From a virus (lineage: Duplodnaviria > Heunggongvirae > Uroviricota > Caudoviricetes), in IMG/VR virus record IMGVR_UViG_3300031857_000009: a stretch of DNA of 64,000 nt, one strand, 5' to 3'. How positions within the stretch are numbered: the first letter of the stretch is position 1; every line of letters begins with the position of its first letter. Positions 1 to 64,000 of the stretch are shown piece by piece. Position numbers and translations under genes: made by a program. The notes beneath the pieces are model-generated. The model saw nothing but the letters and a program-made list of their open reading frames with translations, searched no databases and was not told the origin of the DNA.

Positions 1-129
1 GTTCGATACAATCCACGAGTTCAACCCAACTGGTTATTCGATGGTCACATCATGGACAATGATGGAGTACCACAATTGCACACCATCGATTACGGAGTGT
101 ACATCACGACAGGTGAAGGTGAAATTTAG
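1..129 (+). CDS. C-terminal fragment of hypothetical protein (5' end outside window)
   Basis: Frame 1 is open from position 1 and ends ...TTGEGEI*. The stop TAG at 127-129 lies inside an ATTTAGTTTGGC box. Confidence 0.4.
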   Translation, partial: VRYNPRVQPNWLFDGHIMDNDGVPQLHTIDYGVYITTGEGEI

Positions 130-150
130 TTTGGCCTAAAATAAAACAAC

Positions 151-627
151 ATGGACTTAATTAAAGCACAACGGTTAGCAGAGAAGTTAATTCACAAACA
201 CAAGTTAGATGTTAAGGGGTGGACATTTGCGTATGACAATGCAAAAAGTAGGTTTGGGTGTTGTAAATACAGACCTAAACAAATTACACTATCCAAAGTA
301 TTGACATTACTTAATGATGAAAGTCATGTAAAGAATACTATTCTACATGAGATTGCACACGCACTTTGTCCTGGTCAAAAACATAACCATGTATGGAGGT
401 CGAAAGCGATTGAAATAGGTTGTGATGGACATCGTTGTTATAGTAGTAAAGTAGTTGAAACACCCGAAGCAAAATATATTGCAACATGTGTTGGTTGTGG
501 TAAGGTATCCAAAGCCCATCGTTTAAGAAGTAGGTCTTATTCATGTAGCAATTGTTCGGGTGGTAGTTACAACCCAAAGTACAAATTGGAGTTCAGACCA
601 AACCCCATATTCACAGGGGGGATTTAG
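151..627 (+). CDS. SprT-like zinc metalloprotease with C-terminal Cys-rich zinc ribbon
   Basis: HEIAH (HExxH) followed by GQKHNHVW, then CxxC...CxxC. The stop TAG sits within the ATTTAGTTTGGC box. Confidence 0.55.
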   Translation: MDLIKAQRLAEKLIHKHKLDVKGWTFAYDNAKSRFGCCKYRPKQITLSKVLTLLNDESHVKNTILHEIAHALCPGQKHNHVWRSKAIEIGCDGHRCYSSKVVETPEAKYIATCVGCGKVSKAHRLRSRSYSCSNCSGGSYNPKYKLEFRPNPIFTGGI

Positions 628-690
628 TTTGGCGACAAAGTTGAAAAAAAATTTGGTATAAAAGAAAAATTGTTATATCTTTGTAATACA
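622..690 (+). promoter_or_regulatory. Repeated promoter cassette copy 1 (ATTTAGTTTGGC box + TTTG-N20-TATCTTTG)
   Basis: Box at 622-633, -33 TTTG at 652-655, -7 TATCTTTG at 676-683, ATG at 707. Matches the Bacteroidota sigmaA consensus TTTG-N19-21-TAnnTTTG. Confidence 0.6.
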
Positions 691-706
691 ATTAAATTAA
701 AAAAGT

Positions 707-1297
707 ATGGGATACACAACCGATTTCGAAGGTGGATTTGAATTCAGTCGTCCACTTACTAGTGATGAAAAGAATTACATCACCAAGTTCAACAACACTC
801 GTAGAATGAAACGAAATGTTGAGAAACTCTATGAGTTATTTAAGGGTGAACACGGAAACCCTTTTCTACCAAAAGAAGAAACCTACGGAAACGATGGTGA
901 ATACTTTGTTGGTGGTAATGGGTTCGCAGGTCAAGACAAGGATGATAGTATTGTCGATTACAATACACCTCCAGGTCAACTAGATTTTCTAACAACTAAC
1001 TACAACGAAAGGTGGACACAAAATGATTTGAGAACACGAGAGGGTAAATGTCAACCTGGTTTATGGTGTCAGTGGACTACGGATGAAAATGGAACTCATC
1101 TAATATGGGATGGTGGTGAGAAGTTTTACAACTACGTTGAGTGGTTGAAATATATCATCAATCATTTCTTTGAGAAGTGGGGTGTGAAATTAAATGGTGA
1201 GGTTTATTGGAAAGGCGAGGATGGTGAGGACATGGGTAAGATTGTTGTAAAGGACAACTGGGTCACAGTAAAATACGCGAGGATTACTTATGATTGA
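707..1297 (+). CDS. hypothetical protein
   Basis: 196 aa ORF directly downstream of promoter cassette 1, followed by a hairpin-T terminator. Confidence 0.5.
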   Translation: MGYTTDFEGGFEFSRPLTSDEKNYITKFNNTRRMKRNVEKLYELFKGEHGNPFLPKEETYGNDGEYFVGGNGFAGQDKDDSIVDYNTPPGQLDFLTTNYNERWTQNDLRTREGKCQPGLWCQWTTDENGTHLIWDGGEKFYNYVEWLKYIINHFFEKWGVKLNGEVYWKGEDGEDMGKIVVKDNWVTVKYARITYD

Positions 1298-1314
1298 TTG
1301 GTTTAAGGAGAGAA

Positions 1315-1338
1315 CCCCACAGAAATGTGGGGTTTTTT
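1315..1338 (+). terminator. rho-independent terminator
   Basis: CCCCACAGAAATGTGGGG hairpin followed by TTTTTTAT. Confidence 0.6.
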
Positions 1339-1378
1339 ATTAAAAACCTCGTACACATATATTATGGGATGGACATTG

Positions 1379-1445
1379 ATTTAGGTTGGCAACAAAGTTG
1401 AAAATAAATTTGGTATAAAAGAAAAATTGTTATATCTTTGTATTA
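1379..1445 (+). promoter_or_regulatory. Repeated promoter cassette copy 2
   Basis: ATTTAGGTTGGC at 1379-1390, TTTG at 1409-1412, TATCTTTG at 1433-1440, ATG at 1461. Near-identical to copies 1 and 3. Confidence 0.6.
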
Positions 1446-1460
1446 CTAAAACATTTTATT

Positions 1461-1772
1461 ATGTACAAGAAAAAAATTCAAGACCTACAAGAGGAAATAA
1501 TCAAAAAAATTAAAAACAAATGTTCGACCATTATTGGTGAGAACCAACAAATCACATTTAGAAATGTGTTTGGAGTTTGGGTTACCGAAGGTATGTACGA
1601 AGATGATGGTAGAGTTCAATACGCGGCGTATGGAATATTACCTGATGGTACTGTGATGTCGGAAAGTTTTGGTGATAGTATAGAACTCTCGTTAGTTGAA
1701 TTGGACATATATGAACTCGCACACATCATAGACATCCTTGAGTCGGATGACTTTACCGTCGAGGACATTTAG
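1461..1772 (+). CDS. hypothetical protein
   Basis: 103 aa ORF. It ends ...EDI* with the TAG inside the box of cassette 3. Confidence 0.5.
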   Translation: MYKKKIQDLQEEIIKKIKNKCSTIIGENQQITFRNVFGVWVTEGMYEDDGRVQYAAYGILPDGTVMSESFGDSIELSLVELDIYELAHIIDILESDDFTVEDI

Positions 1773-1830
1773 TTTGGCAACAAAGTTGAAAATAAATTTG
1801 GTATAAAAGAAAAATTGTTATATCTTTGTA
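1767..1830 (+). promoter_or_regulatory. Repeated promoter cassette copy 3
   Basis: ATTTAGTTTGGC at 1767-1778, TTTG at 1797-1800, TATCTTTG at 1821-1828, ATG at 1833. Confidence 0.6.
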
Positions 1831-1832
1831 TT

Positions 1833-2135
1833 ATGAAAAAAGAAAAAGTAATCCACTCGGTATCATCTCACTTGAGAGATAAGTCATATGAGATGAGAAT
1901 TATTCAAAATGAGAATAATGTCAAATTGAAAATGACCTACGAAGCGTACAACGCACAAGAAAGGTTTACAGGTGAACAATTCATCAATGGTAAATGGGAA
2001 CACACATTTGGAATGTTGGATTTGGGTGTTCTACCTGATAAGTCAATCTACGTGTGTAGTGAAGGAAAAAGAGAAGATAAGGCCGAAAAGTTATTTGGTC
2101 TTGGTACAAAATTGTTTAACATCTTAAATCAATAA
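1833..2135 (+). CDS. hypothetical protein
   Basis: The track ORF begins at a TTG at 1815 that lies inside the -7 box. The first ATG is at 1833 (MKKEKVIHS...), which gives a short leader typical of Bacteroidota. Confidence 0.5.
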   Translation: MKKEKVIHSVSSHLRDKSYEMRIIQNENNVKLKMTYEAYNAQERFTGEQFINGKWEHTFGMLDLGVLPDKSIYVCSEGKREDKAEKLFGLGTKLFNILNQ

Positions 2136-2139
2136 TACA

Positions 2140-2685
2140 ATGGGATTAGACATGTATCTCAAGAAGAAAACCTATGTGAAAAATTGGTCACATATGGAAC
2201 CCGAACAACTTCACAAGGTGACAGTTAAGAAGGGTGGGAAAGTAGTTAAGGAAATTCAACCCGACAGAATTTCATCCATCGAGGAACAGGTGGCGTATTG
2301 GAGAAAGGACAACCACATCCACGCATGGTTTGTAAACAATGTACAGGACGGTGAGGACGATTGTGGTGAGTATTATGTAGACCGCGAAAAACTCAAAGAG
2401 TTGGTGGATACCTGTGGGAAAGTTAGAGCAACCCTGAAAAATTCTCCGACGAAGAAGGTTCAGGTGAAAGTTGGTTGGCAAGGTGGTAAGGAATTGTATG
2501 AGGACATCGATGTCTACACCGACACCGAACTTGCGGAAGAACTACTACCAACCCAAGCAGGTTTCTTTTTCGGGGGAACTGAATATGATGAGTGGTATCT
2601 AAAAGGTTTAGAAGATACCATCAAACAAATCACTCCCTTATTAGAGGAAAAGGAAGGAGATTTCTACTACCAATCATCCTGGTAA
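2140..2685 (+). CDS. hypothetical protein
   Basis: 181 aa ORF, tightly packed after the previous gene. Confidence 0.5.
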   Translation: MGLDMYLKKKTYVKNWSHMEPEQLHKVTVKKGGKVVKEIQPDRISSIEEQVAYWRKDNHIHAWFVNNVQDGEDDCGEYYVDREKLKELVDTCGKVRATLKNSPTKKVQVKVGWQGGKELYEDIDVYTDTELAEELLPTQAGFFFGGTEYDEWYLKGLEDTIKQITPLLEEKEGDFYYQSSW

Positions 2686-2768
2686 AAAAATAAAAAGAGG
2701 ATATCGTTTGGTAAAATGGTATCCTCTTTATACCTTTGTATTAATGAACAGCTTAAAATAGATAGATT

Positions 2769-3383
2769 ATGCCGAACTGGTGTCAAAACTCAATAACAAT
2801 AACAGGTACTGAAGAGCAGATTGGTTTGCTCACTCGTATCCTTAATGATGTTCCAAAGTCCGAACCTGAAAAGTGTATCGTGTTTGAGTCCTTAATCGGT
2901 CGTGAACCTGAAATTAGTAAAGAAGAATACGAACAAGGTGGATGGTATAATGCAAACACCAGTTGGTATGGTACCAAATGGGATGTGTCATACGCCGACT
3001 GCAACTTCACTTTTGAGAAGGATGTTATCTATATGTCACCTGATACGGCGTGGTCACCACCAATAAACTTTGGTGTTGTATTACACAAGATGTATGGTGT
3101 GGATGTGGAGTTGTTCTACTCGGAGGGTGGAAGTGATTTCTGTGGCAAAACAACCATTAATCAAAACGGAGTGGTTGAGGATGATTATGGTTATCTCGAA
3201 GGTAACTATCGTTTTGACGAAGAATACTTTTGGGAATCCCTTTTCCAAAATGAGATGGAATATGCAATCGATAACGAAACTAGTGTTGATGACTTCGTTG
3301 CACAATTCCCTTATGTGGATACGGAAGACGCAAAAGAAATCCGTAGAATATACGAAGAAGAACTAAAGGAAAAAGTAAAATAA
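2769..3383 (+). CDS. hypothetical protein (MPNWC N-terminus)
   Basis: 204 aa ORF. The shadow ORFs on both strands here are shorter. Confidence 0.5.
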   Translation: MPNWCQNSITITGTEEQIGLLTRILNDVPKSEPEKCIVFESLIGREPEISKEEYEQGGWYNANTSWYGTKWDVSYADCNFTFEKDVIYMSPDTAWSPPINFGVVLHKMYGVDVELFYSEGGSDFCGKTTINQNGVVEDDYGYLEGNYRFDEEYFWESLFQNEMEYAIDNETSVDDFVAQFPYVDTEDAKEIRRIYEEELKEKVK

Positions 3384-3389
3384 ATTCAT

Positions 3390-3650
3390 ATGGAAGATTT
3401 GAAAATATTATCGACAGCAGAACCTCAAGAAGAATTAACCTACCAAGAATGGGTAGACGCATTGAGAACTCAAGAGAATGTCATTGTTTCATCCAAATAC
3501 CACGCAAGAACCATCGAGCAACGGATTAAAGTTGATGAAGCAATTCAAATGAAAAGAGAAATGGAAAACTCTGAAGTAAAATTTTCCGACGGGACAGCCG
3601 AACCCCGAATTTTGTTTGGCATGTTAAAATCTGTATTAAACTTCTTTTAA
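3390..3650 (+). CDS. hypothetical protein
   Basis: 86 aa ORF. A box variant ATTTTGTTTGGC lies near its 3' end. Confidence 0.4.
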   Translation: MEDLKILSTAEPQEELTYQEWVDALRTQENVIVSSKYHARTIEQRIKVDEAIQMKREMENSEVKFSDGTAEPRILFGMLKSVLNFF

Positions 3651-3655
3651 AGATT

Positions 3656-4135
3656 ATGGGACGAGTAAATAAAACAATCGAGGGTGTCTTCATTGACATC
3701 GTAGGGTCAAAGAGTGAACTGAGTTCATATGACCAATTCATCAACCACGGTGATGGTAAGAAATATTCTAAGGAGCTTAAAGAGCTCACTGGTTTATATA
3801 AGAACTTAATCACTGAGAGTAAATTAACATTCGAAAAACTAGCATCACTCGAGGAGATTATAATCCAAATGAGAATTCGTGAGGACCTCAGTGATATCAA
3901 GTTGACTCAAGTTCGTGAGTACATCTACGCAAGGACTCCTTTCTACCGTAAGGATAAGAAGTCAAAAGATGTCCGTGTTATTGTCGACAAGATTGAGTTT
4001 CACCCTGAGGAGGATTTGGAGATTTTGTCTGGCGACAAGGAGTTCATGACCAAAGCCAAGATGAAGTTAGCTCAGGCTATGGACCTCGAGATTGAGGAAA
4101 ACATCCGAGTATTCAAATCAACATTTAAAAAGTAG
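3656..4135 (+). CDS. hypothetical protein
   Basis: 159 aa ORF. Confidence 0.45.
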   Translation: MGRVNKTIEGVFIDIVGSKSELSSYDQFINHGDGKKYSKELKELTGLYKNLITESKLTFEKLASLEEIIIQMRIREDLSDIKLTQVREYIYARTPFYRKDKKSKDVRVIVDKIEFHPEEDLEILSGDKEFMTKAKMKLAQAMDLEIEENIRVFKSTFKK

Positions 4136-4139
4136 AGGT

Positions 4140-4439
4140 ATGAAAACAGAAACAATTTCAACAGGTATTGGACTCTCAATTTACAAAGGTGATTGGGATG
4201 GAGCACAGTGGACACTTACTGGTTTCCCTAAAAAAGAAGCAATTGGTCACGACTACGACTCTGCCTATGACTTCGAGGACTGTGTCAAGAGAAACATCAA
4301 TTGTAGTGGAATCGATTTTGACAGTGAGTATTGTCAGTTCTACGCATACGCAAAGACCAAAGCTCGTTTGGTGAGTTTTGCAAACCAAATCAAGAAACAC
4401 TTTGAGAAAGCAAAGCAACTGAAGGAGGAGATGTACTGA
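4140..4439 (+). CDS. hypothetical protein
   Basis: The first ATG after the upstream stop is at 4140 (MKTETIST...). The track extends to 4092 by overlapping the previous gene. Confidence 0.45.
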   Translation: MKTETISTGIGLSIYKGDWDGAQWTLTGFPKKEAIGHDYDSAYDFEDCVKRNINCSGIDFDSEYCQFYAYAKTKARLVSFANQIKKHFEKAKQLKEEMY

Positions 4440-4530
4440 ATTTAGATTGGCAAAAATATTCTAGAAAAATTTGGAATATTCTAGTAAATGTATTAATTTT
4501 GAATATAGAACATTAAAAATCAATAGGTGT

Positions 4531-5133
4531 ATGACAAACAAAATCAAATTAGGAACTGAGGTCGTAGTATCCGACCCTTGTTACACAATCCCAACCTGGT
4601 GTCAGGGAATTGTTAGTGGTGTTAAACCCGGTATGTATGACACCTATGTTAAGCGTCACGACTGTGGTGATTGGGGTATCCGAAGTTCAATGATACTTGT
4701 CATACACGAGGACCATAAAGACGACAAACTGGTTTGGAAAGATTATCCTGCAACCATCGGTGTCGACTCAGGTCAGTGTGGAATCTTCTCCAAAGAATCT
4801 TACCGTGACGACTCTATTACAGAACGAATCGGTTTGGGAGATGGTGACATTTCATTCTTTGGTGTAACACCTTGGAAAGAAATGACCGAGGCCCGTGAGG
4901 AAGAACAAGGTGAAAAATGGTACATCAGTATGTGTTCTCGTACCTTGGGTGATAGTCGATACGGTGTGTATGACGAGGGAGTAGTTTCTTCATCTGGTTT
5001 TGGTGATGGTTCTTACACATTATATGTTGCAAAGAAAAGAGGAAAGATTATTGCAATGTGTGTTGACTTCGCGGTGGAGGAAGACGAAGTAATTGATTTT
5101 GAATTTTTTCGTGATATCCATATTGAGAAGTAA
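4531..5133 (+). CDS. hypothetical protein
   Basis: Probable start is the ATG at 4531 (MTNKIKLG...). It is preceded by TTTG-N20-TAATTTTG at about 4471-4501. The track starts further upstream. Confidence 0.5.
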   Translation: MTNKIKLGTEVVVSDPCYTIPTWCQGIVSGVKPGMYDTYVKRHDCGDWGIRSSMILVIHEDHKDDKLVWKDYPATIGVDSGQCGIFSKESYRDDSITERIGLGDGDISFFGVTPWKEMTEAREEEQGEKWYISMCSRTLGDSRYGVYDEGVVSSSGFGDGSYTLYVAKKRGKIIAMCVDFAVEEDEVIDFEFFRDIHIEK

Positions 5134-5157
5134 TAAATTTTATTTAGATTTGGAGTT

Positions 5158-5448
5158 ATGAAAAAAATATTATTTATATCAGCACTTGGATTAGTTGGTT
5201 GTGGAACCAATCGAACATATATCCAACACGGGGACAAGGCATTAGTAAGTGGACACAAAGTTTACTTTATCGATTGCAACATAACCCGAGAAGTAATTAA
5301 ACCCCAATGGGATAAAGGTTCATATGGTGATACCATGAAGGTATACTTAGTGGATACACTGACATTTATGAATATGTGTAGAAAAGCATCACCATGTGGA
5401 TGTTCACCAGCAGGAACAACCGCAAATAAAACTGTAACAAAAACTTAG
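5158..5448 (+). CDS. putative lipoprotein
   Basis: N-terminal MKKILFISALGLVGCG lipobox signal peptide. Confidence 0.55.
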   Translation: MKKILFISALGLVGCGTNRTYIQHGDKALVSGHKVYFIDCNITREVIKPQWDKGSYGDTMKVYLVDTLTFMNMCRKASPCGCSPAGTTANKTVTKT

Positions 5449-5452
5449 TATT

Positions 5453-5914
5453 ATGTTCAATACACAGAAACCTCAAGAACCGATTCACATATTCACCCCA
5501 TCTCAGTGGTTGAATATTGGTTGGCTGGCCATGGTACCAGCAACTTACTTCGTACACCCATATGCATGTGCATTGGCGGTAGTCATCTATATCTACAAAT
5601 ATTTCGAAGTAGATTGTTGGAGGTATGAATTCTATGATGACTGTGTAATTGAACGAAAAGGGGTCTTCAGTGTGACTCGAGAATCTGTGAACTATTTCAG
5701 GATTAAATCTGTAATGGTCGACGAACCATTTTGGATGAGATTACTTGGACTGTCTGTTGTTCGAGTTATTACTTCAGAGCAATTTAAACAGCAACTAATA
5801 TTTCAAGCCGTACCACACGGTGAAGGTATTCAAGCGTTTTTACAGCACAACGCAAGAGTGGAGAGACAAAATATGGGAATTAGGGATTTTGATGTATTCA
5901 ATACTCACCTGTAG
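5453..5914 (+). CDS. membrane protein with bacterial PH-like (bPH_2/YdbT-like) domain
   Basis: Two N-terminal hydrophobic helices followed by a YFRIK...VVRV segment resembling bPH_2. Confidence 0.45.
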   Translation: MFNTQKPQEPIHIFTPSQWLNIGWLAMVPATYFVHPYACALAVVIYIYKYFEVDCWRYEFYDDCVIERKGVFSVTRESVNYFRIKSVMVDEPFWMRLLGLSVVRVITSEQFKQQLIFQAVPHGEGIQAFLQHNARVERQNMGIRDFDVFNTHL

Positions 5915-6083
5915 CAATATTTAAAGTCATGATAGTAGTAGAACCACGGATTCAGGAACAGTTCATGAGGATAGCAATGGCTAGACTTAATAAGAAATAT
6001 TGTTTTAAACCTCAAAGGTTAGCAATGGCGGCCAAGATGTTTTCACAATATTTGCAACGTTTGGAAGAAAGGGGGAAGAGTAA

Positions 6084-6404
6084 ATGAAACTCTTCATCAG
6101 GGACAAGGTATACTTCACGGACCCTACCACAGGTGAAATAATAGAAGACACCATTACCGACGTTAATGACAACGTAGTGATGGGAAAGAAATTCAACTTG
6201 ACTGATTTATATTGGAAGGGTGAGTTAAACGTATATAGGTTAGAGTGTCACATATGTGGATTCAGTATACCAGCACCTCTATCGCAATTTCAGGTAGATG
6301 GAATAAAAGGTAAGCAGCAATTATTACCATCCACATGTGGTGTATGTTTAGAAGAGTCACGGTACCCTGATAACCCTGAGGAGGGAATCATACTGTGGAT
6401 TTAG
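6084..6404 (+). CDS. hypothetical protein
   Basis: 106 aa ORF. It ends LWI* with the TAG in the ATTTAGTTTGGC box at 6399-6410. Confidence 0.45.
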   Translation: MKLFIRDKVYFTDPTTGEIIEDTITDVNDNVVMGKKFNLTDLYWKGELNVYRLECHICGFSIPAPLSQFQVDGIKGKQQLLPSTCGVCLEESRYPDNPEEGIILWI

Positions 6405-6493
6405 TTTGGCATTAGTTCTTTGAAAGATTTTTTTATAGGATTTGGTTTTTAGGATTTTCTTGTGTATATTTTATATATCAAAATCAATATATT

Positions 6494-6763
6494 ATGGCAA
6501 CAAAGAAGTCCACAACTAAAAAACCCGCCAGCAAACCAGCGGCGAAACCAGCTCCAGCCCCCAAAAAGGGTGGGAAGAAAGCAGTAGCAGCTCCGGCTAT
6601 GAAAACAACCGTAAGTACTTACGTACCTGTTTCACACCACATCTACTATGATGGTTTCTCTTACCGTGTACGTGCTAGCGTTAACGGAACCCGTTACTCT
6701 CAGAACTTCTCCTCCAAGAAGAAAGCTTTCGAGTTCCGTAAGAGTATCTTGAGTAATATGTAA
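6494..6763 (+). CDS. lysine/alanine/proline-rich DNA-binding protein (histone H1-like tail + AP2-like fold)
   Basis: N-terminus is KKPASKPAAKPAPAPKKGGKK. C-terminus YRVRASVNGTRYSQNFSSKKKAFEF resembles AP2/integrase-type DNA-binding modules. Followed by a strong terminator. Confidence 0.5.
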   Translation: MATKKSTTKKPASKPAAKPAPAPKKGGKKAVAAPAMKTTVSTYVPVSHHIYYDGFSYRVRASVNGTRYSQNFSSKKKAFEFRKSILSNM

Positions 6764-6780
6764 TAGACGACTCAAGTCTC

Positions 6781-6811
6781 TTAACCAAATCCTGTGATTA
6801 ACGTCACGGGA
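6781..6811 (+). terminator. rho-independent terminator
   Basis: CCTGTGATTAACGTCACGGG hairpin followed by ATTTTTTTTTT. Confidence 0.6.
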
Positions 6812-6839
6812 TTTTTTTTTTAATGAGAATCCTGACGAC

Positions 6840-7030
6840 GGGACCTGAGATGGTCAATTTAGTTTGGCGGAAAGGTTGTTTAGACAATTGATGTTGTAAC
6901 AATAAATCCACCGATTTAGTTTGGCGGAATCAGAATCCTCAGAATCGTCCGACGGTACCGATTTTGTTTGGCACAAACTAACTAACACTTGTTAGTTCAG
7001 GGACCTGAGGAGGTCGATTTAGTTTGGCGG
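6840..7030 (+). repeat. Intergenic array of four ATTTAGTTTGGC-type boxes flanked by a ~30 bp direct repeat
   Basis: Boxes at 6857-6868, 6914-6925, 6961-6972 (variant) and 7017-7028. GGGACCTGAGATGGTCAATTTAGTTTGGCGG at 6840-6870 matches GGGACCTGAGGAGGTCGATTTAGTTTGGCGG at 7000-7030. Confidence 0.55.
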
Positions 7031-7034
7031 GGGA

Positions 7035-7853
7035 ATGGTATTTATATGTAAAGTAAATGAGATGATTAAACTAACAGAAACTTTAGAAGGTGATGATGTC
7101 CAAAAGTTTCACGACGCTTTACCACAAATAGGTGACTCACTTAAAGGACTGACCGATGGGACCATTACAATAAAATATGTTGTAGCTGAAGACCCAACCC
7201 AAGGAACAATAGATGGTGTCCCTTTTATAAGTGAATGTCTATTGAAACTATTTGTTGATGTTAACAGGGTTTATCCTGAGATGATTAATGACATCTACAT
7301 TTTGGTTGGCAGAAAAATTCAAGAGATTGGGTTCGGTGAATTTCCGTTCAAGTTAAGTATAAGGTCACTTCACCTTATTAACGGACCTTTAATTATTGAT
7401 TTATTAGAAGAATCGTTTGACAGAAATTATACCAATCACCTCAGGTATGATAATCCAACAATACAGTACATTTTGTCTGGCCAATATTCCCTTGTATTAC
7501 CTCAAGATGTATTACCTAAGTTTTTTGACCAAATGGATGAGTGGATAAAAATTTTAATAAAGAGAGCGACGGTGTATTACACCGTATATAAAAAAGGAAA
7601 GATAGATGACCATGAGTATGAACTCGTAGACAACCCAGTTATTAGAGTTGTGGTACGCGGGAAAAAAGATATAAAAAATGAAAAAGATTTAATTCCGTTC
7701 ATTGATTCAAAATTTAAAACCATAGATGGTATCGAAAAAGGTAGTCCCGATTTCCCCTATAACTTACAAGATAATATTATTGATAAGTTAGAAAAAAAGT
7801 TCAGGGAGAAACACAACGTAAGAATTTTTATTGACGACACGAGACGTGTATGA
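7035..7853 (+). CDS. hypothetical protein
   Basis: 272 aa ORF. An alternative start ATG at 7062 is possible. Confidence 0.45.
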   Translation: MVFICKVNEMIKLTETLEGDDVQKFHDALPQIGDSLKGLTDGTITIKYVVAEDPTQGTIDGVPFISECLLKLFVDVNRVYPEMINDIYILVGRKIQEIGFGEFPFKLSIRSLHLINGPLIIDLLEESFDRNYTNHLRYDNPTIQYILSGQYSLVLPQDVLPKFFDQMDEWIKILIKRATVYYTVYKKGKIDDHEYELVDNPVIRVVVRGKKDIKNEKDLIPFIDSKFKTIDGIEKGSPDFPYNLQDNIIDKLEKKFREKHNVRIFIDDTRRV

Positions 7854-7875
7854 CATATATACGTATATACATTAA

Positions 7876-7904
7876 CCCCCTTGTATGACACTTGGGGGTT
7901 TTTT
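7876..7904 (+). terminator. rho-independent terminator ending the plus-strand early block
   Basis: CCCCCTTGTATGACACTTGGGGG followed by TTTTTTAT. Confidence 0.6.
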
Positions 7905-8436
7905 ATTTACATCTGTTTTTCTGAAAATATAAAAATATAACTCTTATTTCGAACAAGGGTCAATCCCCTACTATGTCCCACAATTTCCCACTTTAATCCA
8001 CTTTTATGGATTGTAATACGACCAGCGGGATTTCTTGTCATACATTCGTATATATCTGAGAAAAATTCCTTACGACAAAAAATGTCTGGATTACAGGGTT
8101 AAAATCAAGGGTTTTTTAACTCTTTCTGTATTACATTAGGGGTATCGTGGGTCAAAATCCTATCACTACTGTACATCCAAACAGAGGGTAAACCACTATA
8201 ATGACATACCTGTTTTTCTCTCTCTTCAACCAGTTTCTTCTTAACCGATTCGTCAAAATAAACCCCATCAGATTCCATATCCGAGAGTGGTCTGTACAGT
8301 ATAAATTTTTTCATATAGATGTAACAACTATGGTTTCAAATTGTTTAAACCGATGTGGGTCTACCGCAGTAAACCATACTTTCTACCTTCTGTTTTTTTA
8401 ACCACCAAAGGTGGTTCATTAACTTTTTAATATACT

Positions 8437-8688
8437 TCATTTGTTATCCCTTATTATTCTTGTGATGATGTTTATGAAACCATTTAGGTTAGACATATTA
8501 TTAATAACCAAATCCAATTCCCATACATGAACATTCCAGTGTTCATCTTTAACCATGTCACTATCATCTGAAGTTAGATTAACATTATCTATATCCAAAT
8601 TATAATAGTACCATGGTTCTGTTTGTCCTTCAAGATTCCCTTCAACCTTTTCAAAACCCAAATCAATTAAATTCTGTTCTGTAATCAT
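8437..8688 (-). CDS. hypothetical protein
   Basis: 83 aa ORF, the first gene of the minus block. Confidence 0.4.
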   Translation of the reverse strand: MITEQNLIDLGFEKVEGNLEGQTEPWYYYNLDIDNVNLTSDDSDMVKDEHWNVHVWELDLVINNMSNLNGFINIITRIIRDNK

Positions 8689-9053
8689 AACGTAATATGT
8701 TTTTTTATTATATCCATTATTTCTCTTGTGAGACTACCAGCGGTTTTTGTTCCATCAATATTCCAACGAATAATCAATTCTTCTATAGAACCATATAGAA
8801 TGTTCTCTGTGTTCTTAATCCTCGCGTGTGGAACATCTTCCCCGTTTACACATTCTTCACCTTCCTTTTCCACAAATACAGGAATGATATCAAAATCAAC
8901 CATAGTATATTCCTTTAGTATATGACCATGATTCTTTACATCACCAGGGTGTAATGGGATTATTCCAATTTGGGTTGAATCGGTGGATGAGTTTATTTCA
9001 TCATACCATCTTACCATCCAATTATTATTTTCTTTATACAGTATTCCTTTCAT
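8685..9053 (-). CDS. hypothetical protein
   Basis: 122 aa ORF with a 4-nt overlap with its neighbour. Confidence 0.45.
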   Translation of the reverse strand: MKGILYKENNNWMVRWYDEINSSTDSTQIGIIPLHPGDVKNHGHILKEYTMVDFDIIPVFVEKEGEECVNGEDVPHARIKNTENILYGSIEELIIRWNIDGTKTAGSLTREIMDIIKKHITL

Positions 9054-9304
9054 TTCTTTACATGTATATCTTTAAATGAATCTATACTAACAAATTCTTC
9101 ATTAAGGTAATTTATTACATCCCTCATTGTTTGTGCTTCATTTTCTGAACCTCTTATACTTAGAGATAGTGCTCCTGATAGTATACTGGTAATTTGATTT
9201 AAAGTTATTTGAGGTTGGTCTGTAGGAGTTGAGAGATTATATATACATCTTCCATCTTTTATGGTTGTATCTATTATTACTCTATATGTAATTTCGTTAT
9301 TCAT
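9050..9304 (-). CDS. hypothetical protein
   Basis: 84 aa ORF with a 4-nt overlap with its neighbour. Confidence 0.4.
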   Translation of the reverse strand: MNNEITYRVIIDTTIKDGRCIYNLSTPTDQPQITLNQITSILSGALSLSIRGSENEAQTMRDVINYLNEEFVSIDSFKDIHVKK

Positions 9305-9334
9305 ATTATTAGTTGGAACCCCAGTTATTGTTTT

Positions 9335-9688
9335 TTAGTTATTTTCATTAATTTCCCCCAGCGATTCGTTAATCACTAAAAGTGTACCCAAAAACAAACG
9401 AATATAATCGTACATGTTTTCTATGTTACCTTCCACGTATTCATATGTATCCAATATCCTTTTAGCAAAATTAACATAGTCTTCCCTGTTTCCGTTTCTT
9501 TTAAAAGTCTCACCTTCCTCAATTACACGGGTTCCGTTATTATGACATATTTCCACGTGGGTATCAAATCGAAAATCAGGGGACTCTTCAAAGAATCTTA
9601 ATATAATAGTCATATCACCACGGCGAAGAATTTCACGGTGATTTTTATAGGTTATTCCCCTTAACAATGTAAAGTTAATTGTATCCAT
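9335..9688 (-). CDS. hypothetical protein
   Basis: 117 aa ORF. Confidence 0.45.
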   Translation of the reverse strand: MDTINFTLLRGITYKNHREILRRGDMTIILRFFEESPDFRFDTHVEICHNNGTRVIEEGETFKRNGNREDYVNFAKRILDTYEYVEGNIENMYDYIRLFLGTLLVINESLGEINENN

Positions 9689-10170
9689 TAATGATGATGC
9701 AATAATTCTTGGTAAACCTTTCCGTTTAATATATCTTTCTTCAACGCTTTATTCTCAGAATCACATATGATGAATCCCATATCCGTTCTGAATATTCTTA
9801 AGTACTTTAGATACCAACCATCGCGATAGGTTTCCAATGAGAAATACCTCCATTCACCCTCACCACCAGATTCTTCGTAGTATCTTTCCAGTAATGTGGT
9901 TAGTTCATCCTTGGTCCAAAAGAAATGTGGGTATTTGTTTATGGTAGAAATATCAGGATGTCCTTCATCATTCCAATGATATCCCACATGGAAATCCCTT
10001 GTATCCACATTAAACTTATTGTTCTTTGGACAATCCCAATCAATGTCTTTGAAGAATACCCATTTATCTTGTGGTTCCATATTATTTATTTTTTCCATTA
10101 AAATGAACCTCGGGCACCGGAACCGGGAATTTTTTCCACTATAACGACGTTTTTTGAAAATATTTTCCAC
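9688..10170 (-). CDS. hypothetical protein
   Basis: 160 aa ORF with a 1-nt overlap with its neighbours. Confidence 0.45.
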   Translation of the reverse strand: MENIFKKRRYSGKNSRFRCPRFILMEKINNMEPQDKWVFFKDIDWDCPKNNKFNVDTRDFHVGYHWNDEGHPDISTINKYPHFFWTKDELTTLLERYYEESGGEGEWRYFSLETYRDGWYLKYLRIFRTDMGFIICDSENKALKKDILNGKVYQELLHHH

Positions 10171-10361
10171 TATCGGTGGTCTTCTATTTGTTTGATGATT
10201 GAAAAGTTTATGGGGAAATAGTTCTCATCACCATCCTCGGTCTGTAAAAAATAATGGTTTCTACCTACCTCGAATTTAACCACATCGTATATTGTGTACT
10301 CAGCCCAATACTGTGTGGTTGCCGATTGTAATAAAACTTTTATGTTATAGTGTTTAAGCAT
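10170..10361 (-). CDS. hypothetical protein
   Basis: 63 aa ORF. Confidence 0.35.
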   Translation of the reverse strand: MLKHYNIKVLLQSATTQYWAEYTIYDVVKFEVGRNHYFLQTEDGDENYFPINFSIIKQIEDHR

Positions 10362-10362
10362 A

Positions 10363-10578
10363 TTATGATTCGTTTGTATTTTTTTCCCTTACTTCTATGT
10401 ACCTGTGTAAAATGATAAGACCGAGTAAACTGATAACGAAAGAAATGGTTGGAATATTTGAAATGATAAGTAAACCAAGACATATCCCATAAAGAAAATC
10501 ATTCCATCTTCTACGCAATAGGGATACTAAGATATAGAATCCGTACATTATTGATATTAAGATGGTGATGATAGCCAT
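10363..10578 (-). CDS. small membrane protein (two predicted TM helices)
   Basis: 71 aa with two hydrophobic segments and a charged C-terminus. It is holin-like in shape but not adjacent to a lysin. Confidence 0.4.
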   Translation of the reverse strand: MAIITILISIMYGFYILVSLLRRRWNDFLYGICLGLLIISNIPTISFVISLLGLIILHRYIEVREKNTNES

Positions 10579-10779
10579 GTCCTTTTGTTTTTAACAAAAA
10601 TAACCAATTAATTTGAATATTCCAAAAAATCTTAATTATTTTCTCGTAAGGTATTGTTTAATTGTTCTAAAGAGTTGTTCAATTGAATCAAACTGTAATT
10701 GTAATTCTCCATGACTCTGGCTAAACTTTCTATGGTCATTCTTAAACTTACCAACGGGTCGGCATATCCCCTTAATAAT

Positions 10780-11001
10780 TTAAAATCCTCCATCTTCGTT
10801 CTCCATATGTTTGAGATAGTCCTCGATAAAATTATCTACAATTCCCGACGACCTTTTGGTTTCAGGTACTGGTTGGTTGTTCAATCTTGATTCGTAGTAA
10901 CGAATGATTTCTGATACACTTACACCAGACCTTACACAACCATCCAACAGATTTGTGAATCGGTTTTTGGTGTCATTTAATGCTTGTTCTTTTTGTGTCA
11001 T
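10780..11001 (-). CDS. hypothetical protein
   Basis: 73 aa ORF. Confidence 0.35.
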   Translation of the reverse strand: MTQKEQALNDTKNRFTNLLDGCVRSGVSVSEIIRYYESRLNNQPVPETKRSSGIVDNFIEDYLKHMENEDGGF

Positions 11002-11191
11002 GTTCTATTACTTTTGGTTCCTGTATTCCTTTTTCTTTTAAATGTTGGATTGCCATTTCCACCGTTTCGTGTTTTCTGTAAGGAGGATTTGGTAATAACC
11101 CACAACCTTCCTTATATACAAAAACATTTTTCTGACAACCGAATGTAATAATCTTTTCCATATTGATTTTTATCCATTGGTTACACCACAC
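10973..11191 (-). CDS. hypothetical protein
   Basis: 72 aa ORF. Confidence 0.35.
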   Translation of the reverse strand: MWCNQWIKINMEKIITFGCQKNVFVYKEGCGLLPNPPYRKHETVEMAIQHLKEKGIQEPKVIEHDTKRTSIK

Positions 11192-11391
11192 TTGTGTTTG
11201 TGTTCAACATACCACATTATTCTAAAAGTACCCAAAACAAAAAAGTATGTATCAAATTCATTTATCTCATCGGTTGATTTACAAATCCCCGTGTGATATG
11301 CCGGTATTTTGGTCTCGATACTTTTAGCCGACTTAGGAAAAGTATTAAACGCAATACTATATCTCTTTGTTAGTTTGAATGATTTATACAT
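11170..11391 (-). CDS. hypothetical protein
   Basis: 73 aa ORF. Confidence 0.35.
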   Translation of the reverse strand: MYKSFKLTKRYSIAFNTFPKSAKSIETKIPAYHTGICKSTDEINEFDTYFFVLGTFRIMWYVEHKHKCGVTNG

Positions 11392-11573
11392 ATTATTCTA
11401 ATTTACTGTTAAACAATTCTATGGCCTTCTCTTTATCTTTTTCTTGAAAGATGTTATCAATAATAAACTTGGCTTCTTCCATTGTGCACTTATCTTCAAT
11501 GACATCAATGTATGTTTCTACATCAACACCCAATTCCCCCGCCATAAGTTCATCCATCAAATCATGAAACATA

Positions 11574-11762
11574 TTACTCTGATTTAGTTTCTATACCGTT
11601 TTTCCAATCTTTCCAATTATCAAAATCTTTCAGTTTTTCATAATGGTCATCTTCCATTTTTCTTGCTTCGTTTAGTATATCGTCATAAATTCCACTATAC
11701 CTCGTATCCAATTGAAGTTTGGTGATTAACCAATTTACCGGTGTTAGTTTTTCGTTACTCAT
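11574..11762 (-). CDS. hypothetical protein
   Basis: 62 aa ORF. Confidence 0.35.
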   Translation of the reverse strand: MSNEKLTPVNWLITKLQLDTRYSGIYDDILNEARKMEDDHYEKLKDFDNWKDWKNGIETKSE

Positions 11763-12597
11763 TTGTATTTTTTAATCTTTTTATTATATCGGTCATTCTT
11801 GTAAACATTTCCATACCCACAGGGATGGATAAGAGGGAAACCAAAAATTGATTTATATAAGAATACATTGCAATGGCTTCACCTTGTGTTAGTTTCACAT
11901 TTTCGTGAGTGAAAATGATTAATGATAAAACCAAGAAGATGGTCTTTACCATATTGAGTGAAGTCCAATTCTTTCCTTGTAGGGTGGATGCTGAAATCCA
12001 AATCCTTCTTCTCCTTTTAAAGAATGAATCAATCAAACCTCTATCGTTTGTGTTGAGCACATCCATTTTCTTTTCGTGTTGGTTGTGACTAATTTTTGTG
12101 GACTGAGCAATCTTACCGTAGAACTTCCATACAATAAAACAAATGAACGGAGCACATAACAATACAATAAAACCAGTAACCACGTGGGACATGAATATAA
12201 AAAACAATGTTCCAATTATGGAAAGTATTGACATTATATAATAGTGTATGTGGTGTTCCAAGAAATCCACAATACTATGTGCTAAATCCGTTCTACCCAA
12301 CCTCGTTGAGACATCCGAATCCTCTGAACTATCCAAATAGTTAAACACAATATCATTGTAGATAGATGTGTAAATCTTGGTGTCAAATACCATACGTTTA
12401 TAAATGAAAAAATTGGAGAGAGATTCTATTAAAAGAAAAACCCCAATCCAATAATACTCCTTATTCAATAAACCATCTATTGATTTACCCAACACATAGG
12501 GTTCAACCAAGAAAATGATTTGTGCAATAAAGATGTAGAAGTATATTAATAATAATGACCTCTTATATTTTTCAATAATTTTATAAACGTACCGCAA
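11755..12597 (+). CDS. ABC-exporter-like transmembrane domain protein (no ATPase domain)
   Basis: 280 aa with about six hydrophobic helices, organised like a type I ABC exporter TMD. No Walker A/B motifs. It is a plus-strand gene inside the minus block, and no competing minus ORF covers the region. Confidence 0.4.
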
Positions 12598-12727
12598 AGT
12601 GAAATGAGATTTATTTTATTCTTTATCAAAATAAGTTGTGAATAGTGATAACAACGCAATACAAACGCATAAACCGATTACGATTATTCCAACTACTTGT
12701 GCTACTGGATGTAAATTTTCCATAATA

Positions 12728-13423
12728 TTAACAATTAACTCTTACTTTGTAGGTTTTTTCGACATCGTTAGTCATATTACCCATAATCAAAATATACATT
12801 TTTTCATTTGGAATACCAAATAACGATTTAATATCACTATCGGTTGGATAAACTTCCAATTCATCCACACCAATAAACTTGACATTATCGATGAGTTCTC
12901 TCATCTCATATAATGACAAATGAACACCGTGAACAACAATGAAGTGTTTATTGGGATAAGTGTACTCACCATTTTCTTCTTCACCACATTCTACCTTACC
13001 TTCCCCATCACAGTCATCACATTCGGTTTCGTGTCCACAACAATTACACTCAACAGTCCCGTGTCCATCACATTGATAACATTCCTTATATTTTTTGTCA
13101 AACTCAGGAATCATCTTGATGTCTTCATAAACTTTTTCAAGGTCAGATACTTTAATTCTCCCGAATGGTTTTGAATCACCTTCATAAAATTTACGAAACT
13201 CAAACATGACAGGTTGGGCGTTGACACCATTACCTTTGCTGTGGTCATGTATGTTTTCATTATTAATGTAGTCGACATCATGAAACCACAACGCTTTGTA
13301 TGAGTTGGTTGAAACTACCCACCCATTTTCATAACAAACAGGTTTCATGATTGGGTCTCTCCAATCATCTTTTGACGACCAAGATTCTACGAACCTTACG
13401 TAATTTGGATTTTCTTTTATCAT
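12728..13423 (-). CDS. hypothetical protein with DnaJ-type CxxCxGxG zinc-finger repeats
   Basis: CYQCDGHG...CNCCGHE...CDDCDGEG...C motif cluster. Confidence 0.5.
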   Translation of the reverse strand: MIKENPNYVRFVESWSSKDDWRDPIMKPVCYENGWVVSTNSYKALWFHDVDYINNENIHDHSKGNGVNAQPVMFEFRKFYEGDSKPFGRIKVSDLEKVYEDIKMIPEFDKKYKECYQCDGHGTVECNCCGHETECDDCDGEGKVECGEEENGEYTYPNKHFIVVHGVHLSLYEMRELIDNVKFIGVDELEVYPTDSDIKSLFGIPNEKMYILIMGNMTNDVEKTYKVRVNC

Positions 13424-13424
13424 A

Positions 13425-14072
13425 TTAATCTAATGAATTTGGTAAATAAAGTAGTGTGGGGTTTTTCTTTTGAATATCTAATTCAGGGTATCTCTCCTTA
13501 AACTTCATCACATCAAATTTTTTGGTAATTAAGTGGTGTCCGTTCTTTGTTGGGATTACAGCCTCAACCTTTGGTCCCACCTTGTAACCAATTGGAACAC
13601 CGGCTTCATCAAATTCAACTTCAGTAAATGGTTTACATTCATATTCAATAAATGCAACCATCATTGGACTCATCTCTTTTACATCATCAACATCCACTAT
13701 CCAACGTTTCTCCTGTGTCTTTAACTGACCAACAACGCTATCAAATAATCCTTTCTGATTATGTTGTCCATTCTGAATACGTTGAGCGAGGTCAACCATC
13801 ATATTCAATGAAACATCAAAGTGATTTTGTTTTTGAACGTGGATGTATGCCCTCGCCTTAAACATCTCACACAGTTGTTTAATCTCATCGTACCTACGTT
13901 CAAGATGTTCGATACTTTCAATACAGTAAGTCTTAATTGTTCTCACCGATTGGTGATTATCTCTCTCCCCTTCGGGTTGGTCTTTCTTTCGTTTGAAAAT
14001 GTAGAGCATATAGAAGTCACCCTCGTTTTCGAAGTTGAGTAATGACTTAACTAATTCTATATTATCTATCAT
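13425..14072 (-). CDS. hypothetical protein
   Basis: 215 aa ORF. Confidence 0.5.
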   Translation of the reverse strand: MIDNIELVKSLLNFENEGDFYMLYIFKRKKDQPEGERDNHQSVRTIKTYCIESIEHLERRYDEIKQLCEMFKARAYIHVQKQNHFDVSLNMMVDLAQRIQNGQHNQKGLFDSVVGQLKTQEKRWIVDVDDVKEMSPMMVAFIEYECKPFTEVEFDEAGVPIGYKVGPKVEAVIPTKNGHHLITKKFDVMKFKERYPELDIQKKNPTLLYLPNSLD

Positions 14073-14341
14073 TACAGAGACTGTACTTTTTTCATAATCT
14101 CTGTAACTTGTTCAGGTTCTAAATAACCAAGGACATCGCTGGTTATTGGTGTTTCGTAGGTGAGGTCACCATTTTTATCTAAGACCGCAAGTTCATACAA
14201 ACCATCCTTACCACCGTAGGAGTATGTGTGAGAAACGACAGATACCCCGTATCCATTATCAAATTGTGTACGTACCTTTTTACCAACCATAAATGGGGAT
14301 TCATCGATTTGTTCGAATTCTAAATCGTTAAATGTTTTCAT
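14072..14341 (-). CDS. hypothetical protein
   Basis: 89 aa ORF. Confidence 0.45.
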   Translation of the reverse strand: MKTFNDLEFEQIDESPFMVGKKVRTQFDNGYGVSVVSHTYSYGGKDGLYELAVLDKNGDLTYETPITSDVLGYLEPEQVTEIMKKVQSL

Positions 14342-14356
14342 ATAATTAAATTAGTT

Positions 14357-14635
14357 TTATTCTGCAAGAATTGCTTCGTCAAACATACTACCATCCTCTC
14401 TTTGTTTTGTAACAATTTGAGCGTTTACTCTTACACCTGAAGAGTAAAATTCCGACATCCATTTAGATTTTGGAATTGATTCCTCATTAACAGGTATTTC
14501 TGTATATTCATCGTCGAACATTAAGATGTATCTAAAGAACCATCGGTCTTTAAATTTGTAAATTGTACCAGTGCACATAGTTTCTTTCTCTAAGTTGTTT
14601 GATTTGTATATTCTCATAGTTTGGTTTTCCTTCAC
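14357..14635 (-). CDS. hypothetical protein
   Basis: 92 aa ORF. Confidence 0.45.
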   Translation of the reverse strand: MKENQTMRIYKSNNLEKETMCTGTIYKFKDRWFFRYILMFDDEYTEIPVNEESIPKSKWMSEFYSSGVRVNAQIVTKQREDGSMFDEAILAE

Positions 14636-15059
14636 CTATTAAGTATTATCAAAGTCACAATAATTACGATAATACCAATTAATGACCAAAAAGCCATTTT
14701 TTCACTAAATTCAATTTGTTCCTTCCTCTTTCCTTGGTTGTCCATTGTATGTAGTTTTAGGTGTTTCAATCTCCCAATACCCCACGATGAAGTATTGATT
14801 ACGACCAACAGGAGAAACTTCATACTTTTTTCCACGAGCAATGGATGCATTAGTCACAACACAGTCCATTTGTTTGTATAAAACCCGTTGACCTATATAA
14901 AATGTGTTCATAGATACATAAAGATTAAAAATCCAAATCCTATACCTGCTAAGAAGTACACCAAGTTGTTCAACCAAAAGGGATATCTTTCCATAATCAC
15001 ATTTTTCTTCAAATATAAAAATTTTTTTGTGAAATCCAAAAAAATCACAAAAAAAAACA

Positions 15060-15250
15060 CCCTAATTTATCCAACTTTCAGGTGTTATGGTTGTCCCCGT
15101 TGCCGGGTTAGGAATAGACTTACAGGGGCACGTTGTTCTTTATCACCCTTTTGGTATTCCCCGCGGATAGTCAGTCCGAATAAGACGTTGTCTTATTATC
15201 AGTCCTCTACGGTTATCACACCGTTTCTCATCATGTGAGGCACACTATCC
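15060..15250. ncRNA. GC-rich structured non-coding island (candidate small RNA or 3' structure; identity unknown)
   Basis: About 190 bp of locally high GC in a ~30% GC genome, with no credible ORF. It contains the AATAAGAC-GTT-GTCTTATT hairpin, CCCC...GGGG pairings and AGTCAGTCC/ATCAGTCCTC repeats. I could not fold it as a tRNA. Confidence 0.25.
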
Positions 15251-15414
15251 GATGATTAATCGGAACGTTTCTTTAGATATTCTTTTCTTGTTCTATATTC
15301 CCCTACTTTGTAACCAGCGAGAAACCAAAGAGAGAATCCTATGTATACTAAAATAACTGTCATAATTAATTTTGATACAAATATAATGTATATTTTTTAA
15401 TATGCAAAAATATT

Positions 15415-15603
15415 TTAATTTTTTTTGAAGTGTCTTTTACTACCTTCACAAATATTGTCTTTGGAAACGTCCCATATGTTTTTTTGAACCATATGACAAG
15501 CGTGTGATTTACCCATTCGTTTAGAAAAATGGATGATGGTGTCATTATTATTATTTCTGACAACCCATGGACATTCCTTACAAGGTGAACTAGTTTTCTT
15601 CAA
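15415..15603 (-). CDS. small Cys/His-rich protein (possible zinc-binding)
   Basis: 62 aa with CKECPW...HACH...C. It competes with an overlapping 65 aa ORF that looks less protein-like. Confidence 0.3.
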   Translation of the reverse strand: MKKTSSPCKECPWVVRNNNNDTIIHFSKRMGKSHACHMVQKNIWDVSKDNICEGSKRHFKKN

Positions 15604-16174
15604 ATTTAAAAATGTCTACCTGAGAGGATTTACCCCAGTTGTCCAAAAAATCAGAGGGTTCCATGGATTCACCCTTAAAAAATATTCTATCGATGTAATC
15701 CCAGTCCCCATCAGGAAAGTCGACAGAACCGTGACAGTAGGTAAAATCTTCAATGGTTGGAACCGTTTCAGATTCAATTTCATATTCCCAAATACCACCT
15801 TTGTTTTCGTCAACACTCACATAGATATTTTCACCCTTTTCCATTGGGAATGCTCGGTGTGAAATATAATCATCCCAATCCTCATTCACTGAAGAGATTG
15901 TTTGAATATCTTCAATACCAAAAGATAGTACGTTGTTACCATTTTCATCTTCAAGTTCAAAGGTCATTGTTTGGTTATCCAATGCTTTGTTTACGTGAAA
16001 GATGTCACCATCGTAAATGTCAATATCTAAACTTTCCAAGTCAAATCTAGTTTCCCAAAGTTCATCGTACTCTTTTTCTTCTTTTAAGAGTTCAATTTGT
16101 TCAACCTGTTCGTCAGTGAGTTTTTTACCGATAAACTCGGCGCTCCATCCATAAGTTTTTAGCGTATACTTCAT
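15590..16174 (-). CDS. hypothetical acidic protein
   Basis: 194 aa ORF rich in Asp/Glu. Confidence 0.5.
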   Translation of the reverse strand: MKYTLKTYGWSAEFIGKKLTDEQVEQIELLKEEKEYDELWETRFDLESLDIDIYDGDIFHVNKALDNQTMTFELEDENGNNVLSFGIEDIQTISSVNEDWDDYISHRAFPMEKGENIYVSVDENKGGIWEYEIESETVPTIEDFTYCHGSVDFPDGDWDYIDRIFFKGESMEPSDFLDNWGKSSQVDIFKFEEN

Positions 16175-16176
16175 GT

Positions 16177-16473
16177 TTATCTTATTAATTTTACTGTTGG
16201 TATTAAAAAATCATCATAATGTTTATGAGATAAAATATCCCATGAACTTGGATGTCTTTCCTTGAATATTTCTTGTCTTTCCAAAAGTGACAGTGGTAAG
16301 GTACAATCCTCACCGAACATATACCAAAGTTCATAATCATTGATTATCCTTTGTGCAAATTCAGTAAGACTCTTGATTTTTACTTCTCTCAGGTATTCCC
16401 TATTTATACCTAAGTTATCATACCACTTGATATATTCTTGGTATGCTTCTTTGACTTTTTTGTGTACCACCAT
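16177..16473 (-). CDS. hypothetical protein
   Basis: 98 aa ORF. Confidence 0.4.
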   Translation of the reverse strand: MVVHKKVKEAYQEYIKWYDNLGINREYLREVKIKSLTEFAQRIINDYELWYMFGEDCTLPLSLLERQEIFKERHPSSWDILSHKHYDDFLIPTVKLIR

Positions 16474-16485
16474 ACAAAGATAATA

Positions 16486-16794
16486 TTAAAATTGTTGTGT
16501 TCTACCGATAAATCTTTTCGCCATCTCAACCCTAACTTCACCATTCTCCCTGTCAAATATTGGAGGTTCTACAAATTCACCCGACCTACTTTTTAAACGG
16601 TAGTATAGATTAGTTTCTTCATATTCATAGAACTGATTTTTGTTTAGGTATTTTTTTAAATCTAATATCTCCTTATCACTACAACCTTTTGAAATCAACA
16701 CCATCAACATTCTATCACAGAATGCAATAGATACTAAATTCCACTTGTAGTGTGGTTGTAAATACTCGTATACCTCAATGTTGGTGTGAAGCAT
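16486..16794 (-). CDS. hypothetical protein
   Basis: 102 aa ORF. Confidence 0.4.
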   Translation of the reverse strand: MLHTNIEVYEYLQPHYKWNLVSIAFCDRMLMVLISKGCSDKEILDLKKYLNKNQFYEYEETNLYYRLKSRSGEFVEPPIFDRENGEVRVEMAKRFIGRTQQF

Positions 16795-16920
16795 AGTGAT
16801 TTATTTTTTTCGGATGTTTTCATTGATTGCATACAAAAGTATGCAAATGATAAATAATAAAAGTACAATCATGAGTCAATATTAAGAAGAATATTTTAAA
16901 TTTCAAAATTTTTTTTGAAA

Positions 16921-17658
16921 TCACCAATAACCAATATCTTTTTTGAAATATTCTTCGTTTTCCCTATTCAAAAAGGACTTAATGATTAGTTTAATCATTC
17001 CCAAATACCCCATTTTCTTGAATCTACGGTCATCTTGACCAACGTAATGTTCGGATATTTTAAACTTTTTTGAATTGTATTTCCTACTTAAACCATAGTC
17101 TTCACTGTGTTGGTATTCCTCATTAAATTTACCTAATTCTCTAAATTTATCAGTTTTTGTCAAGAAAAAGGTACCAACAGCGAATGGACTGAATTTACTA
17201 ATAATATTATTAACGGAATTAAAACAAACGAATACCAATTTGGACTTCCAATTTTTAGATGTTGATTTTATTTTACATGTCATCAAATCCAAATCTTCCA
17301 AAATCATTTCCTCAATACAGTCGTGAATTGTAATTGAATTGAAGAATTGGATGTCAGCATCCACAAATAAAACATATTCAGTATTAACCAAATCACTCCC
17401 TAAATTTCTTGCTTCACCAACTTTACCACCGTCAATCATTTCTATCTTAAGTCTATCAGAGTACATCATAGACATATTATTGATAATCGCCCTTGTTCGG
17501 TCTGTTGAATGGTTATCAGCAATGATTACTCTTGTACCATCAATTAAAACTTGTTTGTGTATTGAGTCGAGAGTCTTCTTAATATACTTGTCTTCATTGT
17601 AACATGGAATTACAATGGTTAGTTTGTTTTTTATTTTTGTTGGTTTATAAAGTGGCAT
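16921..17658 (-). CDS. family 2 glycosyltransferase (GT-A fold)
   Basis: LTIVIPCYNEDKYIKKTLDSI N-terminus and an FVDAD DxD motif. Confidence 0.6.
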   Translation of the reverse strand: MPLYKPTKIKNKLTIVIPCYNEDKYIKKTLDSIHKQVLIDGTRVIIADNHSTDRTRAIINNMSMMYSDRLKIEMIDGGKVGEARNLGSDLVNTEYVLFVDADIQFFNSITIHDCIEEMILEDLDLMTCKIKSTSKNWKSKLVFVCFNSVNNIISKFSPFAVGTFFLTKTDKFRELGKFNEEYQHSEDYGLSRKYNSKKFKISEHYVGQDDRRFKKMGYLGMIKLIIKSFLNRENEEYFKKDIGYW

Positions 17659-18340
17659 ATCTCTGAAGTTTAAAATCCCCGTTATGATGTATTATGTAAG
17701 TATTGTTTTCTATCCAATCCCCACAATTTAAATACCTCACACCCTCAATAATTTTATCTTCAGGATTGTGTATGTGACCACATATCACAGTGTCACACTC
17801 TCTTTTTTTTGCCTGTCTAACCAGTTCTACCTCAAAACTCGTAATAAATTTAACAGCCTCTTTAACACTGTCCTTTAAAAATTTAGAAAGGGACCTCTTA
17901 TGTCCAAATTTTTTTAGAGTCCTATCTATAGAAATCGCAATATCGTAACCAATGGAACCTAAAATACCTAACCATTTTAACTTAACCACACCATCATAAA
18001 GGTCTCCATGGGTAATAAATACATTACCATATTTGTATTCATTACAAATTTCAATGTTACCAAAAGATAAGTCCGTATATTGTCTTAAAAATTCATCATG
18101 ATTACCAGTAACATAAATTACTTGAGTACCTCTTTTGGAATGTGATAATATTTTTCTTATCACATTGGTGTCGTTTTGTTTCCATCTGAACTTCCTCTGT
18201 AACATCCAACCATCTATGATATCACCAACTAAAAACAAATAAGTTGGTTCATATTTTTTTAGGACTTCAAGCACCATTTCAGAATTACTACCCTTAGTAC
18301 CAAGGTGAACATCTGAAATAAAAAGTGCATCTATTTTCAT
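17645..18340 (-). CDS. calcineurin-like metallophosphoesterase (LpxH/UDP-2,3-diacylglucosamine hydrolase-like)
   Basis: N-terminal MKIDALFISDVHLG, GDIIDGW and GNHDEF motifs. Confidence 0.55.
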   Translation of the reverse strand: MKIDALFISDVHLGTKGSNSEMVLEVLKKYEPTYLFLVGDIIDGWMLQRKFRWKQNDTNVIRKILSHSKRGTQVIYVTGNHDEFLRQYTDLSFGNIEICNEYKYGNVFITHGDLYDGVVKLKWLGILGSIGYDIAISIDRTLKKFGHKRSLSKFLKDSVKEAVKFITSFEVELVRQAKKRECDTVICGHIHNPEDKIIEGVRYLNCGDWIENNTYIIHHNGDFKLQRYATL

Positions 18341-18365
18341 ATCTATAATTATCTCAATTAAATGA

Positions 18366-18830
18366 TTACAAATTTATTTCTATGATTTGTCCTTTATCTC
18401 TTTTAAACAAAAATCTATAAATTTTTACAAACAAATGTATAATAGACATTTTAAATGCATATGTGAATCCGCTACTGACATTTGTCAACCTATAAACGGT
18501 AATTAATAGTGAATCGTCAAAATGTCTTTTTAAAATAAAGTACCTATGATAACCATCAAAAATATAATTTTTGTTTGTTAGATAGATGTGACCCTTATTA
18601 TAATCAAACCCTCTTTCTATTATATCTAATTCAATTTGTTTATGTATTGGTTTTAAATGAATTGATTTTACTCTTGTTTTAATTTCGGACATTGGTATTG
18701 TCTCTACTTTGACTTTAAAGCACCACCATTTATTACAAAAGAAATCACCGTCGTGCCTTTTTAACAATTCGGAATTATATCTTCTATCAACAACTACTTT
18801 TATTTTTTCTAAAAAAGTCATATCCACCAT
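18366..18830 (-). CDS. ParB/Srx-like nuclease domain protein
   Basis: IFDGYHRYFILKR resembles the ParB N-terminal DGxHR motif. Confidence 0.4.
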   Translation of the reverse strand: MVDMTFLEKIKVVVDRRYNSELLKRHDGDFFCNKWWCFKVKVETIPMSEIKTRVKSIHLKPIHKQIELDIIERGFDYNKGHIYLTNKNYIFDGYHRYFILKRHFDDSLLITVYRLTNVSSGFTYAFKMSIIHLFVKIYRFLFKRDKGQIIEINL

Positions 18831-19034
18831 TTATTCCCCTAACTCAAGATTATTTTTGCGTTTAGTCATTTCGTTAAAAACCTCAATTGACAAATTCGCC
18901 CTAAAATCATCTCTAGCACACTCATGGGGACTTAATTTTAAAAGTCTGTTCGCAACCTCATCTCTCCACTCGTGAAAGAATCCTTCATTAAAAGCCATCC
19001 ATCCATAAAATTCGTGAGTTTCTGCGTTGTTCAT
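18831..19034 (-). CDS. hypothetical protein
   Basis: 67 aa ORF. Confidence 0.35.
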   Translation of the reverse strand: MNNAETHEFYGWMAFNEGFFHEWRDEVANRLLKLSPHECARDDFRANLSIEVFNEMTKRKNNLELGE

Positions 19035-19045
19035 TTATTGTCGAT

Positions 19046-19225
19046 TTAAAATTTTGAGGCAATCATATACCCCAAACAAAATGATGAGGTCACAGCAACC
19101 CAATAAAATAATGATTTAATTTTAAATGCTGTTCGATTGTGCTCTCCGTTTATGGTTGTTGCAGTTGCAAACAACCAGGTTACAATTAGAAACAATATAC
19201 CAAATGTTAATAAAACTATTTTCAT
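19046..19225 (-). CDS. small membrane protein (59 aa, below ORF-track cutoff)
   Basis: Manual translation of the minus strand gives MKIVLLTFGILFLIVTWLFATATTINGEHNRTAFKIKSLFYWVAVTSSFCLGYMIASKF*, with two hydrophobic helices. Confidence 0.35.
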   Translation of the reverse strand: MKIVLLTFGILFLIVTWLFATATTINGEHNRTAFKIKSLFYWVAVTSSFCLGYMIASKF

Positions 19226-19263
19226 ACGTAAAGTATAAATATTTATCTTTATAAATCAAAATT

Positions 19264-19680
19264 ATGATACAAATATCTCAAATCATTCTTCAAAACCCTG
19301 AAGGTAAATACTTGGTGTATTTAAGAGACAACAACCCAGATATCCCCTTTCCAAATCATTGGGACCTTATAGGTGGTCACGTTGAAAAAAGAGAAACACC
19401 ATTAGAAGCGTTGAAAAGAGAAATGATAGAAGAAATTGAAACTGACTCGAGCAGTTTAGTTAGATTTTCTTTTTGGAAGAAGTATGTCTGTATTGAGGGT
19501 GATGTGTCCCCAAATATTAAATATATATTTCACGGTGTGATTGACAAACCTATTGAAGAAATTCCACTAAATGAGGGTCAGTATCTTAGATTTGTAACTC
19601 AAAGTGAGTTATCTGAATTAAATTTTGCAAACATTATGGGTAAGATAATGCAAGATTTCGTGAGAGAAAGATTTGGTTAG
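19264..19680 (+). CDS. NUDIX hydrolase
   Basis: Nudix box GGHVEKRETPLEALKREMIEEIE (GX5EX7REUXEEXGU). Confidence 0.7.
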   Translation: MIQISQIILQNPEGKYLVYLRDNNPDIPFPNHWDLIGGHVEKRETPLEALKREMIEEIETDSSSLVRFSFWKKYVCIEGDVSPNIKYIFHGVIDKPIEEIPLNEGQYLRFVTQSELSELNFANIMGKIMQDFVRERFG

Positions 19681-20216
19681 TATTTTAAAACTGTAAAATG
19701 AGACTCAAAGTTTTTTCTTGGAATCAAATACATATGTGACCTTTTCTCTTCAGGAATCAATACGTTAGTTCCAGCATAAACCTCGTCACCACCTATCTTT
19801 ACTTTGAAATTATTTTCTGAAATTAATTTTCTTAATTTATTAGTTTTAATCACCCAAATCTCTTTGATGTTCATAAAAACTATTACCCACAAATCTGATT
19901 TGGTTACCATTATTCCACTGTCCTTACCGTGCATCCTAAATTCAATACATAGGTTACCAGTATCTATACCGGGAAAATAGGCACCGTTTGGTAATGTTCT
20001 ACCGGGTTGTACCCATTTGTCTTCTGTCTTGACTTCTGCAACCACATGGGTTTTAGTTGGGAAATTGAATATTAAATCGAACTCTTTTAAATTACCATTT
20101 TCTTTTTCACTCTTCCCAACACAAATAGCATTGTATTCTCTTTCAAATACATCAATGACTACTTGTTCATTAGTTTGACCGATTTTTATATCTTCATGAA
20201 AATTCAGATTCCCCAT
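19677..20216 (-). CDS. putative PD-(D/E)XK-family nuclease
   Basis: FDLIF ... VAEVKT fits a D...E-x-K arrangement. The call is weak. Confidence 0.3.
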   Translation of the reverse strand: MGNLNFHEDIKIGQTNEQVVIDVFEREYNAICVGKSEKENGNLKEFDLIFNFPTKTHVVAEVKTEDKWVQPGRTLPNGAYFPGIDTGNLCIEFRMHGKDSGIMVTKSDLWVIVFMNIKEIWVIKTNKLRKLISENNFKVKIGGDEVYAGTNVLIPEEKRSHMYLIPRKNFESHFTVLKY

Positions 20217-20284
20217 CTTCGCTGGTTAAATACATTTTCTCATAGTGTTCCCACCATAAAATCTCTTCTTGTTCAGAAGTAAGT

Positions 20285-20512
20285 TTATTTTCCACAGGGA
20301 CAATGTCCTGCGTGTGTGATTCCTGAACCATGACTTCTATCGATTATGAGATAAGTATGTCCCTTATGTTCCCATTCAAAAACTCTGTATTCGGATTGAT
20401 TACTAAGTTTAATAGTTTGGGGGTTATTCCTATCGTTTACAACTTGTTTTGTGTTTGGTTCAGAACATGATGTGACGAGTAAAACAAATAAAATAATACT
20501 ACTTAATCTCAT
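20285..20512 (-). CDS. putative lipoprotein
   Basis: MRLSSIILFVLLVTSC lipobox. Confidence 0.45.
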   Translation of the reverse strand: MRLSSIILFVLLVTSCSEPNTKQVVNDRNNPQTIKLSNQSEYRVFEWEHKGHTYLIIDRSHGSGITHAGHCPCGK

Positions 20513-21371
20513 CTAATTGAATTTCAATTTCTTGTTGTCCTTCTTTTACAACTTGACTACCGTCAGCCATTCTATAATACTTAAACAAAACGTATTTATC
20601 GCCTTCGGTTGTTTTAAAATGTGTATGTTTGGTGTAAGGGTTTAGTTGAAAATCATGGTATAAATTTTTCCAAATTACTCCATCTCCTTTTACAGGTTTT
20701 ACACTTCTTTCAATTGAATTAAAAGTTAGATGTCCACCCTCAGTAATGTTATTCAATGATATTTGGACACTCCACAATCTATTACCCATGTTTGTAAACA
20801 ATTTGTCCTCCGATATTTGATTAGGTAGTAGAAAATCGTATTTTTCCTCATAATTGAATTCGGGTGTTATTTTTTGAATAAAAACATCTTCACCAAATGA
20901 ATCTCGAATACCAATAACAGAATTGATTCTCTCATTTACTGTTTTATAAATCTCAGACTTTTTATCTAACTTATGAATCATGGGTGATTGCAAGTCCTTA
21001 GATTTTTTCTGTGAGTTTAATTTTTTGTCTGTAATCGATATCAAATCATCACATTCAATTAATGTTAATAATTCAGGGTAATGATAAATTTCAACTAAAT
21101 TATTTTCAACTCTATAAGCTCTTGGGTTATCACATAGAGATTTATTGAACGGATAAAGTTCAACTTCGTAAGGTTGATTAAGGTTTTCCTGTGAATATTG
21201 TCTTTGCCAAATTAACGCGTTAGTTGGTTCAATTTCAAGTTCTCTTTTAATTAAATTGTAATCAAATCCATTATTAAGTAAAACATTAAAAATGGACTCT
21301 CTATCATATCCATTCACAATATTAGACCAAATCCATAGTTTCCATTCAGGAGTAAAAATTCTATTAATCAT
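20499..21371 (-). CDS. hypothetical protein (possible 2OG-Fe(II) oxygenase-like C-terminal region)
   Basis: 290 aa. The C-terminal GGHLTF...KHTHF...YYR pattern is loosely reminiscent of P4H-type oxygenases, but no clean HxD motif is present. Confidence 0.35.
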   Translation of the reverse strand: MINRIFTPEWKLWIWSNIVNGYDRESIFNVLLNNGFDYNLIKRELEIEPTNALIWQRQYSQENLNQPYEVELYPFNKSLCDNPRAYRVENNLVEIYHYPELLTLIECDDLISITDKKLNSQKKSKDLQSPMIHKLDKKSEIYKTVNERINSVIGIRDSFGEDVFIQKITPEFNYEEKYDFLLPNQISEDKLFTNMGNRLWSVQISLNNITEGGHLTFNSIERSVKPVKGDGVIWKNLYHDFQLNPYTKHTHFKTTEGDKYVLFKYYRMADGSQVVKEGQQEIEIQLDEIK

Positions 21372-21374
21372 ATT

Positions 21375-21629
21375 TTATTTTTTTATTTTTCTTTCGATTA
21401 CATACACAGTATCACCTTTTTCATATGACCTGTACGATGTTATTTTCATTTCGGGGTTTTTTAGATACAATTTCCAATATGGAGTTGTTTGTAAAGTATT
21501 GTCACAACCAATTCCATGATATTCAACAGAATCAACAATACATGGGATTTTAGTGTCAGTATATTGTGTCTTGTACTTGCAAGACATTAATATTAGACCC
21601 AAAAAAATTACAAATGTTAGATTTTTCAT
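21375..21629 (-). CDS. putative lipoprotein
   Basis: MKNLTFVIFLGLILMSC lipobox. Confidence 0.45.
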   Translation of the reverse strand: MKNLTFVIFLGLILMSCKYKTQYTDTKIPCIVDSVEYHGIGCDNTLQTTPYWKLYLKNPEMKITSYRSYEKGDTVYVIERKIKK

Positions 21630-21665
21630 ATTCTAAATATAAATGATTTTTTTGATAAAACAAAA

Positions 21666-21920
21666 TTAATCTTCACAGAAACAATTGTTTCTTGAAAGAG
21701 CGATTAACTTGATGTGTTTTAAACATTCATTGTCGGCCCTAACTACCGCACCACACAAATCGTTATTCACAACAGATTGAACGAAACTACCCCCAATGGG
21801 TCCAACCCCATCTCTTGTTCTCATTACCGATACAATGATGTTGATGATGTGTTCACTAACATCATCTTGTCCATACCTCTTTACGAAGTCTTTTGCTGCA
21901 CTATATAATTTTTCTTCCAT
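21666..21920 (-). CDS. hypothetical protein
   Basis: 84 aa ORF. Confidence 0.4.
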   Translation of the reverse strand: MEEKLYSAAKDFVKRYGQDDVSEHIINIIVSVMRTRDGVGPIGGSFVQSVVNNDLCGAVVRADNECLKHIKLIALSRNNCFCED

Positions 21921-21923
21921 ATT

Positions 21924-22148
21924 TTAAACATTCCATGATGCCAACATTTGTCCTATATCATCATTCCTGTCCCTACCGTCGGCTTTAAAATTATCATCAT
22001 CCAGTGTAATATTTTTTGTGATTGTAATAATTCCTTTTTTTATCGCATCACATGGTTTTCTGTTACATGGACAAATTCTATATTCGAATGAGGTGTTAAT
22101 ACCACATCTCACACATTCATAATAATCTTTTGTGGTTGTTGTTATCAT
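21924..22148 (-). CDS. small zinc-ribbon protein
   Basis: CVRCG...CPCNRKPC, four Cys arranged as a ribbon. Confidence 0.4.
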   Translation of the reverse strand: MITTTTKDYYECVRCGINTSFEYRICPCNRKPCDAIKKGIITITKNITLDDDNFKADGRDRNDDIGQMLASWNV

Positions 22149-22156
22149 TATTAGAA

Positions 22157-22642
22157 TTAGTTGTCAAACCAAAAGACAACTCTAAAACCATTCTCTTTAA
22201 TCGTATACCTCTTTTGGTCATCATTTGTTATCCAAAATTCTTCTTTAAACCTATTGTCCATAGAGTCAACAAAATATTTTAAGTTCTCAACGATTTCTTC
22301 ATTATCTGAATTATTGTACAGATAATCTTTGAGTTCTTTTAAGGTGTAGTAAGAAGCTGTATGGACCATATCACCTCTTTCATATTCCTTTCTTGTTGTC
22401 TCAGTCACATCCTCAGGTAAACCCCTTGGGTCCGCAATCGGGTCCATTGAACCTCTGACCTCCGCAAGAATTGAGAATAAATCATAATTTCTTCCCCAAT
22501 AAAAAGCAACGTGGTCGTACTCCCTTTCGGAATCGTTCATTCCAAAATGTGGATTTATTTGCCAATGGTCAACATTGACCCATTTATTTTCACCATTTAC
22601 TGAAGTGTATTTTTCCAAATACACATGAATATCACATCCCAT
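22157..22642 (-). CDS. hypothetical protein
   Basis: 161 aa ORF. Confidence 0.45.
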   Translation of the reverse strand: MGCDIHVYLEKYTSVNGENKWVNVDHWQINPHFGMNDSEREYDHVAFYWGRNYDLFSILAEVRGSMDPIADPRGLPEDVTETTRKEYERGDMVHTASYYTLKELKDYLYNNSDNEEIVENLKYFVDSMDNRFKEEFWITNDDQKRYTIKENGFRVVFWFDN

Positions 22643-22678
22643 GATTCAAATATAATTAATAATTTTTAAAATGTCAAT

Positions 22679-24592
22679 TTAGTACTGAGATATCTTACCC
22701 AATTTAGTAACCTTGTTTCCCCTAAATTCTGAGTGTTCCTTTATTATGCCGTAAAAAGACACCTTTGAATTAATTGAAACGCTCTTATGTAAATTAGTTG
22801 TTAGGTATTCAGTATTAATTTCACCAAATTTAGAAAATATGTTACCATTTTTGTCAACCAAATCATAGACAGTTGTTGGCCCATAAAGACCATTCACGGT
22901 TCTAATATCGGTAACAGTTAGTTCAAAATAAATTTTCATACCAGGACTACCGACAAATTTACTCACCTTTAATTTGGATTCGTCAATGTCCCTTGATTTG
23001 TGGTTAACAAATGCATCAAAGTCGGTTACAAATCCTAAAGTGGTTTTGGCTCTTGTGTAAGCAACGTATTCTAAATTTTTTTCTTGTTCAATTTGCCATG
23101 GTAAGGTTGCAAATTTCGATGGAAATAATTCTGGGTGGATAATAAAAACCCTTTCTGATTCAAGACCTTTAGATTTATGTACGTTACTCAAGCATATTCC
23201 ACTTTTTTTATCATCTGAAAAGATATCATCGATTTTCTTTACAACAATTGCGGGGTCATCTATCCCGTGGGATAACGCTTCTATTACTTGTATCTTTTCA
23301 CCAAATAGAATTACTTGGTTATCCTCTAACGCTTCACTTCTTTTCATTGTGTGATTTGTCATTGTTTTTTCAATCAACTTTTCTTTGTCCTTAAGAAGAC
23401 AACATATTACGTTTGTCATGTTATATTCTTCATTCTTCTTGTTGCAAGAAAGTATCATGGTTTTCAAAGACTTACCAATATCAGAACCAATTATATAAGA
23501 TTTTTTACCTTCACTTAATAATTTGATACACAATGAGACAACCGGAAATGTATTTCTACACAAAACCATGTCCCCATCCATAATATCTTTATAGGAGAAG
23601 TTTTCAATTACTCTACCTGACCTATTTTTAGAATGAGCAATGATTGCTGGATTTATGTGTCGAACCAAATTTAAAATCTCAGGCGAGACTCTATATGTAA
23701 AAGACAATGGTAATTCAACCGTGTTTGGTAGTTCTTTCAATTTTTGATATGACTCATGGTCAGCACCTGCAAAACCATATATCGCTTGTTTAGGGTCACC
23801 TACAGCAATGAATCTACCACCATCAGGTTTCATTGCTTTTTGCATCAATAAACGGTGACAAGAATTCAAATCTTGACATTCGTCTATAAAAACAAAATCG
23901 TAATTATCTCCCGAATGGTTCAAAATGATTGGTAAAGAAATCATGTCGGTATAATCGAGAACCTTTAGATAAGACATACCCAATTTAGACAGATACCATG
24001 CGGCAGTGGATTCACCATCTTGATTGTTCACAGAATGAAACTCTGCAATTTTATTTATCTCACCAACACCAATTGGTTTGATATCAAAATTTACTAAATG
24101 TTGTCTCGATAAATTACACAGAGTTACAACATCGGTAACAAATTTATACCTGTCAATATTCTCACCTTGAACAGAATCATGGATGCCTTGAATGTACTTG
24201 TTTTGTTCTTCGTTGAATCCGTATTTGTCTAAACTATCGGGTTTTTCACCACTGTAAAAATTAATGATGTCCCAAAAAAGATTTCGATACTTTAAACTTT
24301 TTTCGTCAACACCACAATCATAGTTATTCCTCATGATTGTGTAACCGAAACCATGGACCGTTTTGACATCAATGTTCTTATTTTCGGGAATCCTTCTTTT
24401 TAATTCATCTCGTATACTAACATTGAATGCCAAAAACAATACTGATTTATCATCAGGTATTAAGTCCAAAGCTTTTAATAGTGTCGTCGTTTTACCACTA
24501 CCAGCAACAGCAGAAACTACTGCGTTTCGAGTATCTTTTAAAATAAAATTGAAAATATCTTTTTGATATTTGCTGGGTGTAAATTTAGACAT
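22679..24592 (-). CDS. UvrD/PcrA/Rep-like superfamily 1 DNA helicase
   Basis: Walker A AVAGSGKTTTLL, a DECQD-like FIDECQDLN motif, and motif III VGDPKQAIYGFAGA. There is a C-terminal extension of about 120 aa. Confidence 0.75.
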   Translation of the reverse strand: MSKFTPSKYQKDIFNFILKDTRNAVVSAVAGSGKTTTLLKALDLIPDDKSVLFLAFNVSIRDELKRRIPENKNIDVKTVHGFGYTIMRNNYDCGVDEKSLKYRNLFWDIINFYSGEKPDSLDKYGFNEEQNKYIQGIHDSVQGENIDRYKFVTDVVTLCNLSRQHLVNFDIKPIGVGEINKIAEFHSVNNQDGESTAAWYLSKLGMSYLKVLDYTDMISLPIILNHSGDNYDFVFIDECQDLNSCHRLLMQKAMKPDGGRFIAVGDPKQAIYGFAGADHESYQKLKELPNTVELPLSFTYRVSPEILNLVRHINPAIIAHSKNRSGRVIENFSYKDIMDGDMVLCRNTFPVVSLCIKLLSEGKKSYIIGSDIGKSLKTMILSCNKKNEEYNMTNVICCLLKDKEKLIEKTMTNHTMKRSEALEDNQVILFGEKIQVIEALSHGIDDPAIVVKKIDDIFSDDKKSGICLSNVHKSKGLESERVFIIHPELFPSKFATLPWQIEQEKNLEYVAYTRAKTTLGFVTDFDAFVNHKSRDIDESKLKVSKFVGSPGMKIYFELTVTDIRTVNGLYGPTTVYDLVDKNGNIFSKFGEINTEYLTTNLHKSVSINSKVSFYGIIKEHSEFRGNKVTKLGKISQY

Positions 24593-24593
24593 A

Positions 24594-24812
24594 TTACTTT
24601 TCGATAAACATGTTTGTATTTGAAATTGGTACTCTTAAAACAGGAATATTTTTTTCATCTCCATCCAATTTCTTCATGACTTCATAGTAACCACTGTCAC
24701 TTATTCTAACAGTTGGTGCATCTGTAATCATTTCTAATAATTTTGAAGATTCTTTTGGACCTTCGTAAAGCTTAACTTCTTTTGTTGTTGTGTTAAAAAT
24801 TAATGTTTGCAT
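24594..24812 (-). CDS. hypothetical protein
   Basis: 72 aa ORF. Confidence 0.4.
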   Translation of the reverse strand: MQTLIFNTTTKEVKLYEGPKESSKLLEMITDAPTVRISDSGYYEVMKKLDGDEKNIPVLRVPISNTNMFIEK

Positions 24813-24818
24813 TTTTAT

Positions 24819-25928
24819 TTATTTTATGTTTAGTAAATATTTTTTAAATAATTCGTGCTCAACTGACACGCAGATTCTAGAATATGATGACCATAAGTCC
24901 TTATCGTGATAAACAAACTTATCAAGACCAACAGCACCGATTCTATGTTGAAATAAGTAATCTTCCGATTTATTTATAACCGCGAAGATACCTAATGGTT
25001 GACCACCTTGGTAAATTTCTTCAACCAGTAGGTTTTTCTCTTTTAGGTAATTTACATTCTTAAAGATATTATTAGTTGTTATATTTTTAAATTGTTCTAA
25101 TGAACTTCTTCCTTCGGGTGTGGTTAAAACTTTCTCAATAATCATTTGAGATGGGGAACATACGGCATTGAATTCATAAAGTAAACGAATGTTTAATTCT
25201 GAATTAAAATCCTTGTCCTTACAAAAAATGAAACCCATTCTTAAACCCGATAAACCTACCCATTTTGAAAAAGATTCGGTGATAATAACATTATCAAGAT
25301 GGGCAACTTTATCAAAGAAATCATCTTCATAAAATAACTTACGGTATGGTGAATCAAATATTATAATCGCACCTGTCATCGATATCTCATAAATCTTTCT
25401 GAAAAGAATGTTGTCATCTATTTTTACACCTGTAGGATTATTTGGGTCACAAATAAAAATACAAGATGATTCACTAAAATTGGATGCTTCTAAAGATTCT
25501 AATGATTCATAAAATGAAAAAGACTTTTGTCTAATTGTTGCCATTTTAGAATAAGAACCCCAATAAAATTTTGGGAAATAAATATTTTCTACATTTAATA
25601 ATTGGATAACCAAATCTAACGCAGGCATACCACCTGGTGTGATTGCAATATTATTGATGAAATTAGGTGAATTTGCAAATGAAGGAAAATATTCTGAAAC
25701 GATAGAATGTCTAAATGTTTCAATACCCAAGTTAGGTGCATATACTTGAAACTCTTTTGAGTTAAAATCAATTTGTTTCATAACTCCCGTCAAATCGATT
25801 TCCGTAACAGCGTTTACACCTCTATTTAATTCGAGATATGAATTACCTGATTCTTTTGCCGCCCTTTTAACTTTCTGACCAATCCCTACTATCGAAGAGA
25901 AGGTTGCATTCGATATATTTACTTTCAT
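24819..25928 (-). CDS. PLP-dependent aminotransferase, class I/II fold
   Basis: CDPNNPTG, DSPY and SFSKWVGLSGLRMGF (PLP-lysine SxSK motif). Confidence 0.65.
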   Translation of the reverse strand: MKVNISNATFSSIVGIGQKVKRAAKESGNSYLELNRGVNAVTEIDLTGVMKQIDFNSKEFQVYAPNLGIETFRHSIVSEYFPSFANSPNFINNIAITPGGMPALDLVIQLLNVENIYFPKFYWGSYSKMATIRQKSFSFYESLESLEASNFSESSCIFICDPNNPTGVKIDDNILFRKIYEISMTGAIIIFDSPYRKLFYEDDFFDKVAHLDNVIITESFSKWVGLSGLRMGFIFCKDKDFNSELNIRLLYEFNAVCSPSQMIIEKVLTTPEGRSSLEQFKNITTNNIFKNVNYLKEKNLLVEEIYQGGQPLGIFAVINKSEDYLFQHRIGAVGLDKFVYHDKDLWSSYSRICVSVEHELFKKYLLNIK

Positions 25929-26000
25929 TATATTCTAAGTTAGTCTGTACTTACCACTAACAAAATATAATAAAAAGAAATCGTATTTCCAAAAATTAAT

Positions 26001-26024
26001 AAAAAAAAATCCCCTTTCGGGGAT
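26001..26024 (-). terminator. rho-independent terminator (minus strand)
   Basis: The plus strand reads AAAAAAAAA then ATCCCCTTTCGGGGAT, so the minus strand has a hairpin followed by a U-run. Confidence 0.6.
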
Positions 26025-26028
26025 TAAA

Positions 26029-26385
26029 TTAATATGGATTTTCAAATGTCAACGAGTCTAAGGACTCATCTATTTTGGAATTATACCACCCATTTATCCA
26101 ACATTTTGTGGTATCACCAATTTTGGCGGGTTTATTGGTTAGTATTGTGACACCATTTTCAAATGTTATATGATATTGATTTTGGAATATTTCTTCACAG
26201 GATACTACCGGTACAGGATACCACTCTTTTTCGCTCCTTGGTATAACTTCCTCACTTATTTCTTCCTCAACTATATTTTCATCTGTAATATAGTTATGTA
26301 TCTTTTCTTTATTAAAATGAAGAATACCAGTGAAAATTATGACCGTTATAAACGCCAAAAGAATCCTGACTTGTTTTATATCCAT
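26029..26385 (-). CDS. membrane-anchored hypothetical protein
   Basis: N-terminal TM segment ILLAFITVIIFTGIL. Confidence 0.45.
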   Translation of the reverse strand: MDIKQVRILLAFITVIIFTGILHFNKEKIHNYITDENIVEEEISEEVIPRSEKEWYPVPVVSCEEIFQNQYHITFENGVTILTNKPAKIGDTTKCWINGWYNSKIDESLDSLTFENPY

Positions 26386-26387
26386 GA

Positions 26388-26954
26388 TTAAAATTTTTCT
26401 TTTAATTTTTCAGTTTGAATTATGTCTTTCAATAATTTAACATACCCTTCACCCGCTTCGGCGTAGGTATTTGATAAATACAAATAGTATTCATTTTCAG
26501 TATTAATCTGACCAAGGTATCGGCATTGGTAAAACGCATAATCATAAACAGATTGGTACCAGTTATCATAAAACGCGTGACCGTTTTGAGTTCCTTTGGC
26601 GGTGTTGATTCTAACTGTCGCCTGTTTCATACCAAACAGATTATTATTTTCCTTGAAAACTTGACTTTTGTAATGTCCCGTCTCAGCAATGGCTTGAGCC
26701 ATAACAATATGTGGAAATTTAACGTTTAATCTTTTTAGTTCTGATACAAACTTATCCTCTGAAAATTTATTTTTTTCTTTTTCTAATGAAATTACGATTA
26801 ATTCTTTTTCGTAACTGTCCAAACTTTTAAACCGTATAAAACGACCTAAAATAAATGAAGAGATTACCAAAACAATTACAACCGACAACGCGATTTTTAC
26901 TTTTTTCCAATCCTTTTTCCAAAGGAGTAGAGAGTTATCATATTTGTAAAACAT
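26388..26954 (-). CDS. peptidoglycan hydrolase, mannosyl-glycoprotein endo-beta-N-acetylglucosaminidase (FlgJ-type) domain
   Basis: N-terminal TM anchor, then MAQAIAETGHYKS...NNLFGMK, which matches the glucosaminidase signature. Confidence 0.65.
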   Translation of the reverse strand: MFYKYDNSLLLWKKDWKKVKIALSVVIVLVISSFILGRFIRFKSLDSYEKELIVISLEKEKNKFSEDKFVSELKRLNVKFPHIVMAQAIAETGHYKSQVFKENNNLFGMKQATVRINTAKGTQNGHAFYDNWYQSVYDYAFYQCRYLGQINTENEYYLYLSNTYAEAGEGYVKLLKDIIQTEKLKEKF

Positions 26955-26995
26955 AATTTTAGTGTTTGAGTGTTAGACAATTATTGTTCCAAAAT

Positions 26996-27370
26996 TTAAC
27001 TTTTCGTAAAATGGTCCACGACCATTCTTGCACTTGAGTAGTTTGTAGCTAATGCCACTTCGTGCACATCACAAACCCTCATTAACATTTGTACATCAGG
27101 TTCGTGCGGGTGTTTATCCAATGGGTCCCTAAAAAATATAACCGCATCGATTTCTTTTCTCGAGACCATTGCAGCAATTTCCGCGTCTCCACCCATTGGT
27201 CCTGAATTGACTTGTTCAACCTTTGTAACACCAGCAAACATTATTCTTTTACCTGTCGTACCCGTTGCAACAATATCAACATCGGTTCGATTAAAAAAAT
27301 CTAATCGTTTCATTACAAAGGCAACCATGTCCGCCTTCTTACCGTCGTGTGCTATGAGTGCTATTTTCAT
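26996..27370 (-). CDS. mgsA: methylglyoxal synthase
   Basis: IALIAHDGKK, VATGTTG, GPMGGDAEIAA, IFFRDPL and CDVHEVALATN match MgsA along its full length. The ATG is at 27370; the track starts 2 codons upstream at a TTG. Confidence 0.8.
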   Translation of the reverse strand: MKIALIAHDGKKADMVAFVMKRLDFFNRTDVDIVATGTTGKRIMFAGVTKVEQVNSGPMGGDAEIAAMVSRKEIDAVIFFRDPLDKHPHEPDVQMLMRVCDVHEVALATNYSSARMVVDHFTKS

Positions 27371-27372
27371 AA

Positions 27373-27840
27373 TCAAAAAATAAACAACCTACCCCCAATC
27401 ATAAACTGAGGTTTATCGGTTTGATAAAAACTTAAAGTTAAGTACAAGGGATATGATAATTTCAAATTTGCAGCGGTCTTCAATATAATTTGATTACCAC
27501 CATCAACAGATAAACCCGCCCCACCTGTTAAAATTAACCATTTATAATCTTTATTTGTGTAAACGTAATTTAAAACAACATAAATTTCTTCAGGTCTACC
27601 ATTGATTGTTAAAGTATTGGGGTTAAATAAATTTAATTCGGCCATCAATTTACCATAACCAATTCCAATAAAGGCATTTGTTTTTTCTTTGGAGAATTCG
27701 TAACCCGCGGAATAATATGATGAATTACCTCTAGGACCATAAGATAATCCATAATTGAATATTCTTTGGGGTACTCTTAACCCTTGTGCCCATGTGTTGT
27801 TCATCAACAGCATACAAAATATCATTAAGAATTTTTTCAT
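27373..27840 (-). CDS. small outer-membrane beta-barrel protein (OmpX/OmpW-like)
   Basis: Signal peptide MKKFLMIFCMLLMNNTWAQ, alternating amphipathic strands and a C-terminal Phe. The stop is 2 nt from the mgsA start. Confidence 0.5.
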   Translation of the reverse strand: MKKFLMIFCMLLMNNTWAQGLRVPQRIFNYGLSYGPRGNSSYYSAGYEFSKEKTNAFIGIGYGKLMAELNLFNPNTLTINGRPEEIYVVLNYVYTNKDYKWLILTGGAGLSVDGGNQIILKTAANLKLSYPLYLTLSFYQTDKPQFMIGGRLFIF

Positions 27841-27898
27841 TTTTTATGATTTACATACAAATATATTACTAGTATTTGAGATATCCAAATTTTTTTTC

Positions 27899-27924
27899 AA
27901 AAAAAAGAGGGACCGAAATCCCTC
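27899..27924 (-). terminator. rho-independent terminator (minus strand)
   Basis: A-run then GAGGGACCGAAATCCCTC on the plus strand. Confidence 0.55.
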
Positions 27925-27949
27925 CTTACAAATTTAGATTTGATTGTAA

Positions 27950-28990
27950 TTAAATTCTCCTCAAGGTGGCATTTTCATTGTCATAGGTTCCTCGTAAGAT
28001 TTCTCTCGGTCCTTCCGACATCATTCCACTTGTCTCGTACGCCCTTTCTTCCACAACCGCTTCAACATCACGTTCAACTACCCATTCTCTCTCTTCTCTT
28101 ATATCCACATTTCTCATATCCATATCAGCTTCACCCATTGGGGATTCCATATCCGTTGGTTCTGGTAGTACCTCCATTTTGGTAAACTCTTTCAGTAACA
28201 CATCCTCTTTGATTCTATCTTCTTCAGTCAACAAAGAGTTGTTGGTTACTGGGTTTTCACTAACTTCATTTTTAATGACACCCAATATAAAATCAGGTAA
28301 ACCACTTTCTAATGAATCGATACGAGAATCAATTTGATTCCAAAAAGAAAATTCAGGGTCTGAGTCGAGTGATTTAAAGCAACCAACTTTTAATCCTGTT
28401 AATTTATTAATCACATAAATAAGGATACCTCTTTTGGAGTATCTTAGGAAATAATCCGGGTTATTCTCAGACGACGTACACCATTTTGTTGATGACCCAT
28501 ATTTCTTTGAGGCGTAAAACGTTAAAGGTCTTAAAACAATCCACTCATCTGAAGTGAACAATGTGTGAATTTGTTTTTCCAAATCTTTCTCGAAAGCTTT
28601 AATCTCAGCGAGACTAGTCGCCGTCATTACATCGTCAAAAGATTTAAATTTAGATAAGTCATTATCTTGAATCAATCCTCTTTCATTGTAATCACAAAAT
28701 TTTTGGAATGTTTTTAAATCTGAAAAATTAAAACTCTGTTCCAAAAATCTGTAAGAGCTAAAAATTTGAAATGGGGTCATTCCTTTAAAGTGGTCATCTG
28801 TAATTCCAAATTCTCTTTTTAGATTCTCACGAACTTCATTGACGTACATGTCTAAATGTTTCGTGTTTTTTGAAAGTCGAATTAAAAATTCGATGTACTT
28901 AGATTTACCCTCAGGGCAAAAGATTTGAAAGACATCAACCATATTTATGTTGTTGTCAGGATTTTGTTTTAGTTCTTTGATTCGTGACAT
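27950..28990 (-). CDS. hypothetical protein with acidic, GC-richer C-terminal tail
   Basis: 346 aa ORF. The last ~90 aa are rich in Glu/Asp/Met and are encoded by a locally GC-richer stretch at 27950-28230. Confidence 0.5.
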   Translation of the reverse strand: MSRIKELKQNPDNNINMVDVFQIFCPEGKSKYIEFLIRLSKNTKHLDMYVNEVRENLKREFGITDDHFKGMTPFQIFSSYRFLEQSFNFSDLKTFQKFCDYNERGLIQDNDLSKFKSFDDVMTATSLAEIKAFEKDLEKQIHTLFTSDEWIVLRPLTFYASKKYGSSTKWCTSSENNPDYFLRYSKRGILIYVINKLTGLKVGCFKSLDSDPEFSFWNQIDSRIDSLESGLPDFILGVIKNEVSENPVTNNSLLTEEDRIKEDVLLKEFTKMEVLPEPTDMESPMGEADMDMRNVDIREEREWVVERDVEAVVEERAYETSGMMSEGPREILRGTYDNENATLRRI

Positions 28991-29009
28991 ATTGTTTTAA
29001 TTTAGTTTA

Positions 29010-29678
29010 TTAATAAAATTTACGTAACATTTGAACCACGTCCCAAGCGTCCTCAAGAGCGGTGTGAGCGACTTCTCCGTCAATTCCAGCACGTTCTTTA
29101 CATTTTTTAAGACTTGGAATTGCGTTATCCTCATCCCATATACAATACAAAACGGAAGGGTCAATAATTCTTTGTCTGATTTTTATGAGTTTTTTCCACC
29201 ACGGTAATTCTTCCAAGAACAATTTATCAAAGGTTCCAAAATTTTTACCGGCAACATTAATTGTAAGTGATGGTGTGTGATTGTTAAAAGCCGGTATCAT
29301 TGTTCCATTGACATTTCTAACATGATTATTTAGAAATGATGAATTTGGGTAGATACCATTTAAGAATAAAAAGTCATAGAATTTTTGTGCCAGTTCATTT
29401 TCTTCCAAAAATACATAATCACTATGATGTTCCAAGTTTGCCCTATCCTCTTCGTTACCTTCTTTATATTCACCAATTAATGATATGATTTCTTTGTTCA
29501 TGGAAATCGCTCTCGGTGAACCGGTAATTTGGTTTTGAAGTACGATGGCGTTAAACTTTGGTAATTTCTCGTATGGTAATTTATTAGTGGTGTCTTCTAT
29601 GATAGCACCAAAAGACAACACACTATTGTTTAACGGTTCGAGACCTGAAGTCTCAATGTCTATTGATACATATATCAT
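29010..29678 (-). CDS. DEDDh 3'-5' exonuclease (DnaQ/oligoribonuclease-like)
   Basis: Exo I VSIDIETSG and C-terminal HTALEDAWD (H-x4-D). Confidence 0.65.
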   Translation of the reverse strand: MIYVSIDIETSGLEPLNNSVLSFGAIIEDTTNKLPYEKLPKFNAIVLQNQITGSPRAISMNKEIISLIGEYKEGNEEDRANLEHHSDYVFLEENELAQKFYDFLFLNGIYPNSSFLNNHVRNVNGTMIPAFNNHTPSLTINVAGKNFGTFDKLFLEELPWWKKLIKIRQRIIDPSVLYCIWDEDNAIPSLKKCKERAGIDGEVAHTALEDAWDVVQMLRKFY

Positions 29679-29866
29679 CGGTCAAGTGCTTTTACAACTA
29701 CAACAATCATGATGACAATAAAGATGAGGGCAAACCCACCCCATAGTGGTGCGGTCACCCACCACCACGACCAATCAATAACACCAGTAAGTTTAAGTGT
29801 CATAAAAATTAAAAACATCAGACCGAAGAATCCCACTCCTCCTGATGACGAACTATTTTCTGCCAT
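29675..29866 (-). CDS. small membrane protein
   Basis: 63 aa with two hydrophobic helices and Trp-rich. Confidence 0.4.
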   Translation of the reverse strand: MAENSSSSGGVGFFGLMFLIFMTLKLTGVIDWSWWWVTAPLWGGFALIFIVIMIVVVVKALDR

Positions 29867-30345
29867 TAGTGTAAATTATATTTTTCTTTTAATATTTTGA
29901 TTGTTTCTTCCGCGGAAGTATGAAGAATACCTTCACCACCGTTTTCATTCCAACCGTCTATAGTATCTTTCCTATCGTCGATTAATATTGTGTATGGAGC
30001 CGCGAAATCTTTTTTATGTTTAGCACTTCTTAATATTAAAGCAACACCGGGTAACTCCCTGTTTACCCATTCCATTTTCCCAATACGGGATTCAACTTGT
30101 CTTGATGGTGCAGATAAAAGGGTTGGATTATACTTGGAAATGTGTTCCCACAAAATGTGACCGTCAGGTTCAATCCATTTCAAATTGACCCAAAAATCAT
30201 ATCCCGCCTTTTCTATTGGTGCCCAAAATTGTGAGTCGTTACGATGTTCGTCTTTGTTCAAATCAATACCAGTAAGGTCTTTATAACCTTGGTTGAAATC
30301 TATTAAGACCCCATCTAAATCACAAAAAATAGTATACTTTGTCAT
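29866..30345 (-). CDS. HAD-family 5'(3')-deoxyribonucleotidase-like phosphatase
   Basis: FCDLDGVL motif I, IDDR motif. Confidence 0.55.
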   Translation of the reverse strand: MTKYTIFCDLDGVLIDFNQGYKDLTGIDLNKDEHRNDSQFWAPIEKAGYDFWVNLKWIEPDGHILWEHISKYNPTLLSAPSRQVESRIGKMEWVNRELPGVALILRSAKHKKDFAAPYTILIDDRKDTIDGWNENGGEGILHTSAEETIKILKEKYNLH

Positions 30346-30409
30346 TTGAAATACTTCTATGACAAGTATAAGAATAAATTTTTAAAATAAAAAATTTTAA
30401 AGAGTAATT

Positions 30410-30748
30410 TTAATAATCATCATTGTCAGAATCCTCAACAAAATCATTGTAGTAGGTGTCTTCCTCTTCTTCTGTGAGTTCTTCCCCCTCGAATTCATCT
30501 ATCTCCAATTCAGCGTACAAGGCCTCGTAGACCATATCTTCTGTTAACCAAGTTGGTAATTCATCAACTTCGTTGTTTGGTTCATATGATTTAATATCAA
30601 CCTCATTGTTATCCATAAATAAATTATCATCTTCATCTGAATCATCTTTATTTATGTATTCATAGGTTACGAATAATTCAAATTCCTCGTCAGTGTCTGG
30701 ATGAAAAACAGTAATTACTCGAGTATTTAATCCTTTTTTGTTTGCCAT
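30410..30748 (-). CDS. highly acidic protein (candidate DNA mimic)
   Basis: 112 aa and roughly 35% Asp+Glu, e.g. DDSDEDDNLFMDNNEVD...EEEEDTYYNDFVEDSDNDDY. Confidence 0.5.
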   Translation of the reverse strand: MANKKGLNTRVITVFHPDTDEEFELFVTYEYINKDDSDEDDNLFMDNNEVDIKSYEPNNEVDELPTWLTEDMVYEALYAELEIDEFEGEELTEEEEDTYYNDFVEDSDNDDY

Positions 30749-30774
30749 TTTAATTATGAAATATTTATTATTAT

Positions 30775-31275
30775 ATGTTTAAGTATATATCTGAAATATT
30801 ATCAAAATTCACACAGAGACAAAGAATTGTTGCTCTGTCAATTTTGTTATTTTCAATTATAATTATCTCGGTTGGACCCAAAATCACTGAGTCTTTAACA
30901 TATAATGACGAAGAACTGAAATTAAGGATAGAATCCCAAAACAATCAGATTGTACAACTAAACAATAGAATTGATGAGTTAAACAACCAAGTAATAGAAA
31001 ATCAAAGAGAGTGTACCAATGAAATGGTTAAAAGGGAAAATGAGATATTAACTATTATAAGTGATATTGAAAACTATACCAATAAAATGAAAAACGAGAC
31101 AAGAGTAGTAAACTCAATGTCTCGTAAAACCTATAATATTAATGATGATAGTTCCGTAAGAGTGATGGCGATGCTTCCTGAATCATCTAACACCACCACT
31201 ATTATTAATAATAAAAGGGATGAGAAATTAATTGGGATGATAAGGAACTTGAAGAAAAAAGTTAAGGACCAATAA
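30775..31275 (+). CDS. membrane-anchored coiled-coil protein
   Basis: N-terminal TM segment then heptad-like NNRIDELNNQVIEN repeats. It is a plus-strand gene inside the minus block with no competing minus ORF. Confidence 0.45.
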   Translation: MFKYISEILSKFTQRQRIVALSILLFSIIIISVGPKITESLTYNDEELKLRIESQNNQIVQLNNRIDELNNQVIENQRECTNEMVKRENEILTIISDIENYTNKMKNETRVVNSMSRKTYNINDDSSVRVMAMLPESSNTTTIINNKRDEKLIGMIRNLKKKVKDQ

Positions 31276-31276
31276 T

Positions 31277-31510
31277 TTACTTGGTTGCAATTATTTCACC
31301 GGTTTCAACATCAGTTACGTATATTTTTCCATCGTCACCTTTACCAATAGCCACAGTTCTTTTTAATTCTTGTTCATCTTCGTACTCCTGAGCACCTGGT
31401 AATTCCTCGGGCTGTGCTTGAGTATCGAAATCATCAAACTCAGCTTCGTTGATTGTTCTTTTTACAATATTTTCTAAATCTTTGATTGATAATTTAACTA
31501 CTTTTTTCAT
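31277..31510 (-). CDS. hypothetical protein
   Basis: 77 aa ORF. Confidence 0.4.
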   Translation of the reverse strand: MKKVVKLSIKDLENIVKRTINEAEFDDFDTQAQPEELPGAQEYEDEQELKRTVAIGKGDDGKIYVTDVETGEIIATK

Positions 31511-31543
31511 TTTTTCTTTTATCTATAAATATCGTATGTAAAC

Positions 31544-31577
31544 AAAAAACCCCTCTTTCGAGGGGTTCTTTTTATTT
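31544..31577 (-). terminator. bidirectional-looking rho-independent terminator
   Basis: AAAAAA, then CCCCTCTTTCGAGGGG, then TTCTTTTTATTT. Confidence 0.6.
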
Positions 31578-32423
31578 AATACCTATCATCGTATTATTTT
31601 TGTCACCTAACATGGTTTCGGGTAACTTCCCATTCCATTTATTAATCCATTCAAGTTGTAGGAGTAAAGGTGTAATTGTTTGTTGTTTCATCCGATTGGC
31701 TTCGGATTCCGCTTTAGCCGCGGTCAACATTGCTTGAGCATTACCATTGGCGGTTGCAATTTTAATCTTGGCTTGAGCTTCCGCAGTTTTTACCTCATTT
31801 TCCGCCCTTAACGCTGCTTGGACCGCATTGTTCTTGGCTTCAATGGACTTCTTAAATGTCTCAGGGTAAATCAAATTTGAGGTGAATTGGTTTATCACAA
31901 ACCCTTCTTTTAAAAGTTGACTTTCCAATAGTTTACGAACCTCAACTTCAAACACCGCCCTATTCGAGATTAGTTCATCAGCAGTGTACTTATTTGTTGC
32001 TAAACGAAACGCGTCATATACTGCGGTCTTTAAAAATCCCTCCTCAATTTCAGGTAATGACCTACGATACTTTGAAAATATTGTGGGTACTTTTTCTCTT
32101 TGAACCGAATAGTTCATAATTGGGGATACTTGAAACTCAGAACCGTCTTTTGAGTTTACAACAAATGAATTATCAGATTCCTCAGTTTTCTTATACTCTT
32201 TGTGTTGAATATAGGTTGGGAATTCATAAATCTTTGTTGTGAAGGGGTTGTAGAATACCATACCTGTACATTCGGTGACATCATCAACACCCTTTCCATC
32301 ACCATATAGATTTACTTTTACACCGACGTGACCGGCGTCAATTCTCTCACAAGAGAAAAACAATAAGGTTAGGATAATGAATCCTAAAATTCCGAAAATT
32401 AATCGTTTCAAAAATGGTTCCAT
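31572..32423 (-). CDS. SPFH/band-7 (stomatin/prohibitin-like) domain protein
   Basis: N-terminal TM segment, IDAGHVGVKV, and an alanine-rich coiled-coil region (AEAQAKIKIATANGNAQAM). Confidence 0.65.
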   Translation of the reverse strand: MEPFLKRLIFGILGFIILTLLFFSCERIDAGHVGVKVNLYGDGKGVDDVTECTGMVFYNPFTTKIYEFPTYIQHKEYKKTEESDNSFVVNSKDGSEFQVSPIMNYSVQREKVPTIFSKYRRSLPEIEEGFLKTAVYDAFRLATNKYTADELISNRAVFEVEVRKLLESQLLKEGFVINQFTSNLIYPETFKKSIEAKNNAVQAALRAENEVKTAEAQAKIKIATANGNAQAMLTAAKAESEANRMKQQTITPLLLQLEWINKWNGKLPETMLGDKNNTMIGIK

Positions 32424-32426
32424 AAT

Positions 32427-32771
32427 TTATTTAGTTTGTTTTTTAATTTTAATTGTTGTTTTAGATTTTCTTTCTTTTTTGGTAACTTTCTTTGGATTAT
32501 AATCCAATTCCGTCTCAGGTGTTTTATTTGGGTCCGGTGTGAAGAGTTCAAAAGGTTCATCATTAAAGTACATAAACCTAATATAAAAAACCGCAAACAT
32601 TGCCGTACCCACCGAAAAAATCGCTGAGATTATGTTGATTATCGTATTTGCAACGGTTAATCCAGGAAAGATTAAAAATTGATAAGAAATTCCAATGAAG
32701 AAAAATACCAAAAAGGTAATCGTTGTTTTGGATTTTATAATATTGGTGAAGATTTTGTTTAACATGTTCAT
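32427..32771 (-). CDS. membrane protein, probable SPFH partner (NfeD-like role)
   Basis: Two TM helices and a basic C-terminus. The stop is 4 nt from the SPFH gene start. Confidence 0.4.
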   Translation of the reverse strand: MNMLNKIFTNIIKSKTTITFLVFFFIGISYQFLIFPGLTVANTIINIISAIFSVGTAMFAVFYIRFMYFNDEPFELFTPDPNKTPETELDYNPKKVTKKERKSKTTIKIKKQTK

Positions 32772-32809
32772 TAATTAAATTATATGAAATATTTTTTAAA
32801 GTAAAAAAT

Positions 32810-33481
32810 TTAACCTACAACATTTTTCATGTCGTCATTGTGATGGTCTATATCCCCCAATTCAGAACCAATCGGAACCTTCAACATTGGATTTAAAACC
32901 TCATGTACAAAGTCATATGGTCTGAACTCAGGGTGTCCATCCATACCAACATCCATTCTTCTCCCACCACTAACTTTTAAGTGGTTAGGTAAATGACAGT
33001 GTCCGTGTAAATGGATTCTACCCTTTCTCAGATTGTTCCACGAACTGATAGGATAATGTAACATCTCGAATGAATGCCCTTGGTATTCAAGTCTATTGTA
33101 ATGACTTACACTGGTAAATAAACTCTGACAATTCTCACGGTTTCTTTCAATGTGATGGTCATGGTTACCCAATAGGATGTGAATCTCTTGACAAACGATT
33201 CTATGTCTGAATTCCGCTATATTATCAAACCCACCGAATGACCAATCACCCAAGTGAATCAAAACATCATCCTGTCCAACAACCTCATTGATGTTGTTTA
33301 CAATCGCGGCGTTCATCTTATCAAGAGTTGCGAAGTCTCTCGTTTGATTAACGGGAATACTACCGTCAGGCATTCTCCAATTAGTAATTCCTCTACATAT
33401 ATTAGTATGTGAGTAATGCGTGTCAGACGTTATCCAAACTTTTCTATTGTTATCTATTCTTAACATATTAACTAAAATCAA
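32810..33481 (-). CDS. calcineurin-like metallophosphoesterase
   Basis: WITSDTHYSH, HLGDWSFGG, GNHDHH and HGHCH motifs. Confidence 0.6.
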   Translation of the reverse strand: MILVNMLRIDNNRKVWITSDTHYSHTNICRGITNWRMPDGSIPVNQTRDFATLDKMNAAIVNNINEVVGQDDVLIHLGDWSFGGFDNIAEFRHRIVCQEIHILLGNHDHHIERNRENCQSLFTSVSHYNRLEYQGHSFEMLHYPISSWNNLRKGRIHLHGHCHLPNHLKVSGGRRMDVGMDGHPEFRPYDFVHEVLNPMLKVPIGSELGDIDHHNDDMKNVVG

Positions 33482-33974
33482 CTGATGTACTCACACGAAG
33501 TCCATCGATTATTAAATCATCATATTTTTCGTTGTCCATCCAAAACATTCCGTGGCCTTTCGACCTTTGGTCTCTCCTGTATTCTTCATTTACAACCCAA
33601 CCATCTGGTTGACCCCACTCAAGAGCCATGGTGATAAACTCTTCAACATTCCATTCTTCACCATATTCATCCACAATTCTTCCTGAACGAATAAATGAAA
33701 GTAGTTCTTCTTTATTTGAATAATGTTTATTATTATGAAAATTCCAACAAAACTTCCACCCACCACTTCTTTTACCTAAATGAATTGATGTACCATCTCT
33801 GAATATGTCCCAAGGGCTAACTATCTCCCAAGATTCTTTAAATGGGTCAATAAAGGGAAATCCACGTTCAATATCACTAGGTGACATTGTCATCTTTTCT
33901 ATATCTCTTTGGAGACGTGATTTACGTGACTCCATTTCCTCTGCGGTCGGTATACGATAATAATTTGTACCCAT
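33468..33974 (-). CDS. hypothetical protein
   Basis: The track starts at a TTG at 33995. The first ATG (MGTNYYRIP) is at 33974, about 20 nt downstream of a perfect minus-strand promoter. Confidence 0.45.
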   Translation of the reverse strand: MGTNYYRIPTAEEMESRKSRLQRDIEKMTMSPSDIERGFPFIDPFKESWEIVSPWDIFRDGTSIHLGKRSGGWKFCWNFHNNKHYSNKEELLSFIRSGRIVDEYGEEWNVEEFITMALEWGQPDGWVVNEEYRRDQRSKGHGMFWMDNEKYDDLIIDGLRVSTSVDFS

Positions 33975-33992
33975 TTTAAAATTAATATGGGC

Positions 33993-34024
33993 CAAATATA
34001 TGAAATAATTTTGGATATACCAAA
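33993..34024 (-). promoter_or_regulatory. Bacteroidota-type promoter (minus strand)
   Basis: The reverse complement reads TTTG-gtatatccaaaattatttca-TATATTTG, an exact TTTG-N20-TAnnTTTG. Confidence 0.55.
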
Positions 34025-34032
34025 ATATTGCA

Positions 34033-34058
34033 AAAAAAAATCCCGATTTCTCGGGATT
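34033..34058 (-). terminator. rho-independent terminator (minus strand)
   Basis: AAAAAAAAA then ATCCCGATTTCTCGGGAT on the plus strand. Confidence 0.6.
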
Positions 34059-34073
34059 TAATTTGGTTTTAAT

Positions 34074-35267
34074 TTATTTGACCACTTTTTGAACTATTCG
34101 ACTCACCAATTTATTTTTTATTGATTCGTTAAGTTCATTTTGGTTTGGACCCCCAACTTGGTATCTTTTTACTGTTGCGCTTTTAAGATTGTCTTTTGGA
34201 TTTAATGATAAAATCTGTGTTTTTAAATCATTAATAACTTCCATTAACGCATCCACAACTTGTTTATCGTTCATTACCGTATAATTATCATTGAATGTTG
34301 TTCCAGGTCTAAGTTGTGCGGTTGCAGATGATTGAATTAATTTATCATCGAGAAACCCACCTTTTAATCCACTTTCGCTTTCAAGTTTTTTACCTAACTT
34401 GGTTTGAGCTCTAGCGGTCCACGCAAAACTATTTTCACCAATTAATTCTCCTTTAAGTTCAAAATCCATTCTAACTGTAACGTCTATGTTTTTTTCCTCA
34501 AGACCATATGCGTCTAACATATATTTTGGTGTTTTACCAGCATATTGTTTCAACATTTTTTTGTCTGCTCTCCAGTTATTGTAATTTTTATTGTACTGAC
34601 GAGCCATATAAAATGTTTTCATTTCATCAGTATCTTTACCCTGAACTCGAGCCACTGCCGATAATAAAAAATCCCTTACTGTTGGGTAAGCATTATAGTT
34701 ATGTGTTGAGTATTCAATTAATTGATTTGTAAATTTACCATATTGGTCGACATTCTTTCTATCTCTAGCAACCACAGCAGGAATACTTCTTTTGTTAAGT
34801 TCTTGAACAAACGATTCGTCTTCAAAAGTATTTGCAATGATTGTGAATAGTCTTCTCTTAATTGTTTCTTGTTCTTTATATGTGTCACCTGTGGGTTTAT
34901 ATCCACCCTCAACATATTTTTCAATAGGTCTATGGTACTTTCCTCTCTTACAAGCGGCTAATTGTGGTTCTAAATTGTGGAGTTCTTTGATTTTTTCTAA
35001 GAATTCTTTGTTTGCATTTTTAAACGCTTCAAGTTCCTGACAATCTAATGGTACCACTAATATCTCACCACCCTCTTGTAAGGTGGGGTTTGCAATCCAA
35101 TAATCAGGGATATCTGTGTCATTATCTTCTTTGAAGAAAGGTTTATATTTTACTAGTTTACCTTTGTCATCCCTGACACCCTTTTGTTTGTATGCCATTT
35201 CCTCCACATCAGAGATATAAGATTCAGAAATGATACGTCTTAAATATTTTTCGGTTAATTTATCCAT
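34074..35267 (-). CDS. hypothetical protein
   Basis: 397 aa ORF with its own terminator. No motif recognised. Confidence 0.5.
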   Translation of the reverse strand: MDKLTEKYLRRIISESYISDVEEMAYKQKGVRDDKGKLVKYKPFFKEDNDTDIPDYWIANPTLQEGGEILVVPLDCQELEAFKNANKEFLEKIKELHNLEPQLAACKRGKYHRPIEKYVEGGYKPTGDTYKEQETIKRRLFTIIANTFEDESFVQELNKRSIPAVVARDRKNVDQYGKFTNQLIEYSTHNYNAYPTVRDFLLSAVARVQGKDTDEMKTFYMARQYNKNYNNWRADKKMLKQYAGKTPKYMLDAYGLEEKNIDVTVRMDFELKGELIGENSFAWTARAQTKLGKKLESESGLKGGFLDDKLIQSSATAQLRPGTTFNDNYTVMNDKQVVDALMEVINDLKTQILSLNPKDNLKSATVKRYQVGGPNQNELNESIKNKLVSRIVQKVVK

Positions 35268-35310
35268 AGAAATAATTCTTTACATATAAATACAACCAAA
35301 AACAGAATTG

Positions 35311-35535
35311 TTAATACTTATCGGACAATCTTCTGACTTTTTCACCCAATTCCATATCGTTTGGTGTATCCCTAATTAAATCAATTGGAACACATAAGTT
35401 TTTAGTCTCATCGGAACGATTACATTTCTCACACAATTGACCTAATCCCTCAACGTAACCGTATCTCAAATCAATATGAGTTTCAAATTCATATGGTGTC
35501 TCAACACCACAAATTACACAGGTATCTTTTGCCAT
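35311..35535 (-). CDS. small zinc-ribbon protein
   Basis: CVICG...CEKCNRSD. Confidence 0.4.
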   Translation of the reverse strand: MAKDTCVICGVETPYEFETHIDLRYGYVEGLGQLCEKCNRSDETKNLCVPIDLIRDTPNDMELGEKVRRLSDKY

Positions 35536-35590
35536 AACTTTTTGTTTTATGAAAAGATATGAAAGAAAAAGAAAAAGTAAAATTAATTTT

Positions 35591-36919
35591 TTACGCTAAA
35601 GATTTGATTTTTGGACTGGCACCTCTTTCGTAACCATCTACAACTTTGGCAACCAAAGTACCAGTACCCCAAGTCTTAAGTGATTCACACTTAGCAATTT
35701 CCGCAGCACCAATATCATTTACCAAACCATCAACAATACAAGTATAAAGACCATTTCTCAATGTTTTGATGGTTGCTTTCATACCGTCTTCTAAAGATTT
35801 GTAATTTTTAACACCAACACTATTTGCGTTAGTGGAACCCGGTAAATCCCATGTGGTATTAAATGGATTATATTTTCCACCCGAACCTTCTGACTGTCTC
35901 CAAGCGTATAAGAATTTTAAGTTTTCCTCACTTTCGGGTGCACCTAAATTTTCAAGTAGTTTTTTATAAAAATTGATGTCCGTTAAACCGTCAACATTGA
36001 TTTGTGAATTTTTAGCCGCTTGGTCAAGGTATTGTTTTAACTCTTCGGATTTAACACCTTTAGCTTTTAATAATTCCAATAACTTATTTAACATTTCAGG
36101 TGTGGCATTTTCAGAAGTACCACTACTAGAAGATGATTTACCACCATATTGTAAATGAAAATGACCACCAGTTGCGGCTTTGGTTGGATTGGTGTATTCA
36201 TCTATGTATGAAAAATTACCATCACTACTTTTTGTTGAGTTGAGTAATTTTATAAAATCGGAAGCGTTTTTTGAATTATATGGATTTAAAACCAAATCAA
36301 TTGCATTTCCTTTGGTGTGTTGACTTACGTAATTTAAATTATGGTGGAATTTATCGTTACCTGCGGTTATGGTAACCTCAACATCAGGATTACTTTGACT
36401 GTACTTGTCAAGAATTTGACTAACAATATCTGTGAGTTTGTCATTAATAGAACCACCACTGGTTAACTCATTACCTTTTTCGGTGTAACCTAAATCATCT
36501 AATTTATCTCTTAATGAATCGGCACTTTCTTTGATTACAGAATTATCTGATTTGAATTTTCTAACAGCACTTGCGGTTTCAGGACCAAATAAACCATCAA
36601 CACCAAATTTAGGTAACTCATAACCCAAGAGTATTAAACCAATTTGCATAGTTTCGACACCTTTTTGATATTCCATAGAACCTCTTGGTTGTTCTGATAA
36701 CCCACCCTGAGCTGCGGTATCTTCTAATGTCTTATAAAATTCTGCAACGTCAGGTGAAACTAAGTCCGCCTTTTTGGGGTCGTCTATTTTTTTTTCGTCT
36801 TTTTTACCTAACCCAATTTTACCCAATAAATCATCGATAAAATTTTCATTTACCATTGATTTACCGTAGGTAATTTCATGGATTCGTTGTAATTCTTCTT
36901 GTAGTGTGGGTTTTTTCAT
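35591..36919 (-). CDS. peptidoglycan-binding domain + peptidase M15 (VanY/L-Ala-D-Glu peptidase-like) cell-wall hydrolase (endolysin candidate)
   Basis: PG_binding_1-like GLFGPETASAVRKFK in the N-terminal third. SQHTKGNAIDLV (SxHxxGxAxD) and GGHFHLQ (HxH) are zinc-ligand motifs of the M15 family. Confidence 0.6.
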   Translation of the reverse strand: MKKPTLQEELQRIHEITYGKSMVNENFIDDLLGKIGLGKKDEKKIDDPKKADLVSPDVAEFYKTLEDTAAQGGLSEQPRGSMEYQKGVETMQIGLILLGYELPKFGVDGLFGPETASAVRKFKSDNSVIKESADSLRDKLDDLGYTEKGNELTSGGSINDKLTDIVSQILDKYSQSNPDVEVTITAGNDKFHHNLNYVSQHTKGNAIDLVLNPYNSKNASDFIKLLNSTKSSDGNFSYIDEYTNPTKAATGGHFHLQYGGKSSSSSGTSENATPEMLNKLLELLKAKGVKSEELKQYLDQAAKNSQINVDGLTDINFYKKLLENLGAPESEENLKFLYAWRQSEGSGGKYNPFNTTWDLPGSTNANSVGVKNYKSLEDGMKATIKTLRNGLYTCIVDGLVNDIGAAEIAKCESLKTWGTGTLVAKVVDGYERGASPKIKSLA

Positions 36920-36970
36920 TAAAACAATTCTATACTTAAATAAATATCCCTACGTTTAGAAACGGTGTAA

Positions 36971-37543
36971 TTAAGTAAGGTAATCGATAATCTTTTGTTT
37001 TATACCAGATTGTTTGATACCTAAAGTAGATGATGGAGTTAATACAAAATTATCTAAACCCCAATCTTTCCAGTCCTCTCCATTTTTACCCATATCCAAA
37101 TCATCAACAGAAACCCAATGAGTAACTTCAGGGTGGTCGTGTAAAAATTGTTTAATCTCGATAACGCGAGTCATCTCCAAATCCCATCTCGGTGACCAAA
37201 CCCATACTTTATCATTATACCAATTACACTGACCTAAATTAGGTGTGAGAGCGATTGGTTTTTTAGAGATACCTTTTGATTCGTAGTATTCACCCATTTC
37301 TTCGAGATTTGCCCACCTCTTCCAATCAGATGACGTTACAATTTCCGCACCTGTTTTTTCGATGATTTGGTTTAATACCTTAACCGCTTTTTGATTGAAA
37401 TTATCAAATCGGTATTCTAGTGGCATTTCTGATGTTGTCATAGATAATTTACGACCACCCCATTTTTCTTGTTTCTTGAATCGACCACCCCATTCTGACG
37501 ACAAACAAATTACACCGTCGTGGTCTAAAAATATAACTTTCAT
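36971..37543 (-). CDS. HAD-like hydrolase
   Basis: IFLDHDGVI motif I and TSSDW motif II. Confidence 0.5.
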   Translation of the reverse strand: MKVIFLDHDGVICLSSEWGGRFKKQEKWGGRKLSMTTSEMPLEYRFDNFNQKAVKVLNQIIEKTGAEIVTSSDWKRWANLEEMGEYYESKGISKKPIALTPNLGQCNWYNDKVWVWSPRWDLEMTRVIEIKQFLHDHPEVTHWVSVDDLDMGKNGEDWKDWGLDNFVLTPSSTLGIKQSGIKQKIIDYLT

Positions 37544-38226
37544 TTATTGAATCTTTTAAATATTTTAATAAAGTCTGACGAATATTTTTCATAGACAGAA
37601 TCTTTCCATTCATGATGTTTACCTGTTGACATGTATGCTTGAATCTCGTCATCAATAATCGTTTTGTCGTCAGAATATCCACCTTTAATTAAAACTTTTT
37701 TCAAATGTTCATAATCTCTATGATTAATATCTCCAATTAAATAATCGACCTCAACTTTGTATTGTGGGTTTGTATAATAAAATCCGTGAGCTATTTCATG
37801 ATTCATTACACCACTTTTTACTTTATCAGCGCCGATAAGATACCAAGAATGTTGTTCACCACGATTCTTTATTCTACACTCTCTTTCACAGTATTCAATA
37901 ATTTCATACATAGTATAATCATATTGGGTTCGAGGTAAACCAAACGTATTTTTTGCCTCTAAAAGAACTTTCGAGGGTATATTATAACCAGTCCAATCGC
38001 TTGGATACGTAAAATGAGGTTTTTTATTTGTATCAATGTACAACTTCATGTATTGTTCTAAAGTGAAAAACTTACCTCTAATCTGTGGGTATGGAGATTC
38101 GTAAAATTCTTGGTATCTACAAAACAAGCTAGACCTATCATATTGGTTTTTAACGATAACAGCAAATATGAAAGGTTTTATTTCTCTCACTTCACCTTCA
38201 ATTAATGAATTTGAAATACGCATCAT
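37540..38226 (-). CDS. putative HExxH zinc metallopeptidase-like protein
   Basis: SGVMNHEIAHGFYY. Confidence 0.4.
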   Translation of the reverse strand: MMRISNSLIEGEVREIKPFIFAVIVKNQYDRSSLFCRYQEFYESPYPQIRGKFFTLEQYMKLYIDTNKKPHFTYPSDWTGYNIPSKVLLEAKNTFGLPRTQYDYTMYEIIEYCERECRIKNRGEQHSWYLIGADKVKSGVMNHEIAHGFYYTNPQYKVEVDYLIGDINHRDYEHLKKVLIKGGYSDDKTIIDDEIQAYMSTGKHHEWKDSVYEKYSSDFIKIFKRFNK

Positions 38227-38284
38227 TTTAAGATTTTTTAGTAAATATAACTATTTTTTTTCAAATTATCACTATATTTGACTT

Positions 38285-38752
38285 GTGAATATATTCTTTC
38301 TTGATAAAGATGTAAAAAAATGTGCCGAATATCATTGCGACAAACACGTTGTGAAAATGATATTGGAAACTGCACAACTTTTGTGTGGGGCTCATCACAT
38401 GACCGAACAAGTAACCGGTCAAGTACCGTACAAGTTGTCACATAAAAATCACCCGTGTTCAATATGGGTAAGAGAATCCTTGACAAACTATCTAATACTC
38501 TGTGAATTGGGTTTAGAACTTTGTAAAGAGTACACTTACCGTTATGGTAAACGTCATAAATCTCAAGAAGTTATTGAGTGGTGTGTCACAAATAAATTAA
38601 AAATTTGTGACAAAGGTTTGACTACACCACCAAAAGCAATGCCAATAGAGTATAAAACAGATTGTGTGATTGAATCTTACAGAAACTACTACAGGGGTGC
38701 AAAATCAAAATTCACAACATGGAAAAATAGAGATGTACCTCCTTGGTTTTAG
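38285..38752 (+). CDS. Cys/His-rich hypothetical protein
   Basis: 155 aa plus-strand ORF with CAEYHCDKH...CGAHH...HKNHPCSIW...CELGLELC. It is preferred over the overlapping 82 aa minus ORF, which has a poor protein-like sequence. Confidence 0.4.
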   Translation: MNIFFLDKDVKKCAEYHCDKHVVKMILETAQLLCGAHHMTEQVTGQVPYKLSHKNHPCSIWVRESLTNYLILCELGLELCKEYTYRYGKRHKSQEVIEWCVTNKLKICDKGLTTPPKAMPIEYKTDCVIESYRNYYRGAKSKFTTWKNRDVPPWF

Positions 38753-38906
38753 TAGAAATTTTGTTCGGTATGTTGTTTATTATCGTCCCAAGTATAATCA
38801 TTATCTGATTCATAATTCTCCTGAATTATTTCATCATTTACAATTGGGTTATCTTCTTTAATGACCTGATTATTAATTTCTTTTGGACTTTTCATGAAAA
38901 TAAATA

Positions 38907-39374
38907 TTAAGGTCCGACAAAATATTTTGACCTCCAAAATTGATACCATTTTCTCTTTTGGATTGGTTTACATTTTGAGAACGGATTGTCCCCAAAATTT
39001 ACTCTTCCTTGATATCTTGAAGATAAAACATTTAAAAATATTTCATGGTATTCAGGTGGTATAGTATTAAAGTCTGCCTTTATTTCAACTCGTAAAGAAA
39101 CTGGTCCCTCATCGTGTTGAACTACCAAATAATCATTTAGGGTGATTATTGTTGATTTTCTAATATTAATCCATTCACCACTAATACCAATATCCTGATT
39201 GTTTTCATTTGATGGGTCAACAACTATCATCTCTTCTTCTTTTTGTGGTTCGACTTTTTGTTTTGTCTTATTCTGTCTCATTTGATAATATGTGGTCAAA
39301 TTCTTCGGCAGCTTTTGGGTTTCTTTCATAGAACATATCATACGCCATCGCGAACCTATTATATTCAGTTTCAA
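38907..39374 (-). CDS. hypothetical protein
   Basis: 155 aa ORF. Confidence 0.4.
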   Translation of the reverse strand: MKLNIIGSRWRMICSMKETQKLPKNLTTYYQMRQNKTKQKVEPQKEEEMIVVDPSNENNQDIGISGEWINIRKSTIITLNDYLVVQHDEGPVSLRVEIKADFNTIPPEYHEIFLNVLSSRYQGRVNFGDNPFSKCKPIQKRKWYQFWRSKYFVGP

Positions 39375-39781
39375 ATAAAAATAGATAGGTTTGTAAACTA
39401 TCCATTTCCTGTTTGGTTCTTGATAGTTCCGTTTTTAATTTATTTTCTCTATGTATGGATTTTTGGAGAAGAATACCCATAGAGATGGCAAACAACATGG
39501 TGAGTACCAAATAAAATTTGATATCTTGAATGAATTTCATGGTTAATACAATTTAAAAGATTTCTTCCGCGATACCGAGTATCTCCGCCACAAAAAATAA
39601 AATTGCCGCAGTTTCTAAATTGGTAAAAAATAAGAAATAACAAGCCACGATTCTCAAACCTGACTTGGCCAAACTTATATTGAAGTGAGAATTAGATTTT
39701 GATTCTTTTGGTTCCATGATTAAGGGGTTTTACCAACCAAATATAGAAAAGAAAAATTTGATTTCCAAAAAAATCCTAAAA

Positions 39782-41185
39782 TTATTTTGAAATATATTCA
39801 TATTTTTCTTTAGTCCATGTCATATTGGAATATTTCATCATTTTTTTTGATATTTCATTTATTGCGGGATTGAAATAAGACTCAACAGGACTATTGGCCT
39901 TACCAAAAGACATTATCAAACTACCTTTTTTATATTCTAAATTAATCTTTGTTCGATTACATTTCATGGAAAGATAGATATAGACCACACCTTTGCTGAA
40001 TTGTTTAGACATACAATTTTTCATCATAAATCCTTCAGTGAAAAAATCCTCTTCGGTTTTGAGTATTTTGGTTTGAAAAACTTTATTGTCAATTATAATG
40101 TCAGATTCTATTTCATTTATGAACTCCTCATTAAATGAATATCTTGTTTTGTAACCCCTTTTAAAATGATTTTTTATGTTTTCAAATTTATTTAAAAGTA
40201 ATTCTACAGAGTCGGAATCGCTCGCATTAAATTTACAGGGGATATTTTTGGATTCTATGAATTCTCGAAGATTCATTAATTTGTTCACCAACTCAACAAA
40301 ATTATCTTTATATAGGTTTGTGGTTTCCCAATCATTAATAACCTTGACCATCATGGATTTTTCTTTATCATTTTTCAAAGTGTGGAATTTTCTGAAATTA
40401 GAATTACGTTTTACAATGTCGTGCCACTTAGTTTGTCTTAAATAATCAACGTAACCATCACCAAAAAGTTTACATAGAAAGCTTAGACTTTTAATATTCA
40501 CATCAAAGTTTTGTGGTTTATTTAATTCAGCAATCAAGTACTTTGATTTAATTCCATACGAATCTAAAATAGAAGGTAAAAATTTATTATCATTTAATTT
40601 TAACCATTTTTTCTGTGGATACTCTTGTTGAATTGTGGTGTAAACAGTATCATGGTATTTTATATTTTTCTTTGATAAATGAAAATCAACTAACAAATCA
40701 TATAGTGGATTAATATAGCATTTCTCTTGATAATTCTTTTCAATATTAAAATTTGACTCAGATTGTATTTTGGATATTAAAATATTAATAATGTCCTGAA
40801 TTGATTTATTATACCTTTTACCCCAATAATCTTTTCTCTTTTCACCCTTGTACATGCCGTTTTCTATTAGTGCAAGTATTGAATCAAAATTATTCTTCTT
40901 TCTATTATTTTTACTTCTACCTTTATCACCTTCACTCACTGAATAGTTTGATAATTGGTAGTAAGTATTTATGTCCCCGTTTTTTAAATTAACCGTGAAC
41001 CCGTGATGGATGGTAAGGATGTTTTTTATTCCGTATCGTAAATAATCGAAAGAAAAATCCGCGATATAGTGTATCAAACTATCATATTGATACAACTGTA
41101 ATTCACAAATCGAAACCGAATTGTTCGTTTTGGATTTTTTGTTTTGATAATGTCTAAGTAACAAATCCATGTATAAAATATACAT
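39782..41185 (-). CDS. PcfJ-like domain protein (paralogue A)
   Basis: C-terminal TEGFMMKNCMSKQFSKGVVYIY aligns with the EGTFMHHCVASYANKE of the neighbouring gene. A shared central block is SILDSYGIKSKY. Confidence 0.4.
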   Translation of the reverse strand: MYILYMDLLLRHYQNKKSKTNNSVSICELQLYQYDSLIHYIADFSFDYLRYGIKNILTIHHGFTVNLKNGDINTYYQLSNYSVSEGDKGRSKNNRKKNNFDSILALIENGMYKGEKRKDYWGKRYNKSIQDIINILISKIQSESNFNIEKNYQEKCYINPLYDLLVDFHLSKKNIKYHDTVYTTIQQEYPQKKWLKLNDNKFLPSILDSYGIKSKYLIAELNKPQNFDVNIKSLSFLCKLFGDGYVDYLRQTKWHDIVKRNSNFRKFHTLKNDKEKSMMVKVINDWETTNLYKDNFVELVNKLMNLREFIESKNIPCKFNASDSDSVELLLNKFENIKNHFKRGYKTRYSFNEEFINEIESDIIIDNKVFQTKILKTEEDFFTEGFMMKNCMSKQFSKGVVYIYLSMKCNRTKINLEYKKGSLIMSFGKANSPVESYFNPAINEISKKMMKYSNMTWTKEKYEYISK

Positions 41186-41208
41186 GGACTAAATTTAATT
41201 ATGTAGTA

Positions 41209-43044
41209 TTAAAACTCTATGTCACCATTCATCAGTTGTTCAAATAAATCAGGTTCTCTTTGGTTGACTTCCTTCCCATTTATTTTAACTTTCACCTTTT
41301 TAATATCAATGTGGTTCAATAATCTTTGTGACGCAAATTTTCTAACTCTTTGTTTTAATATTTCTAATGATTCACCAAAATACTCAGGTGGTAACTTATT
41401 ACAAAAATGTCTCTCCTGAATACAGTCACCTGTTTTTTTGTTAAACTCACATGTTACTCTATCTGAACCACCGTTGGTCCTCAATGAAATTATCATTGAT
41501 GATTCTTTGTTTGCGTAACTGGCAACACAGTGGTGCATAAATGTACCCTCTTCCGAATATTCTTCTTCTCTCTTTAATATCACAGGAGAAAAAATATGAT
41601 TGTCGTTCTCAAATCGAGTCTTTATTTGTTCCTCCACTAATCTCACCATTCTGTTGTCATATTGATATTCGATTGACCAACCCTTTTTGATTAATGAACA
41701 TGTCTTGGATAGTTCAATGTGCTCTGTATGAAAGTCCGTGTAATTTGTTGCCCTCATTTTTATGTTAGGGTCAAATTCACGAATCTTTTCAATCATATCG
41801 AAGTGGTCTTTTATCAAAGTGTATATACCTCGAGTAACCGACGATACTGAATGGTCTCCTGCCGGTTTGGGAATCAGGGAATTTAAAATTTTAATGATAT
41901 TTTCCCTATCAACATTATCAATAAACAGGTGTCGGTGGTGATTTTTAGCACCTCTCAATTCAAGCGGTACCATAGAATGTGCATTACCATTATCTACCAT
42001 AAAAAGATTAAAACATTCACTTTTCAAAGAACCGAGGTATTTTGGATAATCCTTTCCAAGTAAATCACACATACATGAAAACTCTTGTAAATTTAATTTT
42101 GGATTTTCATGGAAAAGTTTCAAGGTAAATTTTGAATTTATTCCGTAACTATCCAAAATAGATTGCATTAATTTTCTCTGATTCTTTTTAAGGTATTTTT
42201 CAGTTGGGTAATGTATTTTAATAAGTGGTACAAAGTCGTTTGGTGTTTTTATTTTTTTCTTTTCCGCAAAGAATTCAATAAAACTAGTTATAAAAAAATG
42301 TTTATCAAATAAGTTTCCAACGTTAGTAGGTAAGTTTGGAATGTGATTTTTAATAACATTTACAAATTCGTGTTCATTAAATGTGTCATCAAATTCCTTA
42401 GCGATTTTAAGATTGTTACTAAACTCTTTTTTTAAATTGAAAAGACTGTTTGAACCCAACAAGATTTCTAACGTAGTAAATGAATTTTTTCTAAATCTTT
42501 TGGATTTTATCTTTCCAAAATTCATATCCCCAATCGTAAAATCTCCCTTCTGTAAATCAATTGTTAACGTCATTACCTTGGAAGATTTACGGAAATATTT
42601 CCAATTAAAATCACGATATCTGGTATTCTTGTAACACCTTATGTAAAGTTTACCTTCTCTAAGTTCTATTGTTCTTTCAAATGTTACAATTTGTATTGAT
42701 GAGAAAGGATTCCCATAATGTCTTTTTAAATGTTTTTCACTTGTTGTGTAACAAGGTTCTTTTGTCAATTTTATGAAAGAAACGTATTCTTTTTCTTTTT
42801 CACCATAAAAATATTTTGTCCTCGCACCCTTTGATGGTCTTGGTTCCAATTTTATGGTTTCAAATTTGGTATCCCTATTTACAACGGGCTCAAGTGTCTT
42901 AACCTGTTCAGTAAATAAAAAATCATCATCCAGTTCTTTACCATCAGATACAACAATTGGTATTGGTCTATCTTCAGACAACATACAATTATCCCTAACT
43001 AAATCTATTCTGAAATAAGAAAATCTTTGTTTGATGAGTTGCAT
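41209..43044 (-). CDS. PcfJ-like domain protein (paralogue B, conserved HCV motif)
   Basis: C-terminal EEGTFMHHCVASY plus the central block SILDSYGINSKF. Pfam PcfJ-like is characterised by an HCV motif (recalled, not searched). Confidence 0.45.
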   Translation of the reverse strand: MQLIKQRFSYFRIDLVRDNCMLSEDRPIPIVVSDGKELDDDFLFTEQVKTLEPVVNRDTKFETIKLEPRPSKGARTKYFYGEKEKEYVSFIKLTKEPCYTTSEKHLKRHYGNPFSSIQIVTFERTIELREGKLYIRCYKNTRYRDFNWKYFRKSSKVMTLTIDLQKGDFTIGDMNFGKIKSKRFRKNSFTTLEILLGSNSLFNLKKEFSNNLKIAKEFDDTFNEHEFVNVIKNHIPNLPTNVGNLFDKHFFITSFIEFFAEKKKIKTPNDFVPLIKIHYPTEKYLKKNQRKLMQSILDSYGINSKFTLKLFHENPKLNLQEFSCMCDLLGKDYPKYLGSLKSECFNLFMVDNGNAHSMVPLELRGAKNHHRHLFIDNVDRENIIKILNSLIPKPAGDHSVSSVTRGIYTLIKDHFDMIEKIREFDPNIKMRATNYTDFHTEHIELSKTCSLIKKGWSIEYQYDNRMVRLVEEQIKTRFENDNHIFSPVILKREEEYSEEGTFMHHCVASYANKESSMIISLRTNGGSDRVTCEFNKKTGDCIQERHFCNKLPPEYFGESLEILKQRVRKFASQRLLNHIDIKKVKVKINGKEVNQREPDLFEQLMNGDIEF

Positions 43045-43113
43045 TTTTGATATTTTTTACAAATATACCACTTTTTTAATGATATCCATATTTATTTTTA
43101 TAAAATTATTAAC

Positions 43114-43266
43114 ATGGCAGCAGGAAAAAGTTCAAAAGGTAAATCATCAAACGCATCTATAAAGGTGAATTTTGGTAAAAGAAGATTAGGTAAAGCTAAA
43201 AAATCTTTTAATAAACACGATAAAAGTGAGAAAAACTACCGTGGACAGGGTAGGAGAACTAATTAA
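43114..43266 (+). CDS. small basic protein (50 aa, below ORF-track cutoff)
   Basis: Manual translation gives MAAGKSSKGKSSNASIKVNFGKRRLGKAKKSFNKHDKSEKNYRGQGRRTN*, which is very Lys/Arg-rich. Confidence 0.35.
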   Translation: MAAGKSSKGKSSNASIKVNFGKRRLGKAKKSFNKHDKSEKNYRGQGRRTN

Positions 43267-43574
43267 AAAATACTCCCCAATAACCCAATTAAAGTATAAG
43301 ATAACTTATACCCTGTGAACGCACCCAATGCCGAAGGGATTGGGAAAACTATCAACTTACCTAAATCTGTAACGTACTTTGGTCGATTAACTATCCGACC
43401 CATGTAATAATAGTAGACAATATAACCGATAAGAACAGCAAAGTCGGTTCTTGTTGCAATAAAAACAACAAGTGTCGCTCCGATGAAACCGAAAGTAAAA
43501 TTGTCTCTAATTCCTTCCCATATCTCATAAGTTGTAGCATTTTTATATTCTTTTACGATTTTACGGAGCTTCAC
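43263..43574 (-). CDS. membrane protein
   Basis: 103 aa with three hydrophobic helices. Confidence 0.4.
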   Translation of the reverse strand: MKLRKIVKEYKNATTYEIWEGIRDNFTFGFIGATLVVFIATRTDFAVLIGYIVYYYYMGRIVNRPKYVTDLGKLIVFPIPSALGAFTGYKLSYTLIGLLGSIF

Positions 43575-43593
43575 TTGTTGTTATTTTATGTTA

Positions 43594-44970
43594 TTACTTA
43601 TCAGAATTCAAGTTACCTTGAATTGACCATGTGAAATCTAATTTAACATCATTCTTAAATAACGATGTGTCCATCATATCAATGTATTGATTTGTGGTGT
43701 ATCCATTCTTACCCGTCATAGTCGACAATGCGTGACATGACATACAGTTTGTTTGCATTCCATACACAAAATCAGGTCTGAATTTGTTTTGTAAACTGAA
43801 AACTTTTGGACCAAATCCACCCTCTAAATAAGGATTGAAAGCAAGTATCGGTCTAGCGTTGTTGTCAGAACCGCCACTCACAGGTTGATTCGGCCAAACC
43901 ATTGCGTATGCTGTACTAACTGCGTAGTGTGAAGCGGCGCCTTTAAGTTCTTTAGGTCTAAGACCTGCTTCAAATTTAGAACTTGGTGAAGGAGGGTTAG
44001 ACGGGTCAGGGCACCAAAAATAAGTTTGCCATGTCCAATTTTTAAATTCTTTTGTTGTTACGTGCATGGCTACCAACAACACATAGTCACCTTCGATAAA
44101 TTGTCTACTTGGTGTAGTTCCAACGTCTTGGTGACTATTGAGATAGTCCGCACCTACTCTATCAATTTTATAATTAATAAAATCATTTACGTTACAGGTC
44201 GCATCTTTAATTTGTTCCTCTGTGGGATTTGATGTTGTTACAGGTACTAACTTTTTATTCGGTTCCTGTTTATTATTAACATCGGCGTAAACCCATTGTT
44301 GCCATTCATTATATCTATACGCTTTGGCCGGATTTGGTGATACCCAAACAGGTACTCTAATCAAACCGTTTTTACTTGGTACACCAGCATAATATGTTGG
44401 TTTGGTGGTGATTGAAGTATTAGGAAATTCAGGTACCGCACCAATTCCATCTTTTACCAAATATTTGTTCAATGACGATTGATTAAATAATTTGTTTGAT
44501 GTTGCAAAATGTGCCGCAGATGGGTCATAAGAAACTGTTTCCAACACAGTGAAGTTTGTGTCAATCTTTTGTCCCGCGAAAAGTTTACCATGTACAAATT
44601 GTTTCGGGATGTTAAGTTCAGTTCTGTTTGATTTTTCCATTGAACTTGAAACTTGACCCTGTGCAGACATTGCAGATAGTTCTTGAACACCCATCCAAGT
44701 TTCAAAAACCAACAATGTTTGACCATTGTATTTTTGTTTTGTTGGTTGAGTAAGTCCAGCCCAAATACCCCACGCGTGATTTACAATACTGGTTGTATCT
44801 TGATTCTCTAACCATCCGTAAATTTTCGTAGAGTCTTCAGGAAAATTGAATCCCGAAATACCTAAGTCCGTTGGGAACTCTTGTGGTTTAATTGTTTTAC
44901 TCGTGTCAGAACATGAGTATACGATTGTAAACAATCCTAAAATTAATAATAGTGTTTTTGTAATTTTCAT
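43594..44970 (-). CDS. secreted lipoprotein with single CxxCH motif
   Basis: Lipobox LLILGLFTIVYSC, and CMSCH near the C-terminus. Confidence 0.5.
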   Translation of the reverse strand: MKITKTLLLILGLFTIVYSCSDTSKTIKPQEFPTDLGISGFNFPEDSTKIYGWLENQDTTSIVNHAWGIWAGLTQPTKQKYNGQTLLVFETWMGVQELSAMSAQGQVSSSMEKSNRTELNIPKQFVHGKLFAGQKIDTNFTVLETVSYDPSAAHFATSNKLFNQSSLNKYLVKDGIGAVPEFPNTSITTKPTYYAGVPSKNGLIRVPVWVSPNPAKAYRYNEWQQWVYADVNNKQEPNKKLVPVTTSNPTEEQIKDATCNVNDFINYKIDRVGADYLNSHQDVGTTPSRQFIEGDYVLLVAMHVTTKEFKNWTWQTYFWCPDPSNPPSPSSKFEAGLRPKELKGAASHYAVSTAYAMVWPNQPVSGGSDNNARPILAFNPYLEGGFGPKVFSLQNKFRPDFVYGMQTNCMSCHALSTMTGKNGYTTNQYIDMMDTSLFKNDVKLDFTWSIQGNLNSDK

Positions 44971-44974
44971 TTTT

Positions 44975-45223
44975 TTATTTGTTTTTATTTTTATTTTCTA
45001 TAACTATGAACTTATTTATTTCGTGAAGAACTTCGGCAGTATCATATCTTACACTATAAACCACGTCCCATATTGTTCTATCATTATAAGAAGGGTGTAA
45101 TCTTGATTGGGCCCATTTTTTGGCTTTATTAAAATCCTCTACTGACCATTTTACTGGTTCAACTATTGTTGGGGAATTTAAACGCCTAAGTTTCATCAAT
45201 AGCAGTTTTAAAAATTTAATCAT
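44975..45223 (-). CDS. hypothetical protein
   Basis: 82 aa ORF. Confidence 0.35.
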   Translation of the reverse strand: MIKFLKLLLMKLRRLNSPTIVEPVKWSVEDFNKAKKWAQSRLHPSYNDRTIWDVVYSVRYDTAEVLHEINKFIVIENKNKNK

Positions 45224-45395
45224 CTATATTTTTCAATTATCTGTTATGTTTTGGTGTATAACCAATAACCAATTGATAACTAAACCAACCAATTATTAAT
45301 TCATAATCACCATTTAACCAACTGTTATATGTTATTTTAACATATGGTAAAATATAAGATTGATATACAACTTTGTCAATACTTATTTTCATAGT

Positions 45396-46721
45396 TTAAT
45401 TACTTAAGGGTGCTTTAATCGATGGGTGTGATTGATAATTTTCGATTTGAAAATCCTTATTTTCCAAATGAGTTATTAAAGATGAGTCTTCAGATAATGA
45501 TTTATAAAATTCATCGGTCTTCATATGTTTTAGTTTGGGTAATTTATAAGGTTCTCTTGTGTATCGTGGTATTTTATATATCTCATAATATTCAGACATA
45601 CCTCCACCAAATGGTGCTAAGTCTTTCAACGCACTTTTATAACCATTAGGACCCATCGCCTCTTTTAACATACCTTCTCTCTCTTCATGTGTATACTTTC
45701 TACCGATTTGTTCTCTTGCTTGTTCAACATGGTTACTATACAAATGAGTATCACCTAAATTACCAATCAACTCATCAGGTACCATATTTACTTCTTTAGC
45801 AATAATCTCAAGTAACAAACCGTAAGAAGCAATATTGAATGGTAGACCTAAGAATGTGTCTACTGAGCGTTGATTCCACATTAAAGAGATTGCTCGTTTA
45901 GGAACTCTTAAACTATCCATGTGAACATCGTGATAATCACTACTTTGATTTAAAGGGTCTTTTGTTGAGTTATAATAATTAATCCTTTCATCTAAACTCA
46001 ACTCTCTCGTATAAACTTGAAATCCATAATGACAAGGTGGAAGAACCATTTGGTCCAGCTCTCCAACATTCCAAGCATTGACCATTAATCGTCTTGAGTC
46101 TGGATTTGTTTTAAGGTCGTTGATTAGGTTTGTGATTTGGTCTATTGAATTGTTTTGGTATTCTATTTTGACACCATACTTGGTAACATCTTCACCGATT
46201 TCAATTGCTTTTAGTACTCTGTGTTGGTCAGAACCTTTTACATCCTTTAAGTCGTAATTAGTCACATTCTTTCTACCCCATCTTCTCCATTGCTTACCAT
46301 ACACAGGTCCGAGGTCACCCCACTTCTTAGCAAACTCATCATCGGTTTTTATTTTGTTGATGAATTCTTCTTTTGTTAATCGAAATCCTAACTCTAACAT
46401 TTTTTCTTTTGACATATTAGGTAAGATTTTGGCATCTTCAATTAGATAGTTCTTATACGCATCACCATCCCAAATATGACAATTGTTATCAACAAGGAAC
46501 TTGATGTTTGTATCACCACGAAGGAACCATAACAATTCGGTTACCATCGTCTTCCACGCCATTTTCTTGGTTGTAAGTAATGGAAACCCATCGGACATTT
46601 TATGACGGATTGTATAACCAAAAATAGATTTGGTTCCTGTACCTGTACGGTCTTTCTTTTCTACCCCATAATCTATAATAGTTTGGAGTAAGTCTGTGTA
46701 TTGTTTATCTAATTTGTTCAT
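45396..46721 (-). CDS. thyA: thymidylate synthase (ThyA) homologue with large insertions
   Basis: RTGTGTKSIFG, LLWFLRGDTN, DLGPVYGKQWR, MVLPPCH (catalytic Cys), LGLPFNIASYGLL and GDTHLYSNH match ThyA. At 441 aa it is about 150 aa longer than canonical ThyA. Confidence 0.8.
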   Translation of the reverse strand: MNKLDKQYTDLLQTIIDYGVEKKDRTGTGTKSIFGYTIRHKMSDGFPLLTTKKMAWKTMVTELLWFLRGDTNIKFLVDNNCHIWDGDAYKNYLIEDAKILPNMSKEKMLELGFRLTKEEFINKIKTDDEFAKKWGDLGPVYGKQWRRWGRKNVTNYDLKDVKGSDQHRVLKAIEIGEDVTKYGVKIEYQNNSIDQITNLINDLKTNPDSRRLMVNAWNVGELDQMVLPPCHYGFQVYTRELSLDERINYYNSTKDPLNQSSDYHDVHMDSLRVPKRAISLMWNQRSVDTFLGLPFNIASYGLLLEIIAKEVNMVPDELIGNLGDTHLYSNHVEQAREQIGRKYTHEEREGMLKEAMGPNGYKSALKDLAPFGGGMSEYYEIYKIPRYTREPYKLPKLKHMKTDEFYKSLSEDSSLITHLENKDFQIENYQSHPSIKAPLSN

Positions 46722-47335
46722 TACTCAAATGTTTGAATTTTTGCGTCTACTTCTTTTAATTCAGACCACGTTCCAAGATACGTAATCGCTCTGACTTTTC
46801 TATTATCAATCCACACATATTCTTGGTCATCTTTGATTCTTGGTTTGTCCATAACCAATCCGTGATATTTAAAACCTTTTTCTTTTAACCATGTTTCGGT
46901 TACTTCACGGTCTTTACTTTCACGAGCGGTAAAAAATGTAATTACATTTCCCTCATCGTACCATTTGTTGATGATACCCAACGCGTTTGGGTAATGGTTA
47001 GCTGTCGGATAAAGATGTGAATCTTCATTTTTAATGTCGTCACAAATTGTCCCATCAATATCAATCAGAAAAACCCGACTAACCATTTTTTGCGTTATTA
47101 TGATGTCAGCAATTGTACTATGAAAAATATCATCGTACATTACTTGACAATTTGTTTTTAAAACATACTCGACTTCATCACCGTCTTTTACATCATATTT
47201 TCCGCTTTTTATTTTTTCTAAAGTTTCTTTTGATGCTTCAAAATTCTTTGATGAATCTTCAGAAACAATAAACCATCCTTCGACACTGTTAATAAGTTCG
47301 TCAGATTTTTTTTGATATATTAATTTACCTTTCAT
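46721..47335 (-). CDS. HAD-family phosphatase with N-terminal extra domain
   Basis: FLIDIDGTI motif I, TFFTAR motif II and WIDNR motif IV. There is a 1-nt overlap with thyA. Confidence 0.5.
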   Translation of the reverse strand: MKGKLIYQKKSDELINSVEGWFIVSEDSSKNFEASKETLEKIKSGKYDVKDGDEVEYVLKTNCQVMYDDIFHSTIADIIITQKMVSRVFLIDIDGTICDDIKNEDSHLYPTANHYPNALGIINKWYDEGNVITFFTARESKDREVTETWLKEKGFKYHGLVMDKPRIKDDQEYVWIDNRKVRAITYLGTWSELKEVDAKIQTFE

Positions 47336-47729
47336 TTCTAACCCATTTTCTATCTGAATTTAATGTAAAAGCACCAATAAAATCGTCACCCCGATTCCAA
47401 TCTTTTGGTGATAATAATGATAATGTATTTACACCATTAAAATTATATAAGTAATATGTTTCACCAACAATTGGGTCAAAAGAAATTTTTGATTCCCAAA
47501 CCATTATTGAATCCACATACTCTCTTTGAAGTTTTTCTATTGATTGAATGATTTCTTCTCTTTGACGATTAAAGACATCAATCATTTTTTTTGAGGACTC
47601 TTTTTTTACGAGACCCACATTAGGTAATTCAAATTTTGGCGAACCGATACTGGTAGGATAATGCTTTCTATTAGCGTCGTACCCATTTGTTTCATCCCAA
47701 ACAACAATATCAGGTTTCTTTTTATTCAT
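47325..47729 (-). CDS. hypothetical protein
   Basis: 134 aa ORF. Confidence 0.4.
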   Translation of the reverse strand: MNKKKPDIVVWDETNGYDANRKHYPTSIGSPKFELPNVGLVKKESSKKMIDVFNRQREEIIQSIEKLQREYVDSIMVWESKISFDPIVGETYYLYNFNGVNTLSLLSPKDWNRGDDFIGAFTLNSDRKWVRNER

Positions 47730-47881
47730 CCTCCAAACCGTCCATTAAAGTTACGTCCCAATCTGAAAAATCGTCACCTAATTCCATACCCAATTTCAAA
47801 TTTTCCAAAAAATTTTTTTCCCATTCCTCATAAGAAAGATTTGAGTTGGGATTTTGTTTAATGTAAATTTTATATTGTCTT

Positions 47882-48310
47882 TTAAGGGTTGACATCGTTT
47901 TGTTCAGAATCTCTTATGTCAATTAATTTTTGAATTCTACTCCTACCTTTTTCACCAATTGGTACCGGATTACCTTCTTCATCAATCCTAACAAACCTTA
48001 TGTTTGTTTTCAAGATGACAATTTGGTTACCTGTGTAAACATTATGTGCTCTTGCTTCCATATACAAGGTAACTGAAGTATTCCCTAATTTACTTGGTGA
48101 CCCGTAAATTTTAATCAACTGACCCTCTTTGGCTGGTTTTTCAAAAAAACATTTATCAATTGATACGGTAACTAATCTTGGTGAATCACACAATTGCATG
48201 GAGTATCCCGCAGCCGCCGCGTCAATCCACGCTAAAAGTTTTCCACCGAATAAATTTCCGTGGAATCCTAAATCCGACTTTTTTATGGGGTGTGAATTCA
48301 AAAATTCCAT
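47882..48310 (-). CDS. hotdog-fold acyl-CoA thioesterase (YciA/4HBT-like)
   Basis: GNLFGGKLLAWIDAAAA signature. Confidence 0.55.
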   Translation of the reverse strand: MEFLNSHPIKKSDLGFHGNLFGGKLLAWIDAAAAGYSMQLCDSPRLVTVSIDKCFFEKPAKEGQLIKIYGSPSKLGNTSVTLYMEARAHNVYTGNQIVILKTNIRFVRIDEEGNPVPIGEKGRSRIQKLIDIRDSEQNDVNP

Positions 48311-48658
48311 TACTCAAAAGTTATTTGTTCTCTAATAATGTATTCTTTTAATGCGTTTTCCGCTTCTATTTTAGTTGCAAAAACCCCAATAGTTTGGTCA
48401 AATTCTGTTGGGTCGGACACACCAAATTGTCCGTTTAATGTTTCATAAATGAACGTATCTAAAATTTGTTGACTTACCATAATTAATTTATATTTCTTGA
48501 TTTTTATTTGATTCCGATTCTTGATTTATTGATTCAGAATTTTTAGTCTCTTGCATTTTCTTAAATAAATTCATCAATGTGGACTCTTCTCTCTTTAATC
48601 TTTGATTACGAGCTTGAACTTTTTTTCTATGTTCTTTGTCTTTTTTTCCCATGGTATT

Positions 48659-49783
48659 TTATTCTTCTTCATCTTTTCGATAACTTTCCAAGAGTTCCTC
48701 CCCTGAAAGTGTACCGTATTTATTTACAATTTTTTCGGTGTCTATTTCAACATTCATCATGTGATGAACATTATTTAATTCTTCGGCTAATGATAAACTA
48801 TCACTAATCACTTTAACGATTTTATATGGGTCCGCGTGTGATGCTGGTCTCCTGTCTTCAAGATAACCCTTCCATGTCTCACCAACGGATTTTGGTACAC
48901 GGATAGATGCACCTCTGTCTGAGACACCCCAACTAAATTTATCAATAGATTGTGTCTCAAAATGACCTGTTAATCTCAAATGGTTATCAGAACCATAAGA
49001 GTCAATATGTTCTTGTGTTCTTGATTCAAAAGACCTAAAAATTGCATTGAAGTATTGTTCACCACCCTCTTCTCTCATTTTTTGATTTGAGAAATTTGTA
49101 TGTAAACCTGAACCGTTCCATTCTCCGTGGGTCATCGGTTTGGGATGTAACTCAATAGAACGACCATATTTCTCAGCAATTTTATGTAAAAAATATCTAC
49201 TCATCCATAAATCATCAGAAGCGGCAATTTTACCTGTTGCAAAAATTTGGTATTCCCATTGACCTAATGCAACCTCTGAATTGGTTCCCTCCACATTGAT
49301 GTCATATTTTAAACACATGTTCAAATGTTCATCAGAAATATTTCGACCAACAATATGTCCACCTACACCACAATAATAAATTCCTTGACCGTCAATGATA
49401 CCATTTCTTTCAAATCCAAGAATTGGATTATTATGTGAAGAACGAATAAAATATTCCTGTTCAAATCCAACCCAAAAATTTACATCTTCCTCACCTACTT
49501 TTGCTCTATGATTTGATGGATGAATTTCATTATTACCATCTAAAACCTCACATAATACATATACTGTATCAAGTGAACTATTTGTATGATATAATTTTAC
49601 TGGCTTAAGATAACAATCTGAAAAGTTACCTTCCGCTTGTTTAGTTGAGCTTCCGTCAAACCCCCAATTGGGGATGTGTTTCAATTCAAATGGTGCCGGT
49701 AGGTCCACAATTTTTATTTTACTTCTGAGATTTGGCTCAGGGGAATACCCATCAAGCCATACGTATTCTACTTTTGTTTTCAT
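48659..49783 (-). CDS. glnII: glutamine synthetase, type II (eukaryote-like GSII)
   Basis: VEYVWLDG beta-grasp start, NWGFDGSST, GFEQEYF, GIYYCGVG, NGSGLHTNFS, RLTGHFETQSI, SIRVP and LEDRRPAS are collinear with GSII over about 370 aa. Confidence 0.8.
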   Translation of the reverse strand: MKTKVEYVWLDGYSPEPNLRSKIKIVDLPAPFELKHIPNWGFDGSSTKQAEGNFSDCYLKPVKLYHTNSSLDTVYVLCEVLDGNNEIHPSNHRAKVGEEDVNFWVGFEQEYFIRSSHNNPILGFERNGIIDGQGIYYCGVGGHIVGRNISDEHLNMCLKYDINVEGTNSEVALGQWEYQIFATGKIAASDDLWMSRYFLHKIAEKYGRSIELHPKPMTHGEWNGSGLHTNFSNQKMREEGGEQYFNAIFRSFESRTQEHIDSYGSDNHLRLTGHFETQSIDKFSWGVSDRGASIRVPKSVGETWKGYLEDRRPASHADPYKIVKVISDSLSLAEELNNVHHMMNVEIDTEKIVNKYGTLSGEELLESYRKDEEE

Positions 49784-50099
49784 TTTTTATAATATATGTT
49801 TTTCTGTATCTGAATACCGACCATAAAAATTAAGAATCTCAAAGCCAAACCCCAGCTTGGTGAGGTTGCACCGGTTTCAAAAAACGTGTCTTTACGGTAG
49901 TAAAATATGGGAGTTGGTAAAAGAAACCAATGGTATTTCTTTCTTATTACAAAAAAATCCGTGATGTATTTCTTTTCTTTATTTGACATTTTTTTTCTTT
50001 TTTAAATAATCTAAAACTATATTGAATGAACCAAGAGAAATTATACCAAATCCAAAATATTTTTCAATCTCGGGATTACTGGTGTTCATTCCGTATTTT

Positions 50100-50345
50100 T
50101 CAATTATGATTCCCGTCAGAATCATCAGTACGTAAATTATTGTCCTTATATTCATATGTTTTTAAGTATTGAATTGTTTTATATAACGTGTGTGTTTCCC
50201 TCATGTTAAAAACACCGGAATAATGACCATGTTGTAAACCCATTTCAATAATTTGAATTGCCATCTGTGGGTTTAAATTATCTAAAACCATTTCCAATTC
50301 ATCATTATTGTCAAAATTTAATTGGTCGTTGAATAGTCCTTTCAT
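50100..50345 (-). CDS. hypothetical protein
   Basis: 81 aa ORF. Confidence 0.4.
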   Translation of the reverse strand: MKGLFNDQLNFDNNDELEMVLDNLNPQMAIQIIEMGLQHGHYSGVFNMRETHTLYKTIQYLKTYEYKDNNLRTDDSDGNHN

Positions 50346-50369
50346 GATATTAAAATATAGTAAACAAAT

Positions 50370-50765
50370 ATGATAAAGTCAAATATTTATAAAAATATGT
50401 CAGTGATTATTAATAATACAAAGTTCCCTGCGGAATACCTATCCGAACCTGAAGAAATTAGTCAAGGTATGATGGGTAGAGATAATTTAAATGGTTGTAT
50501 GGTTTTTAATATGGGTGGTGTTGGTCACCATTCTTTTTGGATGAAAAACTGTTTAATACCTTTGGATATTGTTTTTGTATTGAAAAATAGAATCAGTAAA
50601 ATACATAGAAATTGTGAACCCGCTGGTCAAAATGAATTGAACCCAAAAAGATACACCGGCATAGGTGACCATGTTATTGAGTTTCCCGCCGGTGTTACTG
50701 ATAAATTTAAAGAAGGTGACCGAGTTAATATGTATTTGGGAACACCTATGAATCCTGTCCGTTAA
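50370..50765 (+). CDS. DUF192-family protein
   Basis: QGMMGR...GCMVFNMG...HSFWMKNCLIPLDIVFV matches the DUF192 (COG1430) signature. Confidence 0.5.
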   Translation: MIKSNIYKNMSVIINNTKFPAEYLSEPEEISQGMMGRDNLNGCMVFNMGGVGHHSFWMKNCLIPLDIVFVLKNRISKIHRNCEPAGQNELNPKRYTGIGDHVIEFPAGVTDKFKEGDRVNMYLGTPMNPVR

Positions 50766-50767
50766 TT

Positions 50768-51615
50768 TTATTCTTCAAACATTACCAGTTGTTTCTTTTG
50801 GTTATCATAATCAATCAATCTCTGTTGAGATATCTTTGTGTAAGATTCTGATAACTCAAAACCAATATAATTTCTATTCAGCTTCTTAGCTGACAAAGCG
50901 GTGGTTCCACTTCCTGAAAAACAATCAACAATCAGGTCATTTTGATAGGAAAGTATTTTTATTGCTTTCATTGGGATGTCCATGGAGAATGTGGCTTTAG
51001 TTAAAGATTTTGTGTCGTTGAAGTATTTCCATTGACCAAAGACTAATTCCATGAATTCGTTTTTGTCTTTATCTGAATAAACCCTTTTGTTTTTAAAATT
51101 ACCTTCCTCGTTTTCGACCTCAATCTGATTATAAGACCATTGAGATATACCTTTTTCTTTCTTTTTGTAATCTTTCTTATATGCAAGAATTACACATTCT
51201 TTTGGATTGTATATGTATGGTGATGATGGTGACATCCAAGAACCCCAAGCGGTTGTTTTAGAACGGTGTGGAGAATCCTCCTCTAAGTCCACAACACCAA
51301 AGAATCCAAAACCAATCTCTTTCATCATCTGCCAATATTCAGATACTAAGAAAATTCTCCCACCTCTTTCTCTAACGTTTATTTCATATGGTATATTCAA
51401 GGCAATTCTACCATCATCTTTTAATGTACGGTAAACTTCGGATAACCATTTCTTACACCACTCAAAATACTCATCCATCGGAGCATCGTCTTTGTGCACA
51501 TCATAACTAATACCGACATTGTACGGTGGACTCGTAACAAAGAGGTCTACAGTACCGTCATTTAACTCCTTAAACAGTTCTAAGCAGTCACCCTGATAAA
51601 TTTTATTCATTTCCA
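50768..51615 (-). CDS. beta-class DNA methyltransferase (N4-cytosine or N6-adenine), SPPY motif
   Basis: Motif IV DLFVTSPPYN is N-terminal and motif I DCFSGSGTT is C-terminal. The track start is a TTG; the first ATG is at about 51615. Confidence 0.7.
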
Positions 51616-51703
51616 TTGACAAATTGTTTTCTATTTATTATTATTACAAAAGATAACGAATAAAAAACAATAAACCAAAATATTTATAAAAAAACTTAAA
51701 ATC

Positions 51704-51889
51704 ATGGGATGCGGATGTAAAAAAAGAAACCAACCTGTTAGTAATCAAACGGTAAACATTCAACTAACCGAAGGTGGTTCAACACCTCCACAGGAGATTA
51801 CAATTATGGAACAACAACTTGACCAAATCATAAAAAAGGTTGAGGAGATTAACAATCAAACTAACGAAGAAAACACAGAAGGACAATAA
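51704..51889 (+). CDS. small hypothetical protein
   Basis: 61 aa, the first gene of the plus block. Confidence 0.3.
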   Translation: MGCGCKKRNQPVSNQTVNIQLTEGGSTPPQEITIMEQQLDQIIKKVEEINNQTNEENTEGQ

Positions 51890-51896
51890 ATTGTAT

Positions 51897-51935
51897 CGGA
51901 CAGTCTAATAAATTGTCCGATATTTTTTGTCTTTT
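51897..51935 (+). terminator. rho-independent terminator
   Basis: TCGGACAGTCTAATAAATTGTCCGA followed by TATTTTTTGTCTTTT. Confidence 0.6.
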
Positions 51936-52166
51936 ATAATATATATAAATTTATATACTTATATTATGCCTAAACAACAAACAAAACTAACCAGCGTTAA
52001 CATCATAGATGATGTTTATAAAAGATTTAAGATAAAAAGTGTAGATGGTTCAATCAATCTACAAAAATTAGTAAACCGAGCTCTTGACCTATATAACACT
52101 AGAGAAGATTTTAGAAAACAAATTGATAATCACAACGGTCTTGCACCAAACGGTTCCAAATTTTAA
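51927..52166 (+). CDS. hypothetical protein
   Basis: 79 aa ORF. Confidence 0.4.
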   Translation: MSFIIYINLYTYIMPKQQTKLTSVNIIDDVYKRFKIKSVDGSINLQKLVNRALDLYNTREDFRKQIDNHNGLAPNGSKF

Positions 52167-52215
52167 GTTGTGAATTTTATTTCTTATATTATCATCAATA
52201 TTTTAAAACAAAAAA

Positions 52216-53673
52216 ATGATTACAATAGGTTACAGTACAAGAGAGTCCAACCCAAAATTTCAAGAATATTTAAAAAAAACTTGTGGACACCCCAAAGTTC
52301 AAGTTATTGAAAAAGTAAACAATGGTGAAAAAAGTCTTTCACAAACTTACAATGAAATTATTCAAGAGTCGATTCATGATATTGTCGTACTTTGTCATGA
52401 TGACATTTACTTTAATACGACTTCGTGGGGTAGAAAATTAGTCAAACATTTTGAAGAATCTGACTACGGGATTCTCGGTGTTGCCGGTACAACCAATATT
52501 CATGAGAGTGGTAGGTGGTGGACAGATAATACCAAAATGGTTGGTATTGTTAATCATGAAAATGAGGGTAAAAAATGGGAATCGAGATATGCAAATGGAA
52601 TCCCAAATTCAATTCACGAAGTTTGTTTAGTGGATGGTTTATTCATTGGAATCCACAAAAACAGAATAAAACACACTTTTGATGAGTCAGTACCGGGTTT
52701 TCATTTTTATGATATGGTATTCTGTACTAGCAATCACTTAAGTGAGGTAAACATCGGTGTTATATACAACATAAGAATCACTCACAAATCAATCGGAATG
52801 ACCAATGATTCTTGGGAAAAGAATAGGGAATTTTACATTGAAAAATTTAAAGAGAACCTACCAATTAATATAACACCAAAAATTGATTATGACATAACCA
52901 AACCAAAACAGTTTAAAGATAAATTTAATTTAATAGTTCAAACATCAAACGATAATGAAAATTTAATTCAGTTTTTTGAAAACATAAAAAAATTACCAGT
53001 GTTTGATAGTTTACAGATTTCACTCATCTCGACGGATACCAATATAGACAATATTAGAGAATTTGAATCTGAAAATATTAAAATTTACGAGGGTTTTTTT
53101 GATACATTAAATAAAAACTTATCAGTACTGAAATGGGATGAATCGTTTATGGAATCAAAAACAGATTTGTTATTTTTCAGTAATGATACTGTTACCGTAT
53201 TGAACGACGTTTTCTCAAGTATGTATTCAATATTTAAGAGTGAAAAAAATACTTTTGGGTGCGTCTTTCCTACAGTATTAGAAAACGACCGAACAATTTT
53301 TTCAAATGGATTGGATATAGTTCAAAACAACGAACAGTTCAATTTAATTTTTAAAAACAAATCATCTTTTTTCAATATTTTACACGGACACTTTCCAAAC
53401 AATTTTGGTAGTATTAGTGACTTTTTTGCCACTACATCTACAAATTTAAAAATGATTGATTGGTTTGATATTAATTTAGAAACATCAATTTATAACTTAG
53501 ATTTTGCGTTGAAAACTTTACTTAAAAAACGTAAAACATTCATTGACACAAACAGTGTGGTAATGATTGATATGGCATCAAAATTTGAAAAGGTTGATGT
53601 TGAATTAAAACAAGTCTTAGGTCAGTACATAAACTCACCTGAAATTAGAAAAAATATCAAACAATTAAGATGA
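52216..53673 (+). CDS. glycosyltransferase (GT-A/GT2-like N-terminal domain) with C-terminal extension
   Basis: IGYSTRESN...VVLCHDDIYF resembles the GT2 N-terminus. It is the first gene of an overlapping operon. Confidence 0.45.
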   Translation: MITIGYSTRESNPKFQEYLKKTCGHPKVQVIEKVNNGEKSLSQTYNEIIQESIHDIVVLCHDDIYFNTTSWGRKLVKHFEESDYGILGVAGTTNIHESGRWWTDNTKMVGIVNHENEGKKWESRYANGIPNSIHEVCLVDGLFIGIHKNRIKHTFDESVPGFHFYDMVFCTSNHLSEVNIGVIYNIRITHKSIGMTNDSWEKNREFYIEKFKENLPINITPKIDYDITKPKQFKDKFNLIVQTSNDNENLIQFFENIKKLPVFDSLQISLISTDTNIDNIREFESENIKIYEGFFDTLNKNLSVLKWDESFMESKTDLLFFSNDTVTVLNDVFSSMYSIFKSEKNTFGCVFPTVLENDRTIFSNGLDIVQNNEQFNLIFKNKSSFFNILHGHFPNNFGSISDFFATTSTNLKMIDWFDINLETSIYNLDFALKTLLKKRKTFIDTNSVVMIDMASKFEKVDVELKQVLGQYINSPEIRKNIKQLR

Positions 53674-54449
53674 TAAAAATTGTATCGGGATTTACAGAAA
53701 AAGGTGGTTCTACCACTTTTTTTATAAACTTAACAAATTTCTTAAATGAAAATGGTATTGATTGCACATTTTACGGTAATCAGAATTACCATTTAGACAA
53801 ATGTAAATCAGGGAACATTGAAAAAGATTTAAAGTATGAATCTGATGATATTGTAATTACCCATTTTTTACAACTACAGGAAAGACCACCTGTTAAAAAA
53901 GTTATTTTGTCTTGTCATGAAAAATGGTGGTTCCCTGTTGGTAAAATTAAACAGTATTGGGACCTGTGCGTGTTTTTACATGAAGAGCATCGAAAATATC
54001 ACTCGGATTACAGGGGTGATTATGTAATAATACCAAACATCAAAGAAAATTTAATTATTTCAAATAAAGAGCTGGTAAGAAATATTGCAGGAATTATTGG
54101 TACAATTGAAGACAGAAAACAGACCCATGTGTCAATACAAAGAGCATTAAAAGACAGGTGTGAAAAAATCTATTTGTTCGGTCACATCGGTGACCAAAAC
54201 TATTTTGACAAATTGGTAAAACCTTTAATGAATCCAAGAGTAATTCATTACGGTCACACCACCAATAAACAAGAAATGTACGATATGATTGGTAAGGTAT
54301 ATCACTCATCAAAGGGTGAGGTTGCTTGTTTGGTTAAAGATGAATGTTATTTAACCGGTACAGAGTTTTATGGTAATGAAGAGACTATGAATGAAGTTTC
54401 TAAATTAAGTAACGAAGAGATATTAACACTTTGGAAAAACATATTTTAA
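53670..54449 (+). CDS. putative GT-B glycosyltransferase
   Basis: C-terminal SSKGEVACLVKDECYLTGTE resembles the GT4 E-x7-E region. There is a 4-nt overlap with the upstream gene. Confidence 0.35.
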   Translation: MIKIVSGFTEKGGSTTFFINLTNFLNENGIDCTFYGNQNYHLDKCKSGNIEKDLKYESDDIVITHFLQLQERPPVKKVILSCHEKWWFPVGKIKQYWDLCVFLHEEHRKYHSDYRGDYVIIPNIKENLIISNKELVRNIAGIIGTIEDRKQTHVSIQRALKDRCEKIYLFGHIGDQNYFDKLVKPLMNPRVIHYGHTTNKQEMYDMIGKVYHSSKGEVACLVKDECYLTGTEFYGNEETMNEVSKLSNEEILTLWKNIF

Positions 54450-54450
54450 A

Positions 54451-55173
54451 ATGAAGATACACGCACATATACTGTCATGGAATGAAGAAAAAATATTACC
54501 ATTCACATTGGATTACTATAGTACAATCTGTGAAAAAATATTCATATACGATAATATGTCAACGGACTCCTCTGATGAGATTTATAAGAGGTACCCAAAA
54601 GTTGAGGTTATTAAATGGGATAGTGGTAATGAAATAAATGAAATTAATTACGTAAACATTAAATCCGAAGAGTATAAAAAAAGAAGTAGAGGTCAGGGTG
54701 TTGATTGGGTTATAGTTTGTGACTGTGATGAGTTTATATACCATGAAAATCTTATGGATAAACTTCAAGAGTACAAAGAAATGGGTATAACCGTCCCAAG
54801 AATAGACGGTCACGACATGGTTAGTACTGAATTTCCAATATACGACGGTGAATTCATTACAACAAAAATTAAAACAGGTTCACAAACGTATGAACCAATG
54901 TGTAAAAATATAATTTTTCATCCTGATTTAGATATAAAATACGGCATTGGTGGTCACAGTTTTAATTCTGTTGATGGTAAATTTTCGGATGAGCGGGAAA
55001 TAAAACTTCTTCACTATAAATTCTTGGGTAAAGACTACGTGAAGAACATTTACATTTCAAGAGCAAAGAGATTGTCATCGTTCAATAAACAACATAAATT
55101 CGGTGAACATTATTTTAATTTACCATTCAATTACATGGACAGCATGTTAAAAGAAAATTATCAAGTTATATGA
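54451..55173 (+). CDS. GT-A glycosyltransferase
   Basis: IFIYDNMSTDSSDEI and a CDCDE DxD motif. Confidence 0.5.
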   Translation: MKIHAHILSWNEEKILPFTLDYYSTICEKIFIYDNMSTDSSDEIYKRYPKVEVIKWDSGNEINEINYVNIKSEEYKKRSRGQGVDWVIVCDCDEFIYHENLMDKLQEYKEMGITVPRIDGHDMVSTEFPIYDGEFITTKIKTGSQTYEPMCKNIIFHPDLDIKYGIGGHSFNSVDGKFSDEREIKLLHYKFLGKDYVKNIYISRAKRLSSFNKQHKFGEHYFNLPFNYMDSMLKENYQVI

Positions 55174-55991
55174 GGAAAATACTTATATCGGATTTTACCA
55201 TTAAAGAAGTACCTCACGGTGGTTCTGAATGGGTGAATCAAGTTTTAATTGATAGATTTAATCTTGAGTTTGAATATTCAAACCAAGTCAAGTCATTTGA
55301 TTACAACGCCCTGTATATTATATCAAATATTTCTTTGATGAACCCAAACTTGGTTAATCAAATACAAAATTTGAACTACGTCATTATTGAAAACGATTAT
55401 AAAATATGTGCAAGTAGACACCCATGGAGATATACCGACAACATAATTCCGATTGAGGAAAGAACCAACTATTCTCTTTACCGGAATGCAAAAGCGGTAT
55501 TTGTTCAAACAACCGACCACATGAACGTTTATCTTAAAAACGATGTTGTTGCTAATTTTATAAATCTGAATAGTTCGATATGGTCAAATGAGGACTTAGA
55601 ATTATTGAGGAATTTAAATAAATCCAACAATGTTAAAAACGACAAATATTCTGTTTACTATACAAATAATTGGATAAAGAACACCCAAGGTAGTCTGAAG
55701 TATTGTTCTGAAAATAAATTACCGGTCCATATTCTTAAAGAATCTAAAGACAGAGTTGAATTTTTAAGTAATATGGCCAAATGTAAAGGTATTGTGTTTT
55801 TCCCGATAGCAAGAGAAACTTTTTGTAGACTGGTTGTTGAGGCAAAATGTTTAGGTTTGGAAGTAATAACGACACAAAATTATGGTGCAAGTTTAGAAGA
55901 ATGGTTTAATAGGTTATCAGGTGATGAATTAATTGATTTCTTAGAAACTAACACTTTAAAAAATTTAGAAATCATTTCAACTTATATATGA
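55170..55991 (+). CDS. GT-B glycosyltransferase (GT4-like)
   Basis: FFPIARETFCRLVVEAKCLGLEVITT matches the GT4 C-terminal signature. Confidence 0.5.
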   Translation: MRKILISDFTIKEVPHGGSEWVNQVLIDRFNLEFEYSNQVKSFDYNALYIISNISLMNPNLVNQIQNLNYVIIENDYKICASRHPWRYTDNIIPIEERTNYSLYRNAKAVFVQTTDHMNVYLKNDVVANFINLNSSIWSNEDLELLRNLNKSNNVKNDKYSVYYTNNWIKNTQGSLKYCSENKLPVHILKESKDRVEFLSNMAKCKGIVFFPIARETFCRLVVEAKCLGLEVITTQNYGASLEEWFNRLSGDELIDFLETNTLKNLEIISTYI

Positions 55992-56980
55992 TATTATTTT
56001 GTTACGGCACAAGACCTGAGTATATTAAAATAAAAAAATTAATAGAAATGTGTGGGGAAAGTATTCCCCATAAAATTTTATATGTTACCCAACACAAAGA
56101 TATTGTATTGGGTGATTTTGATTATAAATTATCCATTGATGATACGTGTGAAAATAGATTGGATAGTATTATGTCATCCGTATTTTTAAATTTTAAAAAA
56201 GAATTTTTGGAAGGGGTTACACATATACTTATCCAAGGGGACACCGCAACCGCTCTTTCATTATCCCTAATAGGATTACACCATAAAAAAGAAGTGATTC
56301 ATTTAGAAGCGGGATTACGGACATATGACTACAATCACCCTTACCCCGAAGAAATGTATCGGCAGTTAATTAGTAGAATTTCAAACTATAATCTTTGCCC
56401 AACAGAAAGTAACAAGATGAACTTAGAAAATGAAAAAGTTCAGGGTAAAAATTTTGTAGTTGGCAATACCGTATTAGATAATCTTAATAAAGAAAATATT
56501 ACATACGAAAATAAAGTCTTAATCACTTTACATAGAAGAGAGAATCATGAGATGATGTCGGAGTGGTTTGATGTTATCAATCGATTAGCAAAGAATAATC
56601 CTGAATTAAAATTCATTCTTCCAATACACCCAAACCCAAACGTCATAAAACACAAACATATATTGACACATGTTGATGTTATTGAACCATTAACCCATGA
56701 TAAATTTATTGAGGAATTCAAATCCTGTAAATTACTAATTTCAGATAGTGGGGGTGTTCAAGAAGAGGCGTCGTTCCTAAATAAGAAAGTTATTGTATGT
56801 AGAGAAAAAACTGAGAGACCTGAGTCCTTGGGTAAAACGTCTTTTATATGTAAAAAACCCATTGACTTAGAAGGTATTTTTTACGATATTATTAACGATT
56901 TCCAAACAGAATATGATTGTCCTTTTGGTGATGGTAATTCTTGTGAAAGAATCATTGAAATATTTAGAAAAATTGTATGA
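55988..56980 (+). CDS. wecB: UDP-N-acetylglucosamine 2-epimerase (non-hydrolysing)
   Basis: GTRPEYIKI, HLEAGLRTYD, PYPEEMYRQLISRIS, GNTVLD, LITLHRREN and DSGGVQEEA are collinear with WecB/MnaA. Confidence 0.8.
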   Translation: MILFCYGTRPEYIKIKKLIEMCGESIPHKILYVTQHKDIVLGDFDYKLSIDDTCENRLDSIMSSVFLNFKKEFLEGVTHILIQGDTATALSLSLIGLHHKKEVIHLEAGLRTYDYNHPYPEEMYRQLISRISNYNLCPTESNKMNLENEKVQGKNFVVGNTVLDNLNKENITYENKVLITLHRRENHEMMSEWFDVINRLAKNNPELKFILPIHPNPNVIKHKHILTHVDVIEPLTHDKFIEEFKSCKLLISDSGGVQEEASFLNKKVIVCREKTERPESLGKTSFICKKPIDLEGIFYDIINDFQTEYDCPFGDGNSCERIIEIFRKIV

Positions 56981-57705
56981 GTATAACGGTAATATTAAAT
57001 GGGTATAAAAGACCACATGTTCTCCAAAAACAATTGGAATCAATTAGAAATCAAAGTGTCCAACCCGAATCAATTTTATTTTGGCAAAATTCTGGTTCTC
57101 AATTTGATGAGGGACTAACCAAAGATTTAATTCACGCATCTTGTAATAGTAATTTAGGTGTGTGGGCAAGATTTGCATTTGCTTTAAATGCCAACACAGA
57201 ATATATTTGTGTTTTTGATGATGACACAATACCGGGTAAACTATGGTTAGAAAACTGTCTAAACACCATGAAAATTCAAGAAGGTTTATTAGGAACTATC
57301 GGTGTAAAATTTCACACAAAAAACTCTTATTGGCCAGCAACAAGAGTCGGTTGGGACCAACCTAACGAAGAAATTGAAAAGGTCGACATTGTTGGTCACT
57401 CGTGGTTCTTTAAAAGAGAATGGTTATCGATATTTTGGAGAGAATTACCTGAAATCAATCAGAGTAAATTAGTTGGTGAGGATATGCACTTTTCATATAC
57501 ATTACAGAAATACGCAAATATCGGAACTTACGTTCCTCCCCATCCTAAAGAAAATAGAGAAATGTGGGGTAGTATACCAGAATATGCATGGGAACATGGA
57601 ACTGATTCCAACGCAATTTCCGTAAATCATTCAAATATGAATTTAATGGGTGAAGTTTACCGTGGGTATGTAAATAAAGGATTTAAGACAATATTAAATG
57701 ATTGA
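56977..57705 (+). CDS. putative GT-A glycosyltransferase
   Basis: VILNGYKRPHVL...ICVFDDDTIP DxD motif. Confidence 0.4.
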   Translation: MSITVILNGYKRPHVLQKQLESIRNQSVQPESILFWQNSGSQFDEGLTKDLIHASCNSNLGVWARFAFALNANTEYICVFDDDTIPGKLWLENCLNTMKIQEGLLGTIGVKFHTKNSYWPATRVGWDQPNEEIEKVDIVGHSWFFKREWLSIFWRELPEINQSKLVGEDMHFSYTLQKYANIGTYVPPHPKENREMWGSIPEYAWEHGTDSNAISVNHSNMNLMGEVYRGYVNKGFKTILND

Positions 57706-58417
57706 AAAGTATATTGAAGATTTTAATTCGTTTTGGGAAAAGATAGATAGTCGAACTAACTTTTCTTTTGTTAGATATGCCGATGGTGAAGTGATGTTAA
57801 TGAATAATTCACCGATAGAAAAGAATACACAAGCGTATCAAAACGATAAATGGTTTTCGAGTGGGGGACAAACCAAATTAGGTGTGGATTTAAATGAATG
57901 TATAGGGTTGAACGACCCAAATTTTTATTTTGCAATATCCTCCAAAACTGATAGTATTAGAGACTATAATTTTTTATATGATAGAATACAAAATAAATCA
58001 AACATTACATTTGCTAACCTATGGATTAACGCAAATTACAAAGAAAATATATCAAGAATAAGAAATATAAATCGAGATGTTGTTTTAATTTGTAATGAAA
58101 ATTGTGATTTAAAAAACATACCATTTAGTGTATCAGAATTTGTACCGTTCCCTAATGATTGTGTAAACTATTGGGAAGAACATAGAGATTCGTTTTTAGA
58201 AAAAATATACAATGTTTCTTCAAAATATAAAGATACTTTATTTATCGTATGTTGTGGACCAACATCTGCTGTTATCATAAAACATATGTTTACAAATAAT
58301 AGTAATAACACTTATATTGATTTTGGTTCCGCATTAGATGTATTCATACATAATAAAATAACTAGACCATACATGTATGAAGGGTCACAATATCATAATC
58401 ACATATCAAAATTTTAA
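57698..58417 (+). CDS. hypothetical protein (glycan operon)
   Basis: 239 aa, overlaps its neighbours. Confidence 0.4.
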   Translation: MIEKYIEDFNSFWEKIDSRTNFSFVRYADGEVMLMNNSPIEKNTQAYQNDKWFSSGGQTKLGVDLNECIGLNDPNFYFAISSKTDSIRDYNFLYDRIQNKSNITFANLWINANYKENISRIRNINRDVVLICNENCDLKNIPFSVSEFVPFPNDCVNYWEEHRDSFLEKIYNVSSKYKDTLFIVCCGPTSAVIIKHMFTNNSNNTYIDFGSALDVFIHNKITRPYMYEGSQYHNHISKF

Positions 58418-58423
58418 TTCAGT

Positions 58424-59014
58424 ATGAATAATGATTTTTGTGTCATAGTACAAGGACCTTCAGACTACGTTAAAGAATTAAAAAACGCTTGGACTGGTTA
58501 TGATTTGATTTGGTCAACATGGCAAGGTGAAGAATCAAAATACGATACTAATGATGTTGTCTTATTCAACAGTATTCCACACGATAGGGGTGTACAAAAT
58601 ATAGCACTACAAAAAATATCAACTTTGAATGGAATAATGAAAGCCAAAGAAATAGGTTACAACAGAGTCCTTAAATGGAGAAGTGATTTACTACCATCTA
58701 ATGCAAATAGATTAGTTTCCACATTTAAAAAAGAGTGTGTAAATTTTTTGACTTGGCATAATGAAGGAAAATATTTTGTTGATTATTTTGTGGAGGGTGA
58801 AATAGATACGGTGTTTGATATTTGGAATGTATCTACCATACACGATGAGTATTCGGAAAAAATAATCACGGAAAATATAATATCACTTAACTATAAAAAT
58901 ATAAACTTTATGGGTGGCGAATTAAGTAATGATAATGAAATTTTTTGGTTAAAACGAAATATTAATTTGTCCACATATAAAGACGCACCATGTTATAGTA
59001 TGGTGGTGATTTAA
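58424..59014 (+). CDS. hypothetical protein (glycan operon)
   Basis: 196 aa ORF. Confidence 0.4.
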   Translation: MNNDFCVIVQGPSDYVKELKNAWTGYDLIWSTWQGEESKYDTNDVVLFNSIPHDRGVQNIALQKISTLNGIMKAKEIGYNRVLKWRSDLLPSNANRLVSTFKKECVNFLTWHNEGKYFVDYFVEGEIDTVFDIWNVSTIHDEYSEKIITENIISLNYKNINFMGGELSNDNEIFWLKRNINLSTYKDAPCYSMVVI

Positions 59015-59025
59015 AAATTATAAAA

Positions 59026-59760
59026 ATGATAGATAATTCAAAATTTATTGACGACGCATTTACTCAAGATGAATTAAATAGGGGTGCCTTTACCGATTTG
59101 AATGGTAGATGTCCATTATGGACAACAAAAATGATTAATGTTATAAAAGATAAAATTGACTTTAATGATGTCAACACAATATTAGATATTGGGTCAAGAG
59201 ATGGTTGCCAAAGTTTAGAGTTAAATAGATGGTTTCCACATGCTAAAATATATGCGTTTGAACCAGTAAAAGAAAACTACGAATTTACAGTTAAGAACGT
59301 TGAGAAAATTAATAACATAAAAGTTTACCAATACGCAATAAACAATTACAACGGTAAAACTAAATTTTACGAAGTTTATAATGGAAATGTGGGTGCCAGT
59401 TCTTTATTACAGACAACAAACCACTGGCGTTCATCTCAGTGGGCCCAAAAGGAAACTGAGGTTGACTGTATTGTTCTTAGTGATTGGTTAAAAGAAAATG
59501 ATATTAAAAGTGTTGATTTGATTTGGATGGATGTTCAAGGTGCAGAAAATATCGTATTAGACTCTCTAAAAGAATATTTAAATGATGTAAAAATAATAAC
59601 CACCGAAGTAGGGTTACAGGAATTATATCGTGGTTCTACAAGTAAATCTGAACTAGATGAAAAACTAAATAGGTTTATACCAATAGACGAGTCGCCAGAA
59701 TCTTCAAACACAGAAATGGATGTGGTTTATATCAACAAAAATTTAACACCTTATGGATAA
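59026..59760 (+). CDS. FkbM-family SAM-dependent methyltransferase
   Basis: ILDIGSRDGCQSLE...IYAFEPVKENYEF matches the Methyltransf_21 pattern. Confidence 0.6.
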   Translation: MIDNSKFIDDAFTQDELNRGAFTDLNGRCPLWTTKMINVIKDKIDFNDVNTILDIGSRDGCQSLELNRWFPHAKIYAFEPVKENYEFTVKNVEKINNIKVYQYAINNYNGKTKFYEVYNGNVGASSLLQTTNHWRSSQWAQKETEVDCIVLSDWLKENDIKSVDLIWMDVQGAENIVLDSLKEYLNDVKIITTEVGLQELYRGSTSKSELDEKLNRFIPIDESPESSNTEMDVVYINKNLTPYG

Positions 59761-60454
59761 TAAAATTTGTTACGTTACTTATACAAATTCAAAATGTTCA
59801 GATATTTTGGATATGTTCTTGTTAGAACAAAAAAAGTACACAAACTTACCGATGTATTTTATTACAGATGTAATGATACCCGAGCAAATTTGTTTTTTAT
59901 ATGAAAATCAAGAACCTTATTATGAATCATGGTTAAAGTGTTTATCTTCAATACCATATGACTATTTTATATACTTACAAGAAGACTTTATTCTTTATAA
60001 CAATGTCAGTCATGATAAAATTTTTAATTACCTCGATTTTTTACATGATAACCAAGAATATTCGTTCATTAGATTGTTAAAATCGGGGTCTGTTAAAGAT
60101 AAAAAAATTTATGAGACCTTATATGAAATAGAATCCGACAATAAAGATATATTTTCTATGCAACCAACTATTTGGAAAAAAGATGATTACATTAAAATCA
60201 TGAAAGGTACCAAAAATAATATGTGGTTAGAGAATGAAACATATAGAAATTTTATGATAGAAAACAACATCAAAGGTTTATATCATTACGATGGTGAAAA
60301 CAAAAGGGGGTTGAATCATTTTGATAGTTCTGTTTATCCATATATAGCAACGGCTTTAGTTAGAGGTAAATGGAATTTATCTGAATACCCTAATGAACTC
60401 TCTCCATTAATAAATGAATATGAAATAAACGTAAATGTTCGGGGGATACATTAA
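59753..60454 (+). CDS. hypothetical protein (glycan operon)
   Basis: 233 aa ORF. Confidence 0.4.
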   Translation: MDNKICYVTYTNSKCSDILDMFLLEQKKYTNLPMYFITDVMIPEQICFLYENQEPYYESWLKCLSSIPYDYFIYLQEDFILYNNVSHDKIFNYLDFLHDNQEYSFIRLLKSGSVKDKKIYETLYEIESDNKDIFSMQPTIWKKDDYIKIMKGTKNNMWLENETYRNFMIENNIKGLYHYDGENKRGLNHFDSSVYPYIATALVRGKWNLSEYPNELSPLINEYEINVNVRGIH

Positions 60455-60456
60455 TA

Positions 60457-61131
60457 ATGAAAATTGTTCTATCTTTTTACACCAACAATAAATTTAGTAA
60501 CACCGTTCAAAAATTAATCGGATATTATAATTCACGTGGTTTCAATGATATCCGAGGATTTAAATCTGAAGATGTTAAGAAAGGTATTTTTTATGAAAAC
60601 CATAAAGAAATATTAGATTGTGAAACGGGTGATGGATTTTGGTTGTGGAAACCAAAAATTATTTTAGATATTTTGAATGAATTAGAAGATGGGGATGCAT
60701 TAATTTATACCGATGCCGGTGATTTAGTTGATGTTGATTATAATACGATTGCAAATTATTTGAAAGATAATGATTATTATTTTACAAATTGGAATGGAAA
60801 TCGTTGGCCTCAAAAAATATGTACAAAAAGAGACTGTTTTATCTTGATGGATTGTGATGAAGAAAAGTTTCATGAAACACCACAGATGGAAGCAGGATTT
60901 ATCATCATTAAAAAAACCAAACAAATGATGGAATTTGTTCACGATTATTTTAAGTATTGTAGTATTAAACAGATAGTTGACAATGAACCAAATCAAATTG
61001 GTGAGAATTTTCCAAATTGGCAATTCCATAGAAATGACCAAAGTATATTAACTAACTTGGTTGTGAAACATAATTTAAAATTTGATTATTGTCTCGATTA
61101 TAGAATAAAATACAACGTATATATACCATGA
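60457..61131 (+). CDS. putative nucleotide-diphospho-sugar transferase
   Basis: LWKPKIIL...IYTDAGD, a DxD-like motif. Confidence 0.3.
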   Translation: MKIVLSFYTNNKFSNTVQKLIGYYNSRGFNDIRGFKSEDVKKGIFYENHKEILDCETGDGFWLWKPKIILDILNELEDGDALIYTDAGDLVDVDYNTIANYLKDNDYYFTNWNGNRWPQKICTKRDCFILMDCDEEKFHETPQMEAGFIIIKKTKQMMEFVHDYFKYCSIKQIVDNEPNQIGENFPNWQFHRNDQSILTNLVVKHNLKFDYCLDYRIKYNVYIP

Positions 61132-61889
61132 AATTTATTGCATTAAATTATAATTATGACTTAAATAAAATGTCCCAAATCGGTCGGAAATGGGCGTTTG
61201 ATGTCTACAAAAATAAAGAGTTTATATCTGATTATTCATCAGCATCTTATGCTTCATTTATTGATAAGAATAGAAAAAGTATTTTACATCTTTATACTGA
61301 TGATGTTGAGGGTATGAAAGAAAAAATGAACAAGTATAACATTGACCAAGACAGAATTATTTATATTGATTACACGGAACAACTTACCAAATACAATGAA
61401 AGTCTTAATTATAGTTTTACAGTTTTAAATGATTTTATTAATTATGCAAAATCAGAAACTGAGTACACTGTAAAAATCGATAATGATTTATTTTTTCATT
61501 CGGAATTACCACAAATTGATGATAATTCTATTATGGTTTGGAAGTATGAAAGAATCGTTAGGAATGGTGACCCGAGATGGGGTGAAATAAAAATATGTAA
61601 ACAGGTTACAAATGATTTAGATTTTAAAATTTATAATTTAGGTATTTTTGGGTTGCCCGCGGATTACAATATTCACCAAGCAAAAAAAATTATGGAAGAT
61701 ATGATATCGGTAGACATTTCAGATGTGACTGATACAGACTCGAAGATTTATCATTGTTGTGAGCAAACGGCAAATAATTGGATTTTTCACAAAGAAAATT
61801 ATAACGTGATTGAAACGTATAATTATGTTGACCACCTGTTTGATAGAAAAGGTGATTGTATAGAATTATCAAAATATCTTTTAAAATGA
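61128..61889 (+). CDS. hypothetical protein (glycan operon)
   Basis: 253 aa ORF. Confidence 0.4.
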   Translation: MKFIALNYNYDLNKMSQIGRKWAFDVYKNKEFISDYSSASYASFIDKNRKSILHLYTDDVEGMKEKMNKYNIDQDRIIYIDYTEQLTKYNESLNYSFTVLNDFINYAKSETEYTVKIDNDLFFHSELPQIDDNSIMVWKYERIVRNGDPRWGEIKICKQVTNDLDFKIYNLGIFGLPADYNIHQAKKIMEDMISVDISDVTDTDSKIYHCCEQTANNWIFHKENYNVIETYNYVDHLFDRKGDCIELSKYLLK

Positions 61890-62653
61890 AAACATCAGTA
61901 GTATTGACAATTCACAACAAGGAATTCTTAATGAACCAAGTGGTGAGTAACTTGGTAAATAATTTATCAGAACTGAATGACCAGATTGTAATAGTTTTTG
62001 ATGGTTGTACAGATAATAGTGAAGGTATTGTTCGTGACAATTTAAAGAGAGTTAGTAATAAAAAAATTGATTACCTGTATGCCGACAATGTTTTTGAAAC
62101 CAAAGCAAATAATATTGGTCTAAAGTCTGTTATAAATGATTATGTGGTCTTAATCCAAGATGATATGGTTGTCACAGAAAAAGATTTTGATAAGAGGATG
62201 TTGGAACCGTTCATAAAATATAGTGATGTGTTCGCTGTAACATCTTTTGTTGCTCACAATAACATCTATAATGAACAAACAAAACAAATAAATTACATCG
62301 ATATTGCACATAAAGATAACTCATCAAGAGATATTTTTTATGCTAGAGAATATGGTAACAGAGGTCCACTAATGTACAACTATAATGACGTGGTCAAATT
62401 AAATTTTTTAGACGAATATTTTTCACCCCAAAATTATGATGATATGGATATGTCCATGAGAGCATTCAAAGAACTCGGAAAAGTGTCAGGTTTATATACG
62501 ATAGATTATATTTCCGAACCTGGATGGGGGACCACTAGACAAAAAAATCAATCATTACATAATAATTTAGTTTACGTAAACGCAGCAAAAATACTTGAAA
62601 AACACAGGGATTTATTGTATAATAAAGACAAATATAAAGAGGATAGAGAATGA
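61886..62653 (+). CDS. family 2 glycosyltransferase
   Basis: MKTSVVLTIHNKEF...VIVFDGCTDNS...IQDDMVV. An ATGA overlap at 61886-61889 gives a likelier start than the track's 61856. Confidence 0.55.
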   Translation: MKTSVVLTIHNKEFLMNQVVSNLVNNLSELNDQIVIVFDGCTDNSEGIVRDNLKRVSNKKIDYLYADNVFETKANNIGLKSVINDYVVLIQDDMVVTEKDFDKRMLEPFIKYSDVFAVTSFVAHNNIYNEQTKQINYIDIAHKDNSSRDIFYAREYGNRGPLMYNYNDVVKLNFLDEYFSPQNYDDMDMSMRAFKELGKVSGLYTIDYISEPGWGTTRQKNQSLHNNLVYVNAAKILEKHRDLLYNKDKYKEDRE

Positions 62654-63267
62654 ATAATATAGAGCTAAAGACATTTATGATTAATCATAATGTTAATATC
62701 CATGGTGTGATTCACGTTGGTGCACATTTTGGTCAAGAAGATGAAGTTTATAAGGAATTGGGTATTTCAAACAGAATATACTTTGAACCTCTATCGTCTA
62801 ATTTTGAGACCTTAAAAGAAAAAATAGATGATGACGCAATTTTAGTTAAACTGGCGTTAGGTAATGAAAAGAGAAAAGTTTCTATGTTTGTAGAATCCTT
62901 TAATAAAGGTATGTCATCCTCAATATTAGAACCGAAATTACATTCTGTTCAATTTCCTCATATCGTTTTTGATTCTGTAGAAGAAGTTGAAATGGATAGA
63001 TTGGATGATTTAAATTACGATTTTTCAAAATACAACATGATGAATATCGATGTTCAAGGTTTTGAATTAGAGGTTCTCAAAGGTTCCGTGAATACATTAA
63101 TCAACATTGACTACGTTATTGTAGAAATAAACAGAGCCGAATTATATAAAGGTTGTCCACACTTTGATGAAATAAACAATTGGATGACACATCATGGGTT
63201 TACCTGTGTTGAACAATTTTGGTGGGGTAATAATTTTGGTGAGGGATTTTTTAAAAAAATAAAATGA
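62650..63267 (+). CDS. FkbM-family SAM-dependent methyltransferase (second copy)
   Basis: GVIHVGAHFGQEDEVY...IYFEPLSSNFE. Confidence 0.55.
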   Translation: MNNIELKTFMINHNVNIHGVIHVGAHFGQEDEVYKELGISNRIYFEPLSSNFETLKEKIDDDAILVKLALGNEKRKVSMFVESFNKGMSSSILEPKLHSVQFPHIVFDSVEEVEMDRLDDLNYDFSKYNMMNIDVQGFELEVLKGSVNTLINIDYVIVEINRAELYKGCPHFDEINNWMTHHGFTCVEQFWWGNNFGEGFFKKIK

Positions 63268-64000
63268 AACGAGTATTAGTATTGGGTGGTGGCGGATTTA
63301 TTGGTGGTCACCTAGCAAAAAGATTAAAAAATGAAGGAAACTACGTAAGAGTAGTTGATATAAAAAGACACGAATATTTTGATGAGAAAGACTTTTGTGA
63401 CGAATTCTTAATATATGACCTTACGGACCCAAAAAACGTATCATCAGTAATGAGATTAGAAGAATTAAATGGTACGATATTACCGTTTAATTATTACAAA
63501 CAACCATATTCAACTGAGGTCCCATTTGATGAGGTTTATCAATTAGCTGCCGATATGGGTGGTGCTGGTTACATCTTCACTGGTGAAAATGACGCGAATG
63601 TTATGCACAATTCTGCAATGATAAATTTAAATGTTGTAAATGAATCAGTGAAGACAAAAGTTAAGAAGATTTTTTATTCATCATCGGCATGTATGTATCC
63701 TGAACACAATCAATTAGACCCTAACAACCCAAATTGTGAAGAATCATCAGCATATCCCGCGAATCCTGATTCAGAATATGGTTGGGAAAAACTTTTTTCG
63801 GAAAGGTTGTACTTGGCTTTTCACAGAAATCACGGTTTGGATGTTCGAATTGCTAGATTTCATAACATATTTGGTCCATATGGTACGTGGAAAGGTGGTA
63901 AAGAAAAAGCACCAGCAGCTATGTGTAGAAAAGTTGCCGAAATGTTAGACGGTGGAGAAATTGAAGTTTGGGGTGATGGTCAACAGACTCGTTCATTCTT
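63264..64000 (+). CDS. GDP-mannose 3,5-epimerase-like NAD-dependent epimerase (3' end outside window)
   Basis: Rossmann LVLGGGGFIGGHL. Further downstream, SSACMYPEHNQLDPNNP...YGWEKL...RIARFHNIFGPYGTWKGGKEKAPAAMCRKV is nearly collinear with plant/algal GME. The ATGA overlap is at 63264. Confidence 0.7.
   Translation, partial: MKRVLVLGGGGFIGGHLAKRLKNEGNYVRVVDIKRHEYFDEKDFCDEFLIYDLTDPKNVSSVMRLEELNGTILPFNYYKQPYSTEVPFDEVYQLAADMGGAGYIFTGENDANVMHNSAMINLNVVNESVKTKVKKIFYSSSACMYPEHNQLDPNNPNCEESSAYPANPDSEYGWEKLFSERLYLAFHRNHGLDVRIARFHNIFGPYGTWKGGKEKAPAAMCRKVAEMLDGGEIEVWGDGQQTRSF

Follow-up and report, generated by a model that had tools for sequence, protein, structure and literature searches.

A bacterial GlnII-type glutamine synthetase (GS) is encoded in the window, which is the whole 64,000-nucleotide stretch of viral DNA analysed here, and it is probably best explained as a phage accessory gene supplying glutamine. 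The first-pass annotation had recognised a protein of about 374 aa collinear with type II GS (GSII), and this assignment is borne out by end-to-end alignments with PDB structures, by Pfam and by NCBIfam.

Identity and domain architecture

The ORF found on the minus strand of the window coincides exactly with the coordinates first proposed for the gene, to which the following features were assigned.

48659..49783, minus strand: GlnII-like type II GS gene, an ATG-initiated ORF of 374 aa, stop codon included in the coordinates
49538..49774, minus strand: N-terminal beta-grasp domain, residues 4-82 (Pfam PF03951)
48824..49501, minus strand: catalytic domain, residues 95-320 (Pfam PF00120)
48662..48793, minus strand: virus-clade-specific C-terminal tail, residues 331-374, predicted helical

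The Pfam models Gln-synt_N (PF03951) and Gln-synt_C (PF00120) were matched at 36.4 bits (cut-off 33.4) and 62.9 bits (cut-off 24), respectively, and the protein displays the GSII architecture, in which a Gln-synt_N beta-grasp domain and a Gln-synt_C catalytic domain make up a chain some 330-380 aa long. In the PDB comparison, it was aligned end to end with solved GSII, including the GlnII of S. coelicolor (4bax, E = 6e-82), the yeast enzyme (3fky, E = 2e-80) and the human, plant and fly enzymes (about 1e-73), whereas GSI structures reached only about 1e-8; the bit scores were 244-279 for GSII versus at most 36 for GSI. The collinearity with GSII lies far beyond chance, and there is no doubt about the type II assignment of the protein. 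An AF2 monomer model (pLDDT 66.8, with interface loops of low confidence) found 4bax as its best Foldseek match (TM 0.72/0.78, 42% identity), and the best Foldseek matches listed are all GSII.

Among the NCBIfam models, GlnII (NF041605) scored 323 bits, with positions 1-328 of the 333 in the model covered, against 47.5 for GlnA type I and 28.7 for type III. The GlnII score stays below the equivalog cut-off of 500, which weighs against the glutamine-supply explanation, and the protein would be classed as a divergent GlnII member, not as an equivalog by the NCBI threshold. With regard to the two motifs quoted in the first-pass annotation, NGxGxHTNFS is present as NGSGLHTNFS (residues 223-232), while RLTGxHETxxI does not hold to the letter: residues 270-280 are RLTGHFETQSI, in which Phe takes the place of the His of cellular and eukaryotic GSII.

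Active site

GSII enzymes are decamers of two pentameric rings, with the active sites located at the subunit interfaces. Residue mapping against human GS, the reference of which was verified against 8dnu, covered the metal, ATP, glutamate and ammonium residues and found identity at 23 of 23 positions in the window protein as well as in 79 of 79 clade members. The metal ligands E108, E170 and E177 correspond to human E134, E196 and E203 for the one metal, and E110, H228 and E309 to human E136, H253 and E338 for the other, while N223, G224, N230, S232, R237, R270, R290, R295 and R311 serve as the ATP and glutamate ligands. The ammonium site and the Glu flap (human D63', S66', Y162 and E305) are represented by D43, S46, Y137 and E276, of which D43 and S46 lie within the N-terminal beta-grasp domain and match the human D63 and S66 that are contributed to the ammonium site of the neighbouring subunit. 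The ammonium- and glutamate-binding residues, which the first-pass annotation had singled out for inspection, are therefore all kept, no catalytic residue is lost in the window protein or across the clade, and the gene is predicted to encode a catalytically competent GS.

The residue preceding the flap is distinct. The His found at this position in human GS (H304) is Phe in the window protein (F275), and the equivalent residue is His in 78 of 78 cellular GlnII but His, Phe or Tyr in 34, 30 and 15 members of the viral clade; this relaxation is a further point against the glutamine-supply explanation.

Viral clade, phylogeny and selection

The protein belongs to a virus-only, monophyletic clade (98 of 100 NJ bootstraps), which is borne by 142 IMG/VR contigs of up to about 290-310 kb with 63-89% identity to the window protein; it does not fall into a housekeeping clade of the presumed host, a placement that the first-pass annotation had named as the mark of a bacterial chromosome. 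The clade has diversified deeply (63-100% identity) and, when clustered at 90% identity, yields over 120 groups. The best GlnII of cellular genomes share 51-57% identity with the clade, and no copy above 62% identity to the window protein was found in GTDB species genomes. In the tree, the viral clade is nested within bacterial GlnII, with the eukaryotes outside. GlnII itself is widespread, with 537 GTDB matches in Planctomycetota, Verrucomicrobiota, Bacteroidota, Gammaproteobacteria and MGII archaea. The initial description of the protein as eukaryote-like and not typical of bacteria is misleading, because the clade lies inside bacterial sequences at 51-57% identity, and Foldseek identity to eukaryotic GS is 35-41%.

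Purifying selection acts on the clade, with a median dN/dS of 0.17 and values of 0.03-0.09 for close pairs; by region, dN/dS is 0.16 for the GS core and 0.23 for the C-terminal tail. The base composition of the gene is ameliorated to that of the phage (GC 0.351 versus 0.324±0.034). The nearest relative outside IMG/VR is a Lake Baikal contig (L082) binned in a Flavobacteriaceae MAG. It was considered as a cellular donor of the gene and rejected, because its neighbours are phage-like (CobS-like phrog_249 and PNK-like phrog_415) and its GC is shared with the window; most likely, a phage contig was mis-binned here.

Gene neighbourhood and phage context

The GS gene is part of a long co-directional run of non-structural genes and borders on a variable region; its neighbours are listed below.

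49780..49989, minus strand: small hydrophobic ORF of 69 aa, the stop of which overlaps the GS start codon (ATGA)
50100..50345, minus strand: 81-aa ORF (family f20), a conserved anchor upstream of GS that is also present in a GS-less related locus (L177)
50370..50765, plus strand: DUF192 protein (Pfam PF02643), on the opposite strand to GS
50768..51622, minus strand: N6/N4 DNA methyltransferase with an SPPY motif (Pfam PF01555)
45396..48310, minus strand: variable block downstream of GS (Pfam/NCBIfam), made up of the next four genes
47882-48310, minus strand: 4HBT thioesterase, in 3/80 related loci
47325-47729, minus strand: DUF2452, in 6/80 related loci
46721-47335, minus strand: HAD phosphatase, in 7/80 related loci
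45396-46721, minus strand: thymidylate synthase (ThyA) with three insertions, in 8/80 related loci

The methyltransferase is the most constant neighbour (65-66 of 80 viral loci) and occurs in two arrangements, about 0.5 kb downstream of GS in most loci and upstream in the subgroup of the window, and DUF192 recurs in 35-44 of the 80. At least two DNA methyltransferases are encoded by the phage in all. The downstream block from the thioesterase to ThyA is context and not a conserved partner set. In L177, the anchor of methyltransferase, DUF192 and f20 is kept and GS is missing at the same site, which identifies GS as an accessory gene.

The 69-aa ORF is probably co-translated with GS and is conserved in five close relatives only. 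An ORF of about 70 aa with the same ATGA overlap onto the GS start is present at many loci, and no homology was detected between the window type and the majority type (hmmsearch E 0.1-0.2; hhalign probability 0.2%). IF7 and sP26 are small-protein regulators of GS, and a conserved small partner of this kind coupled to the phage enzyme was rejected, since the coupled ORFs are not homologous. Scans around GS gave counts that do not exceed chance, with 39 promoters versus a shuffled expectation of 36.8, Bacteroidota promoters being outside the coverage of the tool, and 4 terminators versus 3.6. A search of the window and of 10 kb on either side gave no glutamine-dependent amidotransferase, so a dedicated glutamine-consuming downstream pathway is not evident near GS; this, too, is an observation against the glutamine-supply explanation.

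The placement of the gene in a phage gene block, as originally annotated, is upheld. Most window ORFs match phage-only PHROGs or nothing; the context includes endolysins with peptidoglycan-binding and glucosaminidase domains and a phage helicase nearest to those of Bacteroides, Chryseobacterium and Flavobacterium phages, and Pfam GP88 and Phage_L5_gp82 are found in the left flank. No cellular housekeeping genes were detected across 84 kb, and no tRNA or rRNA genes in the window. The genome is probably that of a large phage with a Bacteroidota host. The phage assignment is indirect, as the 64 kb of the window and 10 kb of flank on each side showed no structural hallmark (capsid, portal or terminase), which likewise counts against the preferred explanation.

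C-terminal tail

The C-terminal tail, which is the only distinctive feature of the window GS, is found in all members of the viral clade with a length of 35-75 aa and the motif EL..T.H.MY.D.DT...KYG..S.EELL.EY..D. It is absent from all of the other sequences compared, namely 80 cellular GlnII, L082, the megaphage copies and the S. coelicolor and human enzymes. Helices are predicted at residues 319-344, 349-356 and 361-373 of the AF2 model with a pLDDT of 50-65. When the tail alone was searched against 1.84 billion representatives, only nine matches were returned, which, apart from GS fragments, were two uncharacterised repeat proteins whose repeat unit resembles the distal motif of the tail.

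Proposed role and competing explanations

Glutamine is the amide-nitrogen donor for the synthesis of purines, pyrimidines (CTP), NAD and amino sugars. With its catalytic residues intact, the phage enzyme would convert glutamate, ammonium and ATP into glutamine, and the supply of glutamine during infection, as put forward in the first-pass annotation, is the most plausible role. The gene lies as a host-type metabolic gene among viral genes on viral contigs, with structural hallmarks absent from the DNA examined, and is selected yet dispensable (dN/dS 0.03-0.17; absent from L177). It probably acts as an auxiliary metabolic gene of a large-phage lineage living most likely on Bacteroidota, and infected cells would make more glutamine or make it in an uncoupled manner, given that a phage-owned GSII could provide glutamine independently of the host GS and its nitrogen-status control.

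Several other explanations were weighed against glutamine supply. A host origin, in which the DNA would be bacterial chromosome or a host segment that was integrated or mis-assembled, and GS a housekeeping GlnII, is extremely unlikely: the missing capsid, portal and terminase genes and the binning of L082 in a bacterial MAG would fit such an origin, but they are opposed by the phage-only or matchless ORFs, by the lack of tRNA, rRNA and housekeeping genes in the window, by the 142 viral contigs bearing the clade, by the size of the longest contigs with these proteins, which fall in the 0.2-1 Mb class with none above 1 Mb, by the GTDB identity ceiling of 62% and by the phage-like neighbours of L082 itself. 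A decaying or non-functional passenger recently taken from a bacterium would accord with an accessory gene that borders on a variable region, yet it is effectively refuted by the signs of selection and conservation, namely the low dN/dS, the intact reading frames and active sites, the deep diversification of the clade and the ameliorated composition. The first-pass annotation had also considered a GS-like gamma-glutamyl-amine ligase acting in DNA, nucleotide or protein modification together with ThyA, the HAD phosphatase and the thioesterase, which is very unlikely. The three genes do lie within 4 kb of GS on the same strand of the window, the position ahead of the Glu flap is relaxed and the clade possesses an extra tail; nevertheless, the equivalents of D50, Y179 and E327, which define ammonia use and are lost in characterised amine ligases, are kept. 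In the amine ligases PauA7 and GlnA3, the ammonium site is changed by D50->G, Y179->A and E327->W and the pocket is enlarged (PMC5403932), where the window protein retains D43, Y137 and E276, and the NCBIfam model of gamma-glutamylputrescine synthetase (NF045547) scored 24.8 against a cut-off of 650. The linkage expected of a hypermodification cluster is not seen either, and the DNA-modification pathway was rejected, because ThyA, HAD and thioesterase genes accompany GS in only three to eight of 80 loci, all in a few close relatives, and ThyA, in which every catalytic motif is kept, has canonical thymidylate synthases as its best matches (NCBIfam and PDB comparison).

The tail gives rise to two further explanations. 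In the one, which is unlikely, the GS fold is retained and the selected function is mediated by the tail, whose helices would dock to a phage or host protein (as regulator trap, scaffold or virion cargo) or alter the oligomeric state, with catalysis secondary or newly regulated. Its presence in every clade member and in no cellular GlnII examined, its dN/dS of 0.23 and the similarity of its distal motif to a repeat unit are in line with this proposal, as is the fact that some GS enzymes bind regulators and form filaments, also seen in PDB entries among the Foldseek matches. On the other side, a fully conserved active site and a core more tightly constrained than the tail (dN/dS 0.16) speak for catalysis as the selected function, the tail is modelled at low confidence with no partner identified, and the coupled small ORFs upstream of GS come from families that are not related. 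The other, also unlikely, is that the constrained helical tail and the relaxed His-to-Phe/Tyr flap position could together give a phage-adapted GlnII with new properties. The tail would then possibly be a 'thong'-like clamp stabilising the double ring, possibly a docking motif for another phage protein, given that uncharacterised proteins contain its motif as a repeat unit, or possibly a device blinding the enzyme to host nitrogen regulation. If true, viruses would thereby control the nitrogen assimilation of their hosts in a new way, beyond gene dosage. Under the preferred explanation of glutamine supply, a phage with its own GS could in principle divert nitrogen assimilation in the cells that it infects; such phages are common in lakes and oceans, so that this would bear on the flow of nitrogen there.

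Comparison with known glutamine synthetases

Bacterial GlnII (4bax; NF041605) share the two-domain architecture, the fold and the catalytic residues with the window GS, and the viral clade nests among them; the window enzyme differs from its nearest cellular GlnII in the 51-57% identity, the tail of 35-75 aa, the encoding by a phage and the residue before the Glu flap, which is invariantly His in the cellular proteins. Eukaryotic GSII, including human GLUL (8dnu/2qc8), yeast Gln1 (3fky) and maize GS1a (2d3a), are collinear with window residues 2-330, and human GS shares all of the mapped active-site residues, among them Y336, which is Arg or Trp in many bacterial GlnII. In contrast, the eukaryotic enzymes are only 35-41% identical (Foldseek), branch outside the viral and bacterial grouping and carry an N-terminal extension that the window GS does not have. 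PuuA, PauA7 and GlnA2/GlnA3/GlnA4 belong to the same superfamily and use the same ATP- and metal-dependent gamma-glutamyl-phosphate chemistry, but these gamma-glutamyl-amine ligases are GSI-like and have lost the D50, Y179 and E327 that the window GS keeps.

GSII-type genes with all active-site residues conserved are also present in the uncultured megaphages LR756501/LR756503, LR745206 and LR756502 (635-735 kb). Their copies are only 54% and 43% identical to the window GS, are devoid of the tail and form separate branches, which points to independent acquisitions. The first-pass annotation regarded GSII in a phage as unusual, a view that is at odds with the literature, in which 248 GS genes in 247 huge-phage genomes have been reported from metagenomes and interpreted as auxiliary metabolic genes (10.1101/2025.02.27.640493, HPGC preprint, 2025) and glnA is given as a jumbo-phage auxiliary metabolic gene (PMC13172472; PMC13037316). 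According to the GS passages of these three reports, the gene occurs in phages of at least 200 kb, mostly freshwater and marine, and large-phage glnA clusters with prokaryotic homologues; the same passages say nothing of the type of GS, its active-site residues, a virus-specific clade or a C-terminal tail. The window case opens no new category, as GS genes in huge phages are already published. What it adds is the GlnII type, the complete active site, the large virus-only clade under purifying selection and the private tail, together with a small target of 374 aa for a first biochemical test of a phage GS.

Identity and Active Site of the Enzyme

The glutamine synthetase (GS) gene lies at 48659-49783 on the minus strand, starts with ATG and encodes 374 aa, exactly the position and size given by the first-pass annotation. 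Its classification there as a type II enzyme (GSII, or GlnII) is upheld. Both Pfam GS domains are present, each above the gathering score:

Gln-synt_N, GS residues 4-82
Gln-synt_C, GS residues 95-320

In a PDB sequence comparison, residues 2-333 align with every solved GSII enzyme, the top match being Streptomyces coelicolor GlnII (4bax, E=6e-82), followed by the yeast enzyme (3fky, 2e-80) and those of human, dog, maize, soybean and fly (E ~1e-73), while GSI structures match at E = 1e-8 or worse. The top NCBIfam model is bacterial GlnII (323 bits, E=2e-96, below the 500-bit equivalog cut-off), and type I, type III and gamma-glutamylputrescine synthetase score 47.5, 28.7 and 24.8, respectively. 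The AlphaFold2 model (pLDDT 66.8, pTM 0.71) is likewise best matched by 4bax (TM 0.72/0.78), with eukaryotic GSII next. Of two motifs quoted earlier, NGSGLHTNFS is found at residues 223-232, and the supposed RLTGxHETxxI actually reads RLTGHFETQSI.

The active site was aligned among the window GS, 79 members of a virus-only group of relatives to which it belongs (the viral clade), 79 cellular GlnII, three megaphage homologues, and the S. coelicolor, yeast and human enzymes, the human GLUL reference sequence being identical to PDB 8dnu (373/373). The window GS equals human GS at 23/23 active-site positions, and identity at these positions is kept in 79/79 viral-clade members.

Equivalent active-site residues, window/human
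D43/D63, S46/S66, W104/W130, E108/E134, E110/E136, Y137/Y162, E170/E196, Q175/Q201
E177/E203, N223/N248, G224/G249, H228/H253, N230/N255, S232/S257, R237/R262, R270/R299
E276/E305, R290/R319, R295/R324, Y307/Y336, E309/E338, R311/R340, R312/R341

In PauA7 and GlnA3, which are characterised gamma-glutamyl-amine ligases, the ammonium-site residues are lost (D50->G, Y179->A, flap E327->W; PMC5403932), whereas the window GS keeps the equivalents D43, Y137 and E276. Catalytic activity of the enzyme with ammonia is very likely. The sole active-site-adjacent oddity concerns the residue preceding the Glu flap (human H304). All 78/78 cellular GlnII have His there, as do the human and Streptomyces enzymes; the residue is H/F/Y in 34/30/15 viral-clade members, the window carrying Phe (residue 275, codon 48959-48961). 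In GSI enzymes the corresponding residue is typically Tyr.

Phylogeny and Selection

In the large protein database, more than 120 clusters (90% identity) share at least 68% identity with this GS, at lengths of 352-435 aa, and 36 contigs, the longest of 288 kb, carry the identical protein. In IMG/VR, 142 contigs of up to 310 kb carry relatives of 63-89% identity. Among GTDB genomes (one per species), 537 places encode a relative, the best of which reach 51-57% identity and belong to Pirellula and other Planctomycetota, Verrucomicrobiota, Saprospiraceae and other Bacteroidota, Granulosicoccaceae and MGII archaea. Only one relative lies above this range, L082 (SHWW01000027.1, 1-12745) at 62% identity. 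It is the closest relative outside IMG/VR, was assigned to a Flavobacteriaceae MAG from Lake Baikal, and has the closest GS without the C-terminal tail described below. Its GC of 0.329 is like that of the window, phage-like genes surround its GS (a CobS-like AAA ATPase, phrog_249, beside a CobT-like protein of 732 aa; a PNK-like HAD, phrog_415; a weak Rz-like match), and no housekeeping genes were found on it. L082 probably represents phage DNA that was wrongly placed in a bacterial MAG, and it was therefore rejected as the cellular donor of the GS.

A neighbour-joining tree was built from 333 columns and 95 sequences after 95% dereplication; it is distance-based, its cellular sample consists of the 80 best pattern-selected matches, and eukaryotes are represented by two sequences only. 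The viral clade forms a split in 98/100 bootstraps, with L082 as its sister in 100/100, and is nested within bacterial GlnII, adjoining Verrucomicrobiota and Pirellula sequences. The S. coelicolor, yeast and human enzymes fall outside the group holding the viral clade, so that the eukaryote-like character proposed at first has to be given up: the GS is of the bacterial GlnII type. The homologues of 635-735 kb megaphages (54% and 43% identity) branch elsewhere in the tree and so represent independent acquisitions.

By the Nei-Gojobori method (2307 pairs with 0.05<dS<1.5), dN/dS has a median of 0.168, an interquartile range of 0.144-0.190 and a maximum of 0.29, the closest pairs giving 0.03-0.09. 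Moreover, the GC of the gene (0.351) and its GC3 (0.229) are within about one standard deviation of the window genes (0.324+-0.034 and 0.280+-0.046). The low dN/dS and phage-like composition therefore show that the gene is functional and has long resided in these genomes.

The C-Terminal Tail

Every viral-clade GS runs 35-75 aa past the end point of all cellular GlnII (332-357 aa). This tail, residues 331-374 in the window, has the common motif EL..T.H.MY.D.DT...KYG..S.EELL.EY..D, to which some members add a further acidic extension; it is absent from L082, the megaphage copies, and the S. coelicolor and human enzymes. Its dN/dS of 0.23 vs 0.16 for the core denotes conservation below the core that is still constrained, and helices are predicted at 319-344, 349-356 and 361-373 with low to moderate confidence in the AlphaFold2 model. 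An exhaustive phmmer search of 1.84 billion representatives with the last 50 residues (window 48662-48811) gave only nine matches, mostly GS fragments, two being the repeat proteins P0151 and P0153.

P0151 (597 aa) and P0153 (388 aa) are uncharacterised and consist of 6-11 tandem units of ~50 aa (…TYQGKPIS…FAKLIGK…KYGYTTGEEIIEHYRK). The unit end KYGYTTGEEIIEHYRK resembles the distal motif of the GS tail, KYGTLSGEELLESYRK, a likeness that could reflect a shared short helical motif or coincidence.

The tail may, as inference only, serve as a ring clamp, docking motif or regulatory element. This conserved virus-specific tail, along with the relaxed flap-adjacent residue, is the single unexplained feature of the GS.

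Gene Neighbourhood

The ORFs of 80 viral loci were clustered into families (f-numbers). The most frequent neighbours of the GS are:

50768-51622, minus strand, N6/N4 DNA methyltransferase (MTase) with SPPY motif, 65-66/80 loci
50370-50765, plus strand (opposite orientation), DUF192, 35-44/80 loci

The majority gene order is f8-f3-f7-GS-DUF3310-...-MTase-...-DHH-like-DUF192, with the MTase downstream of GS, and that of the window subgroup is glycan cluster-f22-f24-MTase-DUF192-f20-f25-GS-variable block, with the MTase upstream. Because the loci share many other families, the GS-MTase-DUF192 linkage may be mere local synteny of one phage lineage. A relative, L177 (IMGVR_UViG_3300042898_001229, 7371-11664), keeps glycan cluster-f22-f24-MTase-DUF192-f20 and has no GS, the site being filled by unrelated ORFs of 184 and 480 aa, which marks a gain/loss hotspot; the GS is thus an accessory gene bordering a variable region.

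Translational coupling is suggested by an overlap between the GS start codon and the stop codon of the small ORF before it. Small ORFs of ~70 aa end in such an ATGA overlap in many loci (window 49780-49989, minus strand; equivalents in loci L009-L076). They belong to two families that are not related to each other, one hydrophobic and of the window type (5 loci), the other basic (…GGWFRIF…PLFSVRNGYKKSLK…, 29 loci). A third small-ORF family of 62 aa (…LRQPIHIDYI…EESKYAKDYYVV) is often located just upstream.

The plus strand from 52216 to 64000 and ~1 kb past the window end (locus L167, 1-11676) holds 14-15 co-directional genes resembling glycan or sugar modification, an unusually large cluster for a phage. 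It includes Glyco_tranf_2_5, a UDP-GlcNAc 2-epimerase-like Epimerase_2, two or three GT2 glycosyltransferases, two Methyltransf_21, a GDP-mannose-dehydratase-like epimerase and several ORFs without family; related phages have other genes at this position (f84-f96, f108-f113).

Phage Context of the Window

The window has a GC of ~0.33, no tRNAs, and three blocks: plus strand to ~7.9 kb, minus strand at 8.7-51.6 kb and plus strand from 52.2 kb. Most ORFs have no Pfam match or fall into PHROG families known only from phages. Phage-typical functions include a UvrD-like helicase (phrog_1967), endolysin-like proteins with peptidoglycan-binding and glucosaminidase domains, genes for exonuclease and phosphoesterase, DNA methyltransferases and a PcfJ-like protein, and the 10 kb to the left contain the Pfam families GP88 and Phage_L5_gp82. 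The closest cultured relatives of the helicase are from Bacteroides phages DAC/SJC (36% identity), a Chryseobacterium phage and Flavobacterium phages, and window proteins occur on contigs of the 0.2-1 Mb class, never above 1 Mb. Since no capsid, portal or terminase gene was found in 84 kb (the window and 10 kb each side), the phage assignment rests on this indirect evidence, to which the ThyA match to a Flavobacterium phage described below also belongs, and on the IMG/VR class of the 142 related contigs.

Metabolic-looking genes in and around 19264-27376 of the minus-strand block, and just right of the window
19264-19680, plus strand, NUDIX hydrolase
20499-21371, minus-strand block, 2OG-Fe(II) oxygenase (weak)
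24819-25928, minus-strand block, class I/II aminotransferase (phrog_5879)
26996-27376, minus-strand block, MGS-like domain protein
L167 11686-14551, glutaredoxin, thioredoxin and a second (D12-class) DNA methyltransferase

Two adjacent minus-strand paralogues (39782-41185, 467 aa; 41209-43044, 611 aa, the longer with a PcfJ-like domain) belong to family f15, which most related phages also have, to one side or the other of GS. A 458-aa protein (43594-44970, minus strand) without Pfam or PHROG family, conserved in three close relatives (f50), bears a Bacteroidota-style lipoprotein signal (…LFTIVYSC) and a CxxCH haem-c-type motif (CMSCH) near its C-terminus.

Proposed Role and Comparison with Known Phage GS Genes

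Under the best-supported reading, the phage would express a working GS from the long minus-strand block of non-structural genes, and its inferred purpose would be a source of amide nitrogen, independent of host GS, from which nucleotides, NAD and amino sugars are made. GS activity is under tight nitrogen-status control, and Bacteroidota have mainly GSIII and GSI. A high demand for such precursors would fit the presence of the thymidylate synthase and of the adjacent 12 kb glycan-biosynthesis cluster, although neither is a conserved partner; no glutamine amidotransferase genes were found in the window or 10 kb each side.

The alternative, a ligase for DNA or protein modification, had been proposed from the nearby ThyA, HAD and thioesterase genes. 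These are rare neighbours (8/80, 7/80 and 3/80 loci; DUF2452, 6/80), and ThyA (45396-46721, minus strand) is canonical apart from three insertions (residues ~153-190, 244-278 and 343-409) that bring it to 441 aa. Its matches are to canonical enzymes (3uwl, 234 bits; E. coli TS, 226 bits), it scores 305 bits against TIGR03284 (cut-off 108), and its PPCH, QRS.D, LPFNIASY and GDTHLY motifs are intact. Together with the retained ammonium-site residues, this leaves the modification reading unsupported. A 153-nt ThyA stretch has 92% DNA identity to the corresponding gene of Flavobacterium phage vB_FspM_immuto; a search with window 40000-60000 gave no other near-identical DNA match among deposited phages.

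The working GS of the preferred reading is less unusual in a phage than first supposed, since GS has already been reported in huge and jumbo phages (10.1101/2025.02.27.640493, with 248 GS genes in 247 genomes; PMC13172472; PMC13037316). The accessible portions of these accounts make no mention of GS type, active-site status, a virus-only clade or a C-terminal tail, and no biochemical characterisation of a phage GS was found. One 2026 study reports that large-phage glnA clusters with prokaryotic homologues, another lists glnA among jumbo-phage auxiliary metabolic genes, and a Microcystis bloom study includes GS among virus-encoded genes. The present gene is a phage auxiliary metabolic GS.

What the first reader, a model, noticed from the sequence alone, without database searches (positions are those of the whole stretch)
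63264..64000. Plant/algal-type GDP-mannose 3,5-epimerase encoded at the operon end
The partial ORF shows long collinear identity with the GME signature (SSACxYPE...YGxEKL...RxxRFHNIxGPxGTWKGGxEKAPAAxCRK). GME makes GDP-L-galactose and GDP-L-gulose, which are rare sugars in prokaryotes. Its presence implies the glycan contains L-galactose, L-gulose or a derivative, possibly O-methylated by the FkbM enzymes.
Basis: partly seen in the sequence, partly recalled or inferred. Interest (0 to 1): 0.7.

Follow-up and report, generated by a model that had tools for sequence, protein, structure and literature searches.

The report
Phage-encoded GDP-mannose 3,5-epimerase gene
The last gene of a 15-gene sugar-building operon in an uncultured large phage is a real GDP-mannose 3,5-epimerase, which makes activated L-galactose, but the same gene is common in Bacteroidota bacteria and aquatic phages, so it is a sound annotation rather than a surprise.

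Summary
Window 63264-64000 (+) holds the first 245 codons of a 353-aa protein; two public contigs identical to the window supply the rest.

The protein is a GDP-mannose 3,5-epimerase (GME/GM35E):
- It scores 298 bits against Arabidopsis GME; the next solved SDR scores 80 bits.
- It is 50.2% identical to the plant enzyme, the same level as the only characterised bacterial GME.
- All eight residues that define the family are conserved, including the Cys/Lys acid-base pair and the Cys-acidifying Arg.
- The 14 best fold matches are all GME structures.

It closes an operon of 15 soluble proteins (glycosyltransferases, a WecB-type epimerase, two FkbM methyltransferases). A hairpin plus T-run follows the stop codon.

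"Plant/algal-type" and "rare in prokaryotes" are overstated:
- The nearest relatives are Bacteroidota enzymes (70-76% identity) and enzymes on viral contigs.
- The capped scans confirmed relatives at 582 sites in species-representative genomes and 596 sites in IMG/VR, and in 57 isolate phage records.
- A cyanophage GME was published in 2022, and JGI already names this exact protein GME.

New here are the host-lineage context and a 21-residue loop insertion that I found only in viral or metagenomic copies. Enzyme activity and the glycan's destination are untested.

The parts
63264..64000 (+). First 245 codons of the 353-aa GDP-mannose 3,5-epimerase gene. The gene continues to window-equivalent 64325 (L001:10615-11676).
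   Evidence: P0001 is 100% identical over the fragment, and L001/L002 have 0 mismatches over the shared 11,351 nt.
63285..63305 (+). NAD-binding glycine motif G8-x-x-G11-x-x-G14 (GGGGFIG) of the Rossmann fold.
   Evidence: Translation. Invariant in 46 relatives. The bacterial GxxGxxG form is described in PMC6678494.
63453..63515 (+). Loop insertion of about 21 residues (about 64-84, RLEELNGTILPFNYYKQPYST) between helix 3 and strand 4. The whole loop is 33 residues here and 12 in most bacterial GMEs.
   Evidence: Alignment. Loop-length census: 33-38 residues in 0 of 56 genome loci, 16 of 71 viral loci and 95 of 95 scored metagenomic relatives. Modelled with pLDDT about 96 as short strands.
63678..63704 (+). 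SSSACMYPE. Contains S141 (triad Ser, At S143) and C143 (catalytic acid/base Cys, At C145).
   Evidence: Residue mapping on 2c59. Residue roles from PMC8787198.
63777..63791 (+). YGWEK. Contains Y172 and K176 (SDR YxxxK, At Y174/K178).
   Evidence: The positions are fixed by the PDB mutants Y174F (2c5a) and K178R (2c54).
63855..63932 (+). RFHNIFGPYGTWKGGKEKAPAAMCRK. Contains N201 (At N203) and K215 (catalytic base Lys, At K217).
   Evidence: The position is fixed by the PDB mutant K217A (2c5e).
63984..63998 (+). QTRSF. Contains R243 (diphosphate-binding Arg, At R243). The Cys-acidifying R318 (At R306, GVRGRNSDN) lies beyond the window in P0001.
52216..53673 (+). First gene of the operon: 485-aa glycosyltransferase (Glyco_tranf_2_5).
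   Evidence: Pfam E=2.9e-24. No TM segment.
53670..54449 (+). Operon gene, 259 aa, no family assigned.
54451..55173 (+). Family 2 glycosyltransferase (Glyco_tranf_2_4).
   Evidence: Pfam E=3.2e-15.
55170..55991 (+). Operon gene, 273 aa. Only a sub-threshold GT1 hit.
   Evidence: Pfam E=0.0025, below the cut-off.
55988..56980 (+). UDP-GlcNAc 2-epimerase, WecB (non-hydrolysing) type.
   Evidence: Pfam Epimerase_2 E=4e-60. NCBIfam wecB 209.9 bits against a cut-off of 210.15; NeuC only 37.7 bits.
56977..57705 (+). Family 2 glycosyltransferase.
   Evidence: Pfam E=1e-6.
57698..58417 (+). Possible GT-D-fold glycosyltransferase (weak).
   Evidence: Pfam GT-D-like E=1.2e-4, 21.9 bits, below the cut-off of 27. 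No PDB sequence match.
58424..59014 (+). Operon gene, 196 aa, no family assigned.
59026..59760 (+). FkbM-family methyltransferase 1.
   Evidence: Pfam E=1e-19. NCBIfam fkbM_fam 89.5 bits.
59753..60454 (+). Operon gene, 233 aa, no family assigned.
60457..61131 (+). Operon gene, 224 aa, no family assigned.
61128..61889 (+). Operon gene, 253 aa, no family assigned.
61856..62653 (+). Family 2 glycosyltransferase. Public gene calls start it at L001:9282 (240 aa) or L002:9237 (255 aa).
   Evidence: Pfam E=1.9e-12. Gene calls.
62650..63267 (+). FkbM-family methyltransferase 2. Its stop codon overlaps the GME start codon.
   Evidence: Pfam E=1.3e-16. NCBIfam 61.7 bits.

Best explanation
The ORF encodes a true member of the GDP-mannose 3,5-epimerase family (GM35E/GME, an extended short-chain dehydrogenase/reductase). 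It is the last gene of a 15-gene operon of soluble glycan-building enzymes, on an uncultured large phage whose host is probably a member of the Bacteroidota.

Proposed mechanism. The enzyme takes GDP-alpha-D-mannose made by the host; no mannose-activating gene was found among the ORFs I scanned. Tightly bound NAD+ oxidises C4 with the help of S141/Y172/K176. C143 and K215, with R318 lowering the pKa of the Cys, epimerise C5 and C3. C4 is then reduced again. The products are GDP-beta-L-galactose and some GDP-L-gulose. One of the operon's glycosyltransferases is expected to pull this equilibrium by transferring the L-sugar into a phage-specified glycan. That glycan probably also contains ManNAc (from the WecB-type epimerase) and O-methyl groups (from the two FkbM enzymes).

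Shown: family membership by sequence, catalytic residues and fold; the position at the operon end; the all-soluble gene set.

Inferred: the substrate and products; which transferase uses the product; methylation.

The destination of the glycan is not resolved. The operon has no priming transferase, flippase or polymerase, so assembly must be cytoplasmic and must either use host export machinery or a soluble acceptor. My estimates are about 0.4 for remodelling a host envelope glycan built on host lipid carriers, about 0.35 for glycosylation of virion proteins, and about 0.05 for DNA. The confidence given here (0.85) refers to the enzyme's identity and its role as the supplier of GDP-L-sugar to the operon, not to the destination.
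For: - Sequence. phmmer of the full-length protein against the PDB gives Arabidopsis GME at E=1.3e-87 (298 bits) and Myrciaria GME at 4e-84; the next hit is UDP-xylose synthase at 2e-21 (80 bits). The window fragment alone gives 1.7e-61.
- Residues. All 8 of the residues that the GM35E review lists as defining (S143, C145, Y174, K178, N203, K217, R243, R306; PMC8787198) are conserved as S141, C143, Y172, K176, N201, K215, R243, R318. The PDB mutants Y174F, K178R and K217A fix the register.
- Identity. 50.2% identity to AtGME over 303 aligned positions. The only characterised bacterial GME has 50.5% (PMC6678494).
- Fold. The AlphaFold model has mean pLDDT 80 and pTM 0.83. Its 14 best Foldseek PDB matches are all GME chains (E about 1e-30, TM 0.73-0.84); UXS follows at 1e-21.
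- Other families. No other NCBIfam equivalog comes near its cut-off: Fcl 103 of 500 bits, GalE 57 of 262.
- Existing name. JGI names the identical protein GDP-D-mannose 3',5'-epimerase.
- Operon. Glycosyltransferases, WecB and two FkbM enzymes. None of the 14 upstream operon proteins has a predicted TM segment. A terminator-like hairpin follows the stop codon. Gene order is kept in viral contigs L083, L100 and L136.
- Composition. GME GC3 is 0.246, inside the operon's range of 0.20-0.295, so the gene is long resident.
- Phage nature and host. A sibling IMG/VR contig carries a GME with 95% identity. There are PHROG hits and a helicase closest to Bacteroides, Chryseobacterium and Flavobacterium phages. 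The closest cellular GMEs are from Bacteroidota.
Against: - No enzyme assay exists for this protein or for any phage GME that I could find.
- The ratio of products (L-Gal to L-Gul) and the true physiological substrate cannot be read from sequence.
- The model has low confidence (pLDDT below 50) at residues 97-107 and 142-175, which include C143 and Y172. This is probably because the alignment used was shallow (46 sequences at 73-84% identity).
- The 21-residue loop insertion has no known counterpart in characterised GMEs, and its effect is unknown.
- No gene for GDP-mannose synthesis was found among the ORFs scanned in the window, so substrate supply is assumed.
- Nothing in the window identifies the acceptor.
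Confidence: 0.85

Rival explanations
1. The protein is another extended-SDR nucleotide-sugar enzyme that merely resembles GME. Candidates are UDP-glucuronate decarboxylase (UDP-xylose synthase), UDP-glucose 4-epimerase (GalE, which is how most cyanophage copies are annotated) and GDP-L-fucose synthase (GMER/Fcl).
For: Pfam gives only the generic Epimerase and GDP_Man_Dehyd families. The best NCBIfam hit is Fcl. 'UDP-glucose 4-epimerase' is the commonest annotation among the isolate cyanophage records listed.
Against: - PDB GME scores 298 bits, against 80 for UXS, 71 for GalE and 65 for GMER.
- NCBIfam scores are far below the cut-offs: Fcl 103 of 500, GalE 57 of 262. NCBIfam returned no GME model among its hits.
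- The catalytic base is Lys (K215) and the Cys-acidifying residue is Arg (R318). GMER uses His and Lys, and GalE lacks the extra acid/base pair (PMC8787198).
- The top 14 fold matches are all GME.
- The review states that annotating GM35E as GalE or GMER is a common error.
Confidence: 0.03
2. The protein is a GME-family enzyme but makes a different product. It might deliver only GDP-L-gulose (as proposed for BlmG in bleomycin synthesis). Or it might act on another GDP-sugar, such as a GDP-heptose or a modified GDP-mannose, so that the glycan contains no L-galactose.
For: Characterised GMEs release both L-Gal and L-Gul. Bacterial homologues have been linked to L-gulose (bleomycin) and L-galactofuranose (A201A) (PMC6678494). 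The phage copy carries a 21-residue loop insertion of unknown effect, and an 11-residue insertion (GEEFKQKYGYK) that plant enzymes lack.
Against: - All residues that contact the substrate or perform catalysis are unchanged.
- The 11-residue insertion is shared with ordinary Bacteroidota GMEs.
- In the model, the 21-residue insertion lies between helix 3 and strand 4 of the NAD domain, not in the sugar-binding domain.
- No heptose-pathway gene was found. The one apparent 'phosphoheptose isomerase' match is a HAD phosphatase.
Confidence: 0.1
3. Alternative destination: the operon glycosylates virion proteins in the cytoplasm. This is what mycobacteriophage glycosyltransferase operons and giant-virus glycan clusters do, and GME would supply L-galactose for a virion glycan coat.
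For: - None of the 14 upstream operon proteins has a TM segment, and there is no priming transferase, flippase, polymerase or ligase. In Flavobacterium endophyticum, by contrast, the 74%-identical GME sits in a Wzx/Wzy locus with Bac_transf, a flippase and Wzy_C.
- The gene set combines nucleotide-sugar enzymes, many glycosyltransferases and methyltransferases. From my own knowledge, this resembles the glycan clusters of chloroviruses and mimiviruses.
- Virion glycosylation is documented in mycobacteriophages (Freeman et al. 2023, cited in PMC12619734).
- Cluster content varies between related phages.
Against: - The operon is not next to structural genes in the window. Its flanks are DNA-metabolism and redox genes.
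- Most O-antigen glycosyltransferases are also soluble or peripheral, so the absence of TM segments does not exclude lipid-linked acceptors.
- I found no report of a glycosylated virion for phages of Bacteroidota or cyanobacteria.
Confidence: 0.35
4. Alternative destination: the glycosyltransferases hypermodify phage DNA with a glycan.
For: Phage glycosyltransferases can decorate DNA with varied glycans (Pyle et al. 2024, cited in PMC12619734). A thymidylate-synthase-family gene (45396-46721) and DNA methylases lie nearby.
Against: The thymidylate-synthase homologue keeps the dUMP-type motifs LPPCH and PFNIASY, so nothing suggests a hydroxymethylase. No other base-modifying enzyme was seen. 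Fifteen genes including FkbM methyltransferases and WecB is far more than the DNA-glycosylation systems I know of use (my own knowledge).
Confidence: 0.05

Closest known systems
Arabidopsis thaliana GDP-mannose 3,5-epimerase (GME/GM35E; PDB 2C59, 2C54, 2C5A, 2C5E) and Myrciaria dubia GME (8SG0/8SKB)
   Same: Same family. It is 50.2% identical over 303 aligned residues, with the same eight catalytic and binding residues and the same fold.
   Different: - The phage protein lacks the plant N-terminal extension (about 28 residues) and C-terminal extension (about 35 residues).
- It has GxxGxxG where Arabidopsis has GxxGxxA.
- It carries a 21-residue loop insertion (about 64-84) and an 11-residue insertion (299-309).
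- In plants the enzyme feeds ascorbate and cell-wall synthesis rather than a phage glycan operon.
Methylacidiphilum fumariolicum MfGM35E, the only characterised bacterial GME (PMC6678494)
   Same: A prokaryotic-type GME with about 50% identity to the plant enzyme, a GxxGxxG motif and the conserved Cys, Lys and Arg. It is proposed to serve surface-glycan (LPS) synthesis.
   Different: It is cellular and thermophilic. The phage copy's closest cellular relatives are from Bacteroidota, not Verrucomicrobia.
Bacteroidota GMEs, for example Flavobacterium endophyticum DSM 29537 (L006), Kaistella, Maribacter, Dyadobacter and Chitinophagaceae
   Same: 70-76% identical, and they share the 11-residue insertion GEEFKQKYGYK.
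   Different: In 39 of 56 genome loci the loop is 12 residues rather than 33. In F. endophyticum the gene lies in a classical Wzx/Wzy surface-polysaccharide locus with a priming transferase, a flippase and a Wzy-like protein. All three are absent from the phage operon.
Cyanomyovirus GME homologues, for example S-SCSM1 ORF123 (published as GDP-mannose-3,5-epimerase, PMC9602691), S-SSM7 gp253, S-SCSM2R gp236 and Sf-CH8 gp150
   Same: Phage-encoded GMEs (53-58% identical over the full length) inside variable islands of glycosyltransferases, methyltransferases and sugar-nucleotide enzymes.
   Different: They belong to a different phage lineage with a different host phylum. There the gene sits at the 5' end or inside the cluster, often with GMD and Fcl. 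Most are annotated as 'UDP-glucose 4-epimerase'. A wcaG RNA is annotated upstream in two of them, whereas the window has no Rfam hit.
GDP-L-fucose synthase (GMER/Fcl/WcaG)
   Same: An extended SDR that also performs 3,5-epimerisation on a GDP-hexose using a catalytic Cys.
   Different: It uses His as the base and Lys to acidify the Cys, and it is an NADPH-dependent reductase acting on GDP-4-keto-6-deoxymannose (PMC8787198). The window protein has Lys and Arg instead and scores 103 bits against a cut-off of 500.

Membership tests
GDP-mannose 3,5-epimerase (GM35E/GME) | [quoted passage not shown] | tested here: met
   G8-x-x-G11-x-x-G14. Pfam Epimerase E=1.1e-33. The model shows a Rossmann fold.
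GDP-mannose 3,5-epimerase (GM35E/GME) | Catalytic triad [ST]...YxxxK (At S143, Y174, K178) | tested here: met
   S141, Y172, K176. The register is fixed by the PDB mutants Y174F and K178R.
GDP-mannose 3,5-epimerase (GM35E/GME) | Cys-Lys acid/base pair for the C5 and C3 epimerisations (At C145, K217) | tested here: met
   C143 and K215. The K217A mutant 2c5e fixes the register. Both are invariant in 46 relatives.
GDP-mannose 3,5-epimerase (GM35E/GME) | An Arg that acidifies the catalytic Cys (At R306), where GMER has Lys | tested here: met
   R318 in GVRGRNSDN of the full-length P0001. It lies beyond the window edge, on contigs identical to the window.
GDP-mannose 3,5-epimerase (GM35E/GME) | Diphosphate-binding Arg (At R243) and conserved Asn (At N203) | tested here: met
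   R243 and N201.
GDP-mannose 3,5-epimerase (GM35E/GME) | Closer in sequence and fold to solved GMEs than to any other SDR | tested here: met
   298 versus 80 bits. Foldseek E about 1e-30 for 14 GME chains versus 1e-21 for UXS.
GDP-mannose 3,5-epimerase (GM35E/GME) | [quoted passage not shown] | not testable with these tools
   This needs an assay of the recombinant enzyme.
GDP-L-fucose synthase (GMER/Fcl) | His as catalytic base and Lys acidifying the Cys; reaches the NCBIfam equivalog score | tested here: not met
   The protein has Lys (K215) and Arg (R318) instead. NF047922 scores 103.4 bits against a cut-off of 500.
UDP-glucose 4-epimerase (GalE) and UDP-xylose synthase | Reaches the family score; has no additional acid/base pair | tested here: not met
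   TIGR01179 galE scores 57 bits against a cut-off of 262. PDB UXS scores 80 bits against 298 for GME. The Cys/Lys pair is present.
Wzx/Wzy-dependent surface-polysaccharide locus (for the operon) | Polyprenyl-phosphate priming transferase, flippase and polymerase encoded in the locus | tested here: not met
   None of the 14 upstream operon proteins has a TM segment, and none matches Bac_transf, Polysacc_synt or Wzy. All three are present around the Flavobacterium endophyticum homologue.
Virion-glycosylation system (mycobacteriophage or giant-virus type; for the operon) | Soluble virus-encoded glycosyltransferases acting on capsid or tail proteins, with glycan detected on virions | not testable with these tools
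   A soluble gene set is shown. No virion data exist, and no structural genes lie next to the operon in the window.

The most novel reading that the evidence does not exclude
The GME is part of a self-contained cytoplasmic glycan factory with no membrane component. This factory would coat the virion proteins of a large Bacteroidota phage with a methylated glycan containing L-galactose and ManNAc, a phage counterpart of giant-virus capsid glycosylation. The loop insertion seen only in viral and metagenomic copies (33-38-residue loop; 0 of 56 cellular against 16 of 71 viral loci) would be an adaptation of the viral enzyme, for example a docking surface for a partner transferase. Similar GME-bearing islands lie next to GME in other viral contigs, and GME homologues were confirmed at 596 sites in IMG/VR. 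If the reading is right, virion glycosylation with L-sugars would be a widespread and overlooked trait of aquatic phages.
Probability: 0.25. Interest if true: 0.65.

Novelty: new member of a known kind. Interest (0 to 1): 0.3.

Why it matters
The annotation is now firm: a phage carries the one-enzyme route from GDP-mannose to activated L-galactose and L-gulose. That fact is not new. A cyanophage GME was reported in 2022, and JGI already gives this exact protein the name.

Three things give it modest value:
- Many isolate cyanophage copies are annotated as UDP-glucose 4-epimerase. The residue test used here corrects that.
- GME marks large, variable islands of soluble sugar enzymes in phages of at least two host phyla. 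The function of these islands has never been tested, and at least one ocean-scale catalogue of auxiliary metabolic genes deliberately discards them (PMC11360552).
- A loop insertion seen only in viral and metagenomic copies gives a concrete handle for asking whether phage GMEs have diverged in function.

A stable phage or mesophilic GME could also interest groups that make L-sugars enzymatically.

Tried and rejected
- **Other SDR families (UXS, GalE, Fcl, RfbB).** Rejected on scores and catalytic residues.
- **'Plant-type' origin.** The nearest relatives are Bacteroidota and viral. A neighbour-joining tree of 154 sequences with 100 bootstraps resolved only WINDOW+L083 (100) and +P0002/P0011 (76). 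Deeper nodes had support below 35, so no donor lineage can be named.
- **Recent horizontal transfer.** GC3 matches the rest of the operon.
- **DNA glycosylation through a hydroxymethylase.** The thymidylate-synthase homologue has the dUMP-type Asn motif.
- **Glycan export by a phage ABC transporter.** The 4-TM protein at 11755-12597 matches ABC_membrane_3 only. It has no ATPase next to it and lies 40 kb from the operon.
- **Heptose pathway.** A match to a cyanophage 'phosphoheptose isomerase' is in fact a HAD phosphatase.
- **wcaG RNA or another riboswitch upstream of the operon.** No Rfam family reaches its threshold anywhere in the window. No tRNAs were found.
- **PDB sequence searches with operon proteins.** The GT2_5 protein, the GT-D-like protein and the 253-aa unknown gave nothing. 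tblastn of the GT2_5 protein against isolate phages also gave nothing.
- **Megablast of 24 kb of the window against isolate phages.** Only a 150-nt thyA stretch matched Flavobacterium phages, so no cultured close relative exists in that collection.
- **Sigma-70 promoter scan.** No more hits than in shuffled sequence, so it is uninformative.
Full report
**1. The observation**

Window 63264-64000 (+) translates without a stop into 245 residues. The start is an ATG that overlaps the TGA of the upstream FkbM gene.

The ORF runs off the window. A look-up of the upstream FkbM protein returned two public contigs: JGI 3300021599 Ga0226807_1000004 (156.9 kb) and ENA ERZ27247994 (82.6 kb). Both are identical to the last 11,351 nt of the window. 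They give the full gene, L001:10615-11676, encoding 353 aa. This is protein P0001, which is 100% identical to the fragment.

The same protein is indexed in 56 blocks of the assembly collection, on contigs up to 288 kb.

**2. What the protein is**

*Sequence.* Against all PDB sequences, the full-length protein hits Arabidopsis GME at E=1.3e-87 (298 bits) and Myrciaria GME at 4e-84. The next hit is human UDP-xylose synthase at 2e-21 (80 bits). The window fragment alone already gives 1.7e-61.

*Residues.* The GM35E review (PMC8787198) lists the residues that separate GME from GalE and from GDP-fucose synthase:
- the triad S143/Y174/K178;
- the acid/base pair C145/K217;
- the Cys-acidifying R306 (Lys in GMER);
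- the diphosphate-binding R243;
- N203.

The PDB mutant chains Y174F, K178R and K217A fix the alignment register. On that register, all eight residues are conserved as S141, C143, Y172, K176, N201, K215, R243 and R318.

*Identity.* Identity to AtGME is 50.2% over 303 aligned positions. The only biochemically characterised bacterial GME, from Methylacidiphilum, has 50.5% (PMC6678494).

*Fold.* An AlphaFold model (pLDDT 80, pTM 0.83) has the 14 GME chains of the PDB as its 14 best Foldseek matches, at E about 1e-30. UXS follows at 1e-21.

*Other families.* NCBIfam returned no GME model, and no other equivalog comes near its cut-off: Fcl 103 of 500 bits, GalE 57 of 262. This probably explains why isolate phage copies carry generic or wrong names.

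**3. Differences from the plant enzyme**

- The phage protein lacks the plant N- and C-terminal extensions.
- It has an 11-residue insertion (GEEFKQKYGYK, 299-309). The Bacteroidota, Marinimicrobia and Verrucomicrobia homologues in the alignment share it; the Maricaulis and Saccharibacteria homologues do not.
- The loop between helix 3 and strand 4 is 33 residues long.

The table gives a census of that loop.

| Source | Sequences scored | Loop lengths found | With a 33-38-residue loop |
|---|---|---|---|
| Species-representative genome loci | 56 | 12 residues (39), 13-17 residues (12), 23 residues (5) | 0 |
| IMG/VR viral loci | 71 | 12 residues (30), 14 residues (1), 23 residues (24), 33-38 residues (16) | 16 |
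| Closest metagenomic proteins | 95 | 33-38 residues only | 95 |

The insertion has a conserved core, (I/L)xPF(S/N)YxKQP(Y/F). It is modelled with high confidence (pLDDT about 96) as short strands in the NAD-binding domain.

So the long-loop form appears only in viral and metagenomic copies in the sample I could draw. Its role is unknown. I did not establish that it arose once, because the neighbour-joining tree is unresolved below the tips.

**4. Genomic setting**

The gene is the fifteenth and last of a co-directional block, 52216-64325, whose genes overlap or nearly abut. The block contains:
- a Glyco_tranf_2_5 protein;
- four further proteins with family 2 glycosyltransferase matches;
- a weak GT-D-like protein;
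- a WecB-type (non-hydrolysing) UDP-GlcNAc 2-epimerase;
- two FkbM methyltransferases;
- six proteins with no family assigned.

A 9-bp G+C-rich hairpin with a T-run begins 3 nt after the GME stop codon. The next genes, for glutaredoxin, thioredoxin, an AAA protein and a Dam-type methylase, are convergent.

None of the 14 upstream operon proteins has a predicted transmembrane segment, and none matches a priming transferase, flippase, polymerase or ligase. In contrast, the 74%-identical GME of Flavobacterium endophyticum lies in a standard Wzx/Wzy locus with Bac_transf, a flippase and a Wzy_C protein.

The operon's GC content (0.298) is slightly below that of the window (0.327). GME's GC3 (0.246) falls inside the operon's range, so the gene is not a recent arrival.

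**5. Whose genome it is**

- No isolate phage matches at the DNA level, apart from 150 nt of thyA shared with Flavobacterium phages.
- The helicase is closest (36%) to those of Bacteroides, Chryseobacterium and Flavobacterium phages.
- Several ORFs match PHROG families.
- The sequence upstream of the window holds small early-type phage genes.
- A 170-kb IMG/VR contig (L083) carries a GME with 95% identity and the same neighbouring genes.
- The closest cellular GMEs are almost all from Bacteroidota.

I infer a large phage (contigs of 157-288 kb) of a Bacteroidota host. It shares traits listed for the recently described 'moraphages': a glutamine synthetase, core glycosyltransferases and Bacteroidota hosts (PMC12619734). 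I did not test membership of that group.

**6. How common the gene is**

- Relatives were confirmed at 596 sites in IMG/VR contigs, again with the limit reached.
- 57 isolate phage records hold a match. Most are Synechococcus or Prochlorococcus myoviruses, at about 60% identity.

In those phages too, the gene lies in islands of glycosyltransferases, methyltransferases and sugar-nucleotide enzymes. [quoted passage not shown]

The long-loop relatives P0083 and P0120 also close variable glycan islands, each followed by a PhoH gene.

FkbM genes lie within a few kb of GME in 31 of 80 viral loci and in 2 of 80 genome loci. The query FkbM proteins were the window's own, so this comparison is biased towards relatives of this phage.

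**7. Mechanism**

*Shown:* membership of the family, an intact catalytic apparatus, the position at the operon end, and an all-soluble gene set.

*Inferred from the family's established chemistry (PMC8787198):*
- Bound NAD+ oxidises C4 of GDP-D-mannose.
- C143 and K215 invert C5 and then C3.
- C4 is reduced again, giving GDP-L-galactose plus GDP-L-gulose.
- A downstream transferase draws off one product.
- The substrate must come from the host, because no mannose-activating gene was found among the ORFs scanned in the window.

*Unresolved:* where the glycan ends up. My estimates are:

| Destination | Probability | Basis |
|---|---|---|
| Host envelope glycan, built on host lipid carriers | about 0.4 | The traditional reading of cyanophage 'LPS' islands, and the role of GME in Bacteroidota |
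| Virion proteins | about 0.35 | The gene set has no membrane component and resembles giant-virus and mycobacteriophage systems |
| DNA | about 0.05 | The thymidylate-synthase homologue is of the ordinary dUMP type |

**8. Verdict**

The finding is real and correctly identified, but it is ordinary. It is a new member of a known enzyme family, in a setting (a phage glycan island) that has already been described. 'Plant/algal-type' and 'rare in prokaryotes' should be dropped.

What remains interesting is that the function of these phage islands has never been tested, and that the phage enzyme carries a loop insertion seen only in viral and metagenomic copies.

Noticed in passing
window 45396-46721 (-): The thymidylate synthase is 441 aa. 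The Pfam TS profile positions 1-227 are spread over residues 6-344, so about 110 residues are extra sequence. The motifs LPPCH and PFNIASY (dUMP type) are kept. A 150-nt stretch is 92% identical to thyA of the Flavobacterium 'immuto' phages.
   Followed up: partly
window 48659-49783 (-): A glutamine-synthetase-like protein (Gln-synt_C and Gln-synt_N domains). Glutamine synthetases, core glycosyltransferases and Bacteroidota hosts are traits reported for the 'moraphage' lineage (PMC12619734). Membership of that lineage was not tested.
   Followed up: no
window 63453-63515; loci L083-L162 and P0002-P0120: The GME loop between helix 3 and strand 4 falls into three main length classes: 12, 23 and 33-38 residues, with a few intermediate lengths (13-17). 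The longest class, with the core motif PF(S/N)YxKQP(Y/F), was found only in viral contigs and metagenomic proteins: 0 of 56 genome loci, 16 of 71 viral loci and 95 of 95 close metagenomic relatives.
   Followed up: partly
L001:11679-11699 (window-equivalent 64328-64348, just past the window end): The sequence AAGGGGGTTATTGACCCCCTT followed by CTTTTTTTTC forms a 9-bp hairpin with 5 G-C pairs and a T-run, 3 nt after the GME stop codon. It is a likely terminator shared by the convergent transcription units.
   Followed up: yes
window 16921-17658 (-), 17645-18340 (-), 20499-21371 (-): There is a second family 2 glycosyltransferase far from the operon. It matches the PHROG 'GtrB-like O-antigen conversion' family over the catalytic domain only and has no TM segment. 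A metallophosphoesterase lies next to it, and a weak 2OG-Fe(II) oxygenase match lies nearby.
   Followed up: partly
window 11755-12597 (-): An orphan 280-aa protein with four predicted TM segments matches ABC_membrane_3 (E=2e-13). No ATPase domain lies next to it. The 1.6 kb downstream contains only short ORFs.
   Followed up: partly
window 50768-51622 (-); L001:13661-14551 (-): Two DNA methyltransferases flank the glycan operon, one of the N6_N4_Mtase family and one of the Dam-type MethyltransfD12 family.
   Followed up: no
L164 (S-SCSM1), L166 (S-SCSM2R), L167 (S-SSM7), L165 (Sf-CH8): Isolate cyanophage GME homologues are mostly annotated 'UDP-glucose 4-epimerase' or 'NAD-dependent dehydratase', which is probably a misannotation. 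A 'wcaG' ncRNA is annotated upstream of the clusters in S-SCSM1 and S-SCSM2R. No Rfam family reaches threshold anywhere in the window.
   Followed up: partly
L168-L171 (contexts of P0083 and P0120): Other long-loop GMEs also sit at the 3' end of variable islands, followed by PhoH. The islands contain GT11, GT25-FkbM fusions, UDP-glucose dehydrogenase, NAD synthase, an aminotransferase and CapK-like proteins. P0083 is indexed in 109 blocks of the assembly collection.
   Followed up: partly
P0001 residues 97-107 and 142-175 (window about 63552-63584 and 63687-63788): The AlphaFold model has pLDDT below 50 exactly over the active-site stretch between C143 and Y172. This region is ordered in the plant crystal structures. 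The low confidence is probably an effect of the shallow alignment, but that was not checked.
   Followed up: no
window 41209-43044 (-), 9688-10170 (-), 26388-26954 (-): Three further proteins: a PcfJ-like protein of 611 aa; a sub-threshold match to the CBASS inhibitor Acb3 (E=0.0075, 16.5 bits against a cut-off of 27); and a glucosaminidase-domain protein that is a likely lysin.
   Followed up: no
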